Virus record (IMG/VR): IMGVR_UViG_3300026292_000003
Location: 124,001-188,000 of that record
Direction: 5' to 3' (one strand)
Length of the DNA: 64,000 nt
Part shown: positions 1 through 64,000 of the stretch, piece after piece
How positions within the stretch are numbered: the first letter of the stretch is position 1
Layout: every line of letters begins with the position of its first letter
Notes under the pieces: generated by a model
Seen by the model: the letters and a program-made list of their open reading frames with translations, nothing else
Databases searched by the model: none
Told to the model about the DNA's origin: nothing
Position numbers and translations under genes: made by a program

Positions 1-2
1 GA

Positions 3-89
3 TTTAAGCTAGATTTAGCGATGGCCAAGCAAGGTCAAGCGGTTCAGAAGATGAATGAGGCGAAAAAACAGATCAAATCCTGCCTATAA
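3..89 (+). CDS. 3' end of a CDS truncated by the window edge
   Basis: Open frame FKLDLAMAKQGQAVQKMNEAKKQIKSCL ends at TAA 87-89, immediately before a late-promoter motif. Confidence 0.5.
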   Translation, partial: FKLDLAMAKQGQAVQKMNEAKKQIKSCL

Positions 90-91
90 GC

Positions 92-98
92 ATAAATA
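92..98 (+). promoter_or_regulatory. Late promoter motif ATAAATA (representative; also at 3276, 15025, 15284, 16001, 25180, 26839, 31494, 34295, 35047, 38302, 39306, 40532, 44031, 45080, 51414, 52427, 52651, 56982, 59409, 59855, 63003 and on minus strand 37094-37100, 42983-42989)
   Basis: Motif recurs in intergenic gaps just upstream of gene starts and matches the T4 late -10 element TATAAATA. Confidence 0.75.
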
Positions 99-132
99 CA
101 ATATATTACAAAAAACCTGAAGGGGTCAAATT

Positions 133-891
133 ATGGATTTAAACAATTTAAAAGTAAACAAAATAACGAAATTAGATTCAGCTCTAAAAGAGGTATTTGG
201 TGTTAACTTTAACTTTGGTGCAGACGGTGCCAAACTACAAAAAGTTAAAACATTTACAGAATCTAAAATTAAGTCATTACGTGATAATGGTATCGCAGTA
301 AATGACAAACAATATCAGAAGTTATTGTTAGTATTAGAAGGTATAAAAGAAGCTATGTCAAATAAACCAGTAATGGAAAGCGAATTAGACCAAGCTGAAG
401 TACTTCTAGCCGCAAAACAAATGGCTGACGACTTACAAAAAATGGCTGAAAATTTAGCAAGTATGCAAGTAGAAGAATTAATGAGTATCACTAACGCAAT
501 GAAAGAAGAAGTTGGTGTTGCAGAAGCTGAAACATTTTCACAAAGTGCAGAGATGGCAATTGGTACAGCTCTTGAAGCAGTTAAAAAAGCCAACGATGAT
601 GTAAGTAACGCAGTATTAGTAGCACAAGGTCAAGCACCAGAAACAGATATGAGTATGGAGCCTGCACCAGAAGCACCTATGGATATGGATGCACCTGCTG
701 AAGAACCAGCTGGTGATGATTTTGAAGGTGTTGATGCCGCTAGTGCAGAGTCAGATGCTGAAGGTAGAGAGATGAAAGAAGAATCAGTCGATCCTTATCT
801 TAAAGCAATCAAGATGGTTAAAGAAGCACAATCAGAAGGTAAAGTTAGCAAAGACGTTCTTAAAAGAGCATTTGCGGAACTAAAGAGGTAG
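133..891 (+). CDS. Acidic hypothetical protein, possibly head/scaffold-associated
   Basis: 252 aa ORF with coiled-coil N-half and E/D/P/A-rich linker; follows a late promoter. Confidence 0.75.
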   Translation: MDLNNLKVNKITKLDSALKEVFGVNFNFGADGAKLQKVKTFTESKIKSLRDNGIAVNDKQYQKLLLVLEGIKEAMSNKPVMESELDQAEVLLAAKQMADDLQKMAENLASMQVEELMSITNAMKEEVGVAEAETFSQSAEMAIGTALEAVKKANDDVSNAVLVAQGQAPETDMSMEPAPEAPMDMDAPAEEPAGDDFEGVDAASAESDAEGREMKEESVDPYLKAIKMVKEAQSEGKVSKDVLKRAFAELKR

Positions 892-895
892 TAAC

Positions 896-1225
896 GTGAG
901 GTACGCTGAACTCTTCGAATTAAATTCTGAAGTAGATTCAAAAGTAATTGATCTGCTTTCAATTCTAAGTAGCGAAGGCGTTGATAATATTCCTCTCGAA
1001 ACTTTAGTTAATGAGCTTAAGGCTATGGGTGTTGATGCTGATGTTGAATCATTATTTGATGAGATATCAAATTTACCTATAGTTAATAATATAAAAGATG
1101 GAATGGTTTATTTTAATACTTCAAGTCTTGATGCTAGTAATTTAAACAAGGTTGACCCCGAAAAAGCAGATAAGACCGTAACTAATATGGCTAAGAAGCA
1201 AGTTAAAAAAGAGTTAAACAAATGA
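896..1225 (+). CDS. Hypothetical protein
   Basis: 109 aa ORF, GTG start after GAGG. Confidence 0.75.
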   Translation: MRYAELFELNSEVDSKVIDLLSILSSEGVDNIPLETLVNELKAMGVDADVESLFDEISNLPIVNNIKDGMVYFNTSSLDASNLNKVDPEKADKTVTNMAKKQVKKELNK

Positions 1226-1839
1226 GTGTAGGACTAAACGCGGCACAAGCAAGATCAAAAGCATCACAAGATATGATTGTGTTTACTGAAACGCAAGAAA
1301 TAATGAAAGCAATTATTTCAGAAAGTGCATTAGGTAATTTTGAAGCATATGTAGATGATGCTACAACAATGACAGAAGCTACTCCAAGTATTCAAAAAAT
1401 TGGAACACAATTAAATCCAACAATTACAGTAGGCGACACTCTTATATTTGATAATAATACAATCACACTAGGTACTACAGGAACATCATTAAATGCAATA
1501 GTTGCAGATATTAATGATGCAAACGTCGCAGGATTGACAGCATCAAAAGATAGTAGTTATCTTGTACTTACTATTTCAGAGCCACAAGGTTCTACATGGT
1601 CATATGAGATAGGTGCAGGTACTGCAAATACAGCTCTTGGATTTGTAGCAGGTGTATACAGTATAGCAAATCCATCAAGTGTTGATTATTTTAATATTTG
1701 GCAAGGTACTGCTACTGATCGTGGATTAACAAATCAAATGGAACAAGTAATTAAATATTTCCAAAACCTAGGATACAAAATAGAAAGACTAACCAATACT
1801 AATACCAGTAAAACTTTTAAATGGTATGTGTATTGGTAA
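1222..1839 (+). CDS. Putative virion structural protein
   Basis: 205 aa, T/G/A-rich beta-type composition; overlaps the upstream stop. Confidence 0.6.
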   Translation: MSVGLNAAQARSKASQDMIVFTETQEIMKAIISESALGNFEAYVDDATTMTEATPSIQKIGTQLNPTITVGDTLIFDNNTITLGTTGTSLNAIVADINDANVAGLTASKDSSYLVLTISEPQGSTWSYEIGAGTANTALGFVAGVYSIANPSSVDYFNIWQGTATDRGLTNQMEQVIKYFQNLGYKIERLTNTNTSKTFKWYVYW

Positions 1840-2580
1840 ATGAAAATCGCAATCATAGGCTGTAGTTATTCAGCATATTCTCACACAAACGTAGAAAAAG
1901 ATAGCTGGTCTTACCAGTTATATGAACGTTTCCCACAACATACATATTATAATTATGCATTAGGAGGTAGAGGTATAGACTATGCTCAATGGTGTATACT
2001 TGATGCAAAAATGAATGACGTGGATTTTGTTTTTGTAAATAGAACCTTTTATTCAAGAGTAAGTATGTTAAAAGATACTGATGAACCATTTAATGAATTT
2101 GGTTTTGATGATACATACGTAAATGAAAATTTTATTTTAAAATATATACGTGGTAATATGTTATGGAGAGGTACGTCTCAACCAGGAGTAGGAACAACAC
2201 GTGAAACAAAGCCACCAAATAATGAGAAACCTAGAAACTTTGTACATAATACATTAGACGAATTAGCAACATCAGAACATAGAAACTCTTGGCAAAAACA
2301 TTTATATAATAACATAGAAAAATTATACAATTTTAAACATTTTAGATTATTAGAATTTTTAAGAAGTGAACCTAATAATGTATGGAAAATGATGATAGAA
2401 GCACACGGCGGCGACGATGAAAAAATTAAAAGATCAGGACAAAACAGACATGAATGGTTATGGACTCGTGGATTAACTTTAGCACAAAATGATGATCACT
2501 GGAATAGAGAAGGTAATAAGTGGGTGTTAGAAAATTATATATTAGACAAAGAAACCATTGACATTTTAACAAAAGGATAG
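1840..2580 (+). CDS. SGNH-hydrolase-like hypothetical protein
   Basis: N-terminal IAIIGCSYS, a later YALGGRGID block and C-terminal DDHW resemble SGNH blocks. Confidence 0.5.
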   Translation: MKIAIIGCSYSAYSHTNVEKDSWSYQLYERFPQHTYYNYALGGRGIDYAQWCILDAKMNDVDFVFVNRTFYSRVSMLKDTDEPFNEFGFDDTYVNENFILKYIRGNMLWRGTSQPGVGTTRETKPPNNEKPRNFVHNTLDELATSEHRNSWQKHLYNNIEKLYNFKHFRLLEFLRSEPNNVWKMMIEAHGGDDEKIKRSGQNRHEWLWTRGLTLAQNDDHWNREGNKWVLENYILDKETIDILTKG

Positions 2581-2586
2581 TAAACT
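2558..2586 (+). promoter_or_regulatory. sigma70-type promoter
   Basis: TTGACA-17 bp-TAAACT; an in-frame ATG at 2593 lies at the expected +1. Confidence 0.6.
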
Positions 2587-3273
2587 ATGAGTATGCTTAA
2601 AATAAAATCCCCTTACGATTATAAAGAATTCAAAAGAACGTCAGTAGACGGTAAACGTCTTTATGAAAACCCTTGGGGTGATCCTGTTCCTAGTGTAACT
2701 ACTATTTTAAGTGCTACACAGTCAGCAGAAAAGAAAGCAGGACTTGCTAAATGGAAAAAACGTGTAGGTGATGCAGAAGCACAACGTATTGTAACTGAAG
2801 CATCTAATGTTGGATCTGTAATGCATAATATATTAGAAAAATGGTTTAAAAATGAAGAATATAATCCAGGAAATAATATGGTGCATAAACAAGCAAAAGG
2901 TATGGCACAGGTTGTAATAGATAATGTAGAACCCGATATTAATGAAGTATGGGGATCAGAGGTTAATTTAGTAGCAAAAGATTTATATGCAGGTACAACA
3001 GATTTAATAGGTGTATATAAAGGCAAAGAAACTATTATGGACTTTAAGCAGACTAATAAACCCAAAAAACGTGAATGGATTGATGACTATTTTATGCAAG
3101 GTGCGGCATATGCGAATGCTCATAATGAGATGTACGGAACAAACATATCAAATATAGCAGTTTTTATGTGTAGTAGAGCAGGTGAGTTTCAGCTATTTGA
3201 AGTAGATAGCACAGAATTTAAGCAATGGGAACTTAAATGGGCAGAACGTTTAGAACAGTTTTATAATCTATAA
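2587..3273 (+). CDS. PD-(D/E)XK exonuclease (RecB/Cas4-like phage exonuclease)
   Basis: Motifs PSVTTIL, YAGTTDL, IMDFKQ, YFMQGAAY; true start may be ATG 2593. Confidence 0.85.
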   Translation: MSMLKIKSPYDYKEFKRTSVDGKRLYENPWGDPVPSVTTILSATQSAEKKAGLAKWKKRVGDAEAQRIVTEASNVGSVMHNILEKWFKNEEYNPGNNMVHKQAKGMAQVVIDNVEPDINEVWGSEVNLVAKDLYAGTTDLIGVYKGKETIMDFKQTNKPKKREWIDDYFMQGAAYANAHNEMYGTNISNIAVFMCSRAGEFQLFEVDSTEFKQWELKWAERLEQFYNL

Positions 3274-3304
3274 AGATAAATACATTATATTTAAGGAATA
3301 AACA

Positions 3305-4060
3305 ATGACAACAACGACAGCTAGAATGACAGTTAGAAAAGGTAACTTGGCAGATTTGCCAAAGTTGCTACCGGGTGAATTTGGACTTGCACAAGATATT
3401 CAAAGATTATTTATAGGACAGGCTTCAGTAAATGGAACTTGTCAAGTAAGTAACAGTGACGCAACGACAGCTAAAGTAGAATTTACTTCAGCAAATGGCG
3501 ATCCTATTGATTTAGACTTAATAGCTAATTTAGATCAATATACATATGGAATAACAGTAAACCCAGCAAGTGATAATATTTCTATAACAGGTAATAACAT
3601 AACATTCAAAGATGCAGTTGCATCATTCTCGCATGGCTTATCTTCAGCTCCTACATCTAGTACAGTATTTGAACTTTACTATAATAAAGAAGTTGGCTAC
3701 CATGCAGAAGCATTCCCAAATCCAGTACAGTCGCAAAGTCTAAACAAACTGACTGCAGATTCTGCAGGACCTAAAGAATCAGGAATTGAATTTATTTGTG
3801 CTAATAAAGATAAGATTACAATTGATTATAGTTTAAAAACGGCGTCTGCTTCAAGACACGGACAGTTATTAATTCTAATTGATGACAATGCAGGCACTCC
3901 TACAACAAGCTCAATTAAAGATGTATATGACATTAGCAATGGCGCAATGCCATTAGTCTTTAGCCTTTCACATAATAGTACAGACAAATTTAGTTTAATG
4001 TTTGACACTACAGACCTTGATACCGTACATACATTCAAATACGTACAAAAATCATTTTAA
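3305..4060 (+). CDS. Putative virion/tail-associated protein
   Basis: N-terminal LPKLLPGEFGLAQDIQRLFIG resembles tail-fibre N-terminal repeats; late promoter at 3276 and AAGGA RBS. Confidence 0.55.
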   Translation: MTTTTARMTVRKGNLADLPKLLPGEFGLAQDIQRLFIGQASVNGTCQVSNSDATTAKVEFTSANGDPIDLDLIANLDQYTYGITVNPASDNISITGNNITFKDAVASFSHGLSSAPTSSTVFELYYNKEVGYHAEAFPNPVQSQSLNKLTADSAGPKESGIEFICANKDKITIDYSLKTASASRHGQLLILIDDNAGTPTTSSIKDVYDISNGAMPLVFSLSHNSTDKFSLMFDTTDLDTVHTFKYVQKSF

Positions 4061-4064
4061 ATAA

Positions 4065-4499
4065 ATGGACGAAGTATGGCAGTTGCCACCTAGACAAAGA
4101 ATTCAAAAGTGGCGAGAATTAAGAAAACGGATTTGTGAATATTCCAACATCTTAGAACAATTACAAGTTGTTTTAGATTTTTGGAATAGTACACCGATAG
4201 GTGTTAGAAAAGTTGACTTATATGATGAATCAACTTGGTCCACACCTTGGGAAATGCTACACCAAAATGATTATGATGAAAATGTTGTTTCATTGGGTAT
4301 GGCATACACGTTACACTATAGTAATATTGCCTGTAGATTATTGCTTGTACAAAATGTGGAAAAAAATGATATAAAGTTAATAGTTTTAGTTGACAACAAG
4401 TACATTTTAAACTATACTTATAACGTAATAGACACCACTGACATCGTAGCTGAAGTAGATATACTAAAAGATATTGATGTGAGTACATTAAGCAAATAG
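4065..4499 (+). CDS. Hypothetical protein
   Basis: 144 aa ORF with WSTPWEML motif. Confidence 0.7.
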   Translation: MDEVWQLPPRQRIQKWRELRKRICEYSNILEQLQVVLDFWNSTPIGVRKVDLYDESTWSTPWEMLHQNDYDENVVSLGMAYTLHYSNIACRLLLVQNVEKNDIKLIVLVDNKYILNYTYNVIDTTDIVAEVDILKDIDVSTLSK

Positions 4500-4555
4500 T
4501 TATCTATAAAACTACTTGAGTAAATACAAAAAACTATTTGAGAAAAACGGACAAA

Positions 4556-6865
4556 ATGAACATTATAATTAATAAACGAGACGGAACAAAGGAAGAGCTA
4601 GACTTAGAAAAAATGCACAAAGTTGTATTTTATGCTTGTGAAGATATTGCTGGTGTAAGTGCTAGTGAAGTAGAAATTAAAAGTCATTTACAATTCTATG
4701 ATGGGATTGAAAGTGCAGATATACAAGAAACATTAATCAAAGCGGCGGCTGATCTTATTTCAGAAGAAACACCAAATTATCAATGGGTAGCTGGTAGACT
4801 TATTAATTACCATTTACGTAAACAAGTTTATGATAAATTTGAACCACCACATTTACGAGAGATAGCTCGTAAGAATGTTGATCGTGGTTTATACGATCCA
4901 GAATTTTTTTCTGTTTATAGTGAAGATGAAATTAATCAAATGCAAGAGTTCATTAAACATGAACGTGATGAAGATATGACATATGCGGCCATGGAACAGT
5001 TCCGTGGAAAGTATCTAGTACAAAATAGAGCAACAGGTGAAATTTTTGAAACACCACAAGTATGTTATATGATGATCTCAGCAACATTGTTTAGTCAATA
5101 TCCAAAAGAAGAAAGAATGAAATGGGTTAAAGATTACTATGACGCAATTAGTAATTTTGATATTAGTTTGCCTACGCCAGTAATGGCAGGTGTACGTACA
5201 CCACAAAGACAATTCTCTTCTTGCGTTCTAGTAGAAACTGATGATGATTTAGATAGTATTAATGCTACATCATCTGCTATTGTAAAATATGTTTCTCAAA
5301 AGGCAGGTATTGGTATAGGCGCAGGTTCTATTCGTGCCATTGGATCAAAAATTAGAAAAGGTGACGCAACACATACAGGTGTTATTCCATTTTATAAATT
5401 ATTTCAAAGTTCTGTTAAGTCGTGTAGTCAAGGTGGAGTACGTGGCGGAGCGGCAACATTATATTATCCGATATGGCATTTAGAAGTTGAAGACTTACTT
5501 GTTTTAAAAAACAATAAAGGTACAGAAGATAACAGAGTACGTCATATGGATTATGGTGTACAGTTTAATAAAGTAATGTACGAACGTCTACTTACAAATG
5601 GAGACATCACTCTTTTCTCACCTGCAGATGTTCCAGGTCTATATGATGCATTTTTTGAAGATCAAGACAAGTTTAAAGAGTTGTATGAAAAAGCAGAAAA
5701 GAAAAATGGAATTAGAAAAAAAGTTCTTAAAGCATCTGAGTTATTTGGAATGTTTATGGAAGAACGTAAAAATACAGGAAGAGTTTATTTAATGAATGTA
5801 GATCATGCTAATTCGCATGGTTCATTTAAACCTGAAGTAGCACCTATTAAACAAAGTAATTTATGTTGTGAAATTAATTTACCTACTAAACCTTTGTATA
5901 GTGTTAGAGATAAAGAAGGTGAAATTAGTTTATGTACGTTAAGTGCAATCAATTGGGGAAACATCACTGAACCTAGTAAGTTTAAAAAAGTTTGTAGACT
6001 AGCAGTACGTGGATTAGATGCATTATTAGATTATCAACAGTATCCGGTATTAGCGGCAGAATTAAGTACAATGAAACGTAGACCTTTAGGCATAGGAATT
6101 ATTAACTTCGCTTATTGGTTAGCAAAAAATGATTTAACATATCAAAATATTGGCAAACGTGGATTAGCTAAAGTAGACGAATGGGCAGAAGCTTGGAGTT
6201 ATTATCTAATTGAAGCTAGTGTAGAACTTGCAGAAGAATATGGACCAATAACTGGCACAGGTGAAACAAGATACGGAGATGGTATTACACCTAATATGAC
6301 ATACAAAAAAGAAGTAGATGAGCTAGTAGCTCATAAAGAACGTTTACCTTGGGACGAATTACGTGAAAGATTAAGAAACAGTGGTATACGTAACAGTACG
6401 TTAATGGCTTTAATGCCTGCTGAAACTTCAGCACAAATAAGCAATAGTACTAACGGAGTTGAACCTCCTCGTGCCTTTGTAAGTGTAAAGCAATCTAAAC
6501 ATGGTGTTTTAAAACAGGTTGTACCCGGATATGCACGTTTAAAGAATAAATATGATCTGTTATGGTCTCAAAAAAGTCCAGAAGGTTATTTAAAGATTAT
6601 GGCTGTATTACAAAAGTACATAGATCAAGGTATTAGTGTAAATACTAGTTATAACCCGGAGTTTTTTCCAGATGAAAAAATTCCATTAAGTGTAATGCTA
6701 CAACATCTTGTAATGTTTTACAAGTACGGTGGCAAACAGTTGTATTATTTTAATACATATGACGGTCAAGGTGAAATTGAATTTAAAGATAAGACATCTA
6801 AGAGCCGTGAAGATTTTGAAACAGATGAACAGTACGACGACTATTGTGAAAGTTGCGTAATATAG
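4556..6865 (+). CDS. nrdA: Ribonucleotide reductase class Ia alpha subunit
   Basis: ATP-cone, FSSC, SNLCCEI, LYYF and C-terminal CESC; ATG 4556 preferred over TTG 4538. Confidence 0.97.
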   Translation: MNIIINKRDGTKEELDLEKMHKVVFYACEDIAGVSASEVEIKSHLQFYDGIESADIQETLIKAAADLISEETPNYQWVAGRLINYHLRKQVYDKFEPPHLREIARKNVDRGLYDPEFFSVYSEDEINQMQEFIKHERDEDMTYAAMEQFRGKYLVQNRATGEIFETPQVCYMMISATLFSQYPKEERMKWVKDYYDAISNFDISLPTPVMAGVRTPQRQFSSCVLVETDDDLDSINATSSAIVKYVSQKAGIGIGAGSIRAIGSKIRKGDATHTGVIPFYKLFQSSVKSCSQGGVRGGAATLYYPIWHLEVEDLLVLKNNKGTEDNRVRHMDYGVQFNKVMYERLLTNGDITLFSPADVPGLYDAFFEDQDKFKELYEKAEKKNGIRKKVLKASELFGMFMEERKNTGRVYLMNVDHANSHGSFKPEVAPIKQSNLCCEINLPTKPLYSVRDKEGEISLCTLSAINWGNITEPSKFKKVCRLAVRGLDALLDYQQYPVLAAELSTMKRRPLGIGIINFAYWLAKNDLTYQNIGKRGLAKVDEWAEAWSYYLIEASVELAEEYGPITGTGETRYGDGITPNMTYKKEVDELVAHKERLPWDELRERLRNSGIRNSTLMALMPAETSAQISNSTNGVEPPRAFVSVKQSKHGVLKQVVPGYARLKNKYDLLWSQKSPEGYLKIMAVLQKYIDQGISVNTSYNPEFFPDEKIPLSVMLQHLVMFYKYGGKQLYYFNTYDGQGEIEFKDKTSKSREDFETDEQYDDYCESCVI

Positions 6866-6875
6866 AGGGAAATTA

Positions 6876-8003
6876 ATGGGCGTTATAAATGTAAAAAATG
6901 AAAAATACCATACAGAAGCAAATGCTTTCTTAGATGGTGATTTAGGATTTCAAAGGTATGATACATTAAAGTATAAACAATTTGATAAACTAACAGATAA
7001 ACAGTTAGGTTTCTTTTGGAGACCTGAAGAAGTAGATGTAAGTAAAGATGCAAAAGACTTTAAAGATCTTACCGAGCATGAACAACATATTTTTACAAGT
7101 AATCTAAAACGTCAGATTCTATTAGATAGTGTACAAGGTAGAGCTCCTAATGAAGCATTTAGTCCTATTGTCAGTTTACCAGAATTAGAAAATTGGATTA
7201 TTACTTGGACATTTAGTGAAACAATTCATAGTAGAAGTTATACACATATTATTAGAAATGTATATGCTAATCCTACTAAGATATTTGATGAGCTAACAGA
7301 CAGTCAAGAGATTTTAGATTGTGCTGGAGATATTTCTAAATATTACGACAGCTTAATTGAATTAACAAGTTATTATAATTTACTAGGTGAAGGAAAACAT
7401 ACAGTAAACGGTAAAAAAGTTGAAATAGATATGTATGACTTAAAGAAAAAATTATGGTTAACTTTAAATAGTGTTAACATATTAGAAGGTATTAGATTTT
7501 ATGTTTCATTCGCTTGTAGCTGGGCATTCGCTGAGCTTAAGAAAATGGAAGGTAATGCTAAAATAATTAAGTTTATTGCACGTGACGAAAATGTTCATCT
7601 TGCAAGTACACAATACCTTTTATCAAAAGTACTACCAAAAGAAGATCCAGACTTTGAAAAGATTAGAGTAGAATGTCAACAAGAAGTTACTCAAATGTTT
7701 ATTGATGCAGTAGATCAAGAAAAGCAATGGGCAGACTATTTGTTTAAAGATGGAAGTATGATTGGACTTAATTCAAAATTATTACAAGATTATATTGAGT
7801 GGATTTGTTGTAAACGTATGACAGCATTGGGTATGAAGTGTCCTTATAGCCCAGGTCAAACTAATCCATTACCATGGACACAAAAATGGATTGCAGGAGC
7901 AGAAGTCCAAGTAGCACCACAAGAAACTGAAATTAGTTCTTATGTAATTGGTGGTGTTAAAAAAGATGTAGGTGAAGATACATTTGAAGGAATGAGTTTA
8001 TAA
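6876..8003 (+). CDS. nrdB: Ribonucleotide reductase class Ia beta subunit
   Basis: FFWRPEE, ETIHSRSY, LEGIRFYVSF, RDENVH and C-terminal VAPQETE. Confidence 0.97.
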   Translation: MGVINVKNEKYHTEANAFLDGDLGFQRYDTLKYKQFDKLTDKQLGFFWRPEEVDVSKDAKDFKDLTEHEQHIFTSNLKRQILLDSVQGRAPNEAFSPIVSLPELENWIITWTFSETIHSRSYTHIIRNVYANPTKIFDELTDSQEILDCAGDISKYYDSLIELTSYYNLLGEGKHTVNGKKVEIDMYDLKKKLWLTLNSVNILEGIRFYVSFACSWAFAELKKMEGNAKIIKFIARDENVHLASTQYLLSKVLPKEDPDFEKIRVECQQEVTQMFIDAVDQEKQWADYLFKDGSMIGLNSKLLQDYIEWICCKRMTALGMKCPYSPGQTNPLPWTQKWIAGAEVQVAPQETEISSYVIGGVKKDVGEDTFEGMSL

Positions 8004-8258
8004 ATGATAGAGATATGGGGTAAACCACAATGTGGTTATTGCGATGCCGCAAAAAGATTATGTGAATCAAGAAATTATGAATTCGTCTATAAACAATTAG
8101 GCGTAGATTTTAATAGGGAACAAGTTTTCGAAAACTTCCCTGAAGCTAGAACATTTCCACAAATTAAAATATATGGTAAAGTAATTGGTGGATATGATCA
8201 GTTTCTAAAATACATTGAGGATACTGGTTTTAATGGAACTGGTGAATCAACAGGATAA
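8004..8258 (+). CDS. Glutaredoxin
   Basis: CGYC active site, TFPQI and IGGY; directly after nrdB. Confidence 0.92.
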   Translation: MIEIWGKPQCGYCDAAKRLCESRNYEFVYKQLGVDFNREQVFENFPEARTFPQIKIYGKVIGGYDQFLKYIEDTGFNGTGESTG

Positions 8259-8261
8259 TAT

Positions 8262-8567
8262 ATGTTAATAGAAACACAATACCAAGTAGGTGATGTAGTA
8301 AGTATTAAACTTTCTTCAGGTGAAGAAATGATTGCAAGGTTAGACACAGAAACTGATGAAACAGTTACGTTAGCTAAACCTTACATACTTGTTGCCGCAC
8401 AAAACGGCATGGCCCTAGCGCCTTATATGTTTACCGTTAGTCCAGATACTAAGATCAAATTAAAGATAAATAGTATTATATGCATAGTTAAATCAGCGAA
8501 AGATGCAAGTGATATGTATATAAAACAAAGTACAGGATTAACAGTAGCAAATGCAAAAAGTTCATAG
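8262..8567 (+). CDS. Conserved phage hypothetical protein (Sm-like fold likely)
   Basis: GDVVSIKLSSGEEMIARL pattern. Confidence 0.65.
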   Translation: MLIETQYQVGDVVSIKLSSGEEMIARLDTETDETVTLAKPYILVAAQNGMALAPYMFTVSPDTKIKLKINSIICIVKSAKDASDMYIKQSTGLTVANAKSS

Positions 8568-8835
8568 ACACGGAGATAAACGTTCATGTGGTGCATCAAC
8601 AGAAGCACAAGGATATAGTAACGTTTTTGTAAACAACCAACCTATTAGTGTTGATCGAGATCCAAACAGTCATGGTGGCGGTGCTCTTAATGCACAATGC
8701 AACAATGTATTTGTAGGCAACAAATTAGTGGTTGTCGTTCCAAACAATTCAGATGCAGATAGACTATGTCCATTACCTGGACATTGCAATCCAAAATCAG
8801 ATAGTGGTAGTCCTGACGTTTATATAGGACAATAA
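8551..8835 (+). CDS. PAAR-family baseplate spike tip protein
   Basis: RHGD..SCG, VFVNN, DPNSH, GSPDVYIG with Cys/His metal ligands. Confidence 0.85.
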   Translation: MQKVHRHGDKRSCGASTEAQGYSNVFVNNQPISVDRDPNSHGGGALNAQCNNVFVGNKLVVVVPNNSDADRLCPLPGHCNPKSDSGSPDVYIGQ

Positions 8836-8836
8836 C

Positions 8837-9034
8837 ATGATTAAGAATTTAAAAGATCTAATCATAGTAGCTCTAACTATAGGGGTACTTACATTGCTAG
8901 GTGTTATTATAATTGGCGACTATTATGTTGCCTTACAAGAAAATAGACCAGTAGATGAATCAGTAATCACTTTAATGAAAATGTCATTAACAGGAATGAT
9001 TGGAATTATTGCAGGTTACATAGGATCAAAATAA
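8837..9034 (+). CDS. Small two-TM membrane protein
   Basis: 65 aa with two hydrophobic stretches. Confidence 0.7.
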
Positions 9035-9035
9035 A

Positions 9036-10673
9036 ATGAGTGTAGGTGATTTTAAAGACGGTTTAGAAGATTTTAACGATTACATTAACGGTACCAAAGT
9101 TGATATACCAACTGGTAGAGTAGATGTAGATGTTAACGATGGTACAATCACTGCACAAACTCAAGCATACAGTTTAAAAGAAATTATTTGTAGTTTATTA
9201 GCAGGTAATGGAATTAGGTTACCTAACTTACAAATATGTTTAAAAGTTAACCTTGGTAGATTAATACCAGAAATTCCCGAAGCACTAGCAGATTTAAGAG
9301 GAGCATTAGAAGATGCAGAAAAAGCTCTTGACGATTTTATTGCACATACAAATATTGATAATGCATTAGGTAGATTAAATTCTGCCGTTGCTGAATTTGC
9401 GGCCATTGCAAATATGATTAACTTCTGTGGTACACCTGTTGTACCTAGAGCTATTCCAAATGTTTTAAGAGATGCAATGGGTAGTTTTATAGGTGCAGGT
9501 AAAGGTATACTTGATACATTAGGAACTATGGCAGATGGTGACATAGGCGGATGTATAGGAACAGATGGTAAATTTAATCCTAACTTATTTACAAGTGGTA
9601 TATTAAAACGTTTAGGCGATCAATTTGATGACCTTGCTAATTTACCAGCGAGTGTTAAACAAGGAATAATTGATGACCTAAATGCTTTCAAAAATGATAT
9701 TGAAAACTTAATTGAATTTGAGAATAACTTTAAAGGTTCAAGTTCAACAGGTGGTAGTATATTTGCTCCTACAAATAGAGTAAACACAAATGTTGGTGTA
9801 GCAGTTGATAATGATAATATGACACTAGCAAAAAGTCAACAATATGCTAGTAACTTACAATCACTATATAATAGTTTAAAAGCATACGAAGTAGATGAAG
9901 CAGGAAATAATATATTTTCATATTTACTTGAACCAGAATTAATAGCAAAATTAGAAAATGATGGTGCTCCTACAGTAGCACTAGCAGAAAGACAACCAAT
10001 ATATGATCATTGTGGAAGGGTAACAGGATATACTCAAAGAAGTATTCAAGCAGTACAAGAAACAAGTGTAGGTGACCCTGCACAAACTAATACACAACCA
10101 GGATTAGCAGGATTGGCTGAAAGTGGTACAGTAGTTACTTCGCCTCCTGCAACAACAACAAATTTAGGCGGTGGTGGTAGCATTAGTTCAACTTCAACTT
10201 CAAGTACAGGAGCAGATGGTGCAACAGGACCACAAGGCCCAGAAGGTCCACAAGGTCCACAAGGAGATACAGGACCACAAGGACCACAAGGAGATACAGG
10301 ACCTCAAGGTCCACAAGGAGATACAGGACCACAAGGACCACAAGGAGCAACAGGTCCTCAAGGACCACAAGGACCAGCTGGTTCAGGTGGAAGTGGTGGA
10401 AGTTATCCAACAACCCCGACATTTACAAGTGTAACAACAAATGATCTTACAGTTACAGGTACAGGAAACGTAGTATTTGAAAGTGGTAATAACTTATCAC
10501 TAACTGCGGCACAAAGAGTAGAAATAACAGGAAAGGTGCCAATGAAACTTGCAACAATGACAACAGTAGAAAGAAATCAAATAGCATCACCAGAAAGTGG
10601 TGATATGATTTATAATACTGATATTAATAAGTTTCAAGGTTACGCCAATAATGCGTGGGTGAACTTAAATTGA
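9036..10673 (+). CDS. Virion protein with collagen-like triple-helix region
   Basis: 545 aa with 19 G-X-Y triplets near the C-terminus; next to the PAAR gene. Confidence 0.75.
10209..10379 (+). repeat. Collagen-coding repeat (GPQ GPQ GDT)n
   Basis: Imperfect 27-bp units such as ggaccacaaggaccacaaggagataca. Confidence 0.9.
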
Positions 10674-12178
10674 TAGAAAAAGAATATATTGTTACATTAA
10701 AGAAAGACGTTGACTACCAAAAGTTTAACGAAGAAATGGTACAGTCAACTGGTGCTGGTTCTATTCCCAATAGAACAGTAGATGTAGCTGATGCTAGACC
10801 AGGTAGTAAAAGAAATACACACTATGCCTTAACAGAAGCAGAAGTAATTCAATTAAGAAATGATCCTAGAGTAGACGCAGTAGAAATCCCACCAGAACAA
10901 AGAACAGATATTTCACCTGAACCTTTAGCCATACAAAACGGAAATTTTTTAAAAACAACATCTGATGCTGGCAGTTATATGAATTGGGGAATGCGTAGAT
11001 GTATTGAAAGAGATAATCCATATTCAGGCTCAAACCCAAGCAGTAGCCAGTTTGCTTATACACTAGATGGCACAGGAGTAGATATAGTCGTACAAGATAC
11101 TGGTGTACAAGTAGGACACCCTGAATTTGATGATGCAGATGGAAATAGTAGAATACAACAAATAAATTGGTATACAGAAGCTGGAGTAAGCGGATCAATG
11201 CCATCTAGTTTTTATTCAGATTACAATGGTCACGGAACACACGTTACAGGTACAGTAGCAGGTATAAACTATGGCTGGGCTAAAAATGCACGTATCTATT
11301 CAATGAAAATACCTCTAGGTACTGGCGGAAGTGGTATTTCTATTACATCATCATTTGATCTTATAAAATTATGGCATAGAAATAAACCTATCACAAGTAC
11401 AGGATATAGAAGACCAACTATAGTCAATATGAGTTGGGGATATGGAAGAAGTTTTAGTGGTATCACTGGTGGTAATTACAGAGGAACCAGTTGGACAGGA
11501 ACTAGTAAAAGAACTGATTATGGAATGGTAGGAAGTGCATTCTATAGTAGACACCCGGTAAGATTATCAGTCTATGATGCAGATGTTGACGAATTGAATG
11601 ATGAAGGAATACACGTCTGTATAGCGGCAGGTAACTCTAGTCAAAAAATTGACGAAGTTGGCGGTGTTGATTATAACAATTATTATAACACTAGTAATTT
11701 TAGTGGAGGAAGTAGCAGAATATATTATCATAGAGGTGGATCTCCTTTTGGTACAGATGCTATGATGGTTGGTAATCTAGATAGTAATATACACAGTGGT
11801 GGATTAGAACAAAAAGCAAGTTCAAGTGAAACCGGTCCAGGAATTACAGTATATGCACCAGGAACAAATATAATGAGTGCGTGGAAAAGTACAGGCGGAA
11901 TGCCATATCATCTTAATAGTTCACATAGACAAAATAATATCACAGGTACAAGTATGGCAAGTCCACAGGTTTGTGGATTAGGTGCTTGTATACTACAATT
12001 AGAACCTTACCATACTGCTGAATCATTAAAACAGAAGATTAGAAACTTGGCAACCCAAGATAAAATATTTTCAACAGGTCAAGATGACGATTATACTAAC
12101 AGTAGATCCATACTAAATTCGGCGAATAAACTGCTATATACGCCTTTTAACAGTGGTTATCCTATAAAGACAAGTTAA
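10655..12178 (+). CDS. Subtilisin-like S8 serine peptidase with N-terminal prodomain
   Basis: Catalytic triad motifs [21 protein letters not shown] and oxyanion AAGN. Confidence 0.92.
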
Positions 12179-12231
12179 TGTACATAGAAGTAAAAAACAT
12201 TGAAAAAACCAATAAAAATAACATTTCTTGG

Positions 12232-12260
12232 TTGACAAAAGAAGCTCTTGCTTGTATATT
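12232..12260 (+). promoter_or_regulatory. sigma70-type early promoter
   Basis: TTGACA-17 bp-TATATT. Confidence 0.75.
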
Positions 12261-12291
12261 AATACTAATAAACAATTAATGGAAGGTAATT

Positions 12292-12675
12292 ATGACTAGA
12301 ATAATTTTTACAATGGCAGTGATATTAGGAATGGCAGGTTCAGCAAATGCTGAATTTAATCCAAAAAATCCTAAAGCATTAATGTGTTCACCGTTTTTTG
12401 CAACGGCGTCAGTAAATGGCGTACACAATCAAGAAATGAGTGATAGCATACTTAAACAAAGTTATGAAAAAGGTGAATATCAGTTATGGCTATATACACC
12501 GGAATATACAATGATTAAAGATTCTAAACCACCACATCATACGTGGATAGGTGTAAAATCTGAAAATGGTGTTACTACAGTAGCTGAAATGAATTTCGTT
12601 TCAATGTATCACACTATAACATCAACGGCAGGTAACAACGTAGGTATACTTGTTAATAAATGCGAAAAAAGATAG
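12292..12675 (+). CDS. Secreted/periplasmic hypothetical protein
   Basis: N-terminal signal peptide ending SANA; GGAAGG RBS. Confidence 0.7.
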   Translation: MTRIIFTMAVILGMAGSANAEFNPKNPKALMCSPFFATASVNGVHNQEMSDSILKQSYEKGEYQLWLYTPEYTMIKDSKPPHHTWIGVKSENGVTTVAEMNFVSMYHTITSTAGNNVGILVNKCEKR

Positions 12676-12713
12676 GCAACTAAAGGCTAATATAAGTAAT
12701 AGAGTAAAATAAT

Positions 12714-12995
12714 ATGAGAGCAACAAAATACGAAGACGGGATTAAACGGATCAAAGCTAAGATCGAAGTACCAATGTGTGTCGACGATGTTAGTAAATAT
12801 ATCCTGAGTGCTCTTACTAGTAATATTGTAGATTTAGCAAAAATTCAGAAACTTAACAAAAGAGAATTATTGCAATTAGCAAAAGACGAAGTAAGGCATA
12901 AAGGAACCGGTAAAATTTCTATTGAAACTGTTGACAATGATACAAAAGTTATAGTAAAGAACTATGTAAAGCAGATGTTTCCTGAGTTACAATAG
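12714..12995 (+). CDS. Hypothetical protein
   Basis: 93 aa ORF. Confidence 0.7.
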   Translation: MRATKYEDGIKRIKAKIEVPMCVDDVSKYILSALTSNIVDLAKIQKLNKRELLQLAKDEVRHKGTGKISIETVDNDTKVIVKNYVKQMFPELQ

Positions 12996-13204
12996 TGGGC
13001 GACGACTTAGACATTCTAGACAGATATGAGAAACTGGCTAACGATATTAATGACATATATCAAAAGTCAGAAGATCTTGTAAGCAGTTACACTTATGATG
13101 ATGAACGAGATACGTTCATTGATCCCTGGTCTCAAATGGAAGATGTACTTGGAGTAGATATATTACTGCAAGTGGCAAAGGTTAATAGACAAGTTCAAAA
13201 CTGA
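12995..13204 (+). CDS. Hypothetical acidic protein
   Basis: 69 aa, GTG start overlapping the upstream stop. Confidence 0.6.
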   Translation: MGDDLDILDRYEKLANDINDIYQKSEDLVSSYTYDDERDTFIDPWSQMEDVLGVDILLQVAKVNRQVQN

Positions 13205-13218
13205 ACTAATTAAATTAT

Positions 13219-13294
13219 GCCGTTATAGCTCAGCTGGTAGAGCAACTGATTTGTAATCAGTAGGTCCGCGGTTCGAATCCGTGTAACGGCACCA
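13219..13294 (+). tRNA. tRNA-Thr(UGU)
   Basis: Cloverleaf with acceptor gccgtta/taacggc, loop tttgtaa, TTCGAAT and encoded CCA. Confidence 0.97.
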
Positions 13295-13304
13295 TCAAGT
13301 ATTT

Positions 13305-13389
13305 GCCCTTGTGGTGGAATTGGTAGACACGTAGGTCTTAGGAACCTATGCTTCACGGCGTAAGAGTTCGAGTCTCTTCGAGGGCACCA
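13305..13389 (+). tRNA. tRNA-Leu(UAG)
   Basis: Cloverleaf with long variable arm, loop cttagga and CCA. Confidence 0.97.
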
Positions 13390-13390
13390 A

Positions 13391-13530
13391 ATCGGGTTGT
13401 GCCGTAATACACACGTTTAACACTCACGGTTAAGTGTTAAGGACTATAACGAGACGGACGACTTACACTAGTAACAAAAAACATACACAAAGGATAAAAC
13501 AGGACCGGGCCCTTTTGAAATAAGCCCAAC
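13391..13530 (+). ncRNA. Candidate structured RNA downstream of the tRNA pair
   Basis: Non-coding; hairpins tgtg/caca, ttaacact/agtgttaa and gggc/gccc; complementary loops ccgt and acgg. Confidence 0.35.
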
Positions 13531-13647
13531 GTAGGACATACACAAAACTAAATATAATTATAAAAAGAATTTACAAGAAGTAAAGGAGACATTGAAGTAA
13601 GCACTCAAGTAGGTTTATAAACGGTGTGTAGCATAAGAAAGGAATTT

Positions 13648-13854
13648 ATGTTGAAAGAAGTAATGATAAATGCGGCGAAGAAACACGCCGAAGCAGAAAT
13701 TGACCTTCATAAAGCCAACATAGAAGTCTATATGCAACAAGTGGTTGGAATTGGTGAACATTCAGATATTATTGAAACGATCCAAAAAGAATTAGACAAA
13801 ATGGCTATGGCACATGATAGACTTGAGATGCTTAATAAGTATTTCAATGCATAA
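13648..13854 (+). CDS. Conserved marine-phage hypothetical protein
   Basis: AAAGGA RBS then ATG 13648; VGIGEHSDI motif. Confidence 0.75.
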   Translation: MLKEVMINAAKKHAEAEIDLHKANIEVYMQQVVGIGEHSDIIETIQKELDKMAMAHDRLEMLNKYFNA

Positions 13855-13860
13855 AAATTT

Positions 13861-13892
13861 AAGTTAACACATTTTTGTGTGTTAACTTTTCT
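13861..13892 (+). terminator. Putative intrinsic terminator or processing hairpin
   Basis: aagttaacac/gtgttaactt 10-bp stem followed by tttctt, just before tRNA-Ala. Confidence 0.5.
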
Positions 13893-13895
13893 TAT

Positions 13896-13971
13896 GGGGG
13901 ATTAGCTCAGTAGGGAGAGCGCCTGATTTGCATTCAGGAGGTCGCAGGTTCGATTCCTGTATCCTCCACCA
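13896..13971 (+). tRNA. tRNA-Ala(UGC)
   Basis: Cloverleaf with G3-U70, loop tttgcat and CCA. Confidence 0.97.
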
Positions 13972-13989
13972 ACTTTTAAGAGAACTATT

Positions 13990-14097
13990 TTGCCTTTTTA
14001 TACAGAACGTATTACAATTTATAAAGAACCTAAGCCAAAGTGGCCTTGGGTAGTAGTGGCAATTTTAATAATAATGGTAGTATTATGGATATTATAA
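13990..14097 (+). CDS. Small single-TM peptide (not in ORF track)
   Basis: TTG start; MPFYTERITIYKEPKPKWPWVVVAILIIMVVLWIL; overlaps the next start. Confidence 0.5.
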   Translation: MPFYTERITIYKEPKPKWPWVVVAILIIMVVLWIL

Positions 14098-15029
14098 TTT
14101 ATCAAAATAACACAGGATCAGCACCAGCAATTAATTGGTGGCTATCACAAGAACTAAACATAGGTCCAGAGTTTTATGCATTTAATGATGGATATTGTAG
14201 ACCTAGAGGACATCATGTAGGAGGAGTAGTAATTGAAGATAGTAACTCACCTTACCACGAAAAGCATAGAGAATCAATTAACTTATTAGAATCACAAAAT
14301 GAAGAATCAAATCACGAAACACAACACCTTGTAGTAAATGGTAAATTAACAAAACCAGAAATAAAACAACAAGGAACTATAGATGTAACAAAACCTTTTA
14401 TTAAAGATAAAAGTAAATTTGATTATTTTGTTTGGAGTAATTATGGTGGCAATTTAGTTAATCCTGAAACTATAATTAAAGCAGATAAAACTTTATTAGT
14501 TGATAATAGTGTAGCAGAACAATTATTTTTTTATATAAGTCAATATGCTTTCGCTTGGATTGAAACACCTGATGACATATCAGAACAAACAGAATCGTGG
14601 ATACAAGAACATCCTAGTATTAATAATTGGAAAGAAATATGGTATAAAAAACACCACAACAATGTTCTTGCAAAATGGAAAGATGGTGACTTAAAATATA
14701 TGTGGCAATTAAACTTTGCTCACAATGATTTAAGAACTGCTATAGAAAATGGTAAAGAAGATATTGAATTTATTAATGCAGATGATCATCAAAGATTATT
14801 TGAAGTAAAAAAACAAGAAGAAGATTTTTCAGAAACACTTTTCTCATATACAAATAAAGAAGTAGATCATATTGTTGTAGGAGATGATTGGTTTACTAAA
14901 ACAGAAGACATTATGGCATATTTGGGAATAGTTAATTCATTTAGATTAAAAAAGTTCTTAATTGATTACATCAAAGTGTATAAACAAAAGAAACAGTTAT
15001 ATACAGACACCTTCTCAAAATATCTATAA
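14085..15029 (+). CDS. Hypothetical protein
   Basis: ATG 14085 preferred over GTG 14040. Confidence 0.7.
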   Translation: MDIIIYQNNTGSAPAINWWLSQELNIGPEFYAFNDGYCRPRGHHVGGVVIEDSNSPYHEKHRESINLLESQNEESNHETQHLVVNGKLTKPEIKQQGTIDVTKPFIKDKSKFDYFVWSNYGGNLVNPETIIKADKTLLVDNSVAEQLFFYISQYAFAWIETPDDISEQTESWIQEHPSINNWKEIWYKKHHNNVLAKWKDGDLKYMWQLNFAHNDLRTAIENGKEDIEFINADDHQRLFEVKKQEEDFSETLFSYTNKEVDHIVVGDDWFTKTEDIMAYLGIVNSFRLKKFLIDYIKVYKQKKQLYTDTFSKYL

Positions 15030-15043
15030 ATAAACAAGATTAT

Positions 15044-15119
15044 TCCTCGATAGCTCAGTTGGTAGAGCAGTTGACTGTTAATCAATTGGTCGCAGGTTCG
15101 AGTCCTGCTCGAGGAGCCA
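15044..15119 (+). tRNA. tRNA-Asn(GUU)
   Basis: Cloverleaf, loop ctgttaa, CCA; TATAAATA at 15025. Confidence 0.97.
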
Positions 15120-15120
15120 G

Positions 15121-15195
15121 GCGGGCGTAGCTCAGTGGTAGAGCGATTCGTTGCCAACGAATAGGTCGTCGGTTCGACCCCGATCGCCCGCTCCA
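15121..15195 (+). tRNA. tRNA-Gly(GCC)
   Basis: Cloverleaf, loop ttgccaa, U73 discriminator, CCA. Confidence 0.96.
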
Positions 15196-15201
15196 AATTT
15201 T

Positions 15202-15278
15202 GGCTCTGTAGCTCAGTTGGTTAGAGCATCCGACTCATATTCGGAAGGTCAGAAGTTCGAATCTTCTCAGAGCTACCA
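15202..15278 (+). tRNA. tRNA(CAU): elongator Met or Ile2
   Basis: Cloverleaf, loop ctcatat; lacks initiator features (no C1-A72, no three G-C pairs in the anticodon stem). Confidence 0.93.
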
Positions 15279-15307
15279 AACCGATAAATACATTATAGGA
15301 AAAAATA

Positions 15308-15784
15308 ATGAGAAACATTTATATAATATTAATTTTATCAGCAGTACTTACAATACTTCATTTGTTATATGCTCCAGCAATAGCAAAAGAAATAGAAATG
15401 AAAGTATACAATTACGAAATCACAAGAGTAATTGATGGAGACACAGTAGCATTTGCGGCACCATTTCTTCCAGCACCACTTAAACAAGAATTAAGTATAA
15501 GAGTATATGGAGTTGATACTCCAGAAAAAGGTTGGAGAGCAGAATGTGAGTCAGAAGCAAAATGGGGTGAAAAAGCTTCGCAGTTTACTAAAGATCAATT
15601 AAACAATGCTAAAAAATTACAAGTAGCCATTGCTAAATGGGATAAATTTGGTGGTAGAGTTTTAGGTGATATTATCATTGATGGCAAAAGTCTTAGACGT
15701 ATGCTTATTGAAAATGGATTTGCCAGAGAATATTACGGTGACAAAAAAGAAACTTGGTGTAAGCCAAAAAGACAAAAATCTTAG
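15308..15784 (+). CDS. Staphylococcal nuclease (SNase)-like protein with N-terminal TM/signal
   Basis: VIDGDT, IRVYGVDTPE and DKFGGRVLG. Confidence 0.9.
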   Translation: MRNIYIILILSAVLTILHLLYAPAIAKEIEMKVYNYEITRVIDGDTVAFAAPFLPAPLKQELSIRVYGVDTPEKGWRAECESEAKWGEKASQFTKDQLNNAKKLQVAIAKWDKFGGRVLGDIIIDGKSLRRMLIENGFAREYYGDKKETWCKPKRQKS

Positions 15785-15786
15785 TA

Positions 15787-15815
15787 TTGACATCTAATCA
15801 AAACAATAGTATAAT
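15787..15815 (+). promoter_or_regulatory. Consensus sigma70 promoter for tRNA-Asp/Glu
   Basis: TTGACA-17 bp-TATAAT. Confidence 0.85.
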
Positions 15816-15829
15816 AATAACTTAATTTA

Positions 15830-15906
15830 GGGGGTGTAGCTCAGTTGGTTAGAGCGCCTGCCTGTCACGCAGGAGGTCGAGGGTTCGAGTCCCTTCACTC
15901 TCGCCA
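15830..15906 (+). tRNA. tRNA-Asp(GUC)
   Basis: Cloverleaf, loop ctgtcac, G73, CCA. Confidence 0.96.
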
Positions 15907-15911
15907 CAAAT

Positions 15912-15986
15912 GGTCCCTTCGTCTATCGGTTAGGACACATGGTTTTCATCCATGAAAGAGGAGTTCGATTCTCCTAGGGACTACCA
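15912..15986 (+). tRNA. tRNA-Glu(UUC)
   Basis: Cloverleaf, Glu-type D-arm gtcta..ggac, loop ttttcat, CCA. Confidence 0.95.
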
Positions 15987-16038
15987 AAATTTAGAATTTC
16001 ATAAATAACATATAATAACTCCAAAGGAAATTCTAAAT

Positions 16039-16284
16039 ATGAAGATACGTTACTATCATAAGATTGACGGCTTTAGATGGGCTGGTTTTATATTGGCCAT
16101 GTTAAGTGCATATCTATTGAGTGGTGGTAATGCTGAAGTTCAATGGGTAGGTTGGGGTGTAGCTTGTTTTTCTTGTACCATATGGTTATATATGGGATAT
16201 AAAGACAAAGACATACCTAGAGCTTTAATGGAACTGATGTATTTGTGTCTTGCAATTAGAGGAATAATAAACTGGTTACAATGA
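16039..16284 (+). CDS. Small three-TM membrane protein
   Basis: Three hydrophobic helices; resembles 32409..32684. Confidence 0.7.
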   Translation: MKIRYYHKIDGFRWAGFILAMLSAYLLSGGNAEVQWVGWGVACFSCTIWLYMGYKDKDIPRALMELMYLCLAIRGIINWLQ

Positions 16285-16970
16285 AAAATATAGAATGCCA
16301 CCTGTGTGTACACAGTCAAGGGTATTATGGTAATTTATTTGTCTGGTTCTTTAACTTACACAAAGGACTTTTACCTGCACCTTTACGTCCACGACTAACG
16401 GTGAAAAGCAATGCAGATGATCAAGGAGACTACAGTAAAGAAAACTTTGCTAAAGGGTTCTTTCATTTTAGACCTGATGATTATCATAAATGGTTTGTAG
16501 AAGATAATACTTGGGAAGAATTTTTAGAAAGTATTAGTAACAGACAAAAAGAACATGATTGGTTGCCTGAACTTAATTTTAATAAGATAGTATTAAAAAC
16601 ACATATTCACGCACCACATAAATTATATAAATTAGATTTATATAAAAAAATTAATCCAACAGTTATATATAATTTAACAGTTGATAGAAGTAATACAGAA
16701 TTTTTTGAAAAACTTGTTAATAGATTAAGATTATTAAATACACATAACGATCATGTAAGTACTTCTTTTTTATTAGAACAATATGATATTGCAAGTGAAG
16801 CTATAAACAATATTAGAAAAAATTATACAGTATGTGATGTAGATGTAGATAAACTTTTATTTAAGTATGATATAGAAGAATATAAAAAAGTTTTAAAGTA
16901 TTTAAATACACACCCTGTAGATAAATGGAATTATAAATTAAAATATGCAAAGGAATTAATAGGTGAATAA
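16281..16970 (+). CDS. Hypothetical protein, sulfotransferase/P-loop-like paralogue family
   Basis: N-terminal HSQGYYGNLFVWFFNLH and C-terminal DVDKLLF..EY..L...P...W shared with paralogues. Confidence 0.55.
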   Translation: MKNIECHLCVHSQGYYGNLFVWFFNLHKGLLPAPLRPRLTVKSNADDQGDYSKENFAKGFFHFRPDDYHKWFVEDNTWEEFLESISNRQKEHDWLPELNFNKIVLKTHIHAPHKLYKLDLYKKINPTVIYNLTVDRSNTEFFEKLVNRLRLLNTHNDHVSTSFLLEQYDIASEAINNIRKNYTVCDVDVDKLLFKYDIEEYKKVLKYLNTHPVDKWNYKLKYAKELIGE

Positions 16971-17691
16971 AACAGAATGTCATTTGCTTATGCATACGGC
17001 TTGTATGAGTGGTAATATGTTTTTATGGTTTATGTCACAACATGATGGATTCTTAGATGGCCAATGTTGGGGTAGAGACAGAATGATAGATAAGTTTTGG
17101 GGACAAAAATCTGAAAAACCTTTACACTTCTCAGTTGAACTTCATAATCTTTGGAAAGTAGTAAAAGGAGAATCAAGAAATACTCCTCACTTACACACAA
17201 ACAATGATACAATAGGTTGGGATGAACACGTTATATATTCGTACATAACTGCCAGTAAAGAAAAAGGAAGAATTAAAAACGTAAAAACTTTTACTAAAAT
17301 TGCCTGTAAGCCTAATTTGTTACACAATGTTAAAGAATGTATGAAAGAAGGTGGCATTGAGCAAATATTTAATAAAGTAACACCAGAATGTTTGTATCTA
17401 TTAGATTGTGAAAACCCAGAACATTTTCAAAGAATAGTTGAAAGAGCAAACAGACTAAGACCGTATGGTGAGTTAAAGAATAAATTATTGTTAGAAGATA
17501 ATTTGGAAGGGCAACGTGAACAAACAGAATTTTTAAAAAAGCATTGTTCTGTATGTACAGTTGATATAGGAAAATTAATGTTTGACTATGATGACAAAGA
17601 ATACAATAAGGTTGCTGAAGCATTAAATTCAAACCCATTAAGAAATTGGAAAGAATTAATTAAGGATAAAATGGACGTATACGATGGCTAA
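16963..17691 (+). CDS. Hypothetical protein, same paralogue family
   Basis: HTACMSGNMFLWFMSQH ... DIGKLMF..EY...P..NW. Confidence 0.55.
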   Translation: MNKTECHLLMHTACMSGNMFLWFMSQHDGFLDGQCWGRDRMIDKFWGQKSEKPLHFSVELHNLWKVVKGESRNTPHLHTNNDTIGWDEHVIYSYITASKEKGRIKNVKTFTKIACKPNLLHNVKECMKEGGIEQIFNKVTPECLYLLDCENPEHFQRIVERANRLRPYGELKNKLLLEDNLEGQREQTEFLKKHCSVCTVDIGKLMFDYDDKEYNKVAEALNSNPLRNWKELIKDKMDVYDG

Positions 17692-18466
17692 AATAAAAGA
17701 AAGAGTATTAGAAGTAAAGCATTATACTGACACATTGTTTTACTTTAAAACAACAAGAGACCCAGGCACTAGATTTATTGATGGTGAATTTATGATGGTA
17801 GGGTTAGATAATTGGTCAGAAAAATTACAAAGAAATAAGCCTATTATGAGAGCTTATAGTGTAGTAAGCCCTAATCATCAAGAACATTTAGAGTTCTATA
17901 GTATTAAAATTCCAGATGGACCACTAACTAGTAAGTTAAAAGATATTAAAATTGGTGACGAAATTGAAGTAAATACAAAAAGTACAGGAACATTAATTAA
18001 TCAAAATATGTTACCTGGACGTAACTTATACTTGATGGCTACAGGTACTGGTATAGCACCATTTATGAGTATTGCTAGAGGATTAGATACTTATAAACAT
18101 TATGAAAAGGTTATTATAGTATGGGGAGCAAGATATTTAAAAGAACTACCTTTTAAAGAATATTTAGAAGGGTTGAACGATGATCCAATATATGGACAGA
18201 TAACACAAAACAAACTTTGTACATATATGACCACTACACGTGAGGAAAGTGAAAACGAAGGACGAGTTACAACCGCACTATACGAAGGTAAGATTCAAAA
18301 GAAACTAGGGCTAGAACCGTTAGATGCGGAAAACGATAGAGTCATGATTTGCGGTTCAATGCCTATGAATTTAGAATTACAAGAATTCTTAGAAGATAAA
18401 GGATTCAAAGAAGGCACCATGAAGGAGCCTGGTACATATGTACTAGAAAAGGCATTTGTAGGATAG
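17684..18466 (+). CDS. fpr: Ferredoxin/flavodoxin-NADP+ reductase (bacterial FPR)
   Basis: RAYS, GPLT, TGTGIAPF, MICGS and C-terminal EKAF. Confidence 0.92.
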   Translation: MAKIKERVLEVKHYTDTLFYFKTTRDPGTRFIDGEFMMVGLDNWSEKLQRNKPIMRAYSVVSPNHQEHLEFYSIKIPDGPLTSKLKDIKIGDEIEVNTKSTGTLINQNMLPGRNLYLMATGTGIAPFMSIARGLDTYKHYEKVIIVWGARYLKELPFKEYLEGLNDDPIYGQITQNKLCTYMTTTREESENEGRVTTALYEGKIQKKLGLEPLDAENDRVMICGSMPMNLELQEFLEDKGFKEGTMKEPGTYVLEKAFVG

Positions 18467-18476
18467 GAGTATAAAA

Positions 18477-19196
18477 ATGAGAACAGAAGAAGATAAAGAG
18501 AAGGTACTTGATAGATATAAACCTACCAAATATATGGTTGGTGCTGTCACGCCAGCAATGATTGAATACTTGTTAGATCATTTTCGTGGCTCTGAAAAAA
18601 TTATAAAATATAAAGAAGCTGGATCAAAAGGACCTGTAGTAATGAATTACAGTCCTGACAGAGAAGGTCCTAAAGAATGGTTTGAACCAGTACAAGAATT
18701 AGTATGGGATATATTAGGATCAAACTGTTATGTATGGGGAAGTAATATATTTAGAGTAGAGAAACCGCATATTGCACACAATGATGATTATCACGAAAAA
18801 ATTTATCCTATATATAAAACGTTAGTATTACCTTTAGAAATAAGTAAACCAACAAACTTTATAACATTTGATCAAGCATATTTAGACGGACCTGTTAAGT
18901 TATTTAGAGGATACGATCCTATACCAGAAAGTTTTTATAATAAGAGTTTAACAGATTATTCAAATATTGTTAATTATACTGATAAACCTTTTGATAAAGA
19001 AACACACGAGAAATATTTGTCTCATATACCAATTGAAGCATTGCATGGTTTAACTGTAGAAAAGGTAGTACCTTGGGTACCAGGAAATGCTATTGTATTT
19101 GATATGGGTAGAATACATTCAGCATCAAACTTTGTAGCTGAAGGTATAAGTCATAAGATAGGTTACAGTATATTTACTGCCAAAGATTTTAACTAA
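18477..19196 (+). CDS. 2OG-Fe(II) oxygenase-like protein
   Basis: HND (HxD) and distal IHSA; VFDMGRIH and KIGYSIF. Confidence 0.65.
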   Translation: MRTEEDKEKVLDRYKPTKYMVGAVTPAMIEYLLDHFRGSEKIIKYKEAGSKGPVVMNYSPDREGPKEWFEPVQELVWDILGSNCYVWGSNIFRVEKPHIAHNDDYHEKIYPIYKTLVLPLEISKPTNFITFDQAYLDGPVKLFRGYDPIPESFYNKSLTDYSNIVNYTDKPFDKETHEKYLSHIPIEALHGLTVEKVVPWVPGNAIVFDMGRIHSASNFVAEGISHKIGYSIFTAKDFN

Positions 19197-19281
19197 ATAG
19201 TATAGTAGGTTATTTTGGCCCGGGATTGAAAATCTTATAGGACAAAAGCCAGCGGAAGAGACCTATTTAGTGGAGAAGAAG

Positions 19282-19533
19282 ATGAGTTTAATAGGACACA
19301 ACTCAAAAACTAAATTAATAATAGATATTACTGATATCTATGATCAACGTGACAGAAAGAAAAAAGAATTAAAGTTCTACACTTTAGAACTTGAAAAACT
19401 AATGGCAAAGTTAGGTATGATACAACAAGACATTGGTGTAACAGAAACTATTATTAGATTAATAGAAAACGAACAAATACTTGATTTACAAGAAGCCATA
19501 AGAGAAAAAAGAAGATTAAAACCAAAGGAATAA
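19282..19533 (+). CDS. Hypothetical coiled-coil protein
   Basis: GGAG RBS then ATG 19282; begins MSLIGHNS. Confidence 0.7.
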   Translation: MSLIGHNSKTKLIIDITDIYDQRDRKKKELKFYTLELEKLMAKLGMIQQDIGVTETIIRLIENEQILDLQEAIREKRRLKPKE

Positions 19534-19534
19534 A

Positions 19535-20287
19535 ATGAATACATTATATCTAGTATGCAGTCATAGCTGTCTTAGTCAAATGGAAGTACCGTATTTGCTA
19601 AACAATAGTCCAAATTTACATGGTACAAGTCAAGCAGGTGAACATTGGGCTTCATACGAACTTGATGGTAAAGCAATAGATCACGAGCCAGGTATTTTAG
19701 GTAAAATAAGAGTACATGATGACTATTGGAATATAGAAGGAGGTGATAGTCAATATTACAATCATACAGTAAGAAACACTATGGAAATAACAGTTCCACA
19801 ATTAGATGGACTATTAAATTTAATTAATAACAAAAGTATAGCAGTATTATTACACGCCCAAAATTATCATGAAATATGGAAATGGAGTAGAAACCTTCCT
19901 GTTATTATGATTAGAACTGCTATAGACGAATGGGATGGAAACGTAGTACATTGGGCGGCAAGAGAATATAATACTCTTATGTTAGATTCTAAAAATAATA
20001 ATAACAGTACTGACAGTCATGCATGGCCAGGAGTAAAAGAAGTAGTAGACAAATTTCAATCTAAAAAATCATATAATAATTTAATTGATGATTGTGAAGG
20101 AGATATTATTCTTAAACAAAGTCAATGGACAACACTAGAAGGTTTAGATACATTATGGAAAACTGTAGGTATCGATGCACCAGATCAAAATTGGATAAAT
20201 CAATATTATGAAGATTTTCAAAATCATCAAGAAATTGATAAAACAGTAGCAACAGAATTAACGAATGAATATAATCGTAGATCATAA
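19535..20287 (+). CDS. Hypothetical protein, distant member of the sulfotransferase-like family
   Basis: N-terminal LYLVCSHSCLSQMEVPYLLNNSP. Confidence 0.45.
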   Translation: MNTLYLVCSHSCLSQMEVPYLLNNSPNLHGTSQAGEHWASYELDGKAIDHEPGILGKIRVHDDYWNIEGGDSQYYNHTVRNTMEITVPQLDGLLNLINNKSIAVLLHAQNYHEIWKWSRNLPVIMIRTAIDEWDGNVVHWAAREYNTLMLDSKNNNNSTDSHAWPGVKEVVDKFQSKKSYNNLIDDCEGDIILKQSQWTTLEGLDTLWKTVGIDAPDQNWINQYYEDFQNHQEIDKTVATELTNEYNRRS

Positions 20288-20648
20288 CAACGTAGTTTTA
20301 TTTTCAGAAACAATTAAAATATATCTTTTTAAGAAAGAAAAAGAAGTAAAGATATCTTTTAAAATTACTGATTATGTAGTTACAAATATAAAAGTAACTC
20401 AAGAACAGTTTGAAGAAATACTAGCCAACTGGAAAGTAGAAGATGGCATACAAGGTATGGAAACAAAAGACTGTGGTAAACTTTGGTGGTTTTATAATGA
20501 CTGTGGTCCTAGACCAGCACGTCTACCAGCAAGTTATGTAAATGTAAGTTTTAGAAGATATAGTTTTAGATTTTCTGTAGCCGAAATGGTTAAACTAAAG
20601 GAAGAATATTTTAGACAGAAAAATAACAAAATGCATTGGGACGAATGA
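20265..20648 (+). CDS. Hypothetical protein
   Basis: 127 aa, translationally coupled. Confidence 0.7.
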   Translation: MNIIVDHNNVVLFSETIKIYLFKKEKEVKISFKITDYVVTNIKVTQEQFEEILANWKVEDGIQGMETKDCGKLWWFYNDCGPRPARLPASYVNVSFRRYSFRFSVAEMVKLKEEYFRQKNNKMHWDE

Positions 20649-21748
20649 GAGAACATTTAAAAAATTTAAAAGCACACAGTTTAGACATATGTGTAGGTTG
20701 GCACTTACACGATGATCTAGATGGCTTTGTAAAAGGTTTTTCACAAAACTTAATAGAGTATTATCATAAACAATTAGAAGATTATGGAGTACAACAGTTT
20801 ATTGGTGACTCTGTAGATGATTTAAGAAATATAGCTGACATAAATGGTTTTAAAAGAGTACTAGTTATAAAGCAAGGGCAAGTGTTTCATAACTTTAGTC
20901 AGTTTATGACTGATGTATCAAAAGCAGAAACTGGTACAGTAATATTTCCTGATTCATTTGATGGTGTGTTAGATTTTAATAATCCAGATACAGATAATAT
21001 GTCAAAGTTAATTGATATGTTAAATTTACAGGTTTCGTTTGTAGCAAATACAGATAATGCAAACCTTGCTAGACGTTATATGTCAGTAGATAAAGATATT
21101 AAGTTTACAAAATTAATTACAAGTGCAGGAGGATTAAATCCTATATTATATCCGTTTGCATTAAACTTTGGTGCAGGTACAAATGTTGATGTTGTAGATA
21201 TAAGCAACATAGCATTAATAAATGCAAAACGTTGGGTTACTGAATGGGATGGGCATCAACAAGATGTTTTAAGTTTCGTGGATAAATTGATTAAATCAAT
21301 GTCACCTAGTATACATCAAGAAGCATTTATTACACGTGGTGCTAGAATGAAGAATGATATGCAATACTTGTTAGACGAACAAGAAGGATTTGATTTATGG
21401 TTTGATGCTGAATTTCCTGGAATACAATATAATTATTATAAGCACGATTTCTTTAATACTAAAGATAATGCAAGATTGGTAAAAATGATATCAAATAATA
21501 TAGGTAATGTTTATATACATTTAAGCAACATATTTGATTATCAAGCTACGGCATTTTATTACAGTTTAAAAACAAGAATACAATTATTAAATAATTTTAT
21601 AAGTTTAATAAAATCAAATAACCTTGGCAAAAAGGTTATGATAGCATATGTGGATCCACAAGGACAACACAAGCCAACTCCTATGTGGGTTGATGATATC
21701 GTGACCCAAGATATGCTACCTAAATTCCAAGTATTTCCTTGGCAATAA
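20645..21748 (+). CDS. Hypothetical protein, paralogue of 41579..42979
   Basis: Shared motifs GG(L/I)xP, WDG, SN(I/A)FxY and terminal FPWQ. Confidence 0.65.
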   Translation: MREHLKNLKAHSLDICVGWHLHDDLDGFVKGFSQNLIEYYHKQLEDYGVQQFIGDSVDDLRNIADINGFKRVLVIKQGQVFHNFSQFMTDVSKAETGTVIFPDSFDGVLDFNNPDTDNMSKLIDMLNLQVSFVANTDNANLARRYMSVDKDIKFTKLITSAGGLNPILYPFALNFGAGTNVDVVDISNIALINAKRWVTEWDGHQQDVLSFVDKLIKSMSPSIHQEAFITRGARMKNDMQYLLDEQEGFDLWFDAEFPGIQYNYYKHDFFNTKDNARLVKMISNNIGNVYIHLSNIFDYQATAFYYSLKTRIQLLNNFISLIKSNNLGKKVMIAYVDPQGQHKPTPMWVDDIVTQDMLPKFQVFPWQ

Positions 21749-21792
21749 TCCAAAAAATCGCATAAAATAAGGGTATTTTTTTCTCTTTTTCT

Positions 21793-21840
21793 GGTTGACA
21801 TTTATACCAAGATGTCTTATTATATATGTATAGTTAGAAA
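21793..21840 (+). repeat. 48-bp direct repeat copy 1 containing a sigma70 promoter
   Basis: ggttgacatttataccaagatgtcttattatatatgtatagttagaaa is identical at 24163; TTGACA-17-TATTAT. Confidence 0.92.
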
Positions 21841-21851
21841 AAGGAGAATAT

Positions 21852-22085
21852 ATGAAACTAGTAGAACAAATGGAAATGGAAGATTTAAGAGCTGAATTAC
21901 AAGAGCTTAAATTAGGCTTAGGTGGAATTGGCACAAAAGATATTATGAGAATGCATAATATAGAAGATGAAATTGATTGGAGACAGGAAAGCGGATTTGC
22001 TGATTATACTGCTCAAGAAATACAAGATGAGTTAATTGAAAAAGGTGACATTACTGAAAAATATATACAGGAAGAGGTAATATAA
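21852..22085 (+). CDS. Early hypothetical protein
   Basis: AAGGAG RBS; follows the repeat promoter. Confidence 0.75.
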   Translation: MKLVEQMEMEDLRAELQELKLGLGGIGTKDIMRMHNIEDEIDWRQESGFADYTAQEIQDELIEKGDITEKYIQEEVI

Positions 22086-22348
22086 TGAGACATTTTAAAA
22101 TTAATCCATATTTGGTTAAAAAAGGTTTTTATGTTAGTTCAATGTATTGGGGAGATTTACCCGGTGATGGATTTAAACTTATTTCAAGTGATGTTGTAGC
22201 AGGTCCTTTTAAAACTGCTGAAAGAGCACACGAAATTATGGAAAAGAATTTTAATTCTAATCCAATGGAATATGCAGTACACGGTCCAGCTAAAACTCCA
22301 AATGGAGATATTTGGTATAACAAAAATTACTATGGGGAGATTGTTTAG
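22085..22348 (+). CDS. Early hypothetical protein
   Basis: 87 aa, coupled. Confidence 0.7.
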   Translation: MRHFKINPYLVKKGFYVSSMYWGDLPGDGFKLISSDVVAGPFKTAERAHEIMEKNFNSNPMEYAVHGPAKTPNGDIWYNKNYYGEIV

Positions 22349-23460
22349 TGGAAAACATTACAAAACTAGAAACTTTATATAAAAGAGATACAACAGGTAA
22401 AGTCCGTATTTGGGAAGTTGAATACGGACATACAGGTGATACTGCTGGTACAAGAACTATTAGTGGTACACAAGATGGTCAAAAAGTTACTAGTGAATGG
22501 AATATAAGCACTCCTAAAAATGTAGGTAGAGCAAATGCCACTACTGCATTATCACAAGCACAATTTGAAGCACAGGCTTTATGGGATAAGAGAGTTGAAA
22601 AAGAGTATTTTACAGATGTAAGTAAAATTGACTCTTATGAAAAGTTTAAGCCAATGTTGGCACAAGACTATACTAAAAGACCACAGAGTAGTGGATACAG
22701 TCAACCTAAATTAGATGGTATCAGATGTATAGTAGATAAAAATGGAATGTGGACTAGAGCTGGAAAGCCTATTAATAGTTGTCCTCATATTTTTGAATCA
22801 TTAAAAACATTTATAGATGCAAATCCAAATATGATTATAGATGGTGAATTATATAATCATGAACTAAAAGCAGATTTTAATAAAATTACAAGTCTTGTTA
22901 GAAAAGTAAAATGTAGACCTAATGAGATTGCTGAAGCAAAAGAGTTAGTACAATATCACGTATATGATTGTTTTGATAGTAATAATCCTACTGCTAATTT
23001 TGTAGATAGAGTTAAAGTATTAAAAGAATTAAAAGATGAATATATCAGACCTGTAAGAACTGATATTTGCGAAACTCAGGAAGAATTAGATGTTTGTTAT
23101 AGTGACTATATGGAAAATGGTTATGAAGGACAAATGGTTAGAAACAATACACCTTATGAAAACAAAAGAAGTAAGAACTTGCTAAAAAGAAAAGAGTTCA
23201 AATCTGAAGAATATAAGGTTGTTGAAATGTTAGAAGGACAAGGTAACTGGTCAGGTTACACAAAAAGATTTGTACTTGAACTTCCAGATGGAAGACAGTT
23301 TGGAAGTGGTGTTAGAGGACAACAAGCACAATTAAAAGAATTATGGGAATCAAAAGAAACGCCAGATTGGGCTACTTGCAGATTCTTTGATTATACTCCA
23401 GATGGTGTTCCAAGATTTCCTGTAATAGTTGATTATGGAAAAGGACAAAGGGAGGACTAA
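22348..23460 (+). CDS. ATP-dependent DNA ligase
   Basis: Motif I QPKLDGIR, IIDGELY, YHVYDC, YEGQMVR, LLKRK and OB-fold with FFDYTPDGVPRFP. Confidence 0.92.
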   Translation: MENITKLETLYKRDTTGKVRIWEVEYGHTGDTAGTRTISGTQDGQKVTSEWNISTPKNVGRANATTALSQAQFEAQALWDKRVEKEYFTDVSKIDSYEKFKPMLAQDYTKRPQSSGYSQPKLDGIRCIVDKNGMWTRAGKPINSCPHIFESLKTFIDANPNMIIDGELYNHELKADFNKITSLVRKVKCRPNEIAEAKELVQYHVYDCFDSNNPTANFVDRVKVLKELKDEYIRPVRTDICETQEELDVCYSDYMENGYEGQMVRNNTPYENKRSKNLLKRKEFKSEEYKVVEMLEGQGNWSGYTKRFVLELPDGRQFGSGVRGQQAQLKELWESKETPDWATCRFFDYTPDGVPRFPVIVDYGKGQRED

Positions 23461-23813
23461 TGATAGAGTATAAAAAAGATAATCCGCATAAGGATATTGG
23501 AAAACAAAAGTTTAGAATTAGAACAAATTATTCTGCTTGGGTAGAATATGATGTTATAGCTGATTCTAAAGATGAAGCTATGGACAAGATGATTGAACAT
23601 GGCGGAATTGATAAAATTGAATGGTCAGATGGCTGTTTAGGTGATGCAGAAGTTTATGCTTGTGATCATAATTTTGTAGAACATGGTGATATTCAAAAAG
23701 TAGCAGAATGTGTACCATATGAAGATACTGATATTGACACAGGTGAAGAAATGCTAAATTATGAAGATCCAGAATGGACTTCAGATGATTTTAGATGGAA
23801 AACAGAGGAGTAA
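23460..23813 (+). CDS. Acidic hypothetical protein
   Basis: 117 aa; GGAGG RBS. Confidence 0.7.
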   Translation: MIEYKKDNPHKDIGKQKFRIRTNYSAWVEYDVIADSKDEAMDKMIEHGGIDKIEWSDGCLGDAEVYACDHNFVEHGDIQKVAECVPYEDTDIDTGEEMLNYEDPEWTSDDFRWKTEE

Positions 23814-23816
23814 TAA

Positions 23817-23978
23817 ATGTTTCAAGTAATCTATATCCCACGTATTCATGATGAAGTTGCAGTAGCAGAATTTGCAACCAAAAGTGAAGCAGAGGCCTAT
23901 ATGGAAATTATTAAAGAAAAAAGGCCAAAAGCATATCCACACCATTATATTAAGGAGCAAAAAGATGGAAGTAACTAA
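23817..23978 (+). CDS. Small hypothetical protein (not in ORF track)
   Basis: GAGGAG RBS; MFQVIYIPRIHDEVAVAEFATKSEAEAYMEIIKEKRPKAYPHHYIKEQKDGSN. Confidence 0.65.
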   Translation: MFQVIYIPRIHDEVAVAEFATKSEAEAYMEIIKEKRPKAYPHHYIKEQKDGSN

Positions 23979-24126
23979 AGAAACAATAGATCTATATAAA
24001 AAGAGAGTAGCTAATTGTATTAAGGCCGCTAAAATGGCTGATAAAGACAGTTGGGCTTATAATTTCTGGATGCAAACTGCATCAAAAATTACAAAAAAAA
24101 TTGAAAGAATGAGAAAACCCTTGTAA
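23965..24126 (+). CDS. Small hypothetical protein
   Basis: AAGGAG RBS then ATG 23965, an internal start of the 23872 ORF. Confidence 0.65.
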   Translation: MEVTKETIDLYKKRVANCIKAAKMADKDSWAYNFWMQTASKITKKIERMRKPL

Positions 24127-24140
24127 ATAAAGGGTTTTTT
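24114..24140 (+). terminator. Intrinsic terminator hairpin
   Basis: aaaaccctt/aagggtttt stem, loop gtaaata, T-tract. Confidence 0.75.
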
Positions 24141-24162
24141 ATTTAACTTTTTTTGATTAAAA

Positions 24163-24210
24163 GGTTGACATTTATACCAAGATGTCTTATTATATATGTA
24201 TAGTTAGAAA
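24163..24210 (+). repeat. 48-bp direct repeat copy 2 containing a sigma70 promoter
   Basis: Identical to 21793-21840. Confidence 0.92.
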
Positions 24211-24228
24211 CAAAGAAGGAGAATATAA

Positions 24229-24564
24229 ATGCAAAAAGAAATAAACACTTTAATCCAAGCGATTAAAACAGACTACATTAATTGGACTACTAATAATGGG
24301 ACAAAAGAAATGAGTAGTTATAGTAAAGATGTAGTTGATTCAATGGAAGATAATATCCAAGTTAAAGAAGGTAAGAAATACATTAAGATTATCAGAGAAA
24401 ATAGTGTTTGGGGTTTTATATCTAAAGTAGATTTCAAACATTTTAGAAAAGGTGATATTCTTAAAGCGGCAGGTTGGAATGCTCCTGCACTTAATGCTCC
24501 AAGAGGTAACATTTTAGATGGTGGATATACTGTTAGATGGACAGGTCCACTTTACTTAAACTAG
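24229..24564 (+). CDS. Conserved phage early hypothetical protein
   Basis: KYIKII..SVWGFI..GDILKAAGWNAPA..RGNI pattern. Confidence 0.75.
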   Translation: MQKEINTLIQAIKTDYINWTTNNGTKEMSSYSKDVVDSMEDNIQVKEGKKYIKIIRENSVWGFISKVDFKHFRKGDILKAAGWNAPALNAPRGNILDGGYTVRWTGPLYLN

Positions 24565-24568
24565 GAAT

Positions 24569-25084
24569 ATGGAATTGATTAGAAGAGCACTTGAATTTTC
24601 TACTGCGGCACACGCCGCAGTAGGCCAGAAAAGAAAGTATACGGGTGAAGATTATATTGTTCACCCTATTGCCGTTTCTGAGATTGTTGCGGCTTTTGGT
24701 GGATCAAAAGAAATGGTAGCCGCGGCCTTGTTACATGATACAGTAGAAGATACTAATGTAACCAGAGAGCAAATTGCTGAAGAATTTGGTTGGAAGATTT
24801 TTAAGTTAGTTGTAGAATTAACTGATGTAACTAAACCAGAAGATGGTAATAGAGCAACACGTAAAGCTATAGAAGCTAAACGTTTAGGTATGGCTAGTAA
24901 AGAAGCACAAATGATTAAACTAGCAGATCTTATTGATAACACAAAAACAATAGTAAAACATGATCCTAAATTTGCAGAAGTTTATATAAAAGAAAAAATA
25001 GATCTATTAGAGGCTATGGATAAAGTTCATGGTACAGATTTGTATATGAAAGCTAACCTTCAATTACAGGAAGTGCATGATTGA
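24569..25084 (+). CDS. HD-domain (p)ppGpp hydrolase-like protein (Mesh1/SAH type)
   Basis: AH..QKRK..GEDYIVHP, LLHDTVEDT and IKLADLIDN. Confidence 0.85.
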   Translation: MELIRRALEFSTAAHAAVGQKRKYTGEDYIVHPIAVSEIVAAFGGSKEMVAAALLHDTVEDTNVTREQIAEEFGWKIFKLVVELTDVTKPEDGNRATRKAIEAKRLGMASKEAQMIKLADLIDNTKTIVKHDPKFAEVYIKEKIDLLEAMDKVHGTDLYMKANLQLQEVHD

Positions 25085-25190
25085 AATTGTTGAATTGTTT
25101 ATGTCAGCACCTATGGAATTACAGATAATATTATTATTTGGTATTGTAGTAGCTATATATGAAGTAGTAAAAAAGAAGGATAAATATTAA
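25077..25190 (+). CDS. Small TM peptide (not in ORF track)
   Basis: MIEIVELFMSAPMELQIILLFGIVVAIYEVVKKKDKY. Confidence 0.5.
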   Translation: MIEIVELFMSAPMELQIILLFGIVVAIYEVVKKKDKY

Positions 25191-25191
25191 T

Positions 25192-25401
25192 ATGATAACA
25201 TTAGAAATGACTATTATTCTTGTTGCATTTACCATTGCCTGTGCATATTTTAATTACAGAAGCGGACATAGAGAAGGTGTAATGCAAGGTATGGAACTTA
25301 CCCTAAGATTGTTACAAGCTGACAATAAAATAAGAATTGTTCGAACCAAAGATGGTAATGAAGAAATTCTACCCATCGAGGTTCATAGTGACAAGTCATA
25401 A
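25192..25401 (+). CDS. Small membrane-anchored protein
   Basis: N-terminal TM; ATAAATA 5 nt upstream of the ATG. Confidence 0.7.
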   Translation: MITLEMTIILVAFTIACAYFNYRSGHREGVMQGMELTLRLLQADNKIRIVRTKDGNEEILPIEVHSDKS

Positions 25402-26218
25402 ATTACTTCCATTAGAAGATATATTTTTATACCAAGAACTTGGTGAATGGCCAATGGTTGATTCACACCTGTTATCTACTACATATAAAGATAGATGGGA
25501 AATGGCTGATAAGCTATTTGCTGAATTAAATAGAGATCTTTTTGATAAAGTAAATGAAGAAAAAGAATACGAACATTGGCAAGATCCAAAAATACCAGAA
25601 AAGAGTTTTTCAAAGAAATATTCAGGTTCAGCATTAAGCTATGATAATGATTATATGGTAGGACCTCACGATTGGGATAATGAGTCAAAAATAGGCGATT
25701 ACGTGCAACGTAGAAAGGCGTATATTTACGATTGGACTAAAGATGGGCTACAACATACTACAGAAGCTATAGATTACTTTGTGGGTATGCATGAAGCTTT
25801 TAAACCGGTACTAGAACACTATTTGTCTGAATGTTATTCTGACCAACTTGATTTAATAGAGAAATTACTTTACAAACTTATGATTATACAGTATAATAAT
25901 CCTAAAGCCACAGAAGAAAACATAGTTCAACATAGGAAGTTCAACACAGAACGTTTTGGTGATGAACATTGTGATGAAACTTTGGGTGGATTACATTTAG
26001 GTGAAAATTATGCTGAATTTAGAGCGAAGAATACAAAGTCAAATAATTGGGAATTGCTACATCAATTAACTAATAATAAGATGTTATGGATGTTTGGAGA
26101 GAATGCAGAACGTAGTGGATTAATACCAACATACCATGGAATGCAACATAACCCAGGAATAGGCTTAAATACTAGATATAGTATAATATTTGATTTACAA
26201 GCAAGATATAAACAATAG
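25388..26218 (+). CDS. 2OG-Fe(II) oxygenase (IPNS-like)
   Basis: HCD, distal HGM and RYSIIF; GTG 25388 after GAGG preferred as start. Confidence 0.7.
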
Positions 26219-26226
26219 GAGATACA

Positions 26227-26814
26227 ATGCTTATACCAACAGTAATAGAAACAACGGGTCGCGGTGAACGTGCATACGACATTTACAGTCGTTTGCTTAA
26301 AGACCGAATTGTAATGCTTAATGGCGAAGTTAACGACCATTCAGCTCAATTAATAGTAGCACAGATGCTATTTTGTGAGTCACAGAATAATGCAGAAGAT
26401 ATAAATTTTTATATCAATAGCCCAGGCGGTGCAGTAACCGCAGGTCTTGCAATTTACGATACAATGCAGTTTATTAAATCTCCAGTAAGCACAATCGTAT
26501 TAGGTCAGGCTTGTAGTATGGGTAGTTTTCTTGCAATGGCAGGAGAACCAGGTAAACGTAATATATTACCTAATGCTAGAACTATGATTCACCAACCAAG
26601 TGGCGGTGCAGGTGGACAAGCTACAGATATGGAAATACAAGTAAAAGAGATTATTAAAATAAAAGAGAAATTAACAAAAATTTATGAAAAGCATAACACC
26701 GCTAATAAGTCATATGATGAGTTAAGCCAAGCTATGGAGAGAGACAATTATCTAAGTGCAGACGAAGCAGTAGCCTTCGGTTTAGCTGATAAAGTAGTTT
26801 CTAGTAAAACATAG
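26227..26814 (+). CDS. clpP: ATP-dependent Clp protease proteolytic subunit
   Basis: [23 protein letters not shown] (Ser), MIHQP (His), ERDNY (Asp). Confidence 0.97.
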
Positions 26815-26891
26815 TACTTTTTAAATCTTAAATATTGAATAAATACATGGCATAGACTATATCTATGTTATTAAAAGAATTGTGAAATTAT

Positions 26892-27251
26892 ATGTATACT
26901 TACAATGCGAAACTAATCAGGGTCATTGATGGTGATACTGTAGATTTAGAAATCGATCTAGGGTTTGATCTATCTATTAGACAGCGACTTAAACTATATG
27001 GTGTAGGTACACCTGATAGTAGATCAGCTGATACTGATACAAAACAAAAAGGCTTAGAAGCTAAACAACGTCTTACTGAATTACTACCAAGACAGTTTAA
27101 GATTACCACTATCCTTAATAAAAGAGGAAAGTATGGTAGAGTGTTAGGTACTATATTCCTAACAGATAAAGATACAGGTAAAGAAGTAAACGTTAACGAA
27201 CTAATGGTCACAGAAGGCCATGCAGTTAAGTATACTATTCAAGGGAAATAA
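26892..27251 (+). CDS. SNase-like nuclease
   Basis: VIDGDTVD, KYGRVLG, VNELMVTEGHA. Confidence 0.85.
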   Translation: MYTYNAKLIRVIDGDTVDLEIDLGFDLSIRQRLKLYGVGTPDSRSADTDTKQKGLEAKQRLTELLPRQFKITTILNKRGKYGRVLGTIFLTDKDTGKEVNVNELMVTEGHAVKYTIQGK

Positions 27252-27254
27252 TAT

Positions 27255-29024
27255 ATGAGGTATTTTGGTTATTGGACAATATTAGTAGCATTGGCAATCA
27301 GTGCAGTAGCGGCCTACTACAGTATCGTTGGCCTAGTTGCTATATTTTCTGCGGCTATGATACCTATTATTATCATGGGTTCCGTATTAGAAATTGGTAA
27401 ACTAACGTCGGCAGTTTGGTTACACTTAAATTGGCGGCAGGCACCCATTCTTATTAAAACGTATCTATCCGTGGCAGTATTGTTGCTTATGTTTATCACA
27501 AGTATGGGTATATTTGGCTTTTTAAGTAAAGCACATATCCAGCAAACAAGTCTAGCCACGGAGAACGTAGCACAAATAGAAATTATTGAAGATAGTATTG
27601 TTAGAATCAAACAAGACGTAGTTAGATTTGAAAATAAAATTAAAGAATATGAGAACAAAGATGATAAAATTGATACTACAATACAAGATAAGATTGCACT
27701 AGAGCAAGAAAGAATTAATACCGCATATGACGGTGTTAATCCTTCTATTGAAGAGTTAAACAAACGTATTGAAAAGCAGTTAGCTGACAGAGAAAAGACT
27801 ATTGAACCATACACACGTGAATTAGATAAGATTCAAAGTGATTTAGCATTAATAGATCAATATGTAGCAGATGAAGAAATTAAAAAGCTACAAGGTATGA
27901 TTGGTGCTAGGCAAGATGGTAGATATGGTAGTAGAACTGCTAAAGCAGTTAAAGAGTATAGAGAAACTTTAAATACACGTAAAGACGAAATTTTAAAAAT
28001 TATAAACAACATAAAAACACAGGAAGATCCAGTAATTACTGATGCTAGAAATGAGATCAAGAGACTAAGAGCATTAGCAGAACAACAGATTGCTGATTCA
28101 AATGAATTGATTACTAGACTCAGATCACAGTTAGGCCAGGGGCAAGTAGAAGATAGTACAGAAGAGATAATACTATTAAGAGATAATATTAATGCATCTA
28201 ACACAGAACTCAGCGAATTATATACTAAAAAAATTGCGTTAGAGGGAGAGAGTAGACAATTAGAAGCAGAAGTAGGCCCGGTTAAATATATTGCAGAATT
28301 AATATATGGCGACGAAGCAACAAGAAATATGCTGGAAGACGCCGTTAGATTTGTTATGTTAATTCTTGTGTTTGTTTTTGACCCGTTGGCCATTGTACTT
28401 GTTATTTCAGGTATCATATTGGTAGAAAGGAATGCCAGGCCAGGCAAAAAGACAAAAATCTTAAATGAAAAAACAGTACAAGAAGAACAAGCTAAACCTA
28501 TCAAAGACAGCGACATCGGAGAAAATGATACAGATATTGAGAGCGGGCCAGAAGCTACCGAAGAGTCTGATGTACAAGATGAAATTCTGGAACAAGAAGA
28601 AGTAATTGAACGTGTTCCTATGACAGAGGAAGAAGAGTATGCCAATGCAGGTATCACTAAAGAAGAAGCAGAAAAAGATCCTGAAATCTACAAAGACGAA
28701 GAAGGCAAAGAATATACAGTTGATGCAAAAACTGGAGAACGTAAGTATGTAATCAACAAAGTACAATGGGAACTAAATAAAAAAGAGAGAGCGGCGGCAA
28801 GAAAAGAAAAGAAACAATTAGTAGATAAAATTGTTGCTGAAATGAGAAGTACAGGAAGTTGGCCAGGTACAAGCTATATGGAAGGCGAAGGTGTTGTTAA
28901 AAAGAAAATTGAACAAATATTTGCCGACGATGCATCTTTAGAGTTAAAAGAACTTATGTCAAGAGCAGATGATTCAGTACTACAAGAAGTATATAACGAA
29001 ATATTAAAAGATACTAAAAAATGA
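27255..29024 (+). CDS. Membrane protein with long coiled coil and acidic C-tail
   Basis: N-terminal TMs, coiled coil, EVGPVKYIAELIYG and FVFDPLAI second TM block. Confidence 0.8.
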   Translation: MRYFGYWTILVALAISAVAAYYSIVGLVAIFSAAMIPIIIMGSVLEIGKLTSAVWLHLNWRQAPILIKTYLSVAVLLLMFITSMGIFGFLSKAHIQQTSLATENVAQIEIIEDSIVRIKQDVVRFENKIKEYENKDDKIDTTIQDKIALEQERINTAYDGVNPSIEELNKRIEKQLADREKTIEPYTRELDKIQSDLALIDQYVADEEIKKLQGMIGARQDGRYGSRTAKAVKEYRETLNTRKDEILKIINNIKTQEDPVITDARNEIKRLRALAEQQIADSNELITRLRSQLGQGQVEDSTEEIILLRDNINASNTELSELYTKKIALEGESRQLEAEVGPVKYIAELIYGDEATRNMLEDAVRFVMLILVFVFDPLAIVLVISGIILVERNARPGKKTKILNEKTVQEEQAKPIKDSDIGENDTDIESGPEATEESDVQDEILEQEEVIERVPMTEEEEYANAGITKEEAEKDPEIYKDEEGKEYTVDAKTGERKYVINKVQWELNKKERAAARKEKKQLVDKIVAEMRSTGSWPGTSYMEGEGVVKKKIEQIFADDASLELKELMSRADDSVLQEVYNEILKDTKK

Positions 29025-29473
29025 AATTAGATAATAGTTCTTATACGGTTACTCCTCCAGATCTAATGTTAACAGAACACGGTGTAAGTATTCTAGTTTC
29101 TAGTACCGACGAAAAGTTAATAAAAAAAGTAAAAGATATATTTGAAAAATATATCGCAACAAGCATTGTATTCTATATACAACAAAAACCAACAAACTCA
29201 AATACCCTACCATGGCTATGGAATGTATCAAAAACTTGTGAATTTATGATCATTGATCTTGATACCTGTGCAGAACCAGATATAATTGCAGGATTAATGA
29301 AATCAAGAGACGGTGAGAATACTGTACTATTTTACAGTGATAAGTACACTAGAAGAGATACAATAAAACTAATAAACGCAACAGGCGAAAATTTAGTAGT
29401 CACTAGGATGGAAGATATACATAACTATATAAGGTTACAAATGAACCCAGAGTATTTTGATGAGACCAAATGA
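29021..29473 (+). CDS. Hypothetical protein
   Basis: 150 aa, coupled. Confidence 0.7.
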   Translation: MKLDNSSYTVTPPDLMLTEHGVSILVSSTDEKLIKKVKDIFEKYIATSIVFYIQQKPTNSNTLPWLWNVSKTCEFMIIDLDTCAEPDIIAGLMKSRDGENTVLFYSDKYTRRDTIKLINATGENLVVTRMEDIHNYIRLQMNPEYFDETK

Positions 29474-30671
29474 TATAATCTGCAATTTTTGCGGAAAAAG
29501 TAGAACCCAAGTAAAAAAATTATTAGCAGGTGAGAATTCTAATCACATCTGTTCAGATTGCGTTGAGCTATGTTATGGTATTCTACAAAACAATGAAGTT
29601 AAAATAGAAAACACAATTCAAAAGAAATTTGTTCTTCCTACACCTAGAGAAATACACAAACATTTAGATGATTATGTTATAAGTCAAGATAAAGCAAAAA
29701 AGACTTTAAGTGTAGCAGTATATAATCATTATAAGAGAATAACATCAAATACAAAAACAAAATTACAAAAAGGCAACGTGTTTATGGCAGGTCCTACAGG
29801 AACTGGTAAAACACTAATGGCACAAACACTAGCCAATCATTTAGATGTACCATTTGTAGTTACTGATGCTACAGTTATTACAGAAAGTGGATACGCAGGT
29901 GAAGATGCAGAAGTGTTAATACACAAATTGTTTCAAGCGGCAGATTATGATATAGAAAGAGCAGAACGTGGAATAATATATATTGACGAAATAGATAAAA
30001 AAGCAAAACGTAATGATTTTGTTAGTTTAAGCAGAGATGTAAGTGGAGAAGGAGTTCAACAAAGTTTATTAAAACTAATAGAAGGTTCTAAAGTAACAGT
30101 ACCTAACAAGCCTCAAAGTAACCCAGAAAAAGTAGTTGTTGATACAACAAATATATTGTTTATTGTTGGTGGTGCATTTGTTGGGTTAGATGAAGTAGTT
30201 GCTAATAGACTTGGTAAATCAAAAATTGGTTTTAATGGCGAAGAAGGACATAAGATAGAAAATTGGACAGATTACTTACAAACTAAAGACTTGGTAAAGT
30301 ATGGATTAATACCAGAGTTTATTGGTAGATTTGCAAGTACTAACGTGTTAAGTAATTTAACCAAGGAAGACCTGGTAAAGATATTAATAGAACCAAAAGA
30401 TGCTATAGTAGAGCAGATCAAAGAGTTATTTTTACTTGACAAAATACAAATAGAGTTTAAAATGGAAGCATTGGAAGAGGTAGCAGATATAGCAATAAAA
30501 GAAGAAATTGGAGCCAGAGGGTTACGTAAGATACTCGATGGTGCATTACTTGAATTGCAATATAGATTACCAGAATTATTTAACGAAGGTATAAGAAAAA
30601 TTATTATTACAAAGAATGTTATTTCTAAAAACGAAGAACCACACTATATCAAAGGCAAAAATGCAACATAA
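29457..30671 (+). CDS. clpX: ATP-dependent Clp protease ATP-binding subunit ClpX
   Basis: C4 zinc finger, GPTGTGKT, IDEIDK, RDVSGEGVQQ and IGF loop. Confidence 0.96.
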   Translation: MMRPNDIICNFCGKSRTQVKKLLAGENSNHICSDCVELCYGILQNNEVKIENTIQKKFVLPTPREIHKHLDDYVISQDKAKKTLSVAVYNHYKRITSNTKTKLQKGNVFMAGPTGTGKTLMAQTLANHLDVPFVVTDATVITESGYAGEDAEVLIHKLFQAADYDIERAERGIIYIDEIDKKAKRNDFVSLSRDVSGEGVQQSLLKLIEGSKVTVPNKPQSNPEKVVVDTTNILFIVGGAFVGLDEVVANRLGKSKIGFNGEEGHKIENWTDYLQTKDLVKYGLIPEFIGRFASTNVLSNLTKEDLVKILIEPKDAIVEQIKELFLLDKIQIEFKMEALEEVADIAIKEEIGARGLRKILDGALLELQYRLPELFNEGIRKIIITKNVISKNEEPHYIKGKNAT

Positions 30672-31182
30672 ACGTTTTAAGAGAAAAGATCTGAAGCCTT
30701 TATATACTGCTAACGAAAGAATTAGATTTCCAGAAATTAGAGTTTCCTTACCAGATGGCGATAGTCAGGTCATGTCTACAAAGGAAGCCTTAGCAAAAGC
30801 AAAAGAAATGCAGTTAGACTTAATACTAATAGCTGAAAAAGCACAGCCACCAGTATGTAGAATAGTCTCACTCAATAAACATTTGTATGAGCTAAAGCAA
30901 AAAGAAAAACTGGCTAAAAAGAAACAACGCGAAAGCATTGTAGAAGTCAAAGAAATACGTATGGGTGTTAATATTGATACTCATGATTTGGAAACAAAAG
31001 CTAATATGGCTCGTAAGTTCTTAGACAAAAATAATAAACTAACAGTTATAGTGACAATGAAAGGCAGAGAACGTAGTAGGCCGGAGTCTGCTAAAGAAGT
31101 ACTAAATACATTTGCTGATAAACTTGGAATTAAATACGAGCAAGTCAGTATTCAGAGTCACAGAATAACTGGAAAAACATAG
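30661..31182 (+). CDS. infC: Translation initiation factor IF-3
   Basis: NERIR..IRV, LDLILIAEKAQPPVCRI, KEIRMGVNIDTHD, KGRE; ATG 30661 preferred. Confidence 0.92.
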   Translation: MQHKRFKRKDLKPLYTANERIRFPEIRVSLPDGDSQVMSTKEALAKAKEMQLDLILIAEKAQPPVCRIVSLNKHLYELKQKEKLAKKKQRESIVEVKEIRMGVNIDTHDLETKANMARKFLDKNNKLTVIVTMKGRERSRPESAKEVLNTFADKLGIKYEQVSIQSHRITGKT

Positions 31183-31188
31183 AAAAAT

Positions 31189-31476
31189 ATGGCATATAAT
31201 AGAAATAATAAAAATTACACCAGTAGTTGGCAGTCAAACGATAGACGCCCTAGACGTGAAGATAAACCTAAAGTTGGAGGTCTAACCGTTGAAGTAAGAA
31301 ACGGAAATCTTGAACAGGCTTTAAGAAGACTGAAAAAGATGATAGCCAAAGAAGGTTTAATGCAAGAAGTTCGTGACCGTAGATACTTTATAAGTAATAC
31401 GGAAAAAAGACTGAAAGCAGAAGCGGCTGGAAAAGCTAGACATCGTAGACGTATCGCTAAAGATAATCCAAAGTAA
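31189..31476 (+). CDS. rpsU: Ribosomal protein bS21 with N-terminal extension
   Basis: VEVRNGNLEQALRRLKK..KEGL..E.R.R.YF..EKR. Confidence 0.88.
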   Translation: MAYNRNNKNYTSSWQSNDRRPRREDKPKVGGLTVEVRNGNLEQALRRLKKMIAKEGLMQEVRDRRYFISNTEKRLKAEAAGKARHRRRIAKDNPK

Positions 31477-31523
31477 ATCTTATACTTTTATAGTATAAAT
31501 ATAGTGTAGTAGGAGGTATAGTT

Positions 31524-31826
31524 ATGACAAGAACTCAAGAGACGGGTGTTGCAGAGATTACCAAGTTAAAATCTCCACCTAAGTATTGTGTAATATTACT
31601 CAATGACGATTCTACTCCTATGGAGTTTGTTATTAATATATGTCAAACTATATTCAACAAGACTAAAGCAAAAGCAGAAGCTATTACATTAGAAGTACAT
31701 AAAAAAGGTAAAGGCGTAGCAGGAGTTTATAGTTACGAAGTAGCAGAACAGAAATGTGTAGAAACTGTAACCGAAGCAAGAAGAAACGGCTTTCCTTTAG
31801 ATGTTACATTAGAAAAAACAGAGTAA
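31524..31826 (+). CDS. clpS: ClpS adaptor
   Basis: PPKY.VILLNDDSTPMEFV, VHKKGKG and FPL; AGGAGG RBS. Confidence 0.93.
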   Translation: MTRTQETGVAEITKLKSPPKYCVILLNDDSTPMEFVINICQTIFNKTKAKAEAITLEVHKKGKGVAGVYSYEVAEQKCVETVTEARRNGFPLDVTLEKTE

Positions 31827-31838
31827 GTTAAAACAAAT

Positions 31839-32408
31839 ATGAAAATCGCAATCACGCAACGTGTGATTGACTTTCGAAATGGTCCATATGACAGCATAGA
31901 TCACGGATTTTATGATATGTTCAATGGACATATATTAAGGCCCATTCCAAACCACTTAGATCATTATCAGACAGAAATAATAGTCAGCAGTGATATTGTA
32001 GTGTTTACAGGTGGCAATAGTATGATACCTGGAAATTGGCAATATAATGAAAACAGATTAAGAGTCGAAAAGCACACGTTAGATTTAGCAAGATTATATA
32101 ACAAACCTATTTTAGGAATAAGCAGAGGATGCCAATTCTTGACCGTAAGTCTTGGCGGTAGTATTAAAGAAAATGGTAGACATAAGGAAGATCATATCGT
32201 ATATTATAATGATAGTGAAGTTAAAGTTTGTAGTAGGCATGAAGAGATATTAGATAAAATACCTACAGGTGCCACTTGTTTAGCTACAGATAAAGATGGT
32301 AATTGCGAAAGTTGGAAATTAGATAACATTATAACAGTATTATGGCACCCAGAAAGAATGAATACACATTGGCTACCATATGAAGCATATGGAATATTAG
32401 GAATATAA
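31839..32408 (+). CDS. Class I glutamine amidotransferase / peptidase C26-like protein
   Basis: FTGG, PILGISRGCQ and WHPE. Confidence 0.8.
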   Translation: MKIAITQRVIDFRNGPYDSIDHGFYDMFNGHILRPIPNHLDHYQTEIIVSSDIVVFTGGNSMIPGNWQYNENRLRVEKHTLDLARLYNKPILGISRGCQFLTVSLGGSIKENGRHKEDHIVYYNDSEVKVCSRHEEILDKIPTGATCLATDKDGNCESWKLDNIITVLWHPERMNTHWLPYEAYGILGI

Positions 32409-32684
32409 ATGATAAAAATATTAAATTTTTTTAAAGAAAGCTATGCTAAAGATAGGCTAGCCTTTTATGCAGAAATAGTAGAGACAACAGTTCTTATTAT
32501 GGCAAGTGCAATATTAAGTTTTACAATACTTGACCCTGCTACAGAAATTTTTATTCCATTATATTTGCTAGGTAGTATACTTGCAGTATTCAGTACATAC
32601 AGACGTGGTAGTAGTGCAGTTGTACTATGTACGTGGTTTACTCTAATGAACGGCTGGGCTTTTATACAGTTGTTTATATTATAA
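32409..32684 (+). CDS. Small three-TM membrane protein
   Basis: Hydrophobic helices. Confidence 0.7.
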   Translation: MIKILNFFKESYAKDRLAFYAEIVETTVLIMASAILSFTILDPATEIFIPLYLLGSILAVFSTYRRGSSAVVLCTWFTLMNGWAFIQLFIL

Positions 32685-32695
32685 GGATTATTTAA

Positions 32696-33124
32696 ATGAA
32701 AATAGGATTTACTTGTTCAACATTTGATTTACTACACGCCGGGCATATTGCTATGTTGCGAGAAGCTAAAGCACAATGTGATTATTTAATAATAGGATTG
32801 CAAACAGATCCTACAATAAGCAGACCAACAAAGAATTCACCTATACAAACAGTTGTAGAAAGATATACACAATTAAAAGCAGTAGGGTATGTAGATGAAA
32901 TAATTCCATATACTACTGAACAAGATTTAGAAGATATACTTTCTATGTATAATATTGATGTAAGGGTATTAGGAGAAGAATATAGAGAAAAAGATTTTAC
33001 AGGAAAAGATATCTGTAAGCAGAGAGATATTGCTCTATACTTTAATAAGCGAGATCACAGGTTCAGTTCAACAGAATTGAGGCAACGTGTTAACACAAAG
33101 GAAATGAAAAATGAGAGTGCGTGA
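32696..33124 (+). CDS. Cytidylyltransferase (TagD-like)
   Basis: TFDLLHAGH (HIGH-like), GLQTDP and RFSST. Confidence 0.88.
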   Translation: MKIGFTCSTFDLLHAGHIAMLREAKAQCDYLIIGLQTDPTISRPTKNSPIQTVVERYTQLKAVGYVDEIIPYTTEQDLEDILSMYNIDVRVLGEEYREKDFTGKDICKQRDIALYFNKRDHRFSSTELRQRVNTKEMKNESA

Positions 33125-34232
33125 AGAAGTTAAACTAAATTTTGAAGATGTATTAATGGAACCAAAACGTTCTACATTAGGTAGTAGACGTGACGTACAA
33201 ATGACTAGAAAGTTTACATTTAGAAACTCTGGTAAAGTGATTGACTTCTGTCCTATATTTGCTAGTAATATGGATGGTGTAGGTACATTTGAAGTAGCTA
33301 AAGTATTACAAGAACATAAAATGATGACTGTAATTACAAAAAGTACACCACTAGAAGAATGGAAAGCGGCCGCTGGTACAGGTTTAAGAATGCAAAGTAT
33401 AAGTGTATGTACAGGTACAAATAAAATGTGGGACCCAGATGCACCAGACTATGCTAATATGAAAGCAGTACTAGAAGCATTTCCTGATGTAAAAATGATT
33501 ACTGTAGATGTTGCTAATGCTTATCACGAGAATTTTGTAGACTTTATTAAGATGATTAGAGATGAATATCCTGATAAAGTTATTGTAGCAGGTAACGTAG
33601 TTACACCAGAGATGGTAGAAGAATTAATTATAAACGGTGCTGACGTAGTTAAAATTGGTATTGGACCAGGCTCAGTATGTACAACAAGAACAATGACAGG
33701 TATTGGAGTACCACAGTTTTCAGCTATATTAGAATGTGCAGATGCGGCAAATGGCGTTGATGGACATATTATGGCAGATGGTGGTTGTGTACACCCAGGA
33801 GATATTGCAAAAGCACTTGGTGGTGGAGCTCATATGGTTATGATAGGTGGTATGTTAGCAGGACACAAAGAAGGTGGTGGTAAACTTATCACTAAACATA
33901 CAGCCACAGGTGGTGCGTATAAAACACCTGAGGGAACATATGTTCCTTATTATGAAGAACAACAGTTTGTTGAGTTCTACGGAATGAGTTCAGATCGTGC
34001 TAGAGAGAAGCATGGCAAACGAAAAGATGGATATAGAGGTAACGAAGGTAGACATATTGTTATGCCTTACAGAGGACCTATTAATGACACAGTTGAGAAT
34101 ATACTAGGTGGTGTTAGATCAGCGGCCACTTATATTGGAGCAAGACGTTTAAAGGATATGCCAAAGTGTGCAACATTCGTAAGAACAAATAATGTTATCA
34201 ATAGAACTTACGAGCAATTCACAGTAAAATAA
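33111..34232 (+). CDS. guaC: GMP reductase
   Basis: VDVANAY, KIGIGPGSVCTTR, ADGG, FYGMSS, ILGGVRSA. Confidence 0.92.
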   Translation: MRVREEVKLNFEDVLMEPKRSTLGSRRDVQMTRKFTFRNSGKVIDFCPIFASNMDGVGTFEVAKVLQEHKMMTVITKSTPLEEWKAAAGTGLRMQSISVCTGTNKMWDPDAPDYANMKAVLEAFPDVKMITVDVANAYHENFVDFIKMIRDEYPDKVIVAGNVVTPEMVEELIINGADVVKIGIGPGSVCTTRTMTGIGVPQFSAILECADAANGVDGHIMADGGCVHPGDIAKALGGGAHMVMIGGMLAGHKEGGGKLITKHTATGGAYKTPEGTYVPYYEEQQFVEFYGMSSDRAREKHGKRKDGYRGNEGRHIVMPYRGPINDTVENILGGVRSAATYIGARRLKDMPKCATFVRTNNVINRTYEQFTVK

Positions 34233-34310
34233 GTATTGCTCAAAATGCATAACAGCCTTTACTAATTAAAACATCAGTTTTTTTCACTTCCGTGATAAAT
34301 AGAAGTGAAG

Positions 34311-34436
34311 ACAAAAAAGCGACCTCAGCTTATAAAAAATGAGTGGCACTAGGGAAAGACCAGGGCGTGCCGACGCCTCAAAACCGACTGACACCGGAAA
34401 AGACTGGAATTGGATTCTTTCCCGAGAATGAATCCC
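34311..34436 (+). ncRNA. GC-rich structured RNA leader (manA-like?)
   Basis: Several stems (ctca/tgag, ggcac/gtgcc, ccgg/ctgg, ggattc/gaatcc) and two RAAAGA loops after a late promoter. Confidence 0.55.
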
Positions 34437-34457
34437 AAAAAATTAATGGAGAAGAAG

Positions 34458-34685
34458 ATGACTCGAACTTTGAGTGCTCTTGTAACGGCGATTTCTGATG
34501 CGTTAACCCCAAAAGGATCAACAGACTCGCAATTACTACTTTGGGCTAAAACAGAATATGGTAATGACTGGCAGTATGCATACAGATGGATGAAAGAGAA
34601 TCCTGGTACTGTACCTTTTAATAAACCAGTTGTAAAAATAGAAGTACAGAAGGATAAAGAACATGATGAATACTTTGGTGTCTAA
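34458..34685 (+). CDS. Small hypothetical protein
   Basis: GGAG RBS then ATG 34458; WAKTEYGNDWQYAY. Confidence 0.7.
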   Translation: MTRTLSALVTAISDALTPKGSTDSQLLLWAKTEYGNDWQYAYRWMKENPGTVPFNKPVVKIEVQKDKEHDEYFGV

Positions 34686-34851
34686 TTATTGTGCTATATG
34701 TGAAGCAGTATCACATTGGACAAGAAGATTTTTCGCAAGATTACTAGAAACTTTTGAAACAGTAGGGAAAGCAAGAGCTTCCGCAGAACTAACCCGACAA
34801 GGGTATCATAAAGAAGCAAAGGCGTTGATGTGCGATGTTAAAAGCGATTAA
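34663..34851 (+). CDS. Small hypothetical protein
   Basis: 62 aa; ARASAELTRQGY motif. Confidence 0.65.
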   Translation: MMNTLVSNYCAICEAVSHWTRRFFARLLETFETVGKARASAELTRQGYHKEAKALMCDVKSD

Positions 34852-34969
34852 GAAATTTTTTAAAAATATAACTATGTCAGAAAGCGAACGTTATCTAGCA
34901 AATTCAGTAGATTTAGTTGACCTTGAAAGAAGACAACGAGAATTAAGAACTAAAGGATTTAGAGTATAA
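34835..34969 (+). CDS. Small protein, DUF3563-like (not in ORF track)
   Basis: MLKAIKKFLKNITMSESERYLANSVDLVDLERRQRELRTKGFRV. Confidence 0.6.
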   Translation: MLKAIKKFFKNITMSESERYLANSVDLVDLERRQRELRTKGFRV

Positions 34970-35013
34970 TGTGGCCTTATACAGAAGAAGAGAACGATTT
35001 TTTAAGTAAATAG
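34969..35013 (+). CDS. 14-aa micropeptide MWPYTEEENDFLSK
   Basis: ATG overlaps the upstream stop (TAATG). Confidence 0.4.
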   Translation: MWPYTEEENDFLSK

Positions 35014-35058
35014 TACCATTGCTCATAAACTATAGTGTTAACTAGCATAAATAGTAGT

Positions 35059-36030
35059 ATGAGCAAGGTACATTTACTATCACAAATTATTACAAGTTTA
35101 CAACAGGAAACTACTCAGCAAGGCAAATATAACATATTAAGCCAATATGAAAAAGAAGCTATTCTGAAAAGAGTAGTAAGTATAGCCTATAATCCTTGGA
35201 TAGATTTAGAAATGCAAAACTTTGAACCCAAAAGAATGGGCAAAAAGTTTGGTATGAGTATACCTAAATTTTTACATATCATTGATGATATGATTGAAGA
35301 TAAATTCACACAAAAAGAAAAAGAGTTTTCTTGTCAAATGGCAATGATGCATATAAATGTTACAGAAGCAGAGTTGTTTATTAAGTTAGTTAGGCAAGAG
35401 TTAGATTTAGGATTAACAGACGAAACTATTAATAAAGTTTGGCCTGGGCTTGTAATGAGTTATCCTATAAGTTACCCAAGTGCAAAAGATTATAAATCGT
35501 TTAATCAATTTCCAGCCGCGGTACAGCCAGTTAGTAGAGGACTAAGAGTAAATATTATAATTCACAAAAATACAGTATCATACAAGGACAAGCTAGGGCA
35601 GGACATATTAGGTTGGGAAATATACAATGAACAATTTATTAATCTTGCACAAGGGAACAATACAGTATTTGATGGTCACGCAGTAGTAGCAAAAGGTCCA
35701 CAAATAGTTGAAACAGATAATCAAAAAGTATTAGAAGCAGATCCTAAAGACGTTAGATTTATGTTATGGGATGTAATTAGATTTGATGGATTTATAAAAG
35801 GTGAAGATACTAGAGTTGGTTATAACTGGCGTCATAACGGCATAGAACATATGCAGATACTAGCAATAGAGAAAAATAAACAACCTTGTTATGATTTAGT
35901 ACGTGCTGACCTTGTAGGTAGTCAAGAACAATTAGAACTTTCAGTAAGTAAAATGAAACCTTGTGTTATTAAAGCATTAGATGGTACGTGGAAACACGGT
36001 ATTGACAATTCGCAAATTATTATTAATTAA
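35059..36030 (+). CDS. Inactive T4-type DNA-ligase-like protein
   Basis: Ligase-type N-terminal domain; motif I reads QPVSRG rather than QxKxDG; no OB domain; ATG 35059 preferred. Confidence 0.65.
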   Translation: MSKVHLLSQIITSLQQETTQQGKYNILSQYEKEAILKRVVSIAYNPWIDLEMQNFEPKRMGKKFGMSIPKFLHIIDDMIEDKFTQKEKEFSCQMAMMHINVTEAELFIKLVRQELDLGLTDETINKVWPGLVMSYPISYPSAKDYKSFNQFPAAVQPVSRGLRVNIIIHKNTVSYKDKLGQDILGWEIYNEQFINLAQGNNTVFDGHAVVAKGPQIVETDNQKVLEADPKDVRFMLWDVIRFDGFIKGEDTRVGYNWRHNGIEHMQILAIEKNKQPCYDLVRADLVGSQEQLELSVSKMKPCVIKALDGTWKHGIDNSQIIIN

Positions 36031-36790
36031 GTCTTCCAACAATTCTTTTAATATATTTTGATCCTAGATGATCATAAAGTCCATCAAATAATTGAAATTT
36101 AGTCCAAGCCTTAATTGTACCTCTACCCTTATCAACAAATCTTTGCCACCAAGTAGTATTAGTTTTAATCTTCATATCGTATGTCATATAATATAATTTA
36201 CCTACGTGTGAGTAGTATCCAAATGGTGGTACTTGACATACAATGTCGTTATTATTAACAAACCTATAAGCTTCTATTTCGTCAAACTGTTTACCCCATT
36301 CTCTATCTCCAACACGTGGACTTCCATAAGTGTAAAGAACTGCATTTTTATATCCTAGCTCAACTAATCTACTTATTACAATAGTAGCCATTGCGGCTCC
36401 TAAACTATGTCCTGTAATAATAAACCTATCTTTTTTATTTTTAGTTTTTAACCATTTTGTAATAGAAGGCCAAAGTTTATCAACTTCACCTTTAAATCCA
36501 GCATGAACGTTTCCTTCAGTTTCACTATCTGCAGGCCATGCTTTAATGTCTGCTAATATGTCTTTAAATGATGTAGGTTCAGTTCCTCTAAATGCTAATA
36601 CATTATAATATGGTGTAGATATTCCATAACCTTGTGCATTTTCTACTTCAAAGTATTTTATTTTTTTAAATTTTAGATTTTGCTCTTTTAAATAGTTTTC
36701 TAAAGTAGCATGGTCTTCGTATGCATATTCACATATGTTGGCACATATTTCTGCAAACATCCAATCTATATTATTTTTCTGGGTGCTCAA
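36023..36790 (-). CDS. Lipase class 3 family protein
   Basis: LAFRGT, VHAGF, ITGHSLG, TYGSPRVG, NNDIV..VP and C-terminal DH. Confidence 0.9.
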   Translation of the reverse strand: MSTQKNNIDWMFAEICANICEYAYEDHATLENYLKEQNLKFKKIKYFEVENAQGYGISTPYYNVLAFRGTEPTSFKDILADIKAWPADSETEGNVHAGFKGEVDKLWPSITKWLKTKNKKDRFIITGHSLGAAMATIVISRLVELGYKNAVLYTYGSPRVGDREWGKQFDEIEAYRFVNNNDIVCQVPPFGYYSHVGKLYYMTYDMKIKTNTTWWQRFVDKGRGTIKAWTKFQLFDGLYDHLGSKYIKRIVGRLN

Positions 36791-37088
36791 TGATCTTCTC
36801 CAGTTTATGCGTAGGTATTCGTTTGTTGTCTATATAACGCCAAACCTTTCCTCTGCCATTACTTACTTGAAATATCGTTTCTCTATAACCTATACTTATT
36901 ATAGTAGCTTTTTCGCCATCTAGGAATACTATATCACCTGGTTCAAAACCTGGTTTCATTTTCCAACGTATACTGGCAATAAGATCACCAACAAGTTCCT
37001 TTACCCATAAAGCTACAAGGGCGGTAAGACCTAGTGCTATAATAGGTGCAAGAATGTTTGATAATTCAAGGGTTTGTTCTTCTAACAT
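36771..37088 (-). CDS. Small MscS-like membrane protein
   Basis: One TM then FEPGDIVFLDGE..IISIG, resembling the MscS beta-domain. Confidence 0.55.
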   Translation of the reverse strand: MLEEQTLELSNILAPIIALGLTALVALWVKELVGDLIASIRWKMKPGFEPGDIVFLDGEKATIISIGYRETIFQVSNGRGKVWRYIDNKRIPTHKLEKIIEHPEK

Positions 37089-37109
37089 AAAACTATTTAT
37101 CTTTTCTGC

Positions 37110-37138
37110 TTGACACTAAGGTTAAAATAGCTTATAAT
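37110..37138 (+). promoter_or_regulatory. Consensus sigma70 promoter, divergent from a minus-strand late promoter
   Basis: TTGACA-17-TATAAT; tatttat at 37094-37100. Confidence 0.85.
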
Positions 37139-37190
37139 GAGTACATAATTTGGCACAAAGAAGTGCAATTTAACAGAGAGTTATACTATT

Positions 37191-37724
37191 ATGAAAGGTT
37201 TAAAGATACCGTCAGTTACTTTTAGAGTTAGACAAGGTGACGAAGAAGTACCGGGAGAAGCTGGTTGTCCTATTGGAGGAGAATGGATTACTACAACAAC
37301 AGATGATTACTTCAAAGGTAAACGTATTGTATTGTTTAGTTTACCAGGTGCATTTACACCAACTTGTTCCTCAAAGCAGTTACCGGGTTTTGAAGGAAAT
37401 TATGAGACAATTAAGGCAAAAAACATTGATGAGATTTACTGCATAAGTGTAAATGACAGTTTCGTTATGAATGCTTGGGCAGAAAAAATGCAAATTAAAA
37501 ATGTTAAAATGATTCCAGATGGCTCAGGAAACTTTACTAGGTTTATGGGTATGCTAATTGGAAAGAACCATTTAGGATTTGGAATGCGTAGTTGGAGATA
37601 TATGGCAGTTATTAACGATGGAGTTGTTGAACATTGGTGGCAAGAACCAGGAATCAATAACGAAGGTGATGATAACGATCCATATGGAGAAACTTCTCCA
37701 GAAAATTTAATGAAAACTTTATAA
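37191..37724 (+). CDS. Peroxiredoxin (Prx5-like)
   Basis: LPGAFTPTCS, SVNDSFVM, DGSGNFT, RSWRY. Confidence 0.93.
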   Translation: MKGLKIPSVTFRVRQGDEEVPGEAGCPIGGEWITTTTDDYFKGKRIVLFSLPGAFTPTCSSKQLPGFEGNYETIKAKNIDEIYCISVNDSFVMNAWAEKMQIKNVKMIPDGSGNFTRFMGMLIGKNHLGFGMRSWRYMAVINDGVVEHWWQEPGINNEGDDNDPYGETSPENLMKTL

Positions 37725-37734
37725 AGAGAATATT

Positions 37735-38259
37735 TTGAAACAAGTAAAAGATACAATTAATAATTTCTTTAAATGGGTAAAAGGTACAGAATTAGTAGAG
37801 CTAACAGATATAGATGTTTCTGAAGATCCTGTAAGACCTGAATTAACACTTGAGTGGAGATTATCTGCTGAAAGAAAGATTTATGGACTTAAATTTGAGG
37901 ATAGCATAGAAGCAATAGTTTGTGTAGCATATACTAATGAAGTACCAATTACTGTTAGAGAAATGGACTATATGAGTCAGGTAGCTTGTCAAGAAAACCA
38001 ATCTGGTTCTATTGCAGTAGCTTATACAGTATGGTCAAGAAAAAGAGGAGCAGGTAAAGAGATAATTAATAAGTTACACGAGTTTTTAGTTAGCGAAAGA
38101 ACTGCGACGAAACGATTAGTAACATTGTCTCCTCTCACGCCTATGGCAACACATTTTCATATTAAAAATGGTGCAAAACAAATAAGTATTAATGATACTA
38201 CACAAAATTTTGAATATAGTTTAGTAAATTCAAAAACAAATTATAGTACATATAATTAA
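37735..38259 (+). CDS. GNAT-like hypothetical protein
   Basis: YTVWSRKRGAGKEII acetyl-CoA-loop-like motif; TTG start. Confidence 0.55.
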   Translation: MKQVKDTINNFFKWVKGTELVELTDIDVSEDPVRPELTLEWRLSAERKIYGLKFEDSIEAIVCVAYTNEVPITVREMDYMSQVACQENQSGSIAVAYTVWSRKRGAGKEIINKLHEFLVSERTATKRLVTLSPLTPMATHFHIKNGAKQISINDTTQNFEYSLVNSKTNYSTYN

Positions 38260-38279
38260 AAAATTAATCCACAATTCGG

Positions 38280-38309
38280 TTGACAATTAAACTTTTACGT
38301 GTATAAATA
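38280..38309 (+). promoter_or_regulatory. Overlapping sigma70-like and late promoters for tmRNA
   Basis: TTGACA-16-TATAAA with TATAAATA at 38302-38309. Confidence 0.65.
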
Positions 38310-38314
38310 TACAA

Positions 38315-38600
38315 GTAAGCGATGAAGCGACTTAACGGTAGACTGGACCTCGGGGCAGTACCGAGCAGGTCCACCATAAACACTTTGTAGTTACCAGAAC
38401 TAGATGGTACCCTAAAGTAAGGACAGACGCAGAGTGTTTATGATGGGCCTGAATTAGGATCGACAGATATTATAGGGAAGTGGAGTTTACCGGGTGATTG
38501 CGTAATTGATCAAATTTTATAAACGCAGAAGATAATTTTGCAATAGCGGCCTAATTTAGGCACGTAGGGGTGGGAACTACCTGGCAACAGAAGTGCCACT
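38315..38600 (+). ncRNA. ssrA: Circularly permuted two-piece tmRNA (alphaproteobacterial type)
   Basis: Acceptor piece ends caggtcc-a-cca (38366-38376) with T-arm ctcgg/ggcagta/ccgag; 68-nt intervening segment; coding piece starts gggcctg (38445) with G3-U70; tag AEDNFAIAA* at 38525-38554. Confidence 0.9.
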
Positions 38601-38665
38601 GTATTCTTTAGAATTCAGTTACTACAAAAAGATAAACTTCTTATCTTTATATCAAGGAAATATAT

Positions 38666-39259
38666 ATGAAATATATAATGACAGCGGCGTTCGTCGCTTT
38701 TATGTTTTCTACTGCTAACGCAGAAGATTACAACAATACATCAATAACTATGGCCGCAGAAGGACCTGAATATGGTGTAGAATTATCAACAAATGACACT
38801 ACAAGAAAAGTAAGTGTCTACAATACTAATGGCGCATTAGATCTAGGAGTACAGTTATTAGATAACGGCACTAACACAGATTTTAATGTATCTGTTGGTA
38901 AGACTATCGATAGAAATATTGGAATGGCAGAATCACCATTAGCTACAGTTTATGTATCTGCAGAAGCTGAGTATAATTGGGGCGATAGTTTTACTAAAAA
39001 CGAAATGCATTTTACTCCTAAAATTGGAGCTAAAAAAGCTATTGGAAACCTAACACCATTTGGTGAAATAGGTTACGGTCTAAAATCAATTGAAGGTGAT
39101 TATCTTGATATTGATAGAGACACACCGTTTGCTGAAATCGGTACATCAGTTGGTCTAACTGATAATACGTCATTAAAAGCATCAGTAACACAATCAATGA
39201 ATACTGATTGGGAAAAGACTGATCGTGAAATTGGACTAAAGCTGACAGTTCAGTTTTAA
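38666..39259 (+). CDS. Putative outer-membrane beta-barrel protein
   Basis: Signal peptide (ANA), alternating amphipathic strands and C-terminal Phe. Confidence 0.7.
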   Translation: MKYIMTAAFVAFMFSTANAEDYNNTSITMAAEGPEYGVELSTNDTTRKVSVYNTNGALDLGVQLLDNGTNTDFNVSVGKTIDRNIGMAESPLATVYVSAEAEYNWGDSFTKNEMHFTPKIGAKKAIGNLTPFGEIGYGLKSIEGDYLDIDRDTPFAEIGTSVGLTDNTSLKASVTQSMNTDWEKTDREIGLKLTVQF

Positions 39260-39269
39260 TTAATTAGGT

Positions 39270-39304
39270 TGCGGGTTACCCTTTACACAAAAACCCGCAT
39301 TTCC
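39270..39304 (+). terminator. Putative terminator
   Basis: tgcgggtt/aacccgca stem, short U-run. Confidence 0.55.
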
Positions 39305-39340
39305 GATAAATATTATAGACAGGCAAGAGGAGATTTTATC

Positions 39341-40420
39341 ATGCCGCCTAGAAATCATAAAAATTGGTTAGCAAAACCAAACGTAGAATATGTAAGTAGT
39401 GAAATATATTCAGATCAAAAAATTTTCGAAGAAGAAATAAAACATATCTTTAGTAAGGTATGGGTACCAGTATGCCATACAAGTGAAATGAATATGACTG
39501 GTTGTTTTAGAACAACACAAATTGCATTTCAAAATATAATTGTTATTAAATTTAGTAGTGGAATTGTTAGAGCATTTCATAATAAAGATGTAACAAAAGT
39601 ATCAGGTATGGATATGTCGCTTTGTTATCATGCATTAAGTTGGAAAGAATTGCCGTGCGAAATAAAGCATGGTGGAATGGTATGGGTAACTTTAGATACA
39701 GAAACAACACAGAGTGTAGATCAATGGACGGCTGGTGCATTTGATTGTATTAGTGATGCAATTGATGCAGAAGACTTAGAAGTATTTCATTACCATAAAG
39801 CAATTATACCAACAAACTATAAACTATGGCATGATACAAATAGTGAATTTTATCATGACTTTATGCATTATTTTAATAGAGTAACTGGTTTTAATGATGA
39901 ATATTTTGCTAGAAAAAATATTCCATTTGATAACGGTCACGTAAATGTAAGTAGCTTTACAGTTAATTATACAGAATTTAATAAAGATGGTGACCGAGGA
40001 GAATTAAGTTTTCCTAACTTACCACCAAACCAATGGTATATGGTAGACTTGTTTCCAGGGTTTAATTTTAATTTGCGTGGTAGTGCGTATCGTAGTGATA
40101 GTGTTACTCCACTAGGGCCTAATAGCACACTTATAGAGTTTAGGGGCTATGGGCTAGAAAAAGATACTAAAGAAGAACGTGAAACTCGTATCAAACATCA
40201 CAATACTATATGGGGACCTTTTGGACGTAATTTGCACGAAGACTTAATTGGAGTTACAGGGCAAGGAGTATCAATGGCAGAAGGCACAGAAAAAAGAAAC
40301 ATTTTACATGGTAGGCACGAAAATGGAACTATACATGATGAGGTTGGTATGAGGCATTATTACGCAGAGTGGGGAAAACACGTAAACTTAGATCCTTCTA
40401 ATCCTATTATTAGTACTTGA
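39341..40420 (+). CDS. Ring-hydroxylating oxygenase alpha-subunit-like protein (MsmA-like), Rieske motif degenerate
   Basis: IFSKVW, RAFHN, NYKLWHDTNSEFYHDFMH and NLHED; no CxH-x(15-26)-CxxH; AGGAG RBS then ATG 39341. Confidence 0.8.
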   Translation: MPPRNHKNWLAKPNVEYVSSEIYSDQKIFEEEIKHIFSKVWVPVCHTSEMNMTGCFRTTQIAFQNIIVIKFSSGIVRAFHNKDVTKVSGMDMSLCYHALSWKELPCEIKHGGMVWVTLDTETTQSVDQWTAGAFDCISDAIDAEDLEVFHYHKAIIPTNYKLWHDTNSEFYHDFMHYFNRVTGFNDEYFARKNIPFDNGHVNVSSFTVNYTEFNKDGDRGELSFPNLPPNQWYMVDLFPGFNFNLRGSAYRSDSVTPLGPNSTLIEFRGYGLEKDTKEERETRIKHHNTIWGPFGRNLHEDLIGVTGQGVSMAEGTEKRNILHGRHENGTIHDEVGMRHYYAEWGKHVNLDPSNPIIST

Positions 40421-40444
40421 CATTATTCTTAAATCTGTTAATAT
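40417..40444 (+). promoter_or_regulatory. sigma70-type promoter for tRNA-Arg
   Basis: TTGACA-16-TAATAT with extended TG. Confidence 0.6.
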
Positions 40445-40450
40445 GTATGT

Positions 40451-40527
40451 GGACCATTAGCTCAGCTGGATAGAGCGCCTGTCTACGGAACAGGAGGCCA
40501 GGAGTTCGAATCTCTTATGGTCCGCCA
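40451..40527 (+). tRNA. tRNA-Arg(ACG)
   Basis: Cloverleaf, A20, loop ctacgga, CCA. Confidence 0.96.
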
Positions 40528-40543
40528 AAAGATAAATAGACGA

Positions 40544-40945
40544 GTGAAACTGCTAGAGCATAAGCATATTATAATAAGAGCGGAAGTACTTGATCCGCCA
40601 CGTGCAGAAAACCCTACAAGTGAACAAGTAAAAACTCTGATCAATGATATTGGAATGAAAATTATGATGGGTCCTTTTGCCCAAAGATCAGAAATGGTAG
40701 GTAATGCAGGACTTACAGTAGCAACAATTATAGAAACATCACACGTAATACTACATACCTGGGATGAAGTGCATCCAGCATTAATGCAATTAGATGTTTA
40801 TACTTGCAGTCATTTAGATCCTAAAATAGTTTTTAAATGGCTAGAACAATTCAAGCCAACCAAAATAGATTACAAATATATTGATAGGGAATTTAAGTTA
40901 GATCTTAAACGGAAAAAGATACCTTTCCATATTGAACAGGATTAG
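40544..40945 (+). CDS. S-adenosylmethionine decarboxylase-like proenzyme (class 1b)
   Basis: GLTVATIIETSHVILHTW and QLDVYTCS; GTG 40544 (the ORF-track start lies inside the tRNA). Confidence 0.8.
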   Translation: MKLLEHKHIIIRAEVLDPPRAENPTSEQVKTLINDIGMKIMMGPFAQRSEMVGNAGLTVATIIETSHVILHTWDEVHPALMQLDVYTCSHLDPKIVFKWLEQFKPTKIDYKYIDREFKLDLKRKKIPFHIEQD

Positions 40946-41594
40946 TTAAATATCTTTTAATATATTTTTTAGCGACATCTTCGTTATGCCAATGTTCGTG
41001 TGACACTTGTTTTAAATCTTCACACCAAAAAATATTAATAAACCCATTCTTTTTATAGTGTTCGTGTTGATATGTATCATCTACTAGTGATTCACTATAC
41101 GTGGAAATTAAAACTTCATTAGGAACATGATTATTATATGTTAATCCATTCCAAGCATCGTCTACATTATTAAATTTTGTATAAGGCAATTCTTTTGTAG
41201 TACCATAATCAGGAAAATTAAAATCTAAAACTATACATTCAGTAGATAAATTTTGTGCCCATCTTGCATTTAATCTACTTACACCTGGGTGGCAAAAAGT
41301 ATTACCAGGTTCTCTTCTTACTATTGGTTTGTATACTATGGATTGATCAGCCATCCATAAACATTGAACAGCACCTCTTACACGTCGGTGAAAGTCATCT
41401 ATTAAATGATTGTCTGTATAATGTTTCCAATTAATATTATTGTGATAGTTCCTTATAAACCTAGTCCATTCTTTTGGTCTTTCTAAGTAACGTTCTTCGG
41501 TATCTGTTATATCAGCAGTACCTATGTTACCTCCACGTTCTATAAGGTTATAGTAAAACTTTTTAAAATTATTATATGCTAAATTTTCTGCCAT
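40905..41594 (-). CDS. Hypothetical protein
   Basis: 229 aa; HPGVSRL motif. Confidence 0.7.
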   Translation of the reverse strand: MAENLAYNNFKKFYYNLIERGGNIGTADITDTEERYLERPKEWTRFIRNYHNNINWKHYTDNHLIDDFHRRVRGAVQCLWMADQSIVYKPIVRREPGNTFCHPGVSRLNARWAQNLSTECIVLDFNFPDYGTTKELPYTKFNNVDDAWNGLTYNNHVPNEVLISTYSESLVDDTYQHEHYKKNGFINIFWCEDLKQVSHEHWHNEDVAKKYIKRYLTNPVQYGKVSFSV

Positions 41595-42979
41595 GGAAAT
41601 AGTTTTGATAAGTATGGAAATTTTGGATCTTCATTAACTAAATTAATGTCAAATCCTCTAGTAACAAATTTATCAGGATGTTTATTAAAGAAATCTATAT
41701 AATCACTTTCAAGTCTTAGTCTAATATTTTTACTATATAGTATTGAATTAATTTCATAGTTAAAAGCATTACTTACATCGATAAAAACTTTTTTATCACT
41801 ATCCCAATCTATTTCATCTTTTAATTCTTTTTTTATTCTTGCTATTGCCATAAGATCAAGAACTCTAAATTCGTGTTTAAATGTTTTATAAGTTGTATTC
41901 CACCATTTTACAAAATCTTCACCTAGTCCTTCTATATACTCGTCATTAAAATGTAAGTCTTTTTCGCATACAAATCTACTGCCAATTATAGGATTTTCTT
42001 TTTTATAATCCTTAACAAATTTAGACCAATTTCTTCCGTCCCAATTATTACTAATATACCATTGCATATGTACTGCAACAGTATCAATATCGTATGCAAC
42101 AAGTTTTCCGCCTTCTTCTAAGTTATTAATATATGCATTTGCTATCGGACTTATTCCACCGCTGGTACTATAAACAGTTTTACATTTATGATCTTTTTTT
42201 ATAGTATCTAGTGATTCAGTATTTGCACTATACCATCTTGCGTCCCATAAATCATGACCTACTTGAAATAGTTTTTCATAATGGTCCATCATTTCGCCGT
42301 ACAAATATTCTTTTCCATCTCTTAAATTATCATCCCATATACCAACTTTTTTACCTTGTTCCATAGCAACACGTAACAAGTTATGTCCTTGCCATTTGCC
42401 ACTTGCTTGTACAGTTTCATTTGTAGCCCATATTTCTGTGGGGTTATATGTCTGATCTCTTTTTCCTAATGTTACTTCACTTCTACGTATTTTTGGTGCA
42501 GTCCAATCTATATCGTCAAATTGATTTTCACCAAATTCTGGTCTTCCACTAGCAACCCACCATTCTAAATCAATGAACATACATTGAGGATGAATTTGCC
42601 ACCATCTATGTTTTCTATCTAATATGTGTCCTACAATAACACAATCTTTATATTGGTTATTCCAGTATTCTTTTGACTTTTCAATAAAATTACGTAGTAT
42701 TATACCTTGCTTACAAATAAGTAATTTTTTAAATCCAGTATCATATGCAATACTACATAGCTTAACAAACTCGTTTGCTTGTATTTGAGGTATACGTCTA
42801 TATTTAAAACTGTAAAAATCAAGAAGATTTTGAGTTATACCTTCGGTAGCTTTATCTTTTATTTTGTCGTTTAATAGCCAACCAATACCACAGTTGTCTG
42901 GTAGCTTGTCAGCAGTATGGTCAAACTGGAATATTTTTTCATGTCTCATATTTTGAACCTTTTTATTAACATAGTACAT
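41579..42979 (-). CDS. Two-domain hypothetical protein, paralogue of 20645..21748
   Basis: GT-like N-half (VGHILDR..IHPQC) and shared C-half; start may be ATG 42949. Confidence 0.7.
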   Translation of the reverse strand: MYYVNKKVQNMRHEKIFQFDHTADKLPDNCGIGWLLNDKIKDKATEGITQNLLDFYSFKYRRIPQIQANEFVKLCSIAYDTGFKKLLICKQGIILRNFIEKSKEYWNNQYKDCVIVGHILDRKHRWWQIHPQCMFIDLEWWVASGRPEFGENQFDDIDWTAPKIRRSEVTLGKRDQTYNPTEIWATNETVQASGKWQGHNLLRVAMEQGKKVGIWDDNLRDGKEYLYGEMMDHYEKLFQVGHDLWDARWYSANTESLDTIKKDHKCKTVYSTSGGISPIANAYINNLEEGGKLVAYDIDTVAVHMQWYISNNWDGRNWSKFVKDYKKENPIIGSRFVCEKDLHFNDEYIEGLGEDFVKWWNTTYKTFKHEFRVLDLMAIARIKKELKDEIDWDSDKKVFIDVSNAFNYEINSILYSKNIRLRLESDYIDFFNKHPDKFVTRGFDINLVNEDPKFPYLSKLFPWQKI

Positions 42980-43015
42980 TACTATTTATTATCTTTAATA
43001 AATCAAATTAAGTAG

Positions 43016-43044
43016 TTGACAACGACTACAAATGATGTTATATT
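43016..43044 (+). promoter_or_regulatory. sigma70 promoter
   Basis: TTGACA-17-TATATT with extended TG. Confidence 0.75.
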
Positions 43045-43055
43045 ATTAACATTGA

Positions 43056-43292
43056 ATGAGAAGGAAAACGGATATGATTACAAGCAGACAGGTAGTTGAG
43101 ATAATCAACGAAGAGATTGATAAGAATAATGAAGATAGTATCCGTAAGGCACTACAGAAGGTTAAAGATAGAATTGAGTTTCTTGAAGAATTAGAATTTG
43201 TTCATCAGCACAAACAACCAGTGTATGATGCTAGAAAATCTGAAGAACAGAAAGAAACTGCACAAAAACAGTTTAACGAGTATTTTAAATAG
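43056..43292 (+). CDS. Hypothetical protein
   Basis: 78 aa; start may be ATG 43074 after AAGGA. Confidence 0.65.
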   Translation: MRRKTDMITSRQVVEIINEEIDKNNEDSIRKALQKVKDRIEFLEELEFVHQHKQPVYDARKSEEQKETAQKQFNEYFK

Positions 43293-43294
43293 CC

Positions 43295-43462
43295 ATGGAG
43301 TACAGTGAACTAATAAACAAAATTCAAGTGCTAACGGAATCAGTAGAGGTATTCCGGAGTCGTATACAAGAACATGACACCGGATACCTGTACACTACCA
43401 TAAGCACAATTGAAGACTACATAGAAGAACTTGAAAAACAAGTTAAATCCTTAGATCATTAA
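43295..43462 (+). CDS. Small hypothetical protein (not in ORF track)
   Basis: MEYSELINKIQVLTESVEVFRSRIQEHDTGYLYTTISTIEDYIEELEKQVKSLDH. Confidence 0.6.
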   Translation: MEYSELINKIQVLTESVEVFRSRIQEHDTGYLYTTISTIEDYIEELEKQVKSLDH

Positions 43463-43486
43463 AGTAAAAAAAGTACCAAAAAGATG

Positions 43487-43515
43487 TTGACAAGTCGGTA
43501 ACATTATCGTACTAT
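43487..43515 (+). promoter_or_regulatory. sigma70 promoter
   Basis: TTGACA-17-TACTAT. Confidence 0.7.
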
Positions 43516-43543
43516 GTATATAAATTAAACAGAAGAGACGCAA

Positions 43544-43834
43544 ATGAAACTACAAGATCTTAAAATGGTACAAACTACAGTTCCTAATGGGGTTCAGGCC
43601 CTAGTGAAGTTTGGGCCCCATTACGAGCTGAGCATTGTCAAGAACGATGTCTCATATGGTGGCAAAATGGGACTATACGAAATTGCAGTATTTCTAGATA
43701 ACCAAATGACAGAACTACCCGGCATCACAGAGTCCGGAGATACAGTCAAAGGATTCCTTACAGAAGATAATGTAAATGATATCCTATCCTCAATGACCCA
43801 ATTGACAAAAAGGGAACCTCAACAAACAAACTAA
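43544..43834 (+). CDS. Early hypothetical protein
   Basis: YELSIV..SYGG..GLYEIAV..V.GFLT pattern. Confidence 0.75.
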   Translation: MKLQDLKMVQTTVPNGVQALVKFGPHYELSIVKNDVSYGGKMGLYEIAVFLDNQMTELPGITESGDTVKGFLTEDNVNDILSSMTQLTKREPQQTN

Positions 43835-43843
43835 TCAGCTATA

Positions 43844-43920
<77 letters not shown>

Positions 43921-43926
43921 ATTTAT

Positions 43927-44012
43927 GCGAGTGTGGCGGAATAGGTAGACGCAACGGACTTAAAATCCGTTATCTTTATGGTGTGTGGGTTCGAGTCCCT
44001 CCACTCGCACCA
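43927..44012 (+). tRNA. tRNA-Leu(UAA)
   Basis: Cloverleaf with long variable arm, loop cttaaaa, CCA. Confidence 0.96.
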
Positions 44013-44056
44013 AATTGGAGTCCTGTATTGATAAATATTATCTAAAAAGGAGATTT

Positions 44057-44257
44057 ATGGCAGGATTTAAAGCAACAAGAGGACAAAGAACTCATAACTG
44101 GAAACGTATGCTAAATGGTATTGAGATTAAACCTTGTATGTACGTTAATGAGAATGGTAAAAAAACAATGGCTGGATCAGTTGATGGTGAAGTAATCAGA
44201 GACAGTAACGGAAAAGTATTACCGTATAGATCAATTCAACACACATCGATGGAATAG
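44057..44257 (+). CDS. Small hypothetical protein
   Basis: AAGGAG RBS then ATG 44057 (the ORF-track start is inside the tRNA). Confidence 0.75.
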   Translation: MAGFKATRGQRTHNWKRMLNGIEIKPCMYVNENGKKTMAGSVDGEVIRDSNGKVLPYRSIQHTSME

Positions 44258-44259
44258 TC

Positions 44260-44493
44260 ATGTGGAAGATTATAGCAGTAATCTGTATCCTTGAGTGGCC
44301 AGATTACACAATGAATTCTGAGCTGGTGTGTAGAATGTTTGAAGATTCAACAGATGCGAGATTTCAAACTAAAGAAGAGTGTGATAAATCAGCAATAATA
44401 AAGTATAACAATACTTTAGATAGTTTTGAAAAATATCGTGAAACTTTTGAATCGTTAGAAGTTGCGTGTGTGAGAACAAAAAATGAAGTTTAA
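44260..44493 (+). CDS. Small secreted Cys-containing protein
   Basis: Hydrophobic N-terminus, four Cys. Confidence 0.65.
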   Translation: MWKIIAVICILEWPDYTMNSELVCRMFEDSTDARFQTKEECDKSAIIKYNNTLDSFEKYRETFESLEVACVRTKNEV

Positions 44494-44969
44494 ATATGAC
44501 CTTGAGATCTTAATAGCCATATAAACCCAACAGTTACACCACCTAACAATACTACTAAAAATACAATTAATGCACCATCTATAAGTGCCTGTTTTCTTTC
44601 TTGTTGTTTGTAAATTGTTTCTTCTCTTTCTTGTCTAATCTTTCTTCGCATTTCAATTAGTTCTTTCCACGTGCCAAATCCATAACGCCAATTTAATAGT
44701 GTTTGTAATTCTGCTTCTTGTTCTTTAATTGTTTTTTCGTGGATTAATAATGCAAGAGCTTCTTCTTCAACACTACCTGCTTGAAATAATTTTTTAAATA
44801 GGGGAGGTTTTTGATTATTTTGTTTGGCTTTTCTAACGTCACTTACTGCACCAAACCATTTTCCCATTTGGCCTACAACGTTTTCGAAATCTTGCCCAAC
44901 GGTTACTGCTCTCTTAATTGTATTAAAAGCCGTGGTCGCTACCGCGATCGCTGAAATTGGATCTACTAT
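44490..44969 (-). CDS. Membrane-anchored hypothetical protein with probable ATA start
   Basis: AAGGAG 8 nt upstream of ATA; frame reads (M)VDPISAIAVATTAFNTIKRAV... to a C-terminal TM. Confidence 0.65.
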   Translation of the reverse strand: MVDPISAIAVATTAFNTIKRAVTVGQDFENVVGQMGKWFGAVSDVRKAKQNNQKPPLFKKLFQAGSVEEEALALLIHEKTIKEQEAELQTLLNWRYGFGTWKELIEMRRKIRQEREETIYKQQERKQALIDGALIVFLVVLLGGVTVGFIWLLRSQGHI

Positions 44970-45046
44970 TGGTTTGACTCCTTACTTAACTATATGTATT
45001 TAATACATATATAACCAACATTAAACCCGTATTTAAACGAAATATC

Positions 45047-45086
45047 TTGACAATTTCTTTTATAATGTTTATAATAAGCATAAATA
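45047..45086 (+). promoter_or_regulatory. Tandem sigma70 and late promoters
   Basis: TTGACA-17-TATAAT then ATAAATA at 45080. Confidence 0.75.
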
Positions 45087-45110
45087 CAACGTATTCAAAA
45101 GGAACGAAAT

Positions 45111-45290
45111 ATGACTTTTATACATTCGACTAACGATATTAAGTCTAAGGTTATGGTAATCTTAGATAAGATAGAGTTACTCCAAGAAGCTGAAGTGTTA
45201 GGTAACACAGATTCAAAAAAACACCTGGTAGACGATATCAGAGCTCTTGCGAGAGAAATTGCTAACGATAACGTTAGCAACGTAAAATAG
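45111..45290 (+). CDS. Small hypothetical protein (not in ORF track)
   Basis: AAGGA RBS; MTFIHSTNDIKSKVMVILDKIELLQEAEVLGNTDSKKHLVDDIRALAREIANDNVSNVK. Confidence 0.65.
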   Translation: MTFIHSTNDIKSKVMVILDKIELLQEAEVLGNTDSKKHLVDDIRALAREIANDNVSNVK

Positions 45291-45303
45291 AGGAGAAAAT
45301 ATT

Positions 45304-45474
45304 ATGTTTTCATGGATTAAAGATAGATTTGCAGAACGTACATCTCTAGATGGCGGAATGCTAATTGCAGTAGGTGTAATTGGATTGTTCTTTTCGGCAA
45401 TAATTCCAATGAACCTAATTTGTTGGGCCGCTATAGGTTATGGCGCCTGGACACTATTAAAGTCAGAAGGATAA
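45304..45474 (+). CDS. Small two-TM protein, putative holin (not in ORF track)
   Basis: GAGGAG RBS; MFSWIKDRFAERTSLDGGMLIAVGVIGLFFSAIIPMNLICWAAIGYGAWTLLKSEG; directly before the endolysin. Confidence 0.6.
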   Translation: MFSWIKDRFAERTSLDGGMLIAVGVIGLFFSAIIPMNLICWAAIGYGAWTLLKSEG

Positions 45475-45480
45475 TAATAA

Positions 45481-45933
45481 ATGGCCTTTAAATTAAGTAA
45501 GAGAAGTCTATCAAGGCTTGACGGTGTTAACCCAAAATTAGTAAAAGTTGTAACAACGGCTATTACTATGTCCAAGATTGATTTTGGAGTAATATGCGGT
45601 CTACGAACAATAGAAGAACAACGTGAGCTCGTTGCTAAAGGTGCATCACAGACAATGAAGTCTAAACACATCGATGGCAATGCAGTTGACTTAATGGCTT
45701 ATATTGGTAGTAGAGGATCATGGGAAATGAACTTATATGATGATATCGCTGATGCAATGAAAATTGCCGCAGATGAGCATAACATCCAAATCAGATGGGG
45801 TGCCGCTTGGCATATCACTGATCTAAGAGAATGGGATAGTTCAATGCAGGACGCAATGAATGCCTACATCGACCTAAGAAGAAGTCAAGGTCGAAGACCA
45901 TTCATAGATGGACCGCATTTTGAACTAATGTAG
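45481..45933 (+). CDS. Endolysin, M15 family peptidase
   Basis: GLRT.EEQ..L, SKHIDGNAVD and DGPHFEL. Confidence 0.92.
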   Translation: MAFKLSKRSLSRLDGVNPKLVKVVTTAITMSKIDFGVICGLRTIEEQRELVAKGASQTMKSKHIDGNAVDLMAYIGSRGSWEMNLYDDIADAMKIAADEHNIQIRWGAAWHITDLREWDSSMQDAMNAYIDLRRSQGRRPFIDGPHFELM

Positions 45934-45937
45934 GATT

Positions 45938-47125
45938 TTGACTCAGAATAATCACAGCACTAGTTGGTGTCCTATACCGTTTAATGCTATTTCGTTTCAC
46001 CCAACCGGCAATTTAACTCGTTGTATGATGAGCAATACGCCGATGGGTGAAACCTTTGACAGCCCTCAGATGCAAAAACTGCGTCATGATATGTTGGCTG
46101 GCACCTGGGATAAAGAAGGGTGTATGACTTGTTGGAAAAAAGAACAACAAGGTAATATAAGTCAAAGACAAAAGTGGTTACAACGTAGTCCCTCAGATTT
46201 CAAAAATACAGATGGATTTATAAAACCAAAAATAACAGGAAACCCTGTTAATCACCTTTTTATTAACTATAGCAATATATGTAATTTTAAGTGTAGAATG
46301 TGTGGACCAGATTATAGTACTAGTCTAATACCAGAGCATAAACATTTACATACAATAGGATTACGTAAAGAAGTAAAAATAGAAAATATTAAAAATAGAA
46401 ATTTTATTAATACATATCTAAAAGAAAATCCAGAAAGTTTAAAAGATGTAACTAGTATATGGATAACAGGTGGCGAACCCTTTATGGACGATAACTGTTA
46501 TGATTTAATTGACATACTAGCTGAAAATGGAAATGAATTTGAAACAGATATGGTTATTACTACAAATGGCTCTAAAGTAGATTTAGATAAGTTACAAAAA
46601 TTTGAGAATTTAAAATTCTTTGAATTAGATTTAAGTATTGATGCACCTAATACTATGTTTGAGTATATGCGTAGTGCAGGCGTATTTACTTGGGATCAAA
46701 TGAGTAAGTTAATTGATGATTTAACTTATTTTAAAAAACAGAATAGTAGTTGGTTTCATATGTGTTTTAATGCTAGTATACAAGCATATAATTACGATAC
46801 AATACTTGAATTTGATTCAGTATGTAGGAAAGCAGGAGCATTGAACAATACTAGAATGTTAATATTTCCAGAACATTTTAGACTCAACGTACTACCTTAT
46901 AAATATAGAAAAGAACAATTTGATAAAATCTATGATTATAAAGTAGTAAATGATCCAAGGTTTAAAAGAACTCATATGGATATATGCAAAAATCTTTTAC
47001 AAGAACAAGCAAATGAAACTGTAATCAGTAGATTTAAAGAACTTACGATAGCACAAGACAAGTATAGAAAAATGTCTATAAAAGACTTCCATCCACGGTT
47101 AGCGGAGTTTATATATGAAAAATAA
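45938..47125 (+). CDS. Radical SAM protein with N-terminal twitch/SPASM-like domain
   Basis: CNFKCRMC, GGEPF, TTNG; N-terminal WCPIPF..RC..C..C. Confidence 0.88.
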   Translation: MTQNNHSTSWCPIPFNAISFHPTGNLTRCMMSNTPMGETFDSPQMQKLRHDMLAGTWDKEGCMTCWKKEQQGNISQRQKWLQRSPSDFKNTDGFIKPKITGNPVNHLFINYSNICNFKCRMCGPDYSTSLIPEHKHLHTIGLRKEVKIENIKNRNFINTYLKENPESLKDVTSIWITGGEPFMDDNCYDLIDILAENGNEFETDMVITTNGSKVDLDKLQKFENLKFFELDLSIDAPNTMFEYMRSAGVFTWDQMSKLIDDLTYFKKQNSSWFHMCFNASIQAYNYDTILEFDSVCRKAGALNNTRMLIFPEHFRLNVLPYKYRKEQFDKIYDYKVVNDPRFKRTHMDICKNLLQEQANETVISRFKELTIAQDKYRKMSIKDFHPRLAEFIYEK

Positions 47126-48428
47126 TCAAAATGAAAACGGCTTATGGAGATTTGATCCAAAAAAGCACGTAGTTCCTGCTGACCAAATAGAAACAAAAGT
47201 AGTTGAAAACGATCAATGGAAAAATATACACAGTAACAGTTGGTGTCCAATTCCGTTTAATACAATAAGCTGGCATCCTAGTGGGCATATATCAAGATGT
47301 ATGATGAGTGACGACAATATGGGAACTCATTATGACAGTGAACATATGCAAAGGTTAAGAAGAGATATGTTAGCTGGTAAGTGGGATACTTATGGATGTA
47401 CTAGCTGTCTTAACAAAGAAAAGAAAGGTTATCGTAGTCAACGTATGAGTTGGCTAAGACATGATAAGATTAAGCATCTAGGAAATCCAGAACCTTATCG
47501 TAATCCAAAATTAACCGGTAATCAGATAAGTCATTTGTTTATTAATTTTTCAAATGTATGTAATTTTAAATGTAGAATGTGTAGTGCAAACTTTAGTAAT
47601 AGTTTGATACCTGAAAACAAGCATATGTTAGAAAAATTTCCACTTGAATATAAAAAGGTTCCACTTCAGAATCAAAAAAACTTTAATGATATTATTGGAT
47701 ATTTAGAAAAGAACTTAGACATACTACCTGGTATAAAAAGTATTTGGATGACAGGAGGAGAGCCCTTCATGACTGATGATCCATACAAACTGATTGACTT
47801 AATTGTAGAACACGGCAAGCCAGAAGAACTTGATATAGTTATTACTACAAATGGATCAAAATTAGATTTTGAAAAGTTAGAAAAGTTTAACAAAGTTAAA
47901 AAATTAACATTAGATTTAAGTATTGATGCAGTAGGACCTTTGTTTGAATATATGAGAAGTAATAAGGTTTATACTTGGAGTCAAATGGAAAATACTTGTG
48001 GTAAATTATATGAATATAAAAAAGTAAATAAGAAATGGTTTGATTTTTTTATTAATAGCAGTTACCAAATATTTAATTATGATAACTTATTAGAATTTTA
48101 CGATTTTATATATGATCATAAATGTGAAAGTAATATAAGAATGTTAATGTTTCCTGAACATTTTAGAGTGGGTAACTTGCCAAAAGTATTTAAAGATGAA
48201 GCTAGAGCAATGTGTGATAAGATAGAATTAAGGTATGGAAATAGAAATGTACATAAGATTAAAATTCTAGATGATATTAGAACTGCATTAGATATTGAAG
48301 AACCTTACTTACATAGAACTTTAAGAGTAGTACCAGAACAAGATAAATTTAGAGGAGTATACTTAACTGACTATCACGATAAACTAGCTGACTTAATATA
48401 TGGACCAAAACAATTATGCCTGTTTTAA
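47115..48428 (+). CDS. Radical SAM protein with N-terminal twitch domain (tandem paralogue)
   Basis: CNFKCRMC, GGEPF; closely similar to the upstream gene. Confidence 0.88.
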   Translation: MKNNQNENGLWRFDPKKHVVPADQIETKVVENDQWKNIHSNSWCPIPFNTISWHPSGHISRCMMSDDNMGTHYDSEHMQRLRRDMLAGKWDTYGCTSCLNKEKKGYRSQRMSWLRHDKIKHLGNPEPYRNPKLTGNQISHLFINFSNVCNFKCRMCSANFSNSLIPENKHMLEKFPLEYKKVPLQNQKNFNDIIGYLEKNLDILPGIKSIWMTGGEPFMTDDPYKLIDLIVEHGKPEELDIVITTNGSKLDFEKLEKFNKVKKLTLDLSIDAVGPLFEYMRSNKVYTWSQMENTCGKLYEYKKVNKKWFDFFINSSYQIFNYDNLLEFYDFIYDHKCESNIRMLMFPEHFRVGNLPKVFKDEARAMCDKIELRYGNRNVHKIKILDDIRTALDIEEPYLHRTLRVVPEQDKFRGVYLTDYHDKLADLIYGPKQLCLF

Positions 48429-49177
48429 CAAGACCTCAACATAGAACATACACAATAGTTTATAATACAGGATTACCTGGAGAATGGTTTTCTTGGTTTA
48501 TTAATATGCATCATGGATTTCCACGTATTGATTTATTAGATATTAGAACAGAAACTACAAAGCCTGGGCAAGAACCTATTGCACATCAAGGTAGAGTGTG
48601 GGTTCCAGAAAGTAGAAAATTTGAAAATCATGAAGGTGAATATTGGACTATTGAACGTAACCATTTTTATACTGCTATAGAAAAAGGTTTAGAAATGGGT
48701 GTAGGTGATTTTGATAAATTAATAATTAAAATACATCCATATCATTACTTAAATTATATATGGGATAATTTTAAAAAGATACATAACAAAGATACTAATA
48801 TAACAAATCATATTGTATTAGAAGTAAGCGATAAAGACATATTAGGTATACTAGAAGCTGATCATGAATTTTATCGTCCTAGGCATAGACCTAAGTTTCA
48901 ATATAGTGTTACTCCCCAATGGGAAGGATTGTCATATGATACAGATGGTGATCTACCTGTGTTTAATGACTTTAATGAAGGTTATGTACACTATAAAAGT
49001 CAATTTGAAGAAAAAGGTGTACACGTAGATAAGATAGATGTTGCAAAAATATTCCAACAAGATGTAAGTGAATACTATAAATTATTACATATATTAGATA
49101 GCCCACCTTTAAAAAAATGGAAAACCCTAGTAAAAGAATATACAGATTTTAGATTTGATGGTATAAAATTTACTTGA
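48416..49177 (+). CDS. Hypothetical protein, sulfotransferase-like paralogue family
   Basis: YNTGLPGEWFSWFINMH ... DVAKIF..EY...P..KW. Confidence 0.55.
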   Translation: MPVLTRPQHRTYTIVYNTGLPGEWFSWFINMHHGFPRIDLLDIRTETTKPGQEPIAHQGRVWVPESRKFENHEGEYWTIERNHFYTAIEKGLEMGVGDFDKLIIKIHPYHYLNYIWDNFKKIHNKDTNITNHIVLEVSDKDILGILEADHEFYRPRHRPKFQYSVTPQWEGLSYDTDGDLPVFNDFNEGYVHYKSQFEEKGVHVDKIDVAKIFQQDVSEYYKLLHILDSPPLKKWKTLVKEYTDFRFDGIKFT

Positions 49178-49202
49178 CATTGATAAGAATAAGTGTTATA
49201 TT
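49174..49202 (+). promoter_or_regulatory. sigma70 promoter
   Basis: TTGACA-17-TATATT with extended TG. Confidence 0.75.
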
Positions 49203-49232
49203 GTTAATACAATTTTGTAACGGAGTTATTTT

Positions 49233-49682
49233 ATGACTATGCATCTAGCACGTGGTCTTACCACGTTGAATACTAAAAAACGTAAAGCAAAGAAAAGAAA
49301 ATCTGCTGATCATTATATTGCTGGATGGCGTAAGCAAAATAAATTCTATAAAGAAAAAGGTTTAGAAATGATGACACTAGATGAATATATTGACTATGTT
49401 CATGGTGTCTATAAACCTAAACAAGAACCTCGAGCAGTACAAGCACCATGGCACCATACTGATTCTGCATATCATAGGGAATCCCCAAAAGTTCCTAGCA
49501 GTAATTCAAAGCATGGTATTGGTACTGCCACTAAAAGACCATCTATGCAATACACAGGTGAACGTAAACTAGTAGGTATTGCTATGATGCACAAAAGTAA
49601 TTTAGTTCCTGTATTTGCAGATGATGACGATAAAACAGGATCTAAACAAGCCACTGAAATCGCACAGATGCGAAGGAACTAA
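49233..49682 (+). CDS. Conserved phage basic hypothetical protein
   Basis: MTMHLARG ... YTGERKLVGIAMMHKSNLVP. Confidence 0.75.
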   Translation: MTMHLARGLTTLNTKKRKAKKRKSADHYIAGWRKQNKFYKEKGLEMMTLDEYIDYVHGVYKPKQEPRAVQAPWHHTDSAYHRESPKVPSSNSKHGIGTATKRPSMQYTGERKLVGIAMMHKSNLVPVFADDDDKTGSKQATEIAQMRRN

Positions 49683-49686
49683 ATCA

Positions 49687-49989
49687 TTGGAAAGCAAAGT
49701 TTGGAGTGTGACTATAAATGGTCAGAACGATTGTGTTGTATTGACTGATTTTGAAGCAATGCAAGTCAAGATGAAATTTATGCCAGATATTGAGATGTAC
49801 GATATGACAGAACGTCATGGATTAAAACCAGCTCACTTGCATAAGTTAGATCGTAAAAAACAAAGCATACCAGGTCTATCTTGGATAGGTCCAGAACCTA
49901 CATACACTAAAGGCGTTGGTCCAGGTATGTTTGGTGGTGCGGCAGATATGATTTGGGAATTTAAGGACCTAATGGATATGGATATTTAA
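49687..49989 (+). CDS. Hypothetical protein
   Basis: AAGGA RBS then TTG 49687, an internal start of the 49615 ORF. Confidence 0.6.
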   Translation: MESKVWSVTINGQNDCVVLTDFEAMQVKMKFMPDIEMYDMTERHGLKPAHLHKLDRKKQSIPGLSWIGPEPTYTKGVGPGMFGGAADMIWEFKDLMDMDI

Positions 49990-49990
49990 T

Positions 49991-50572
49991 ATGGAAAAGA
50001 TTATTTTAACTGATGTAGACGGAGTTCTACTAGATTGGGAGACTGCTTTTTATGAATGGATGAAAAATAAAGGGTATGATGCAAAGAACGAAGGCATTTA
50101 TAATATGGAAGCTGTTTTTGAAATGCGACAGGATAAAACAAAAGCATTAATTAGAGAATTTAATAATAGTGCGTGGATGGCTTATTTACAACCATTACGA
50201 GATGCTAGAAGTGGGGTAGCTAAATTAGTAGAAGCAGGATATACGTTTCATGCTATAACTAGTATAAGTCTAGATCCTAATACAAAAGAATTGAGACAAC
50301 AAAACTTAGATAGTGTATTTGGTAAAGGTGTATTTACAAAACTTGTTTGTCTAGATACTGGTGCTGACAAAGATGATGCATTAGCTGAATATAAAGATAG
50401 TGGATTATATTGGATTGAAGACAAGACAATGAATGCTAATCTTGGAGCAAGATTAGGTCTTAAGAGTATACTTATTACTCATAACCACAATAAAAATGAT
50501 AGCGAATTAGATTCTTCTGTTCAACGAGCAGGCAAATGGACCGAAATAGTTGACATCGTTGTTAACTGTTAA
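49991..50572 (+). CDS. HAD-family 5'(3')-deoxyribonucleotidase-like protein
   Basis: DVDGVL, AITS, ADK and WIEDK. Confidence 0.85.
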   Translation: MEKIILTDVDGVLLDWETAFYEWMKNKGYDAKNEGIYNMEAVFEMRQDKTKALIREFNNSAWMAYLQPLRDARSGVAKLVEAGYTFHAITSISLDPNTKELRQQNLDSVFGKGVFTKLVCLDTGADKDDALAEYKDSGLYWIEDKTMNANLGARLGLKSILITHNHNKNDSELDSSVQRAGKWTEIVDIVVNC

Positions 50573-51318
50573 ATTTCGTTATCACCATAAATTGTTAGAA
50601 CTTCTGTTACTGCAACGTGTCTTTCTACGTCGCCTGTAGTAAATTCTACTACACCAATTAAATTACTTTGTTTTTGTTTTAACAATTTAATAAATTCTTT
50701 GAGGCCATTGTGTTCAAAGCCTCTATCATGTTGTGCTAAATCTCCTGTTACTATAATTTTTGAATTATCACCAATACGTGTTAGCAACATCTTCATTTGA
50801 GATGGTGTTGCATTTTGCATTTCGTCAGCAATAATCCAACTGTTTTTGAAAGTTCTACCTCTCATATAAGCAAGTGGTGCAATTTCAATAACATTGTCCT
50901 CGATCATAGACTCGATTCTTTTGGGTGACCAGTATTCTTCCATAACGTCAAAAATAGGTCTTGTCCATGGTGCCATTTTTTCAACAAGTGTTCCGGGTAG
51001 GAATCCGTGTTGTTCATCAACGGAAACAGCTGGTCTAGTAACAACGATTTTTTCGCACTCACCATTATTATATGCGTCAATCGCAGAAAGAACACCAAGT
51101 AAGGTTTTACCTGTACCTGCTGGACCCATAGAAAATACTATATTCTTTGTGTGGTCGTCAAGCATAGTTACATAGTCTTCTTGAGCTATGTTGCGTGGAA
51201 TTATAGTCACGTGTTTTTTTCGTTGCTTGAATGCTTCTTTTACGTGGATTACGTTACTGTTTTCGTAATGTTGTTGATAGTGTTGTTGTTTTTTTGTTTT
51301 TCGAGCTCGTTTAGCCAT
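50569..51318 (-). CDS. phoH: PhoH-like ATPase
   Basis: GPAGTGKT, GFLPG, AYMRGRT, DEMQN, TGDLAQ; AGGAG RBS then ATG 51318. Confidence 0.95.
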   Translation of the reverse strand: MAKRARKTKKQQHYQQHYENSNVIHVKEAFKQRKKHVTIIPRNIAQEDYVTMLDDHTKNIVFSMGPAGTGKTLLGVLSAIDAYNNGECEKIVVTRPAVSVDEQHGFLPGTLVEKMAPWTRPIFDVMEEYWSPKRIESMIEDNVIEIAPLAYMRGRTFKNSWIIADEMQNATPSQMKMLLTRIGDNSKIIVTGDLAQHDRGFEHNGLKEFIKLLKQKQSNLIGVVEFTTGDVERHVAVTEVLTIYGDNEI

Positions 51319-51439
51319 ATTAACTCCTGTATTCGGGATGGAAGGCCCAATTTGCCTGCTCATAAGTATTTAACATCGAAAATCTCTAATTAACTGAATG
51401 TTAAATAAAAGTGATAAATAATATAAAGTAAGGAATATT

Positions 51440-51967
51440 ATGATGGATCAAAATTACATATTAAACAATTTAAAAGCTAATACTAGTAGGAATAGTGCAT
51501 TAGAAACACTTATGAATTTAGAAAGTGTTATCGACCATGCTAACATATATGCCTATCCTAATTGGATAGAAGGTGAAGTAGTTGAAGGACCTCATATTGA
51601 TAGATATTGGGTTACAGTTACTTTAATGTATCCACATAAACTTATGCCAGATCCAGAAGGTGCTGAAAGATTGTTAAAACATGGTTGCAAAGTATACTAT
51701 GCTAAAGACGAATTAGAAACTGCGGCTAAATTAAAAAGTCCAGATGATAGTGAAGGTCAAGATAATGCTAGTGAAAGACGACCAGGACAAACTAGAGCTA
51801 AGGTAGTTAAAAAACCAATTTGGTTAGTTACATTAGTAGTACCAAGAAAATTTATGGATGATATTGAAGCTAGTAAATTAAGAATAGAAGACCAAGCTAT
51901 TAATAGTGATGCAGTAGAACAAGCAAACGTAGAGGCTATGGCACCACAACCTGAAGGTGAAGTATAA
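51440..51967 (+). CDS. Conserved jumbo-phage hypothetical protein
   Basis: IYAYPNWIEGEVVEGP..RYWV..MPDP.G..RL. Confidence 0.75.
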   Translation: MMDQNYILNNLKANTSRNSALETLMNLESVIDHANIYAYPNWIEGEVVEGPHIDRYWVTVTLMYPHKLMPDPEGAERLLKHGCKVYYAKDELETAAKLKSPDDSEGQDNASERRPGQTRAKVVKKPIWLVTLVVPRKFMDDIEASKLRIEDQAINSDAVEQANVEAMAPQPEGEV

Positions 51968-52437
51968 TGAGTATTCAAAATAATGATTTAGAAGATTTAA
52001 TATCTACTGTAGTAAGCATAGACCAATATAAAAGTAAAATTGGTAAAGATGAGAATGTAGTGGTAATAGCATTTGATATAAAAGATAGCGACCCTGCAAA
52101 AGATTTAAGTCAATTTATTGAAACAGGACATGAATGTATTGATGTAGATGTTTCACCTGGACCAACTAAAGATGGTACATATAAAGTTTTTATAGAATTA
52201 GAAAGAAATAGTAAGTTATTTGATTCTATTGATAAGATATTAAAAGACATTTCAAGAGTTGATAATTTAGCAAAGGATTTTAGATTTAAAGCATACAAGA
52301 GTGGTGATGTTCCTAAATCATGGAGCAAAGACAACTTTGAAAGGTTTGTTATTAGTAGCAGTTACGATTATCTATTAGCAAATAATTCAGAAGCTAAAAA
52401 CATCACAGAAAGACTAAAATTCTTAAATAAATATTAG
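51967..52437 (+). CDS. Conserved hypothetical protein
   Basis: IDQYKSKIG..DL..FIE.G..DVDVSPG. Confidence 0.75.
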   Translation: MSIQNNDLEDLISTVVSIDQYKSKIGKDENVVVIAFDIKDSDPAKDLSQFIETGHECIDVDVSPGPTKDGTYKVFIELERNSKLFDSIDKILKDISRVDNLAKDFRFKAYKSGDVPKSWSKDNFERFVISSSYDYLLANNSEAKNITERLKFLNKY

Positions 52438-52440
52438 CAC

Positions 52441-52659
52441 ATGGCAAAACAAGAATCTATTAAATTTTCTGGTCGTGTGTTAGACTCGTTACCGGGTTCC
52501 TTTTTTAAAGTGGAACTAGATAACGGACACAAAATAACAGGTGTTATGAGTGGAAAGATCAGAAAAAATAATATCAAGATTTTGCCTGGCGATAAGGTTG
52601 ACATAGAAATGTCACCATACGATCTTAGTAAAGGTCGTATAGTTTTTAGGTATAAATAA
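52441..52659 (+). CDS. infA: Translation initiation factor IF-1
   Basis: MAKQESI..G.V...[34 protein letters not shown]. Confidence 0.96.
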
Positions 52660-52663
52660 AAAT

Positions 52664-53149
52664 ATGTTTGGAATATTTGGAAGACTAAAAGTTTATTTTA
52701 TAATGTTTGCGGCATTCGCAGTATTTGCCGGAGTCGCTTATTGGTACTATCAAAGTACACAAAAGCAGATTATAGCATATGCTAAAAATCAAGCAACATT
52801 AGAAACTACTGTAGAACTGCAAAAGCAGACTACATTAGCTCTACAAAAAGACCTAAAGAAAGCAAATGATGCATTAGTAACACTAACTGACGAATTTGCT
52901 GAAAGTAGAAAAAACGTTAAAGAATTGGAAACAATCTTTAATCAATCTAAAGATGGAACTAAAAGAGACTTCGGTGAAGAATCAATTAAGAACCCAGAAT
53001 ATATTGAGGGCGAAATTAATAAAGGTTCAAATCAAGTTTTCAGATGTTTTGAATTATTAAGTGGGCAGAAGCCTATGGAAGGTGATAAAAATGAAGAACA
53101 GTATATTAATTGTATTAATGGCACTACTAACTCTAACGGGTTGCAGTAG
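52664..53149 (+). CDS. Putative i-spanin (Rz-like)
   Basis: N-terminal TM plus coiled coil with C-terminal Cys; overlaps a lipoprotein gene. Confidence 0.65.
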   Translation: MFGIFGRLKVYFIMFAAFAVFAGVAYWYYQSTQKQIIAYAKNQATLETTVELQKQTTLALQKDLKKANDALVTLTDEFAESRKNVKELETIFNQSKDGTKRDFGEESIKNPEYIEGEINKGSNQVFRCFELLSGQKPMEGDKNEEQYINCINGTTNSNGLQ

Positions 53150-53453
53150 TCTAAAAGTACCACAAATACTAAAAGTTAACACAGCACCTATAGAGAAACA
53201 TTCTTTAAAACTCCCTAAGGTTGATCAATATGATGCAAGATCATTGGAGTGGATAGTTCTTACTCCTGACAATGTAGACGAAGTGTTTGCAAAACTAAAA
53301 GCTAATAACATAGACCTCGTACTTTTTGCTGTAACTGATGATGGATACCAAAACTTATCGCTTAATATGGCTGATATAATTAAATTGGTAAAACAACAAA
53401 AATCCATTATAGCGGCTTACGAAAAGTACTTGGACAATGAAGAAGCTCAATAA
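53091..53453 (+). CDS. Putative o-spanin (Rz1-like lipoprotein)
   Basis: [18 protein letters not shown] lipobox; GGAAGG RBS then ATG 53091. Confidence 0.7.
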
Positions 53454-54114
53454 TCCTTGGTATATTCTTGGCGTTGAACCTAACGCATCGCTTACCGCGA
53501 TAAAAAAAGCATATAAAAGATTAGCAATTAGAATGCACCCAGACAAAGGTGGCTCTGTAGCTGATTGGTTAAATGTAAGTCAAGCATATGAAAAGATTTT
53601 AAAGAAAGAACACGTACCTGTAAAGAAAGGTAAAGATGTTAAATATGTTGATATATACTTAACTATACAACAACAAATAAATGGTTTTGAAGGCTTTGTA
53701 GTAATAGATGAAGAAAAAGAATTATATTTAAAAGTAAAAATACCAGCAGGTGCATTAAGAAATGATAAGTTTAGAGTAATACACAATGCTAAAAAGTACA
53801 TTATAAATATTAAAGAAAAAGCAGATAAAGTCTTTACAAGACAAGGAAATAATGTTATAGTATATAAAAAGTTAGATATAATAGACATAATGAAACAAAA
53901 ACCGTTTGTTGTTATATCTCCTTTAGGTGAATATCTCGAAGTACAAATTCCACCAAATACAGATTCTGGAAGTATAATTGTCGTAAAAGGACAAGGCTTA
54001 TACAACAGAAGAACAAAGAAAAGAGGAAACTTAAGAATTAACGTGAAAGTAAATATACCCACAGTGAACAAAGATAATGTTCAACAAATTATAAAAAGAT
54101 TAAAAGATGACTGA
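53437..54114 (+). CDS. DnaJ/CbpA-like co-chaperone
   Basis: J-domain with HPD and DnaJ C-terminal domain (GQGL..RGNL); no zinc finger. Confidence 0.88.
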
Positions 54115-56368
54115 TATAGAAAAAATTGTTATAACTGCTATTAACCTAGCAAAGAAATTTAGACACGAGTATGTTACTATTGAACATTTGTCGGCTGTTA
54201 TATTAGATGACCCAGAAGTTCAAGCAATGTGTTATGAAGTACAAGCAGATCATGAACAGTTACAAATTTCATTAGTAAATTATTTAGAGCATGATTGTAA
54301 AGAATTAATAAAAAGTAAAAAAGAAGAACCTAATCCATTTAAGACTCAAATGTTAGAAAGGGTTTTTAACAGAGCATTAACTCAAGCATTGTTTCAAGGT
54401 AAGAAAGCAATTAATCAGTTAGATTTAGTATTAAGTATATTAGGTGAAGAACATAGTGTTGCGGCAACATATGCAGATCAATGTGGACTTAATAAAAATA
54501 AAGTTATGGCTTGGATGCAAGATACAGCTCAAGCACAAATTGATACAATATTTACAGCCATGCCACCAGGTATGGATCCTTATGGACACAATGGTCCACA
54601 AACTCCACTTGCAGTATTAAATCAATATTGTAATAATCTAAATGAAGCAAGTCAAGACTTTGATGATGTAGTAGGGCGTAGAGATGTGTTAAGAGATTTA
54701 GTTCAAACTGTAGCACGTAAGAAAAAATCAAATGCAGTATTAACAGGAGGCAGTGGTGTAGGTAAAACAGCCATTGTACAAGGATTAGCAAAATTAATTG
54801 TAGAAGGTAAAGTTCCTGAAGTTATAAAAAGTAAAACTGTATGGGAACTTGATATGACAAAACTAGTAGCTGGTACAAAATACAGAGGTGACTTTGAAGA
54901 ACGTATGAAGCAATTAGGAGAAGCATTACGAAAACAACCAGACATTATTTTATTCATAGATGAGATACATCAAATAATTGGTGCAGGTAGTACAAATCAA
55001 TCAATGGACGCAGGTAATATGTTAAAGCCTGCATTAGCAAGTGGAACATTAAAAGTTATTGGTGCTACAACAGATGAAGAATATAGAAGAGTATTTGAGA
55101 AAGAAACTGCATTAGCACGTAGGTTTACAAAAGTATCAGTAGATGAACCTAGTGTAAAAGATGCTAAAGAAGTATTAAAACATACTATAGTTTCTTATGA
55201 AGGATATCATGATGTAGAAATTACAGATGAGGCTTGTGAACTAGCAGTTGATTTAAGTCATCAATATATGTTTAATAAAAAGTTACCAGATAAAGCATTT
55301 GACATAGTTGATAGAGCCTGTGCATATAATACAATATTACCAGTAAAAGATAGATTAAAGGTTATTGGTGTAGATGAAATTAGAGCAGAAGTATCTAAAC
55401 TTACTACAATACCTGAAGAACATTTAGGACTTTCAAAAGATAAAGAAACTGCTACTAAACATAGCGAAGTAAGATCATTCTTAGAAAAAACTGTATTTGG
55501 ACAACAAGGTGCTATTAATCGTGTAGTTGATAGTATTACAGTTAGTATGGCAGGATTAAAAGATCCTGTTAAACCTATTGCAAGTTATTTGTTTACTGGT
55601 CCAACTGGTGTTGGTAAAACAGAATTAGCAAAAAGATTAGCACAAGCAATGACTATGAAACTGGTACGTTATGATATGGCAGAATATCAAGAACGTCATA
55701 CAGTATCAAAACTTATTGGATCACCTCCAGGATATGTAGGGTTTGCAGATGGAAAAGCAGGTGATGGTTTATTAATTACACAACTAGAAGATAATCCAAA
55801 TTGTGTACTATTATTAGACGAAGTAGAAAAAGCACACCCAGACTTAATGAGTGTATTATTAAGTTTATTAGACGAGGGTACAATTACAAGTAGTACTGGT
55901 AAAATAGTAAATGCAAAAAATGCAATAATTATTATGACTAGTAACTTAGGTGCCAGAGATGCGTCAATTAAAAGTATAGGTTTTAACGAAGAAACTTATA
56001 ATCACAAAGCAGTAGATGAAGCAATAAACAATTACTTCTCGCCAGAATTTCGTAATAGGCTTGATGGTATAGTAAAATTTAATTCATTATCACGTGAGAA
56101 TATGAACAGTATTGTTATTAAATTCTTAAATGAATTAGAGAGTTATGTAGCTCAAAGAAACATAGAAATTTCTTGGGGTCCTGCATTACAAACTATGCTA
56201 GAAGATAAAGGGTATGATCCTCAGATGGGAGCAAGGCCTTTAGCAAGACTAATTAACGAAAAAGTAAAACTTCCATTAGCTAAATACTTACTAGATAGAG
56301 AAGGTAAGAAAAAGCTAAACTTAACAGTTGATTGGAAGAAAGACGAGCTAGTAATTAATGGAAAATAA
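54107..56368 (+). CDS. clpA: ClpA-type AAA+ unfoldase
   Basis: Clp N-domain, two AAA modules (GSGVGKT, KYRG, FIDEIH; [18 protein letters not shown]), IGF loop; no ClpB M-domain. Confidence 0.9.
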
Positions 56369-56981
56369 ACCAACATTAAAATTATTTTATGGATTATATG
56401 ATACTTGTATTAAGTTAAATTCCATTCCGCTAGGCTACGAATTCAGTTATAACAAATTTTCAAAAGATGCTCACTTTCCAGGTTGGAGAGGTGTAAAGCA
56501 TATTAATAGAAGCAAATCAACATATGATTGTTTAGTATATACATCAAGCAAATATATAATCAATGATATATTAAAAAATGATTTTTTACAAAGTAAGATA
56601 GTATCTATACAACGTCCTATAAGTCAAAAGCATAAAGAAATGTTAAAGAAGAAAGATAGGAAAGTTATTTTAAGAGAATCTCTATGGTTTGGCAAATATA
56701 AGCATAGAGTACAATGCACTCATAATTGGGATAGACCAGTTACAAAAGATGAGAGCTTTGAAATAGTACAATGGATATATAATAATTTTAAAAAATCTGA
56801 AACACGTATAGTTAATACTATGGGAGCTTATTTAGGTTATCACAGAAAAAACCAACGATTAGCACCTATTCCTACAGTTTTTACTACAAACGAAGAGACT
56901 ATAATGTTGTTTAAACTAACATTTAGTGATCGTTTGAACATGAATATAGAAACAATCATTCAGGTAAACGATATAGATTAG
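56358..56981 (+). CDS. Hypothetical protein
   Basis: 207 aa, coupled. Confidence 0.7.
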   Translation: MENKPTLKLFYGLYDTCIKLNSIPLGYEFSYNKFSKDAHFPGWRGVKHINRSKSTYDCLVYTSSKYIINDILKNDFLQSKIVSIQRPISQKHKEMLKKKDRKVILRESLWFGKYKHRVQCTHNWDRPVTKDESFEIVQWIYNNFKKSETRIVNTMGAYLGYHRKNQRLAPIPTVFTTNEETIMLFKLTFSDRLNMNIETIIQVNDID

Positions 56982-57011
56982 ATAAATACTTGTAGATACA
57001 GGAGAACATAC

Positions 57012-57383
57012 ATGGCTAGTTCCATAATTTTATTAACAAATAAGAACGAATTATCATATACAAGTAACGCCGTTAAAGGCGACGGTTACTACGGTTTTAG
57101 TGATGGCTTACATACTATGAGCTTTCACGTAGTAAACTTTACAGGTAGAATACATTTAGAAGCTACAATCGTTGAGAATCCTACTGATGACGATTGGTTC
57201 CCTATCGAACTAGACGCAGTAACTCCTTATTACCAATTCACCGCTGAAACTGCAACCAAAGGTATTAGTTTTGAAGGAAACTTTGTATATTTAAGATGCA
57301 AAGTGGATAGAGCATACTTAGGTGCAAACTCATATGATCCTGCATTACATGGTTCAATTGACAAAGTGGTGGTTCTACTATAG
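57012..57383 (+). CDS. Putative virion protein
   Basis: Late promoter at 56982, AGGAG RBS, beta-rich. Confidence 0.6.
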   Translation: MASSIILLTNKNELSYTSNAVKGDGYYGFSDGLHTMSFHVVNFTGRIHLEATIVENPTDDDWFPIELDAVTPYYQFTAETATKGISFEGNFVYLRCKVDRAYLGANSYDPALHGSIDKVVVLL

Positions 57384-57393
57384 GAGATAAACT

Positions 57394-59400
57394 TTGGCCA
57401 TTAAAGCATTCAGCGGCGGTATTCAAAATCAACCATTACCAGAAATTAACCTAGCTAATATTGCAGACGGTGATATCCTAGTCTATGATGTAAGCACAAA
57501 AGCATTTGAGAACACCGCAGGTAGTTTTACTACATTAGACCAAGTTAATGCTCTTATAGCAAACATTAACAGTGGTGGAACAGTAGATTTAAGTAACTAT
57601 GCTACCACAGCCTCACTTTCTACAGAAGTCACAAATTTGACAGCTTTAATTAACTCTAAGACTACTGAATCTTATGTAGATGCACAGATAGCCGCACTTC
57701 CTGGACCTACTGATTTAACTAACTATGTTACAAATTCAGATCTTGCGGCGGCAATAGCAAACTTTGATACTAGCACAGAAATTGATGGAAAAATTAATAC
57801 GGCTATTGCAAACGCCACATTCTTTGATGGCGATTACAATAACCTTTTTAACACTCCCCAAATTCCATCATTAACTGGATATGCTACACAAGTTTGGGTA
57901 CAACAACAAATTAATGCTATACCCGGTGGCGGTGGAGGTGGTTCAACAACACTAGATGGATTAACTGATGTTGATACTACAAGTGCAACAGCAGGTCAAG
58001 TATTAAAATATGATGGTAATTCATGGGCACCAGCAGATGATGCAACAACTGGAGGTGGCGGAACTGATGCAGATACATTAGATGGTTTTGATAGTTCTTA
58101 TTATTTAGATTATACTAACTTTACTAATACTCCAGCTCCTGTTACACCATTTAGTGGTGACTATGCAGACCTAACAAACAAGCCAACATTATTTGATGGA
58201 GCATATGCTTCGTTAAGTGGTGCACCAACTGTTCCAACAGATTTAAGTGATTTAACTGATACAACTAATTTATTATCAGGTGCGGCTTATACTGATGCAA
58301 GTGTAGATATACATATTAATAAAGCATCAGCGGCATCTGGTCAAGTATTAGGTTGGGATGGTTCAGATTATGTTTGGGTTAACAATGCAGGTGGAGGCGG
58401 CGGTGCTACTTCTTTAGGTGGACTAACAGATGTAAGTAATACTGCACCATCATCAGGAATGGTTTTAAAATGGAATGGTACTGAATGGGCTCCAGCAGTT
58501 GACGCAACTACAGGCGTTGGTGGAAGTAACTATGCAACAGAATCTTATGTAGATCAAAAATTAACAGAACGTGGACCACATTTTAGTGGTGACTATAATG
58601 ATTTAACAAACACACCTGTTTTATTCTCAGGTGACTATACTGACTTACTTAACAAACCAGCAGGTAATGCAGATTTAAGTTTACAACTTGTTGGTACTGA
58701 TTTACAATTATTAAATATAGAACCTGATCCAGATACAATTATTAGTTCAGTAAGTTTATCTTCATTAGGTGCGGCGATAGGTACTAGTATAGATTATACA
58801 GATTTACAAAACTTACCTAACTTGTTTAGCGGTGACTATAATGATTTAGTTAATAGACCAAATTTATTCTCAGGCAATTATGATGATTTAGCAAATAAAC
58901 CAGTAGTACCTAGTATTGCAGGATTAGCATCTACTGCTTATGTTGATGCGGCAGTTACTGGTGCAACAACAGGAGATAAAGTATTTGAAGGTAACGTAAG
59001 TCAAGTAGCAAAAGTTTCTAATGTTGTTGCGGCATCGCAAGATAATTATATTATATCTATTACAACAACAGATGCAACAATTACTGAAGCATTATTAATG
59101 AGTGGTAATAGAATAGAAATTGAAGATAATAGTACAGTTATGTACGATATTCATGTTGTAGGTGCAGATAGCACAGAACATCATGGTGTAAAAATTAAAG
59201 GAATCATAGATAGAACTAGTGGAACTACCGCATTAGTTGGTACTCCTGCTAAAGAAATATTAGTAGAAAATGATGATGGGTGGAATGCAGACGTTATTGC
59301 AGACACCGTAAATGGTAGTTTAAAGATTACAGTTCAAGGAGAAGCAAGTAGATCCGTACAATGGACTATATTTGTGGAACTAAAAACCGTAAAAAGATAG
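57394..59400 (+). CDS. Tail-fibre-like protein with internal repeats
   Basis: TTG start after AGGAG; about 8 (F)SGDYxDLxNxP repeats and GQVLxWxG/LxxLTDV repeats. Confidence 0.8.
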   Translation: MAIKAFSGGIQNQPLPEINLANIADGDILVYDVSTKAFENTAGSFTTLDQVNALIANINSGGTVDLSNYATTASLSTEVTNLTALINSKTTESYVDAQIAALPGPTDLTNYVTNSDLAAAIANFDTSTEIDGKINTAIANATFFDGDYNNLFNTPQIPSLTGYATQVWVQQQINAIPGGGGGGSTTLDGLTDVDTTSATAGQVLKYDGNSWAPADDATTGGGGTDADTLDGFDSSYYLDYTNFTNTPAPVTPFSGDYADLTNKPTLFDGAYASLSGAPTVPTDLSDLTDTTNLLSGAAYTDASVDIHINKASAASGQVLGWDGSDYVWVNNAGGGGGATSLGGLTDVSNTAPSSGMVLKWNGTEWAPAVDATTGVGGSNYATESYVDQKLTERGPHFSGDYNDLTNTPVLFSGDYTDLLNKPAGNADLSLQLVGTDLQLLNIEPDPDTIISSVSLSSLGAAIGTSIDYTDLQNLPNLFSGDYNDLVNRPNLFSGNYDDLANKPVVPSIAGLASTAYVDAAVTGATTGDKVFEGNVSQVAKVSNVVAASQDNYIISITTTDATITEALLMSGNRIEIEDNSTVMYDIHVVGADSTEHHGVKIKGIIDRTSGTTALVGTPAKEILVENDDGWNADVIADTVNGSLKITVQGEASRSVQWTIFVELKTVKR

Positions 59401-59470
59401 CAAAGATGATAAATAAATGTAGTAGCAAAAGCTACAGAACATTAAATATACATTTTAAGGAGAACTAAAA

Positions 59471-59776
59471 ATGGCAACAAGAAATCCAGCAAACGTAATT
59501 GAGTTCGGTAAAGTTAACTTTGGCGCACCTATTACAGTATTCGCAATCGCATCTGCATCAGGTATCGATGGACAAGTAGCTCCAGGTGAAGACCTAGAGA
59601 AATTTGTAGAAGCAGTACAATCAAAAGGTACAGTTATCGGTCTAGGTGCTGAATCAGGTGGAGCATTCAACTGTTATGTTGAAAACTCTTCTTGGACAGC
59701 GGCTGACTTAGAAACAGCAGTTCAAGCATTAGGCGGAACTCTAGCTTCAGCAACAGTTACTGACGCAGGTCTATAA
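59471..59776 (+). CDS. Small putative virion (head decoration-like) protein
   Basis: Late promoter at 59409, AAGGAG RBS, strong terminator after. Confidence 0.55.
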   Translation: MATRNPANVIEFGKVNFGAPITVFAIASASGIDGQVAPGEDLEKFVEAVQSKGTVIGLGAESGGAFNCYVENSSWTAADLETAVQALGGTLASATVTDAGL

Positions 59777-59805
59777 TATTTAAATTATAGATATTAAAAC
59801 AATTC

Positions 59806-59843
59806 AAAAGCCCAGTATACTTAATTGTGTACTGGGCTTTTCC
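59806..59843. terminator. Intrinsic terminator, potentially bidirectional
   Basis: aaaagcccagtatac / gtgtactgggctttt, about 15-bp stem with A and T tracts. Confidence 0.85.
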
Positions 59844-59890
59844 TTTGACGATAGATAAATACTATATACACACTATAGGAGTACAATAAA

Positions 59891-60253
59891 ATGTCAACAG
59901 ATATAAACAAAGACGGTAAAGTTTCATGGCTTGAAGCATTTCCTTATTGGTTTGATAAATTACGTATATTTCCAAGAATATTCATTTCTATGTATATCTA
60001 TTTGTTATACAGAGTAACTGAATGGTTTATGGCTTTGCCAGAACCAAGTATGCCACAAGCTGGTTTAGTAAGTGTTGTAGTTGGTGCCGGTGCGGCATGG
60101 TTTGGACTATATGTAAATAGTACAAGTGAGAATCCAGGTAAAATTGTAGTACAAACAACTGCAAGTCCTACTTCAACAAGCGGTTCCTCTTATTCAGGAG
60201 CGGCGTCAGCTGAAGCAGAATACTCAGATGAATATAAGGGTGGAAAATATTAA
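59891..60253 (+). CDS. Two-TM membrane protein
   Basis: RIFPRIF..TM..PSMPQAGLVS..TM. Confidence 0.7.
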   Translation: MSTDINKDGKVSWLEAFPYWFDKLRIFPRIFISMYIYLLYRVTEWFMALPEPSMPQAGLVSVVVGAGAAWFGLYVNSTSENPGKIVVQTTASPTSTSGSSYSGAASAEAEYSDEYKGGKY

Positions 60254-60804
60254 TGTATCAACATCATATTATATTAAAAACAAAAGAACCACTGGAAGCC
60301 AAACTCGTTGCTGAATGGTTAAAAACAGTAAAAGAGTTTGGACCAGATGATATTGCATTTGCATATCAGCACGGTGATCACGAAGTAAGTATGGAATATG
60401 GAACAAATGAAGAAAGTCCACTACCGCATAGTTACGTAGTTCCATTAAAAAGAGATATGACAGCAGATGAAACATTTGTTGTTGTTTCAGCTTGGGAATA
60501 CAAATATATGCCAGACTTTAATATAGAAATTTCTAATATGTATGATACAATGCAAGACTTTGAAATAGACATCGATGAAGATGTTAAACAAAAAGCAACA
60601 CTAGATCTTAACAAGTGGCATCATAATAGATGGCGTGACGAAATGTTAAAAGAAGGTTGGCATTATGGATTGTACTTTAGTTCAAAAAACAAAAGTCACC
60701 CTGCATTAAAAGATTGGGATTCATTACCAGAGAGTCATAGAAGAAGTCCACAGTTTAACAATAAAGAGATATTTGAATGGTTGCGTAAAAACGGCGTAGC
60801 ATAA
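60253..60804 (+). CDS. RyR-domain-containing protein
   Basis: HNRWRDEMLKEGWHYG..KSHPALKDWDSLPE. Confidence 0.7.
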   Translation: MYQHHIILKTKEPLEAKLVAEWLKTVKEFGPDDIAFAYQHGDHEVSMEYGTNEESPLPHSYVVPLKRDMTADETFVVVSAWEYKYMPDFNIEISNMYDTMQDFEIDIDEDVKQKATLDLNKWHHNRWRDEMLKEGWHYGLYFSSKNKSHPALKDWDSLPESHRRSPQFNNKEIFEWLRKNGVA

Positions 60805-60805
60805 A

Positions 60806-61714
60806 ATGATATCTAAAAACGACTTTGTCGTACTTACAGAAGACGGACAAATCAAATCAACACAAACTCATTTCCTTATTAAGAATAATCTTACAGATTT
60901 TATAAGATGGGATTGCGAAGTATTTTCACACACAAAGAATATCAATTCACAAACTGGTAAAACAGGTTACACAGCCTGTGGTAATAAATCTACAACTTGT
61001 AACGTAGGAATATGCTCGTGTCCTACTGATATATATTTGCCTAAAGGTTTAAACGAGCATTGGCTTTTTTTATTAAGAGAAAAAGTTAGAAAATTATCTA
61101 CAAATGACATATTAGATAGTTACCAATTAGAAGATGGTAAAATTGTTGCTTGTGGTCAACTAGGATTATTAGTTAATACAAAATTTGTAGTAGACTGGAA
61201 CTTATTAAGAAGATGTAATTTTTCTTGTACCTATTGTGCTCCAGATATACACAGTTATACAAGTGAGTTTCCACCTTTTGAACAATTACAAAAAGAATTT
61301 AATGATATAAAAATTCCACAAGGTAAAGAAGCATATTTTAACCTAAATGGTGGTGAACCAACATTACACCCAAATATATTTGACATAGTAAAAATGTGTT
61401 ACAATGTTGGACACGTAGAACTATTATCAAATGGAACTGCTTCAGTTTCAATGTATAATGATTTACTTGATTATACTAAAATTAATATAAGTTTACACCA
61501 CGAATTAATTAACGAAAAACATATGAAAAAATTTGTTAAAATAGCTGAATTAAATAAAGGTGAATTAGTGTTTAAATACTTTAATACATTTGACGAAGAA
61601 AAATACAAAGAATACTTGGATAAATTATCAACATTTAACCATGTATCAATTATTACCAACAAACGTCTTATCTTACGTGGTCAACGTAACCAAGATAAAT
61701 CTTGGGCAACATAG
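60806..61714 (+). CDS. Radical SAM protein with N-terminal Cys-rich module
   Basis: CNFSCTYC, GGEPTLHP and LSNG. Confidence 0.85.
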   Translation: MISKNDFVVLTEDGQIKSTQTHFLIKNNLTDFIRWDCEVFSHTKNINSQTGKTGYTACGNKSTTCNVGICSCPTDIYLPKGLNEHWLFLLREKVRKLSTNDILDSYQLEDGKIVACGQLGLLVNTKFVVDWNLLRRCNFSCTYCAPDIHSYTSEFPPFEQLQKEFNDIKIPQGKEAYFNLNGGEPTLHPNIFDIVKMCYNVGHVELLSNGTASVSMYNDLLDYTKINISLHHELINEKHMKKFVKIAELNKGELVFKYFNTFDEEKYKEYLDKLSTFNHVSIITNKRLILRGQRNQDKSWAT

Positions 61715-61715
61715 G

Positions 61716-61744
61716 TTGACTTCTATTTTATAATCTGTTATAAT
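61716..61744 (+). promoter_or_regulatory. sigma70 promoter
   Basis: TTGACT-17-TATAAT with extended TG. Confidence 0.75.
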
Positions 61745-61767
61745 AAAGCTAACAAGGAAGGAAAAAA

Positions 61768-61971
61768 ATGACTAAAACTATAGCATCAATAATCGTCCTA
61801 GGATTTCTAGTAGGGTGTAGTGCAATACCAGAAAATCCAAGAATGTCTTTTGGTAAGAAATGTTCAGTTACTGAAGAAAATCAGGTTGCATATTCTTATG
61901 TATGGTTGTACAATAAAGACTCAGGACTAGAAGCAAATAAAGAAACTTGTAAAAAATTAGAAGAGAAGTAA
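61768..61971 (+). CDS. Small lipoprotein
   Basis: LVGC lipobox. Confidence 0.75.
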   Translation: MTKTIASIIVLGFLVGCSAIPENPRMSFGKKCSVTEENQVAYSYVWLYNKDSGLEANKETCKKLEEK

Positions 61972-61977
61972 TATATA

Positions 61978-63003
61978 ATGACTTTAGGTAAAGTTGGTTT
62001 TGCTTGTAAGTATTTACATCACGATCAAACACAAAAGAAGAAAATCCTAGAGGAACTTCAAAGACCACTTACTGAAAAATGTACAACAGTAAGGTGGCTT
62101 AATAGTCAACATAGAGATGTAGCAGAGCAAAGGCTATGGGACATAATGGTCCATAATAGTCAAGCAGTTTACAACCTAATAGAATATGTTGGCAGTTTAC
62201 CAGAACGACAGAGAATGGTTAGGCTGGGCAGTAATCAACTGCCCGTCTATACTCAAGATGATTGGCGATATTTCTGGAAACGCACAGACGTAATTGATTA
62301 CGCAAATAAGTATTATAGTAGAGCAGGTGAACTTGCAAGGAAACTTGGTGTACGTCTTAGTATGCACCCAGGGCAATTTACAGTACTAGCAAGTGATAAT
62401 CCTGAAATTGTAGAACGTAGTATAGAGGAGTTTGAATATCATGCGAATATCATCAGGTGGATGGGCTACGGTAAGAGTTGGCAAGACTTCAAGTGTAACG
62501 TCCACATCTCAGGCAAAAAAGGTCCAGCCGGTATCAAAGCCGTCCTTCCAAGATTGTCTACAGAAGCAAGAAACTGTATTACTATTGAAAACGATGAAAA
62601 CTCGTGGGGCATCGATGCCTCGCTTGAACTTGAGAAGGAGGTAGCACTCGTTGCAGACATACACCACCACTGGGTTCATAGTGCCGGAGAGTATATACAC
62701 GTCAATGACGACAGAATTAAACGTATTATTGATTCTTGGCGTGGCGTTAGGCCTGTGTTGCATTATAGTGTTAGCCGTGAAGATTATATCAACTCGGATA
62801 ACAAAAGACATAGACCGGACTTTCAAGCCCTTATTGAGCAAGGATACAAAAAAGCCAAATTAAGAGCCCATAGCGACTATATGTGGAATACAGCCGTTAA
62901 CGAATGGGCTGGAACATTCCGTAAAGACTTTGATATCATGGTAGAAGCTAAAATGAAGAATTTAGCTAGTATCCCATTTGAGGAACAAACAGCTCTTATT
63001 TGA
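61978..63003 (+). CDS. uvsE: UV damage endonuclease
   Basis: GFAC, RLSMHPGQF, NVHISG, TIENDE, DIHHH and AHSDY. Confidence 0.92.
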   Translation: MTLGKVGFACKYLHHDQTQKKKILEELQRPLTEKCTTVRWLNSQHRDVAEQRLWDIMVHNSQAVYNLIEYVGSLPERQRMVRLGSNQLPVYTQDDWRYFWKRTDVIDYANKYYSRAGELARKLGVRLSMHPGQFTVLASDNPEIVERSIEEFEYHANIIRWMGYGKSWQDFKCNVHISGKKGPAGIKAVLPRLSTEARNCITIENDENSWGIDASLELEKEVALVADIHHHWVHSAGEYIHVNDDRIKRIIDSWRGVRPVLHYSVSREDYINSDNKRHRPDFQALIEQGYKKAKLRAHSDYMWNTAVNEWAGTFRKDFDIMVEAKMKNLASIPFEEQTALI

Positions 63004-63029
63004 TAAATACTACAAATAGGAGATACATT

Positions 63030-63368
63030 ATGAATGATATTCAAAGATTAAAAGAACTTTCAGGCATCATATCTGAAGCACCAAAACCCGTAGCAAAAAT
63101 AAGCCAAGGCGGATTTATGGACTGGAAATATTCTAGTCGTGATGATATAATAGACTTGGGACATAGTGTAGCCGACTCATTAAAAGTAGAGGGTACATAT
63201 ACTCACGATTTAAACAAAGAATGGGAACAAACTGGTTACATTAATTTAGCTATGATACAGAATTGGGAAGAAATCAAAGGACAAATTCCAAGTGAAGATT
63301 TAGAACAAATTTTAGAAGATGAAGAAATTATCGAACCTGCAAGATGGTTAGATGTAGATTGGGTTTAA
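63030..63368 (+). CDS. Putative internal head protein
   Basis: AGGAG RBS then ATG 63030; starts MNDIQRLKELSGI..E. Confidence 0.6.
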   Translation: MNDIQRLKELSGIISEAPKPVAKISQGGFMDWKYSSRDDIIDLGHSVADSLKVEGTYTHDLNKEWEQTGYINLAMIQNWEEIKGQIPSEDLEQILEDEEIIEPARWLDVDWV

Positions 63369-63369
63369 T

Positions 63370-64000
63370 ATGAAATTTAATGATATAAAACAAATGCCAC
63401 AAGAAGGCGACATTGTAGGTTTAGAATTTGGCGATGTGATGATCGAATCTAAATTTGTGGAATATCTAGATGATGGTATCGTAGTAGAAATGGCTCCTAA
63501 AGGCGAACAACTATTAAAAGAATTTTTACCTCTTATACCTGCGGCAGTATGGGCAGGCGGTGCGGCGTGGAGTGCATATGATGCATGGCAGGCAAAAAAA
63601 GCATATGACAGAGGTGAAATTACAAAAGGTCAATTAGCAGGAAGAATTGGTACTGATGCGGCACTTACAATTATAGGTGGTGGATTAGCAAAAGGTGCAG
63701 TAAAAGCAACAAAAGCAGTAGCAAAAATGTTTAAGAAAAAACCAGATGTAAAAATTGATGTACCAAAAGTAGAACCAGTTAAAACAAATAATGTTCCAGT
63801 TAAAACAAACAATGTTCCAGTTAAAACAAATAATGTTCCAGTTAAAACAAACAATGTTCCAGTTTCAACAACTGGTGGAGCAGTAGCAGGTAAGACAACT
63901 AGTAAAGTAGTCACAAAGAAAGTTGACGATATAAAAAATAAAAATAAGAATAAAAAGAAGAAAAGTAAACTTAATAGATTTGGTGGTAACCTAGCACCAA
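63370..64000 (+). CDS. Putative virion protein, 3'-truncated by the window edge (not in ORF track)
   Basis: Open frame from ATG 63370: MKFNDIKQ..LLKEFLPLIPAAVWAGGAAWSAY..(PVKTNNV)4..; no stop before 64000. Confidence 0.75.
   Translation, partial: MKFNDIKQMPQEGDIVGLEFGDVMIESKFVEYLDDGIVVEMAPKGEQLLKEFLPLIPAAVWAGGAAWSAYDAWQAKKAYDRGEITKGQLAGRIGTDAALTIIGGGLAKGAVKATKAVAKMFKKKPDVKIDVPKVEPVKTNNVPVKTNNVPVKTNNVPVKTNNVPVSTTGGAVAGKTTSKVVTKKVDDIKNKNKNKKKKSKLNRFGGNLAP
63775..63864 (+). repeat. 21-bp tandem repeat, four copies plus a partial
   Basis: ccagttaaaacaaa(t/c)aatgtt encoding PVKTNNV. Confidence 0.92.

Follow-up and report, generated by a model that had tools for sequence, protein, structure and literature searches.

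How does a phage-encoded ClpX choose its substrates when the loops that would read the ssrA tag are not those of its bacterial counterpart? This question is raised by a clpX gene lying close to a tmRNA gene in a stretch of 64,000 nucleotides (positions 124,001 to 188,000 of IMG/VR record IMGVR_UViG_3300026292_000003, referred to below as the window). To our knowledge, substrate choice by ClpX is understood almost entirely from a single enzyme, that of Escherichia coli, and from its engineered mutants. In that enzyme six residues, Y153, V154, T199, V202, R228 and H230, make the contacts with ssrA (PMC7652416). The premise of a previous, sequence-only reading of the window, that the RKH loop and the pore loops set ssrA recognition, is well founded in the literature (PMC7652416, PMC7112951, bioRxiv 10.64898/2026.07.31.739446). 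The features on which our analysis rests are collected in Table 1.

Table 1. Features of the window and the evidence for each
Feature	Position	Strand	Evidence or comment
Phage clpP	26227..26814	+	195 aa; PF00574 256.6 bits; NF001368 291 bits, above cut-off
ORF150	29021..29473	+	150 aa; stop overlaps clpX start by 17 nt
clpX	29457..30671	+	404 aa; TTG start at 29457
N-terminal C4 zinc-binding domain	29475..29588	+	PF06689 54.3 bits; Cys 9, 12, 32, 35
Walker A, GPTGTGKT	29790..29813	+	motif in sequence
Pore-1 loop, GYAG	29889..29900	+	versus E. coli G152-Y153-V154-G155 (8e91 alignment)
Walker B, IIYIDEIDK	29973..29999	+	motif in sequence
Pore-2 loop, LSRDVSGEGVQQ	30027..30062	+	T199 to S; V202 kept
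RKH-equivalent beta-hairpin	30090..30143	+	residues 212-229; tip PNKPQSNPEK 30102-30131
IGF tripeptide, ClpP-docking loop	30225..30233	+	residues 257-259
IF-3 homologue	30616..31182	+	TIGR00168 131.8 bits; start uncertain, longest ORF overlaps clpX end
Ribosomal protein bS21 homologue	31189..31476	+	TIGR00030 55 bits
ClpS N-degron adaptor homologue	31524..31826	+	PF02617 103.7 bits
Permuted (two-piece) alpha-proteobacterial-type tmRNA	38280..38645	+	ARAGORN; tag AEDNFAIAA
Phage clpA	54107..56368	+	753 aa; TIGR02639 759.6 bits, E 3e-228, below the 993-bit equivalog cut-off

The gene encodes a full-length ClpX. Its product reaches 502.6 bits with NF003745, the ClpX equivalog of NCBIfam (cut-off 359), and 463.8 bits with TIGR00382 (cut-off 370.75), includes the Pfam domains zf-C4_ClpX, AAA_2 and ClpB_D2-small, and is aligned by phmmer to E. 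coli ClpX (PDB 8e91) with an E value of 2.7e-116. Identity to the E. coli protein (PDB 6wrf, 8e91) is 46–50% over the full length, and an AF2 model (pLDDT 81.7) gives TM scores of 0.8–0.9 against E. coli ClpX chains. In both proteins a C4 zinc finger precedes the large and small AAA+ domains, and the pore-2 core RDVSGEGVQQ, the ATPase motifs and the IGF loop are shared. An ATG at 29460, giving a protein of 403 aa, is a likelier start than the TTG. In an alignment of 55 sequences, the four zinc-finger cysteines are invariant, as are Walker A and B, the Arg finger (FIGRF) and sensor-2 (GARGLR) of the single AAA+ module, and G258 and F259 of the docking loop (KIGFNG, residues 256–261). A dN/dS of 0.09, obtained against one DNA relative of 90% identity, indicates that clpX is under purifying selection; together with the integrity of the motifs this speaks for an enzyme likely to carry out ATP-dependent unfolding and delivery to ClpP.

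The substrate-entry loops differ from those of E. coli. The alignment with 8e91 pairs TESGYAGED with TEAGYVGED and bears out the report of GYAG in place of GYVG in pore-1: V154 is replaced by Ala and the aromatic Tyr is kept. GYAG is a variant of the aromatic-hydrophobic pore-1 motif, which is not lost. The sequence-only reading had taken pore-2, the zinc finger and IGF to be retained; this is correct for the motifs, but it had missed that the pore-2 residue matching T199 is Ser (LSRDV versus ITRDV). It was also right that VPNKPQSNPEK stands in place of the GGRKHP region. The ClpX-specific hairpin, aligned with that of 8e91 as IEGSKVTVPNK-PQSNPEK--VVVDT, is three residues shorter and lacks the conserved Arg-Lys-His, R228-K229-H230 being aligned to Q-S-N. 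The hairpin itself is present, with strands at residues 212–216 and 225–229 in the AF2 model, and its net charge as a whole is +1 (no His) compared with 0 (one His) in E. coli. A scan of the whole protein for basic triplets found no RKH-like triplet near the pore. The sole other basic triplet, HKH at 67–69, is opposite R-N-H of E. coli where the AAA+ module begins, a site distant from the pore, so that no RKH equivalent is placed elsewhere and the observation stands. Overall, equivalents of Y153 and V202 are kept and four of the six ssrA contacts differ (V154A, T199S, R228 absent and H230 to S).

Relatives of this protein form at least 120 metagenomic protein clusters (67–94% identity); the contigs that carry them reach 335 kb, and Tara Oceans is one of the sources. 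GYAG, Ser at 199 and a short PNKP..NPEK hairpin are kept in all 120 clusters listed, and the loop state is thus not due to chance or sequencing error; KIGF is also kept throughout this GYAG clade. The clade consensus of the hairpin is PNKPQHNPEK and the shared motif PNKPxHNPEK: P216, N217, K218, P219 and K225 are essentially invariant, N222, P223 and E224 nearly so, and positions 220–221 vary. Most members have His at 221, which is replaced by Ser in the sublineage of the window (where x is Q). The RKH loop therefore seems, from these sequences, to have been rebuilt, and the earlier description of a ClpX that simply lacks it does not fit a conserved PNKPxHNPEK hairpin with an invariant Lys. 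In a tree calculated with both loops masked, the clade and two sister lineages (L005 and L006 of the viral survey below) are monophyletic (support 1.0, stem 0.36), and every member is without RKH and has GYAG or GYIG as pore-1. Since the loops were masked, this monophyly shows that the degron site was remodelled once.

How unusual is this state? Among 80 viral ClpX loci surveyed, RKH is kept in 61 and GYVG in 75, the others having GYAG (L002–L005) or GYIG (L006). Departures in the RKH loop occur in 19 of the 80 loci and also in the cultured phages PA5oct, Atu_ph07 and Phosso; variation of this loop is recurrent in phage ClpX. The ClpX proteins of cultured jumbo phages are 42–47% identical to that of the window (Bacillus phage G gp258, Agrobacterium Atu_ph07, Sinorhizobium Phosso, Pseudomonas PA5oct and the Prevotella Lak phages). 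Canonical GYVG and RKH are seen in phage G and Lak-B2, the triplet reads RKN in Atu_ph07 and Phosso, and PA5oct keeps GYVG and is without RKH (LNSNSMFSPRQE); GYAG or a PNKPxHNPEK loop is found in none of them. The genomic context is partly shared, Atu_ph07 and Phosso having the same order of hypothetical gene, ClpX and IF3 as the window and PA5oct having ClpX followed by S21. Cellular ClpX from about 15 genomes of diverse phyla, three small-genome alphaproteobacteria with phage-like tmRNAs among them, keep GYVG and GGRKHP; among the cellular ClpX surveyed with an identity of at least 38%, pore-1 is GYVG without exception. Departures from either motif are rare in the cellular ClpX sampled, which come from only about 20 genomes. 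The idea that the phage had copied an RKH-less host ClpX was rejected for the candidate hosts sampled, as ClpX is canonical in the alphaproteobacteria with small genomes whose tmRNA fragments come closest to that of the phage.

The RKH motif has been called conserved and its loop unique to ClpX-family enzymes (PMC7112951). Human mitochondrial CLPX (PDB 9dvy), a natural orthologue about 42% identical to the phage protein, has Leu at the positions of T199 and H230 (loop RKL) and fails to degrade ssrA substrates (bioRxiv 10.64898/2026.07.31.739446); it does so only with E. coli loops grafted in, and is a precedent for loop changes that retarget ClpX. Human CLPX departs from RKH too, so the motif is a mark of the bacterial subtype that reads ssrA and does not define the ClpX family. 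The human loop is of full length and still has R and K, whereas the phage protein loses R228, has a shorter loop and, unlike human CLPX, keeps a hydroxyl at 199. In a tree without mitochondrial sequences the phage protein branches among bacterial and phage ClpX.

From the four changed contacts, weakened direct recognition of ssrA is a reasonable prediction. In E. coli the substitutions R228A, V154F and H230A each raise the KM for ssrA at least 50-fold (PMC7652416), RKH to AAA abolishes ssrA degradation and permutation to KHR or KRH slows degradation (PMC7112951), while neutralising any RKH residue moves preference to untagged substrates (PMC9601184). Specificity mutants with a raised KM for ssrA also make better use of an N-terminal degron (PMC7652416, PMC7112951). 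The mutated positions (R228A/AKH, RKH to AAA, H230A, V154F, T199S) are those which differ naturally in the phage protein. They were, however, single engineered changes in an otherwise canonical pocket and the phage pocket appears as a coordinated, selected rebuild, so the net effect is not simply additive. The claim that the enzyme is retargeted away from ssrA is therefore upheld in part: four contacts have changed, but the loop is rebuilt with its Lys and two of the changes are conservative. T199, which hydrogen-bonds the tag carboxylate, can be replaced by Ser at a KM cost of only about 4-fold, and the contact of V154 with the carboxylate is made partly through its backbone NH (PMC7652416). 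Ala at 154 is smaller yet still hydrophobic; the literature searched yielded no paper on a V154A mutant. Lys218 and Lys225, the clade His221 and the KR dipeptides retained in L005 and L006 may leave a reduced basic patch that still attracts an alpha-carboxylate.

These properties bear on the possibility that no real retargeting has occurred. The rebuilt pocket (Y146, A147, S192, V195, K218 and H/S221) would then still read Ala-Ala-COO-, phage ClpXP would be dedicated to disposal of the phage's own tmRNA products, and the loop differences would reflect drift that was compensated for, or an adjustment of affinity and unfolding rate. The mild effect of T199S, the backbone contact at 154, and the loop Lys and His are all in keeping with this, as are the co-occurrence of ClpX, ClpP and tmRNA in the phage group and tags in the remodelled clade which stay AIAA or ALAA as in sister phages with canonical RKH. 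We nevertheless regard it as doubtful. The window has neither R228 nor H230, each of which is alone critical in E. coli, and mere permutation of the RKH residues is already harmful; a hairpin three residues shorter has a tip that cannot reach the same position; and the change of all three loops of the pocket on a single stem branch resembles a specificity switch rather than drift.

It is less likely again that the altered entry loops mainly affect mechanics, that is grip, unfolding power and charge tolerance, and not degron choice, through a shorter, less basic hairpin and a smaller side chain in pore-1. RKH loops also brace folded domains and regulate the ATPase rate: deleting two of them lowers Vmax about 3-fold, entry-ring charge governs the unfolding of charged substrates and pore-1 is the main gripping element (bioRxiv 10.64898/2026.07.31.739446), and RKH to AAA raises ATPase activity about 5-fold (PMC7112951). 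Such effects are compatible with a change of specificity and do not exclude one, and the simultaneous T199S change at a carboxylate-bonding residue points to recognition and not to grip.

What the enzyme delivers to, and which tagged products it meets, can be approached through the neighbouring genes. In the phage ClpP the catalytic Ser (GQACSMG), His (MIHQP) and Asp can be recognised from their sequence contexts; its gene lies 2.6 kb upstream of clpX and is syntenic in relatives. Going by IGF conservation and gene proximity only, phage ClpX would dock through its IGF loops most likely on phage ClpP and possibly on host ClpP too. The sequence-only reading had proposed that host ClpP is redirected or poisoned. 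Binding of host ClpP is conceivable in principle given the IGF loops, and for a related alternative, a ClpP-free chaperone in virion assembly or replication, there is the detection of phage G ClpX and ClpP by virion proteomics and the assembly roles proposed for jumbo-phage ClpX in reviews (PMC12484599, PMC7824862). With a complete phage ClpP nearby and ATPase motifs intact and invariant, and since a poison needs no conserved rebuilt substrate pocket under such low dN/dS, we consider both a decoy and a ClpP-free role very improbable. Within 6 kb on either side of clpX, ClpP seemed to be a special gain of the RKH-less clade. This was rejected because, in searches of whole records, many canonical-RKH relatives, both complete genomes included, proved to have a bona fide ClpP. 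Specificity of tmRNA or ClpA to the clade was likewise rejected, canonical relatives having both.

The phage tmRNA scores 97 bits against RF01849 and 98 bits against RF04321. Sister phages with canonical GYVG and RKH have the same alpha-type tmRNA and the same kind of tag, and ClpX, ClpP and tmRNA travel together across the phage group. Tags end in [LIM]AA both in the remodelled clade (AIAA or ALAA) and in these sisters, and no co-variation of tag and loop was seen. Such tags would also be expected if phage ClpX still reads them. The paradox of an ssrA-blind ClpX beside a tmRNA thus largely dissolves, the more so as the phage ClpA has canonical pore loops (D1 KYRG, D2 GYVG) and the candidate host lineage a canonical ClpX. 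No SspB or SmpB homologue was found in the 221-kb contig, which is only about 60% complete.

The explanation we favour, with a probability of roughly 0.5, is a functional phage unfoldase whose three loops were remodelled once, giving a weaker grip on ssrA and a shifted substrate range. The three ssrA-pocket loops atop the axial channel would have changed together in the ancestor shared by a large clade of marine jumbo phages (V154 to A, T199 to S, and an RKH hairpin shortened by three residues and rewritten to PNKPxHNPEK), and the new state would have been held by purifying selection since. Judged by the E. coli mutants and human CLPX, the enzyme is expected to hold C-terminal degrons of the Ala-Ala-COO- (ssrA) type much less firmly by direct contact; its substrate range would shift to degrons of other classes or to substrates brought by adaptors, and the phage ClpXP would be partly orthogonal to the canonical ClpXP of the host. 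Phage ClpX would probably read other degradation signals than host ClpX, and the clearance of proteins tagged by the phage tmRNA would fall mostly to host ClpXP and to ClpAP of phage or host.

A more specific proposal, which we make tentatively, is that GYAG, Ser199 and the PNKPxHNPEK hairpin constitute a new, selected pocket for a signal other than Ala-Ala-COO-, and that ClpXP is orthogonal to that of the host, perhaps with the participation of the translationally coupled ORF150. The overlap of this gene with clpX is 14 nt if clpX begins at the ATG. ORF150 has no match in Pfam, NCBIfam or PHROG and falls only in virus-only uncharacterised clusters of the ESM Atlas. In 30 related loci, canonical-RKH lineages included, a homologue directly precedes clpX and overlaps the clpX start. 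Prediction of a complex between ClpX and ORF150 gave a score of 0.00 ('no answer'), which speaks neither for nor against binding.

If phage ClpX still reads ssrA tags, it is an ordinary sequence variant. If the proposed pocket is real, chosen host or phage proteins could be destroyed during takeover without competition from the flood of ssrA-tagged products to which the phage tmRNA contributes. In the literature cited here, mitochondrial CLPX is the principal natural departure that is named, and the phage clade provides a second natural example: one in which the whole degron pocket was rebuilt once and then conserved in hundreds of environmental variants, and for which close sister phages with a canonical pocket share the same background of ClpP, ClpA, ClpS and tmRNA.

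The window covers bases 124001–188000 of a linear IMG/VR viral contig of 221,643 bp (33.6% GC; ~60% complete by CheckV). The product of its clpX gene is a full-length ClpX which matches the NCBIfam equivalog NF003745 with 502.6 bits (cut-off 359) and TIGR00382 with 463.8 bits, includes the Pfam domains zf-C4_ClpX, AAA_2 and ClpB_D2-small and aligns over residues 7–401 with E. coli ClpX (PDB 8e91; phmmer, E 2.7e-116). An AlphaFold2 model built from a 55-sequence alignment (mean pLDDT 81.7) matches the E. coli ClpX chains of ClpXP cryo-EM structures with TM scores of 0.8–0.9. Walker A and B, the Arg finger and sensor-2 are kept. The sequence-only reading had also described the zinc finger, pore-2 core and IGF as retained, and this is confirmed (four cysteines; RDVSGEGVQQ; IGF at residues 257–259). 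Comparison with the relative L002 (90% DNA identity) gives dS 0.42, dN 0.039 and dN/dS 0.09, and purifying selection on the gene appears strong.

E. coli ClpX, in its recognition complex, grips the Ala-Ala-COO- end of the ssrA tag through Y153 and V154 of pore-1, T199 and V202 of pore-2, and R228 and H230 of the RKH loop. Mutations Y153A, V154F and R228A raise KM at least 50-fold; T199A, T199V, V202A and H230A give fitted KM values of 89–240 uM compared to 1.3 uM for the wild type, T199S raises KM only ~4-fold, and R228A moves specificity to an N-degron substrate (PMC7652416). Replacement of RKH by AAA abolishes degradation of an ssrA substrate, with faster ATP hydrolysis, and AKH, KHR and KRH versions show slower degradation (PMC7112951). 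These mutants support the premise that the RKH and pore loops set ssrA-tag recognition. Human ClpX (RKL; Leu at 199 and 230) degrades ssrA substrates only after receiving grafted bacterial loops.

Aligned with E. coli ClpX by phmmer, pore-1 of the phage protein reads TESGYAGED opposite TEAGYVGED (V154 to Ala), so that the GYAG noticed earlier is correct. The hairpin, IEGSKVTVPNK-PQSNPEK--VVVDT, is 3 residues shorter than that of E. coli and places Q-S-N opposite R228-K229-H230, an alignment which is unambiguous because the sequence on either side (LIEG...VP and VDT.NILF) is strongly conserved. A further change, previously overlooked, is in pore-2, where the T199 equivalent is Ser (LSRDV versus ITRDV). 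Four of the six ssrA contact positions are altered (V154A, T199S, R228 absent, H230 to S). At the tip, a charge of +2 plus His (GGRKHP) becomes +1 (NKPQSNPEK), and the charge of the whole hairpin is about equal to E. coli's. There is no RKH equivalent elsewhere in the protein: the sole other basic triplet, HKH at 67–69, lies opposite E. coli R-N-H, where the AAA+ module begins. The claim that the RKH loop is lacking therefore stands for the R-K-H residues but not for the hairpin, which is present in the model (strands 212–216 and 225–229, tip P216–K225), is rebuilt as a conserved motif and retains one basic residue that is invariant.

A word-index search of 5.8 billion proteins provided at least 120 clusters of relatives (67–94% identity). 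Their sources are assemblies of ENA, JGI, Logan and Tara Oceans, and the contigs reach 335 kb. All clusters listed carry pore-1 GYAG and pore-2 (L)SRDVSGEGVQQ, and the common tip motif is PNKPxHNPEK. Variation is essentially absent at P216, N217, K218 (K or R), P219 and K225, rare at N222, P223 and E224, and present at 220 and 221; the latter is His in most members and Ser in the window's own 93–100% sublineage. Since this motif is kept across the listed clusters, the loop has been rebuilt rather than lost, and is maintained by selection.

In a set of 80 IMG/VR loci that encode relatives of ClpX, GGRKHP occurs in 61 and GYVG in 75. The near relatives L002–L004 (93%) have the same loops as the window, while L005 (56%) combines GYAG with TASKRGSKQP, and L006 (55%) GYIG with PNLPKRVPEQ. 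In a maximum-likelihood ClpX tree, with both loops masked beforehand, the window clade (22 representatives) groups with L005 and L006 as a monophyletic unit (support 1.0; stem 0.36 substitutions per site). The remodelled pocket thus has a single origin, within a phage group whose ClpX is otherwise canonical. Independent loop variants occur in other viral lineages: six loci have RKN, one has RRH, and seven have a deleted or rewritten loop. ClpX from ~15 cellular genomes of diverse phyla carry GYVG and GGRKHP; exceptions are a reduced genome of 0.5 Mb, a candidate Nanoarchaeia MAG (38% identity) and contig L090, which has a loop similar to those of phage lineages L074, L075 and L081. The canonical set includes three small-genome (1.0–1.7 Mb) alphaproteobacteria whose tmRNAs are the sole DNA matches to that of the phage. 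GYAG is confined, among the ClpX surveyed, to the window's clade and L005.

Jumbo phages are known to encode ClpX and ClpP, those of Phage G having been found by virion proteomics, and a comparative review names ClpP, ClpS, ClpA and ClpX (PMC12484599, PMC7824862). In the literature searched we found nothing on the loops that set specificity in phage ClpX, nor on a GYAG pore-1. Unlike the window's, the ClpX of cultured Phage G and Lak-B2 are canonical. Those of Atu_ph07 and Phosso carry RKN, and that of PA5oct also lacks RKH but keeps GYVG. The PA5oct protein (L141, Pseudomonas phage, MK797984.1 169742-170968) has the loop LELNSNSMFSPRQE and pore-2 changed to AGSDVSGE; it is an independent, experimentally tractable phage ClpX with a non-canonical degron pocket.

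Features of the window around clpX and in the phage Clp system (window positions)
Feature	Position	Strand	Remarks
tRNA cluster 1	13219-15986	+	Thr, Leu, Ala, Asn, Gly, Met, Asp, Glu; eleven tRNA genes with cluster 2
ATP-dependent DNA ligase	22348-23460	+	Pfam, on window or syntenic relatives
HD_4-type HD-domain protein	24569-25084	+	Pfam, as above
clpP (phage's own)	26227-26814		PF00574 256.6 bits; Ser, His, Asp contexts present
589-aa protein	27255-29024	+	N-terminal membrane segment, long coiled-coil, acidic region; no family hit
ORF150	29021-29473	+	150 aa, virus-only, no family hit; stop overlaps clpX start
clpX	29457-30671	+	404 aa from TTG; ATG at 29460 directly after, likelier start
IF-3 and bS21 homologues	30616-31476	+	directly 3' of clpX
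ClpS	31524-31826		
Class-I glutamine amidotransferase/peptidase C26	31839-32408	+	Pfam, as above
Cytidylyltransferase	32696-33124	+	Pfam, as above
IMPDH/GMP-reductase-family protein	33111-34232	+	Pfam, as above
tmRNA	38280-38645	+	permuted alpha-proteobacterial type; tag AEDNFAIAA
tRNA cluster 2	40451-44012	+	Arg, Arg, Leu
DnaJ-like protein	53437-54114	+	precedes ClpA
ClpA	54107-56368	+	753 aa, full-length; canonical KYRG and GYVG pore loops

ClpP, ClpX, ClpS and ClpA make up a complete Clp system in the phage; no SmpB or SspB was found in the 221,643-bp contig (~60% complete). The order ClpP, SNase, 589-aa protein, ORF150, ClpX, IF-3, S21, (HSP20), ClpS is kept in 330-kb contigs with 74% identical ClpX, and in part in most of the 80 viral loci. 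At 6142-6573 and 15066-16277 of L111 (ena:ERZ1699695 contig_7950), one of two nearly identical ~330-kb relatives, clpP is called as a truncated product of 143 aa and the IMPDH-family gene is split, which may reflect assembly error or real inactivation. The longest IF-3 ORF overlaps clpX by 56 nt, with its Pfam match starting at residue 33. Agrobacterium phage Atu_ph07 and Sinorhizobium phage Phosso likewise have ClpX next to IF3, and Pseudomonas phage PA5oct has ClpX next to S21. ORF150 has homologues at the same overlapping site 5' of clpX in 30 related viral loci (17–90% identity), canonical-RKH lineages included, and may be a partner or adaptor of ClpX. In 77 of 83 related loci a homologue of the 589-aa protein lies near clpX; the protein's best match among cultured phages is to Pelagibacter phage Mosig (a myophage; 55% over part), followed by jumbo phages XacN1 and SCTP-2. 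The Pelagibacter myophage match, low GC and alpha-type tmRNA together suggest a marine alphaproteobacterial host, SAR11-like or otherwise streamlined.

Whole-record searches found bona fide ClpP, alpha-type tmRNA and ClpA in canonical-RKH relatives (sister phages with GYVG/RKH ClpX) as well, including both complete genomes among them (343 and 519 kb, terminal repeats), so that these are traits of the whole phage group. The tag AEDNFAIAA is unusually short, 9 residues compared to 10–21 in relatives and alphaproteobacteria, and looks like the usual ANDN...A[LI]AA tag minus its middle. Tags are alike in the two groups: ANANYAPEMALAA, ANDNYQPEMAMAA, ADENLALAA and others in canonical-RKH phages, and AEDNFAIAA, ANANYEPEMALAA, ANDNYKPELAIAA and ANDNIAYEDFALAA in the remodelled clade and its sisters. 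The one difference is the ClpX pocket, altered in a single lineage without a matching change in the tag.

The results above are sequence-level facts; ClpP partnering, and all that concerns the specificity of the phage ClpX, we infer. Our main reading, to which we give a probability of about one half, is that the enzyme actively unfolds substrates in partnership with the phage ClpP, and that a single evolutionary step turned its degron pocket away from the direct, high-affinity recognition of Ala-Ala-COO- tags. It would instead prefer different degrons or substrates brought by adaptors, the phage protease would be partly orthogonal to host ClpXP, and trans-translation-tagged proteins would be left to host ClpXP and ClpAP. 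The conserved Lys and His, the hydroxyl kept at 199 and the unchanged tags are compatible with the main rival, according to which tag reading persists in the rebuilt pocket, and which we consider the less probable of the two. RKH loops also brace folded substrates, and loop charge influences unfolding (bioRxiv 10.64898/2026.07.31.739446); an effect that is mainly mechanical, on grip and unfolding, seems unlikely. A decoy or ClpP-independent role is very improbable. The phage encodes a ClpP itself, the ATPase motifs of its ClpX are intact and purifying selection is strong, all of which weaken the decoy reading and, equally, the earlier proposal that the protein redirects or poisons host ClpP. 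The switch of the degron pocket would not represent a new kind of system but, for ClpX mechanists and phage biologists, a natural change of specificity with built-in controls.

What the first reader, a model, noticed from the sequence alone, without database searches (positions are those of the whole stretch)
34283..34461. GC-rich multi-stem RNA leader with repeated RAAAGA loops and alternative pairings
Seen: after a late promoter, about 125 nt fold into ctca/tgag, ggcac/gtgcc enclosing gg-GAAAGA-cc, ccgg-AAAAGA-ctgg and ggattc/gaatcc. ggcgt/acgcc is mutually exclusive with ggcac/gtgcc, giving switch-like alternatives. It lies between guaC and a small-protein operon. From memory it resembles the marine-phage manA RNA motif, but this is unverified. 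Inference: a riboswitch-like or protein-binding leader with unknown ligand, possibly nucleotide-related.
Basis: partly seen in the sequence, partly recalled or inferred. Interest (0 to 1): 0.65.

Follow-up and report, generated by a model that had tools for sequence, protein, structure and literature searches.

The report
Structured leader RNA of marine phages
The flagged stretch is a real, strongly conserved folded RNA (a pseudoknot plus a row of look-alike hairpins) at the start of a phage messenger RNA for several tiny proteins; it belongs to a large family found so far only in uncultured marine phages, matches no catalogued RNA family, and its way of working is still unknown.

Summary
Window 34293-34460 (+) carries a T4-late-promoter-like box and a ~150-nt 5' leader. 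The leader has an H-type pseudoknot (34317-34343), hairpins H1, H2, H4 and H5, and a strong SD 12 nt after H5. It precedes three small genes: A, C and a DUF3563 protein.

Related leaders occur in well over 100 IMG/VR contigs. They always sit on the same strand, upstream of the same small-protein operon. That operon carries either DUF3563 or DUF1127, never both.

Covariation supports the pseudoknot, H1, H2 and H4 (94-96% of cells paired; 0 of 500 shuffles reach the covariation score). Compensatory variants support H5.

Rfam 15 gives no match, so this is not manA, preQ1 or cuckoo/ar14. No cultured phage and no bona fide bacterial genome carries it. The guaC neighbour is incidental.

The number of G-[NANAGA]-C hairpins varies from 1 to 5 per leader. 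H5 keeps a fixed distance to the SD. I therefore favour a multivalent protein-binding translational operator over a metabolite riboswitch. The mechanism is inferred, not shown.

The parts
34293..34301 (+). T4-late-promoter-like box TGATAAATA, followed by a conserved GTG (34305-07). The inferred transcription start is near 34307.
   Evidence: Kept at the same place in relatives, often as TATAAATA-N3-GTG. TATAAATA is depleted in the window, 7 copies against 16 expected. Promoter function is inferred.
34317..34343 (+). H-type pseudoknot. S1 is AAGC 34317-20 with GCUU 34328-31. L1 is GAC 34321-23. S2 is CUCA 34324-27 with UGAG 34340-43. L3 is the A-rich AUAAAAAA 34332-39.
   Evidence: S1 pair 1 is GC:29 and AU:13. 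S2 pair 1 is CG:36, UA:4 and AU:2. S2 pair 2 is UA:40 and CG:2. Variant list.
34344..34348 (+). Conserved linker UGGCA, which with C34349 reads UGGCAC (UGRCAC across the family).
   Evidence: Nearly invariant in A6. The same GAC-type flank precedes H4.
34349..34363 (+). Hairpin H1, with loop GAAAGA at 34354-59 and A34351 bulged.
   Evidence: Covariation: the third pair is AU, UA, GC or GU.
34364..34377 (+). Hairpin H2, GGCGU with ACGCC, loop GCCG.
   Evidence: all four counted pairs change on both sides. For example, pair 58-66 is AU:13, GC:7 and UA:3.
34378..34393 (+). Linker UCAAAACCGACUGACA.
   Evidence: GACUGACAC plus H4 is a repeat of the UGGCAC plus H1 unit. Model R1 hits 34380-34407 at E=0.009.
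34394..34407 (+). Hairpin H4, CCGG with CUGG, loop AAAAGA at 34398-403. It contains a G-U pair, so it pairs only on the + strand.
   Evidence: CG/GC, CG/UA and GC/GU pair types.
34412..34435 (+). Hairpin H5. The lower stem is GGAUUC with GAAUCC, there is a U-U mismatch, the upper stem is UUC with GAA, and the loop is CCGA.
   Evidence: Seven sequence variants of this type all give the same two-tier fold, with U-A, G-U, A-U and C-G exchanges. Other H5 types are listed.
34448..34460 (+). SD GGAG (34448-51) and the start codon of gene A (34458-60).
   Evidence: The distance from H5 to the SD is 12 nt here. Across the family the median is 12 and the interquartile range 9-14.
34458..34685 (+). Gene A, 75 aa, with the motif WAKTEYGNDWxYAY.
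   Evidence: No Pfam, PHROG or NCBIfam family.
34663..34851 (+). Gene C, 62 aa, with the motif ARAxxxLxxxGxHxxAKxLM.
34835..34969 (+). Gene B, 44 aa, basic, DUF3563.
   Evidence: Pfam PF12086, E=1.2e-7, above its cut-off.

Best explanation
The region is the structured 5' untranslated leader of an mRNA. Transcription probably starts from a T4-type late promoter. The mRNA encodes an operon of small proteins.

Shown: the RNA, read on the + strand, folds into these parts:
- a 5' H-type pseudoknot with an A-rich third loop;
- two copies of a hairpin unit, 'GAC-flank / short stem / G-[NANAGA]-C loop' (H1 and H4);
- a variable hairpin (H2);
- a terminal two-tier hairpin (H5), 12 nt upstream of a strong SD.

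Inferred: the repeated, sequence-conserved loops form a multivalent binding platform for an RNA-binding protein. With H5 at the 5' edge of the ribosome-binding region, occupancy of the platform would set how well 30S subunits load on gene A, and possibly how long the mRNA lives.

The most economical candidate ligand is one of the operon's own small basic proteins, which would give feedback control. In the window that is the DUF3563 protein. In about half of the related operons it is a DUF1127 protein, a domain whose Rhodobacter member CcaF1 binds RNA.
For: Conservation and structure:
- The leader core is 90-97% identical in relatives whose gene A is 81-86% identical at the nucleotide level.
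- On A6, 94% of cells pair and 0 of 500 shuffles reach the covariation score. On A5, 96% pair and again 0 of 500.
- Pseudoknot S2 has three Watson-Crick pair types.
- G-U pairs fix the strand.
- There is no + strand terminator between the RNA and gene A.

Link to the operon:
- The leader always lies upstream of, and in the same orientation as, the small-protein operon. Among 93 distinct contexts, A is present in 70, C in 53, DUF3563 in 40 and DUF1127 in 39. DUF3563 and DUF1127 never occur together. Pfam confirms both domains.

Modular build:
- There are 1-5 ANAGAC loops per leader.
- Minimal members consist of pseudoknot + H1 + H5 only.
- H4 matches the H1 model.

Coupling to translation:
- The distance from H5 to the SD is tightly kept, median 12 nt and interquartile range 9-14, in 118 contexts. 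The SDs are strong, AAGGAG or AGGAGA.

Candidate partner:
- The DUF1127 protein CcaF1 binds RNA and is co-transcribed with tandem-hairpin RNAs (PMC8034643; PMC11707872).
Against: - No binding partner is shown.
- DUF3563 has no known function, and hhalign sees no homology to DUF1127 (probability 0.8%).
- 14 of 93 operons have neither domain by my motif test.
- Salmonella YjiS (DUF1127) showed no RNA association (PMC11707872).
- Leader features do not sort cleanly with DUF3563 versus DUF1127.
- The extreme conservation of single-stranded linkers would also fit a ligand-binding RNA.
- Covariation counts are inflated by relatedness of the sequences.
- There is no expression data. The promoter and the transcript ends are inferred.
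Confidence: 0.45

Rival explanations
1. A source of trans-acting RNA, like the cuckoo/CcsR RNAs. The leader would be cut off the mRNA, for example in the A/C-rich stretch between H5 and the SD. The released multi-hairpin RNA, perhaps helped by the co-encoded DUF1127 or DUF3563 protein, would then act on host or phage mRNAs. It would do so through its CCUC-containing loops (pseudoknot loop, H5) or its purine-rich NANAGA loops.
For: - Bacterial DUF1127 genes are co-transcribed with tandem-hairpin sRNAs that lie in the 5' or 3' UTR, and CcaF1 affects their maturation (PMC8034643).
- 39 of 93 phage operons carry DUF1127.
- The loops are sequence-conserved.
- The core is more conserved than the coding sequence.
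Against: - There is no terminator or known processing site.
- The loops lack the defining CCUCCUCCC motif, and no Rfam ar14/cuckoo hit appears.
- The tight H5-SD spacing argues for a role in cis.
- No targets were sought.
Confidence: 0.2
2. A riboswitch for a small molecule or ion. The pseudoknot with its A-rich loop (an architecture like preQ1-I or SAM-II), or the H1/H4-H5 ensemble, would bind a ligand and change access to the SD.
For: - The junction and linker nucleotides are highly conserved.
- The pseudoknot is supported by covariation and has an 8-nt A-rich L3.
- H1 'GGGAAAGA' is perfectly complementary to H5 'UCUUUCCC' in the window, which gives an alternative long-range helix in the MFE fold.
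Against: - The architecture is not fixed. The pseudoknot is replaced by a plain hairpin in most members, and the number of hairpins varies from 1 to 5.
- No Rfam riboswitch hit appears.
- The downstream genes are small proteins of unknown function, not transporters or enzymes.
- Loop-H5 complementarity shows no co-evolution: -6.39 kcal/mol observed against -6.49 for permuted partners.
Confidence: 0.12
3. A constitutive structural element with no ligand. It would be a 5' stabiliser against 5'-end-dependent decay, and/or a translational enhancer or standby site for 30S subunits.
For: - Most members begin with a stable hairpin right at the inferred 5' end.
- The loops are purine-rich and SD-like.
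- H5 sits at the edge of the ribosome-binding region.
Against: A stabiliser needs only a stem. It does not explain invariant loop and linker sequences, the pseudoknot, or a core more conserved than the adjacent coding sequence.
Confidence: 0.15
4. Not an RNA element at all. The alternatives are chance stems, a DNA-level site with repeated protein-binding boxes spaced GAC-N9-GAC, or a translated N-terminal extension or upstream ORF.
For: - The MFE z-score is only -1.6.
- ORFs overlap the region: a TTG start at 34410 in frame with gene A, and 34339-34431.
- Some gene callers used the longer start (P0008 and P0016).
Against: - Compensatory changes occur in six helices, and G-U pairs are strand-specific.
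- Length differences between close relatives in the H5-SD part are not multiples of three: 49 nt against 51, 53, 54, 57 and 58 nt.
- The ATG of the 34339 ORF is absent where the family has AAAGAG at that place.
Confidence: 0.03

Closest known systems
Cuckoo / CcsR (Rfam ar14) RNAs with the DUF1127 protein CcaF1 in Alphaproteobacteria
   Same: Both are tandem hairpins with sequence-conserved loops, co-transcribed with a gene for a tiny arginine-rich protein. In the bacterial systems the RNAs lie in the 5' or 3' UTR. DUF1127 genes sit in 39 of 93 related phage operons. The pseudoknot loop and the H5 loop contain CCUC.
   Different: The defining CCUCCUCCC loops are absent and there is no Rfam match. 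The window's own operon has DUF3563, not DUF1127. The dominant conserved loop here is purine-rich (NANAGA). The element also has a pseudoknot and lies at a fixed distance from an SD.
Phage T4/T2 gene 32 mRNA leader pseudoknot (translational operator)
   Same: Both have a 5'-proximal H-type pseudoknot in a leader of a T4-like phage message. In gene 32 the pseudoknot nucleates binding of the encoded protein for feedback control of translation (from established knowledge; mentioned in PMC10690425).
   Different: The downstream genes are unrelated. Here the space between the pseudoknot and the RBS is filled with hairpins, not unstructured A/U-rich RNA. The pseudoknot is dispensable in most family members.
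preQ1-I riboswitch (also SAM-II/SAM-V)
   Same: All are very small H-type pseudoknots whose third loop is an A-rich tract. Here L3 is AUAAAAAA, which could lie in the minor groove of stem 1.
   Different: No Rfam hit appears at E<=10. There is no loop 2. Stem 2 does not include the SD, which lies more than 100 nt away. There is no queuosine or SAM gene context.
Lambda nut boxB hairpins, and Csr/Rsm-type multi-hairpin RNAs
   Same: All are short stems capped by purine-rich loops that proteins read, and the loops are repeated along one RNA. Many loops here begin with GGA.
   Different: The loops here are hexaloops whose invariant part is AGA followed by C, not GAAGA/GAAAA pentaloops or ANGGA. 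No N-like or CsrA-like partner was identified.
manA RNA motif
   Same: Both are structured RNAs seen in marine phage sequence.
   Different: There is no match to the Rfam model, and the architecture and gene context differ.

Membership tests
manA RNA motif (Rfam) | A match to the family covariance model | tested here: not met
   cmscan of all 4227 Rfam 15 families gave nothing at the gathering threshold on the window. It gave nothing on the + strand of 34300-34460 at E<=10, and nothing on the leaders of 10 related loci at E<=1.
manA RNA motif (Rfam) | The gene context reported for manA RNAs (recalled from memory: mannose/fructose-metabolism or photosystem genes, cyanophage or cyanobacterial setting) | tested here: not met
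   The downstream genes are small proteins A, C and DUF3563. The phage carries an alphaproteobacterial-type tmRNA.
preQ1-I riboswitch | A match to the covariance model | tested here: not met
   No hit at E<=10.
preQ1-I riboswitch | An H-type pseudoknot with an A-rich 3' tail | tested here: met
   S1, S2 and an 8-nt A-rich L3, supported by covariation.
preQ1-I riboswitch | An expression platform in which P2 or the tail overlaps the SD or a terminator | tested here: not met
   The SD lies at 34448, about 105 nt after S2. There is no terminator.
Cuckoo/CcsR (ar14) RNAs | Hairpin loops carrying CCUCCUCCC | tested here: not met
   Only CCUC occurs, in the pseudoknot loop, and UUUCCC or UCCUC in H5. 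No Rfam hit.
Cuckoo/CcsR (ar14) RNAs | Adjacency to a DUF1127 ORF (CIN1 locus) | tested here: inconclusive
   Met in 39 of 93 related loci (Pfam E=2e-11 in L264). Not met in the window, where the operon has DUF3563.
T4 gene 32 operator | A leader pseudoknot upstream of a gp32 (ssDNA-binding protein) gene, followed by unstructured RNA | tested here: not met
   The downstream gene A is a 75-aa protein with two predicted helices. The leader is filled with hairpins.
Metabolite riboswitch (generic) | One fixed aptamer architecture shared by all members | tested here: not met
   The pseudoknot is present in only part of the family. There are 1-5 hairpin modules, and minimal members are about 96 nt long.
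Metabolite riboswitch (generic) | Ligand-dependent structure change | not testable with these tools
   This needs in-line probing or SHAPE.
Csr/Rsm-type protein sponge or operator | Multiple ANGGA motifs in hairpin loops, one of them at the SD | tested here: inconclusive
   Many loops read G-GA... (GGAAAGA, GGAUAGA, GGAGAGA). However, the first G is the closing pair. H3-type loops (GCAAAGA) lack GGA, and the invariant part is AGAC.

The most novel reading that the evidence does not exclude
Marine jumbo and T4-like phages carry their own RNA-plus-microprotein regulatory module. A late-expressed multi-hairpin RNA with a pseudoknot would work together with co-encoded DUF1127 or DUF3563 microproteins. 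This would be a viral counterpart of the bacterial cuckoo/CcaF1 pair, used to reprogramme translation or RNA decay in the infected cell rather than only to control its own operon.
Probability: 0.15. Interest if true: 0.8.

Novelty: new variant of a known kind. Interest (0 to 1): 0.6.

Why it matters
If the reading is right, this is an undescribed, abundant cis-regulatory RNA family of uncultured marine phages. It has a clear, testable architecture: a pseudoknot, repeated NANAGA hairpins, and a terminal hairpin at a fixed distance from the SD.

It is tied to an equally uncharacterised operon of microproteins. That operon links DUF3563 and DUF1127, which appear to be interchangeable in it.

The family offers a compact model for how phages control microprotein expression late in infection. 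It also gives a handle on the function of DUF1127 and DUF3563 proteins, which are widespread in bacteria and poorly understood.

It further shows that the guaC neighbourhood and the 'manA-like' label would have been misleading annotations.

Tried and rejected
- **Rfam.** Searches at the gathering threshold and at permissive E-values, on the window and on 10 related loci, gave only chance hits.
- **Cultured phages.** blastn of the leaders and tblastn of protein A against 50,697 cultured-phage records found nothing relevant.
- **Bacterial and archaeal genomes.** Protein A in 185,579 species genomes gave only 3 MAG contigs. One is a 335-kb contig that looks like a binned phage.
It is not conserved.
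- **Kissing or switching between NANAGA loops and the H5 pyrimidine tract.** There is general complementarity, -6.4 kcal/mol against -4.9 for shuffled H5. There is no partner-specific co-evolution, -6.39 against -6.49 for permuted partners. In the window the 8-nt match GGGAAAGA/UCUUUCCC stays unexplained.
- **H5 loop pairing with the SD.** It appears in some MFE folds, but I saw no consistent register or covariation by eye, and it was not tested formally.
- **A second copy in the window.** Model R1 finds only 34315-34366, plus the internal repeat at 34380-34407. A GAUAGA hairpin at 56723-42 lies inside an ORF and is taken as chance.
- **Homology between DUF3563 and DUF1127.** hhalign probability 0.8%.
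- **Function of protein A.** No Pfam, PHROG or NCBIfam family. AlphaFold gives two helices at pLDDT 68, and I did not run a fold search on so weak a model. A profile search found 192 cluster representatives, all small and stand-alone.
- **Sigma-54 reading of the upstream GGCAC-N4-TTGCA element.** The spacing is one base short of the consensus, judged by eye. It was not pursued.
- **Published catalogue.** I could not check whether the motif is among the 8,495 unnamed IMG/VR candidates of PMC10690425, because no supplement is held.
- **Not used.** The single metagenome-contig scan was not run.

Full report
**Where the window comes from**

The window is part of IMG/VR contig 3300026292_000003 (221,643 bp). 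A protein identical to gene A is also on record on a 329,779-bp contig.

It is the auxiliary-gene region of a large uncultured marine phage. Pfam or Rfam support these genes:
- ribonucleotide reductase;
- ClpP, ClpX, ClpS and a ClpA/B-like ATPase;
- IF3 and ribosomal protein S21;
- a two-piece alphaproteobacterial-type tmRNA and 11 tRNAs.

The finding lies between a GMP-reductase/IMPDH-family gene (33111-34232) and three overlapping small ORFs:
- A, 34458-34685;
- C, 34663-34851;
- B, 34835-34969.

B matches Pfam DUF3563 above its cut-off. A and C match nothing in Pfam, PHROGs or NCBIfam.

**The observation**

The stretch is GC-rich for this genome, 0.48-0.49 against about 0.33.

Folding energy alone is not convincing: z = -1.6 on the + strand and -0.8 on the - strand. 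The case therefore rests on comparison with relatives.

**Relatives**

*Close relatives.* Loci L002-L005 have guaC 91-94% identical to the window's. Loci L386-L402 were fetched through protein-A homologues that are 68-77% identical to the window's protein A. In both sets the 92-nt core, from the pseudoknot to H4, is 90-97% identical. Gene A is only 81-86% identical at the nucleotide level, and the H5-SD part 75-85%.

*More distant relatives.* These were found in several ways:
- a DNA pattern search;
- a search for protein A in IMG/VR, which gave 150 relatives, 80 of them kept;
- a pattern for the 5' domain, which gave 89 loci;
- a 5'-domain pattern with the pseudoknot positions left free, which gave 86 loci.

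In these loci the upstream gene differs. guaC is adjacent only in the window's near kin. The RNA always precedes the same kind of small-protein operon, on the same strand.

**Anatomy in the window**

- Promoter-like box TGATAAATA at 34293-301, then GTG. Relatives often have TATAAATA-N3-GTG at the same place.
- Pseudoknot:
  - S1 is AAGC 34317-20 with GCUU 34328-31.
  - L1 is GAC.
  - S2 is CUCA 34324-27 with UGAG 34340-43.
  - L3 is AUAAAAAA.
- H1 at 34349-63, loop GAAAGA.
- H2 at 34364-77.
- Linker containing GACUGACAC.
- H4 at 34394-407, loop AAAAGA.
- H5 at 34412-35.
- SD at 34448-51 and AUG at 34458.

H1 and H4 are copies of one unit. A covariance model built on the pseudoknot plus H1 finds 34315-34366 at 74 bits. 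Its only other hit in the window below E=0.01 is 34380-34407.

**Covariation**

*On 44 sequences of pseudoknot plus H1 (A6).* 94% of cells pair, and 0 of 500 shuffles reach the covariation score.
- S1 pair 1 is G-C in 29 sequences and A-U in 13.
- S2 pair 1 is C-G in 36, U-A in 4 and A-U in 2.
- S2 pair 2 is U-A in 40 and C-G in 2.

The S2 variants are CUCA/UGAG, UUCA/UGAA, AUCA/UGAU and UCCA/UGGA.

*On 25 full leaders of the window's type (A5).* 96% of cells pair and again 0 of 500 shuffles reach the score. H1, H2 and H4 all show changes on both sides.

G-U pairs (GU:6 in H1, GU:5 in H4) would be A-C on the other strand. This fixes the + strand.

*H5.* The window's type has seven sequence variants, and all give the same two-tier fold. 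Their lower stem exchanges U-A, G-U, A-U and C-G, and their upper stem exchanges C-G and U-A. Other H5 types keep a GGAU...AUCC base and an apical loop containing CC.

The proposed switch is therefore not supported.

**It is not translated**

- The ATG of the 34339 ORF is missing in members that read AAAGAG there.
- Close relatives differ in the length of the H5-SD part by 2, 4, 5, 8 and 9 nt. The in-frame TTG extension of gene A is therefore not kept.
- No + strand terminator lies between the RNA and gene A.

**Variation across the family**

- Only part of the family has the pseudoknot. Most members start with a plain hairpin followed by a CA-rich linker.
- The number of G-[NANAGA]-C hairpins runs from 1 to 5.
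- Most of these hairpins are preceded by GAC, which gives a GAC-N9-GAC spacing.
- The loops seen are AAAAGA, GAAAGA, CAAAGA, GAUAGA, AAGAGA, GAGAGA and GACAGA.
- Minimal members consist of pseudoknot, H1 and H5 only, about 96 nt.
- The distance from H5 to the SD is tightly kept, with median 12 nt and interquartile range 9-14 in 118 contexts. The SDs are strong.

**The operon**

In 93 distinct contexts, A is present in 70, C in 53, a DUF3563-type gene in 40 and a DUF1127-type gene in 39. DUF3563 and DUF1127 never occur together.

Pfam confirms DUF1127 (E=2e-11) in L264, together with an ATP-synthase-c-like microprotein.

hhalign sees no homology between the two DUF families.

Protein A is a small, stand-alone, two-helix family. 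It has 192 cluster representatives among 1.84 billion.

**What it is not**

- Rfam 15 has no match for the window or for ten related leaders. This excludes manA, preQ1, ar14/cuckoo and the other curated families as members.
- No cultured phage has the leader or protein A.
- Species-level bacterial and archaeal genomes give only three MAG contigs that look like binned phage.

**Mechanism**

Shown: a conserved, structured, non-coding 5' leader on the + strand.

Inferred: the modular repetition of a hairpin with an invariant loop, together with a terminal hairpin at a fixed short distance from the SD, fits a multivalent protein-binding translational operator. It fits this better than a single-pocket riboswitch.

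The closest functional precedent is the bacterial cuckoo/CcsR-CcaF1 arrangement. There, tandem-hairpin RNAs lie in the UTR of a DUF1127 gene, and the DUF1127 protein binds RNA (PMC8034643; PMC11707872). The T4 gene 32 leader pseudoknot is a precedent for a 5' pseudoknot that nucleates feedback control of translation in T4-like phages.

Tests for a loop-H5 kissing switch gave only compositional complementarity, with no co-evolution.

I give 0.45 to the operator model. The rivals get 0.2 for a UTR-derived trans-acting RNA, 0.15 for a passive stabiliser or enhancer, 0.12 for a riboswitch, and 0.03 for no RNA function.

**Novelty**

The family is not in Rfam. As far as I could search, it is not described in the literature. 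It may sit unnamed among the 8,495 IMG/VR candidates of PMC10690425, which I could not check.

It is a new variant of a known kind, a structured phage mRNA leader, with an unusual modular build and an unexplored microprotein operon.

Noticed in passing
window 38260-38602 (+); tRNAs at 13219-15983, 40451-40524 and 43844-44009: The phage encodes a two-piece (permuted) alphaproteobacterial-type tmRNA (Rfam, 97-98 bits) and 11 tRNAs. This hints at an alphaproteobacterial host.
   Followed up: no
window 26227-31826 and 54107-56368: A block of proteostasis and translation genes sits in the phage: ClpP, ClpX, IF3, ribosomal protein S21, ClpS, and further on a ClpA/B-like ATPase. All are confirmed by Pfam.
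   Followed up: partly
window 34236-34262; the same place in L100-L174: A second conserved element lies 40-100 nt upstream of the late-promoter box. It reads TTGC-N6-GCATAACAGCC in the window. In relatives it reads TTGACA/GGCACA-cacTG-TTGCAAAAATAGCATAACAGCCTTGC, often after a covarying inverted repeat. It may be an earlier promoter or an operator for the same operon.
   Followed up: no
related loci, for example L302 6352-6570, L288 12322-12522, L207 3179-3349, L336 2463-2732: Unrelated small proteins of these operons (A, DUF3563, DUF1127) often end with the same C-terminal tail, N-x-N-L-[KR]-G-W-[VI]. The window's copies end in YFGV and GFRV. A shared docking or degradation signal is possible, but this is unexplained.
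   Followed up: no
93 leader contexts across L096-L382: DUF3563 and DUF1127 genes are mutually exclusive in the operon (40 against 39, never both). Even so, they show no detectable homology (hhalign probability 0.8%).
   Followed up: partly
L264 6414-6635 and 7029-8528 (-): One related operon also encodes an ATP-synthase-subunit-c-like 74-aa membrane protein (Pfam E=1e-10). By eye, a SpoVR/YcgB-like gene lies next to it on the opposite strand.
   Followed up: no
window, whole: TATAAATA is depleted: 7 copies against 16 +/- 4 expected. Copies on the + strand lie just before the tRNA cluster (15025), ClpS (31494) and the tmRNA (38302). This fits a promoter signal that is avoided elsewhere.
   Followed up: partly
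L384 (GTDB MAG PBPT01000016.1, 335,231 bp): A contig binned into a 'Candidatus Neomarinimicrobiota' MAG carries the phage leader and protein A. It is probably a mis-binned jumbo phage genome.
   Followed up: partly
window 34352-34359 and 34416-34423: GGGAAAGA (the 3' end of the H1 stem plus its loop) is perfectly complementary to UCUUUCCC (the 5' side of H5). This gives the long-range helix seen in the MFE fold. GGAAAG/CUUUCC is kept in most members, but both sides are invariant, so covariation cannot test it.
   Followed up: partly
window 45938-48428: Two adjacent radical-SAM genes sit in the phage. Their function was not examined.
   Followed up: no

What the first reader, a model, noticed from the sequence alone, without database searches (positions are those of the whole stretch)
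35059..36030. Catalytically dead DNA ligase paralogue alongside an intact ligase
Seen: a T4-gp30-like N-terminal helical domain and NTase-like motifs, but motif I is QPVSRG (adenylated Lys absent). Motif III has DGH for DGE, the motif IV Glu is lost and the OB domain is missing. An intact ligase is at 22348. It has a predicted leaderless late mRNA. Inference: a repurposed scaffold, for example a nick- or end-binding shield, a nucleotide sponge or an anti-defence decoy.
Basis: partly seen in the sequence, partly recalled or inferred. Interest (0 to 1): 0.6.

Follow-up and report, generated by a model that had tools for sequence, protein, structure and literature searches.

The report
Dead, truncated T4-type ligase kept by selection
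A marine jumbo phage carries a shortened copy of its ancestral T4-type DNA ligase that has lost every catalytic residue and its OB domain, yet is conserved in over 100 related phage sequences, so it has been re-used for a non-ligase job that probably involves binding, not DNA sealing.

Summary
ORF 35059-36030 (323 aa) is a T4-type ligase DNA-binding domain plus nucleotidyltransferase (NTase) domain. The AF2 model has pLDDT 92, and its best PDB match is T4 ligase 6DT1 at Z 22.5. The motif I Lys is Val, the motif III Glu is His, the motif IV Glu and both motif V Lys are gone, and the protein stops at the NTase/OB boundary.

It is not a decaying gene. About 100 full-length clusters and 55 IMG/VR loci that hold the whole gene are all intact and end at the same point. 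dN/dS is 0.06-0.25 in both domains.

It sits at the locus where related phages (a TARA contig, and loosely PA5oct) carry an active T4-type ligase. So it is the lineage's own ligase, not a recent duplicate of the LigE-like ligase at 22348. That intact ligase co-occurs in 10 of 18 related records.

A T4-late-like box (C)ATAAATA lies exactly 5 nt before the ATG, and the genome encodes a gp55-like sigma factor, which supports a leaderless late mRNA.

Adenine-contact residues stay invariant. Phosphate, metal and DNA-contact residues are systematically replaced, often by acidic ones. A nick-binding shield is therefore disfavoured, and an adenine-ligand or protein-binding pseudoenzyme is favoured. 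The function remains untested.

The parts
35046..35053 (+). T4-late-promoter-like box CATAAATA (T4 consensus TATAAATA). Exactly 5 nt (35054-35058) separate it from the ATG, so a T4-type start site would fall on the A of the ATG (leaderless).
   Evidence: Sequence read. Genome-wide motif and spacing classes. Poisson P 3e-11 for the 5-nt class. Conservation in homologous loci. gp55-like sigma factor in the genome. The transcription start site itself is not mapped.
35059..36030 (+). CDS of the dead ligase (323 aa plus stop)
   Evidence: All homologues are intact and have the same length and end point.
35059..35448 (+). Residues 1-130: alpha-helical T4-type ligase DNA-binding domain. Most conserved DNA-phosphate contacts are replaced (T15/R to Q20, K48 to Q53, K49 to N/D54, R79 to D81, S118 to T/E120, S120 to E122). 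It also has new family-specific blocks: A-Y-N-P-W and G-K-x-F-G-M-G.
   Evidence: T4 contact residues taken from PMC6212786.
35449..36027 (+). Residues 131-323: NTase (adenylation) domain fold, ending exactly at the NTase/OB boundary
   Evidence: (NTase alone superposes at rmsd 2.6 A on the ASFV ligase).
35509..35553 (+). Motif I remnant, residues 151-165 (F-P-A-A-V-Q-P-V-S-R-G-L-R-V-N). The nucleophile Lys is Val158 (I/L/V/Y/M in the family). The motif I Asp is variable. Q156, G161 and R163 are invariant.
35665..35682 (+). Motif III remnant, residues 203-208 (V-F-D-G-H-A). Glu217 of T4 is His207 here. It is His in 99 of 100 core-clade members, but V/C/A/L in deeper branches.
35755..35853 (+). 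Residues 233-265: motif IIIa (W237-D238, the adenine-stacking Trp) followed by the family signature D-G-F-x-x-G-x-D-T-R-x-G-Y-N-W-R-x-N-G-x-E-H-M. This is the most conserved block of the dead clade and is absent from active ligases.
35959..36027 (+). Residues 301-323: motif IV/V remnant. The Glu is lost, V303 and K305 are kept, and K-x-K of motif V becomes I-x-N. The stop codon follows directly; there is no OB domain.
22348..23460 (+). Intact ATP-dependent DNA ligase: a LigE-like NTase plus OB domain with a ~95-aa N-terminal extension. All catalytic motifs are present, and no late box lies directly upstream.
   Evidence: It co-occurs with the dead gene in 10 of 18 related records.
36023..36790 (-). 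Convergent Lipase_3 gene whose 3' end overlaps the dead ligase's stop by 8 nt. The adjacency is conserved in most related loci. This is context, not a shown functional link.
36771..37100 (-). 105-aa predicted membrane protein heading the lipase operon. It has its own ATAAATA box 5 nt before the ATG (leaderless class).

Best explanation
This gene is the exapted, non-catalytic descendant of the T4-type DNA ligase that this jumbo-myovirus lineage once used. Nick sealing is now done by a separate LigE-like ligase at 22348.

Shown:
- It keeps the ligase DNA-binding-domain and NTase folds.
- It has lost the adenylated Lys, the metal-binding and phosphate-binding residues of motifs I, III, IV and V, the minor-groove helix, and the whole OB domain.
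- It has been under purifying selection in both domains across a large family.
- It carries a late-type promoter box abutting its start codon.

Inferred:
- It cannot self-adenylate or seal DNA.
- It probably no longer clamps duplex DNA, because conserved phosphate contacts are replaced by Gln, Asp or Glu.
- Selection preserves the adenine-recognition pocket (Q156, W237, V303, K305, with R163-D205) and new family-specific surfaces (the G-Y-N-W-R-x-N-G-x-E-H-M block and new loops in the DNA-binding domain).

Most likely mode of action: a late-expressed binding protein. It would hold an adenine-containing small ligand in the old AMP pocket, whose phosphate-binding lysines are now hydrophobic, and/or a protein partner on the remodelled surface. 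That makes it a sensor, sequestering protein or adaptor rather than an enzyme acting on DNA.
For: Fold and homology.

Loss of all five phosphate, metal and nucleophile residues in 11 of 11 dead representatives, against 8 of 8 active ones that keep them.

Adenine contacts:
- Q157, W282 (Phe in one) and K349 equivalents are kept in 11 of 11 dead representatives.
- The R164 equivalent is kept in 9 of 11 and the D215 equivalent in 10 of 11.
- Six of seven pocket positions are at least 98% conserved in 100 sequences, against 19% of all positions (P 2e-4).

DNA contacts that are invariant in active ligases are replaced or deleted: using the T4 contact list.

Purifying selection: omega 0.06-0.25 at low dS in both domains, and no stops in the 55 full-length loci.

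Orthology to an active ligase:
- The active 446-aa P0129 lies at the same IMPDH ... ligase ... Lipase_3 locus.
- P0129 is the best-scoring active hit to the family profile.
- PA5oct has a single active T4-type ligase downstream of Hsp20 and ClpS.

The intact second ligase co-occurs.

Late promoter.

Contigs from RNA libraries of two studies cover the gene with 0 mismatches. This is weak evidence, because DNA carry-over is possible.
Against: - No ligand or partner was identified.
- Conservation of the pocket residues could be structural. In T4 the R164-D215 pair is a structural H-bond network, and the new hydrophobic residues (I/L/V158, I321) might simply plug the pocket.
- His207, and the ribose contact it replaces, is not conserved in the deeper dead branches.
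- The loop of the DNA-binding domain keeps some basic residues (K58, K62). The active sister P0129 also lacks K48/K49. Residual or non-canonical nucleic-acid binding is therefore not excluded.
- Late timing rests on a motif, not on a mapped start site.
Confidence: 0.5

Rival explanations
1. Nick- or DNA-end-binding shield. The dead ligase still recognises nicks or ends through its DNA-binding and NTase domains and occupies them without sealing. For example, it might protect ends, or preserve nicks as clamp-loading sites for late transcription.
For: - The ligase fold is retained.
- The equivalent of R182, the 5'-phosphate contact, is Lys in 90% of the core family.
- Some basic loop residues are kept.
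- Late expression would suit a nick-dependent late-transcription role.
Against: - The OB domain and helix alpha11 (R254, N262, K266), which together insert into the minor groove at the nick, are absent.
- R79, N84, S118, S120 and K124, invariant or nearly so in active ligases, are replaced, mostly by D, E, G or Q, in both dead lineages.
- R182 is not basic in 8 of 11 deep representatives.
- The DNA-binding domain has net charge -2 and the NTase domain -8, against roughly +2 to +5 and 0 in most active relatives.
Confidence: 0.12
2. Late morphogenetic or particle-associated factor. Like T4 gp63 (RNA ligase 1), whose tail-fibre-attachment activity is separable from ligation, the ligase scaffold would serve virion assembly or be packaged into the particle.
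For: - The late-type leaderless promoter is shared with structural genes.
- There is a gp63 precedent (PMC3004832).
- The active T4-type ligase gp217 of the related cultured phage PA5oct carries an ESI-MS/MS note. It was detected in purified-particle preparations.
Against: - The PA5oct paper itself lists 'virion-unrelated enzymes' among its MS hits, so the detection may be carry-over.
- There is no structural-gene neighbourhood. The gene sits among metabolic and auxiliary genes.
- This idea does not explain why the adenine-contact residues stay invariant.
Confidence: 0.15
3. Non-catalytic partner or regulator of the intact LigE-like ligase. For example, it might supply a T4-type N-terminal domain in trans or compete with the active enzyme.
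For: The two genes co-occur in 10 of 18 related records. Pseudoenzymes often regulate active relatives (general knowledge).
Against: - The two proteins are not close paralogues (E 0.1).
- The DNA-binding domain has lost most of its DNA contacts, so supplying DNA binding in trans is unlikely.
- Their promoters differ: the dead gene has a late box, and the ligase lies inside an SD-led operon.
- Absences in the other 8 records are uninformative, because those records are only 10-31% complete.
Confidence: 0.07
4. Still an enzyme, with new chemistry in the old active site. For example, His207 or Ser159 might act on an adenylated substrate.
For: H207 and S159 are each 99% conserved in the core clade and lie next to the retained adenosine pocket.
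Against: In the deeper branches of the dead clade, position 207 is V/C/A/L and position 159 is I/V/Y. These residues are therefore not required by the family as a whole. No metal ligands remain.
Confidence: 0.08
5. Functionless relic on its way to loss.
For: There is a long stem branch (1.1 changes per column) after inactivation, and Pfam and NCBIfam models no longer detect the protein.
Against: - About 100 clusters and 55 full-length loci are intact, with the same length.
- Omega is 0.06-0.25.
- 61 positions are invariant.
- The promoter is conserved.
Confidence: 0.02

Closest known systems
Bacteriophage T4 DNA ligase gp30 (PDB 6DT1; Shi et al. 2018, PMC6212786) and the ~425-445-aa marine T4-type ligases such as Pmar-Lig (6RAS/6RAR)
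   Same: The same seven-helix DNA-binding domain and NTase fold (Z 22.5 and 20.8). They share the linker N-K-V-W-P-G-L, Q157, G162, R164, D215-G216, W282-D283 and K349.
   Different: No Lys159, Asp161, Glu217, Glu344, Lys365 or Lys367. No helix alpha11, no gp45-binding loop and no OB domain or motif VI. The DNA-backbone contacts are replaced. The predicted arrangement of the two domains differs from DNA-bound ligases (rmsd ~12 A overall, against 2.6 A for the NTase alone).
Active orthologue P0129 (446 aa, TARA metagenome contig) and PA5oct gp217 (Arenbergviridae)
   Same: P0129 lies at the same locus (IMPDH upstream, convergent Lipase_3 downstream) and shares the I-R-Y-D-G-F-x-x-G-x-D-x-R block. 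It is the best-scoring active hit to the family profile. PA5oct gp217 lies downstream of Hsp20 and ClpS, as the dead gene does in related marine contigs.
   Different: Both are full-length, with all catalytic motifs and an OB domain. PA5oct gp217 is the only PF01068 gene in the PA5oct genome; this could not be checked for P0129's 39.7-kb contig.
Stand-alone alpha-helical ligase DNA-binding-domain proteins of T4-like cyanophages (Iyer et al. 2021, PMC7824862; e.g. AAX44695.1)
   Same: A ligase-derived, non-catalytic module kept by phages. There is a weak match of residues 3-131 to phrog_461 (E 0.004).
   Different: Those proteins are the DNA-binding domain only, and were proposed to recruit a host ligase in phages that lack one. 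Here the NTase domain is also retained, a phage ligase is present, and the DNA contacts of the DNA-binding domain are largely lost.
T4 gp63 (RNA ligase 1 / tail-fibre attachment), and catalytically inactive DNA ligase IV in NHEJ (PMC10858965)
   Same: Precedents for members of the ligase superfamily having a ligation-independent, structural or assembly role.
   Different: Both are still active enzymes, or engineered mutants. Neither is a naturally dead, truncated family.

Membership tests
ATP-dependent DNA ligase (covalent nucleotidyltransferase superfamily) | NTase (adenylation) domain fold | tested here: met
   AF2 model with pLDDT 92. NTase residues ~131-323 superpose on ASFV, LigD, LigE and T7 ligases at rmsd 2.6-3.4 A, Z 16-18.
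ATP-dependent DNA ligase (covalent nucleotidyltransferase superfamily) | Motif I K-x-D-G-x-R with the adenylated lysine | tested here: not met
   The Lys position is V158 (I/L/V/Y/M/C/E/N/D/R across the family). The Asp position is R/K/Q/T and others..
ATP-dependent DNA ligase (covalent nucleotidyltransferase superfamily) | Motif III Glu, motif IV Glu and motif V Lys-x-Lys | tested here: not met
   E217 is His (V/C/A/L in deep branches). E344 is a gap or a variable residue. K365 is Ile in 98%. K367 is variable..
ATP-dependent DNA ligase (covalent nucleotidyltransferase superfamily) | C-terminal OB domain with motif VI | tested here: not met
   The protein ends at the motif V position. The next gene is on the opposite strand. 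All 55 full-length loci end at the same place.
ATP-dependent DNA ligase (covalent nucleotidyltransferase superfamily) | Pfam PF01068 or NCBIfam ligase models at their curated cut-offs | tested here: not met
   No Pfam or NCBIfam hit, even at E 10 or 0.01. PF01068 searches of related records find only the other ligase.
T4-type ligase subfamily (alpha-helical DNA-binding domain + NTase + OB) | Compact seven-helix N-terminal DNA-binding domain homologous to T4 gp30 residues 1-129 | tested here: met
   phmmer to 6DT1 and 5WFY, hhalign, helices H6-127 in the model and Z 22.5 spanning both domains.
T4-type ligase subfamily (alpha-helical DNA-binding domain + NTase + OB) | Conserved DNA-backbone contact residues of the DNA-binding domain and helix alpha11 | tested here: not met
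   R79, N84, S118, S120, K124, R254, N262 and K266 are replaced or deleted in dead representatives and kept in 8 active ones.
T4-like late gene (gp55-dependent promoter) | TATAAATA-like -10 box, a gp55 homologue in the genome, and the box shared with structural genes | tested here: met
   CATAAATA at 35046-35053. The box lies upstream of the portal and tail-fibre genes. gp55-like sigma factor: phrog_12791 E 3e-89.
T4-like late gene (gp55-dependent promoter) | Mapped transcription start and late timing | not testable with these tools
   Only assembled contigs from RNA libraries were available. They cannot show 5' ends or timing.
Known phage nucleotide sponges and anti-defence proteins; defence-system components | Sequence homology to catalogued families | tested here: inconclusive
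   PADLOC gives no hit, but it catalogues defence proteins, not anti-defence proteins. No anti-defence library was available. Ligand binding was not testable.

The most novel reading that the evidence does not exclude
The old AMP pocket of a DNA ligase has been converted into a high-affinity receptor for an adenine-containing small molecule. Candidates include an immune second messenger, an NAD-derived nucleotide, or a SAM/5'-deoxyadenosine-type metabolite, given that the phosphate-binding lysines became hydrophobic. This would make the family a new class of phage sponge or sensor pseudoenzyme, possibly evolved twice from active ligases in marine jumbo phages.
Probability: 0.2. Interest if true: 0.8.

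Novelty: new variant of a known kind. Interest (0 to 1): 0.55.

Why it matters
Naturally dead DNA ligases kept by selection are, as far as my literature searches show, not described for phages.

This family is large and widespread in ocean metagenomes. It has a clear active orthologue for comparison. It also shows a clean pattern: the adenine-recognition residues are kept, while the chemistry and the DNA contacts are lost.

That gives a directly testable case of how a core replication enzyme is recycled after another ligase takes over its job. If the pocket binds a signalling nucleotide, it would add a new fold to the phage counter-defence or regulatory repertoire.

The finding also warns annotators that 'DNA ligase' labels assigned by fold or PHROG to this family are wrong as to activity.

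Tried and rejected
- **Complex of the dead and intact ligases** (complex prediction): score 0.00, no verdict. Not used as evidence either way.
- **Tandem-duplication origin.** The 326-aa ORF just upstream of active P0129 in L083 is unrelated to either ligase. Rejected.
- **Two independent inactivations.**
  - The quick site-heterogeneous tree pairs dead P0130 with active P0129 (SH-aLRT 95).
  - P0129 and P0130 share a near-identical block and a DUF3307 neighbour.
  - Under LG+G4, however, a single dead clade is not rejected and has the higher likelihood (p-AU 0.69).
  - The careful tree did not finish. The question is left open.
- **Searches that could not be completed.**
  - Close relatives of P0129 in IMG/VR: none found.
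  - Searching the P0129 contig for a second ligase was not possible, because the record is not held.
- **Searches with no hit.**
  - Megablast of the region against cultured phages.
  - Pfam, NCBIfam and PADLOC on the dead protein.
  - T4 gp45 against the genome. The record is only 60% complete.
- **BFVD and Atlas look-ups** return only ordinary ligases or ligase-named clusters.
- **His207 as a new catalytic residue:** set aside, because it is not conserved in deep branches.
- **Functional link to the Lipase_3 neighbour:** the adjacency is conserved, but the genes are convergent, and a sub-clade lacks the lipase. Treated as synteny only.
Full report
**Where the window lies.** The window is bases 124001-188000 of a 221,643-bp IMG/VR virus record estimated to be 60% complete. 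GC content is about 33%. The phage is a large myovirus. It encodes a tail sheath, portal, large terminase, long tail fibres and an SbcC-like nuclease. Its sheath is nearest (37%) to the jumbo phages Atu_ph07 and PA5oct. Related marine contigs reach 250-320 kb. They carry ClpP, ClpX, ClpS, IF3, ribosomal protein S21, HSP20 and many metabolic genes.

**Observation.** The ORF at 35059-36030 (+) encodes 323 aa.
- Pfam and NCBIfam see nothing.
- PHROG_114 (ATP-dependent DNA ligase) matches at E 2e-20.
- phmmer finds T4 ligase 6DT1 at E 4.5e-7 and its isolated DNA-binding domain 5WFY.
- A 44-sequence alignment gives an AF2 model with pLDDT 92 and pTM 0.86.
- Foldseek ranks 6DT1 first at E 2.6e-17, then Pmar-Lig and a Rhizobium phage ligase.
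- VIA-align gives Z 22.5 over model residues 5-323 against T4 residues 0-367, which is the DNA-binding domain plus the NTase domain and nothing else.
- hhalign of the family against 12 active T4-type ligases gives probability 100% and E 1.7e-40.
K159 is V158, D161 is R160, E217 is H207, E344 is lost, and K365 and K367 are I321 and N323. The chain stops where the OB domain should begin.
- The gene at 22348-23460 is an intact ligase with all motifs.

**Not a pseudogene.**
- The word search found about 100 full-length clusters of 317-337 aa at 44-88% identity. None has a Pfam hit. It also found fragments, and then true ligases of 424-443 aa at 24-28% identity.
- IMG/VR gave 59 loci down to 32% identity. 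The 55 that hold the whole gene are open, and all end at the same point.
- Pairwise dN/dS is 0.06-0.25 for pairs with dS below 0.55. One example is the window against L014, with dN 0.076, dS 0.53 and omega 0.145. The median omega is 0.24 in each domain.
- In 100 sequences, 61 positions are at least 98% conserved.
- The exhaustive profile search finds eight full-length 50%-identity clusters of this truncated type (seven of the main clade, plus P0130). After those, the 446-aa active ligase P0129 is the best-scoring complete enzyme.

**Origin.** The dead protein and the intact ligase in the same genome are not detectably similar by BLASTP (E 0.1).
- The intact one is LigE-like (PRK09125, E 1e-34; PDB 4D05 and 9FZX).
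- The dead gene lies between an IMPDH/GMP-reductase gene and a convergent Lipase_3 gene. This arrangement holds in nearly all homologous loci.
- On a TARA contig, the same position holds the active T4-type ligase P0129 (PF01068 plus OB_2, all motifs).
- On another contig, the closely related but dead, OB-less P0130 occupies that position.
- PA5oct has one active T4-type ligase, downstream of Hsp20 and ClpS. It is the only PF01068 gene in that genome.
- The dead gene is therefore best read as the orthologue of the lineage's T4-type ligase.
- The LigE-like ligase co-occurs in 4 of 5, and then 6 of 13, related records. The remaining records are 10-31% fragments. This is consistent with functional displacement followed by re-use.
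- Whether inactivation happened once or twice is unresolved.

**What was kept and what was lost.** I used the published T4 contact list (PMC6212786) and compared 8 active with 11 dead representatives and the 100-member family.
- *Adenine recognition is kept.* Q156 is present in 100/100. W237 is present in 100/100, with Phe in one deep branch. V303 is hydrophobic throughout. K305 is present in 99/100 and in 11/11 representatives. R163 is 100% in the core and 9/11 in representatives. D205 is 100% in the core and 10/11 in representatives. Six of seven pocket positions fall among the 19% most conserved sites (P 2e-4).
- *Every phosphate, metal and nucleophile residue is replaced in every dead sequence.* K159 and K365 became hydrophobic.
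- *DNA contacts are dismantled.* Helix alpha11 (R254, N262, K266) is truncated. R79, N84, S118, S120 and K124, invariant or nearly so in active enzymes, are replaced. S118 and S120 are mostly Asp or Glu, in both P0130 and the main clade. Acidic caps at helix N-termini that normally bind phosphates are what one expects when DNA binding is abandoned (my inference).
- *Net charge is lower than in most active relatives*.
- *New blocks appear that are specific to the dead clade.* These are G-Y-N-W-R-x-N-G-x-E-H-M after motif IIIa, and A-Y-N-P-W and G-K-x-F-G-M-G in the DNA-binding domain.
- *The two domains are confidently placed in the model (pTM 0.86), but not as in DNA-bound ligases* (overall rmsd ~12 A). 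This may reflect a fixed arrangement. I could not inspect coordinates.

**Expression.** ATAAATA (35047-35053) lies 5 nt before the ATG.
- The same box, usually (G/C)ATAAATA, precedes the portal gene, tail-fibre genes and many others at 17-34 nt, with an AGGAG-like leader.
- Eight genes have it at exactly 5 nt with no Shine-Dalgarno sequence, against 0.19 expected (P 3e-11).
- By T4 geometry, where the box ends at -6 (established knowledge), transcription would start on the A of the ATG.
- The box and its spacing are conserved in about 30 of 33 distinct homologous upstream regions, although the sequence further upstream is unalignable. Three divergent loci instead have the box followed by an SD-bearing leader.
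- A gp55-like late sigma factor lies next to the SbcCD genes, as in T4.
- The near-invariant N-terminus MSK may partly reflect constraints on a leaderless 5' end (inference).
- Contigs from RNA libraries of two studies cover 35304-35644 with no mismatches. One contig (34832-35114) bridges the start. Two contigs from one sample stop at 35047. Contigs prove neither transcription nor 5' ends.

**Mechanism.** I commit to a non-catalytic binding protein made late in infection. It cannot adenylate or seal DNA, and it is unlikely to clamp DNA. The preserved adenine pocket, now lined by hydrophobic residues where the phosphate lysines were, is the best candidate functional site. The remodelled surfaces may bind a protein.
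- *Rivals.* A nick shield is disfavoured by the contact analysis. A gp63-like morphogenetic or particle-associated role draws on the late promoter and on the PA5oct orthologue seen in particle preparations. The others are a regulator of the active ligase, new chemistry in the old active site, and decay (refuted).
- The complex prediction with the intact ligase gave no verdict.

**Novelty.** Literature searches found no natural dead phage DNA ligase. The nearest concept is the stand-alone ligase DNA-binding domain of T4-like cyanophages (PMC7824862). I rate this a new variant of a known kind, of moderate interest. Interest would be high if a ligand is found.

Noticed in passing
whole genome G000; in the window e.g. 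35046-35053, 37094-37100 (-): A genome-wide promoter-like box (G/C)ATAAATA occurs in two spacing classes. In one it lies 17-34 nt before the ATG with an AGGAG-like leader (portal, tail fibres and many others). In the other it lies exactly 5 nt before the ATG with no SD (8 genes), which suggests a set of leaderless late mRNAs.
   Followed up: partly
G000:C1:38691-39572 (outside the window; locus L082:985-1866): A gp55-like sigma factor for late transcription (phrog_12791, E 3e-89) lies next to SbcD/SbcC-like genes, mirroring the T4 gene order 55-47-46. No gp45 clamp was found by a T4 gp45 query in this 60%-complete record.
   Followed up: partly
L083:5568-6908 and L085:3259-4182: An active 446-aa T4-type ligase (P0129) and a dead 307-aa OB-less relative (P0130, 40% identical) sit at the same locus in two related metagenomic phages. 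Each is followed by an overlapping DUF3307 gene. P0130 may represent a second, independent inactivation, but the tree tests are inconclusive.
   Followed up: partly
homologous loci L014-L072, about 10-25 nt upstream of the dead-ligase ATG: A second conserved element, roughly T-A-G-T-T-T-T-A-A-T, lies 3-4 nt upstream of the ATAAATA box in most homologous loci. The window has T-A-G-T-G-T-T-A-A-C. Its role is unknown; it could be an extended promoter or a regulatory site.
   Followed up: no
window 36023-36790 (-) and 36771-37088 (-): A Lipase_3 gene and a 105-aa predicted membrane protein form a convergent late operon. Its 3' end overlaps the dead ligase's stop codon. The overlap is conserved across most of the family. 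In one sub-clade the lipase is missing and the membrane-protein gene abuts the dead ligase directly.
   Followed up: partly
window 32696-34232, 34835-34969, 37191-38259, 24569-25084: The neighbourhood is rich in auxiliary genes: a cytidylyltransferase-like protein (possibly NMNAT-like), IMPDH/GMP reductase, a 44-aa DUF3563 ORF, a peroxiredoxin, a weak malonyl-CoA-decarboxylase-like ORF, and a 171-aa ORF at 24569-25084 that may be HD-domain (an HD_4 gene was seen in a related contig; this ORF was not scanned). Related contigs add ClpXP, ClpS, IF3, ribosomal protein S21, HSP20, glutamate dehydrogenase, NifU and radical-SAM genes.
   Followed up: partly
window 34307-35047: Contigs from two RNA-library runs of one sample both end at 35047, the first base of the ATAAATA box. 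The upstream small-ORF region has higher contig depth than the gene body. This could be a transcript boundary or an assembly break.
   Followed up: no
L079:5001-6371 (PA5oct gp217): The active T4-type ligase of the cultured relative PA5oct carries an 'ESI-MS/MS' note. It was detected in purified-particle proteomics. The paper counts some such hits as virion-unrelated enzymes.
   Followed up: partly
window 22348-22630: The intact LigE-like ligase has a ~95-aa N-terminal extension with no Pfam match. It starts with GTG, overlapping the stop codon of an 87-aa ORF. The extension is conserved in four homologues (70-91% identity).
   Followed up: no
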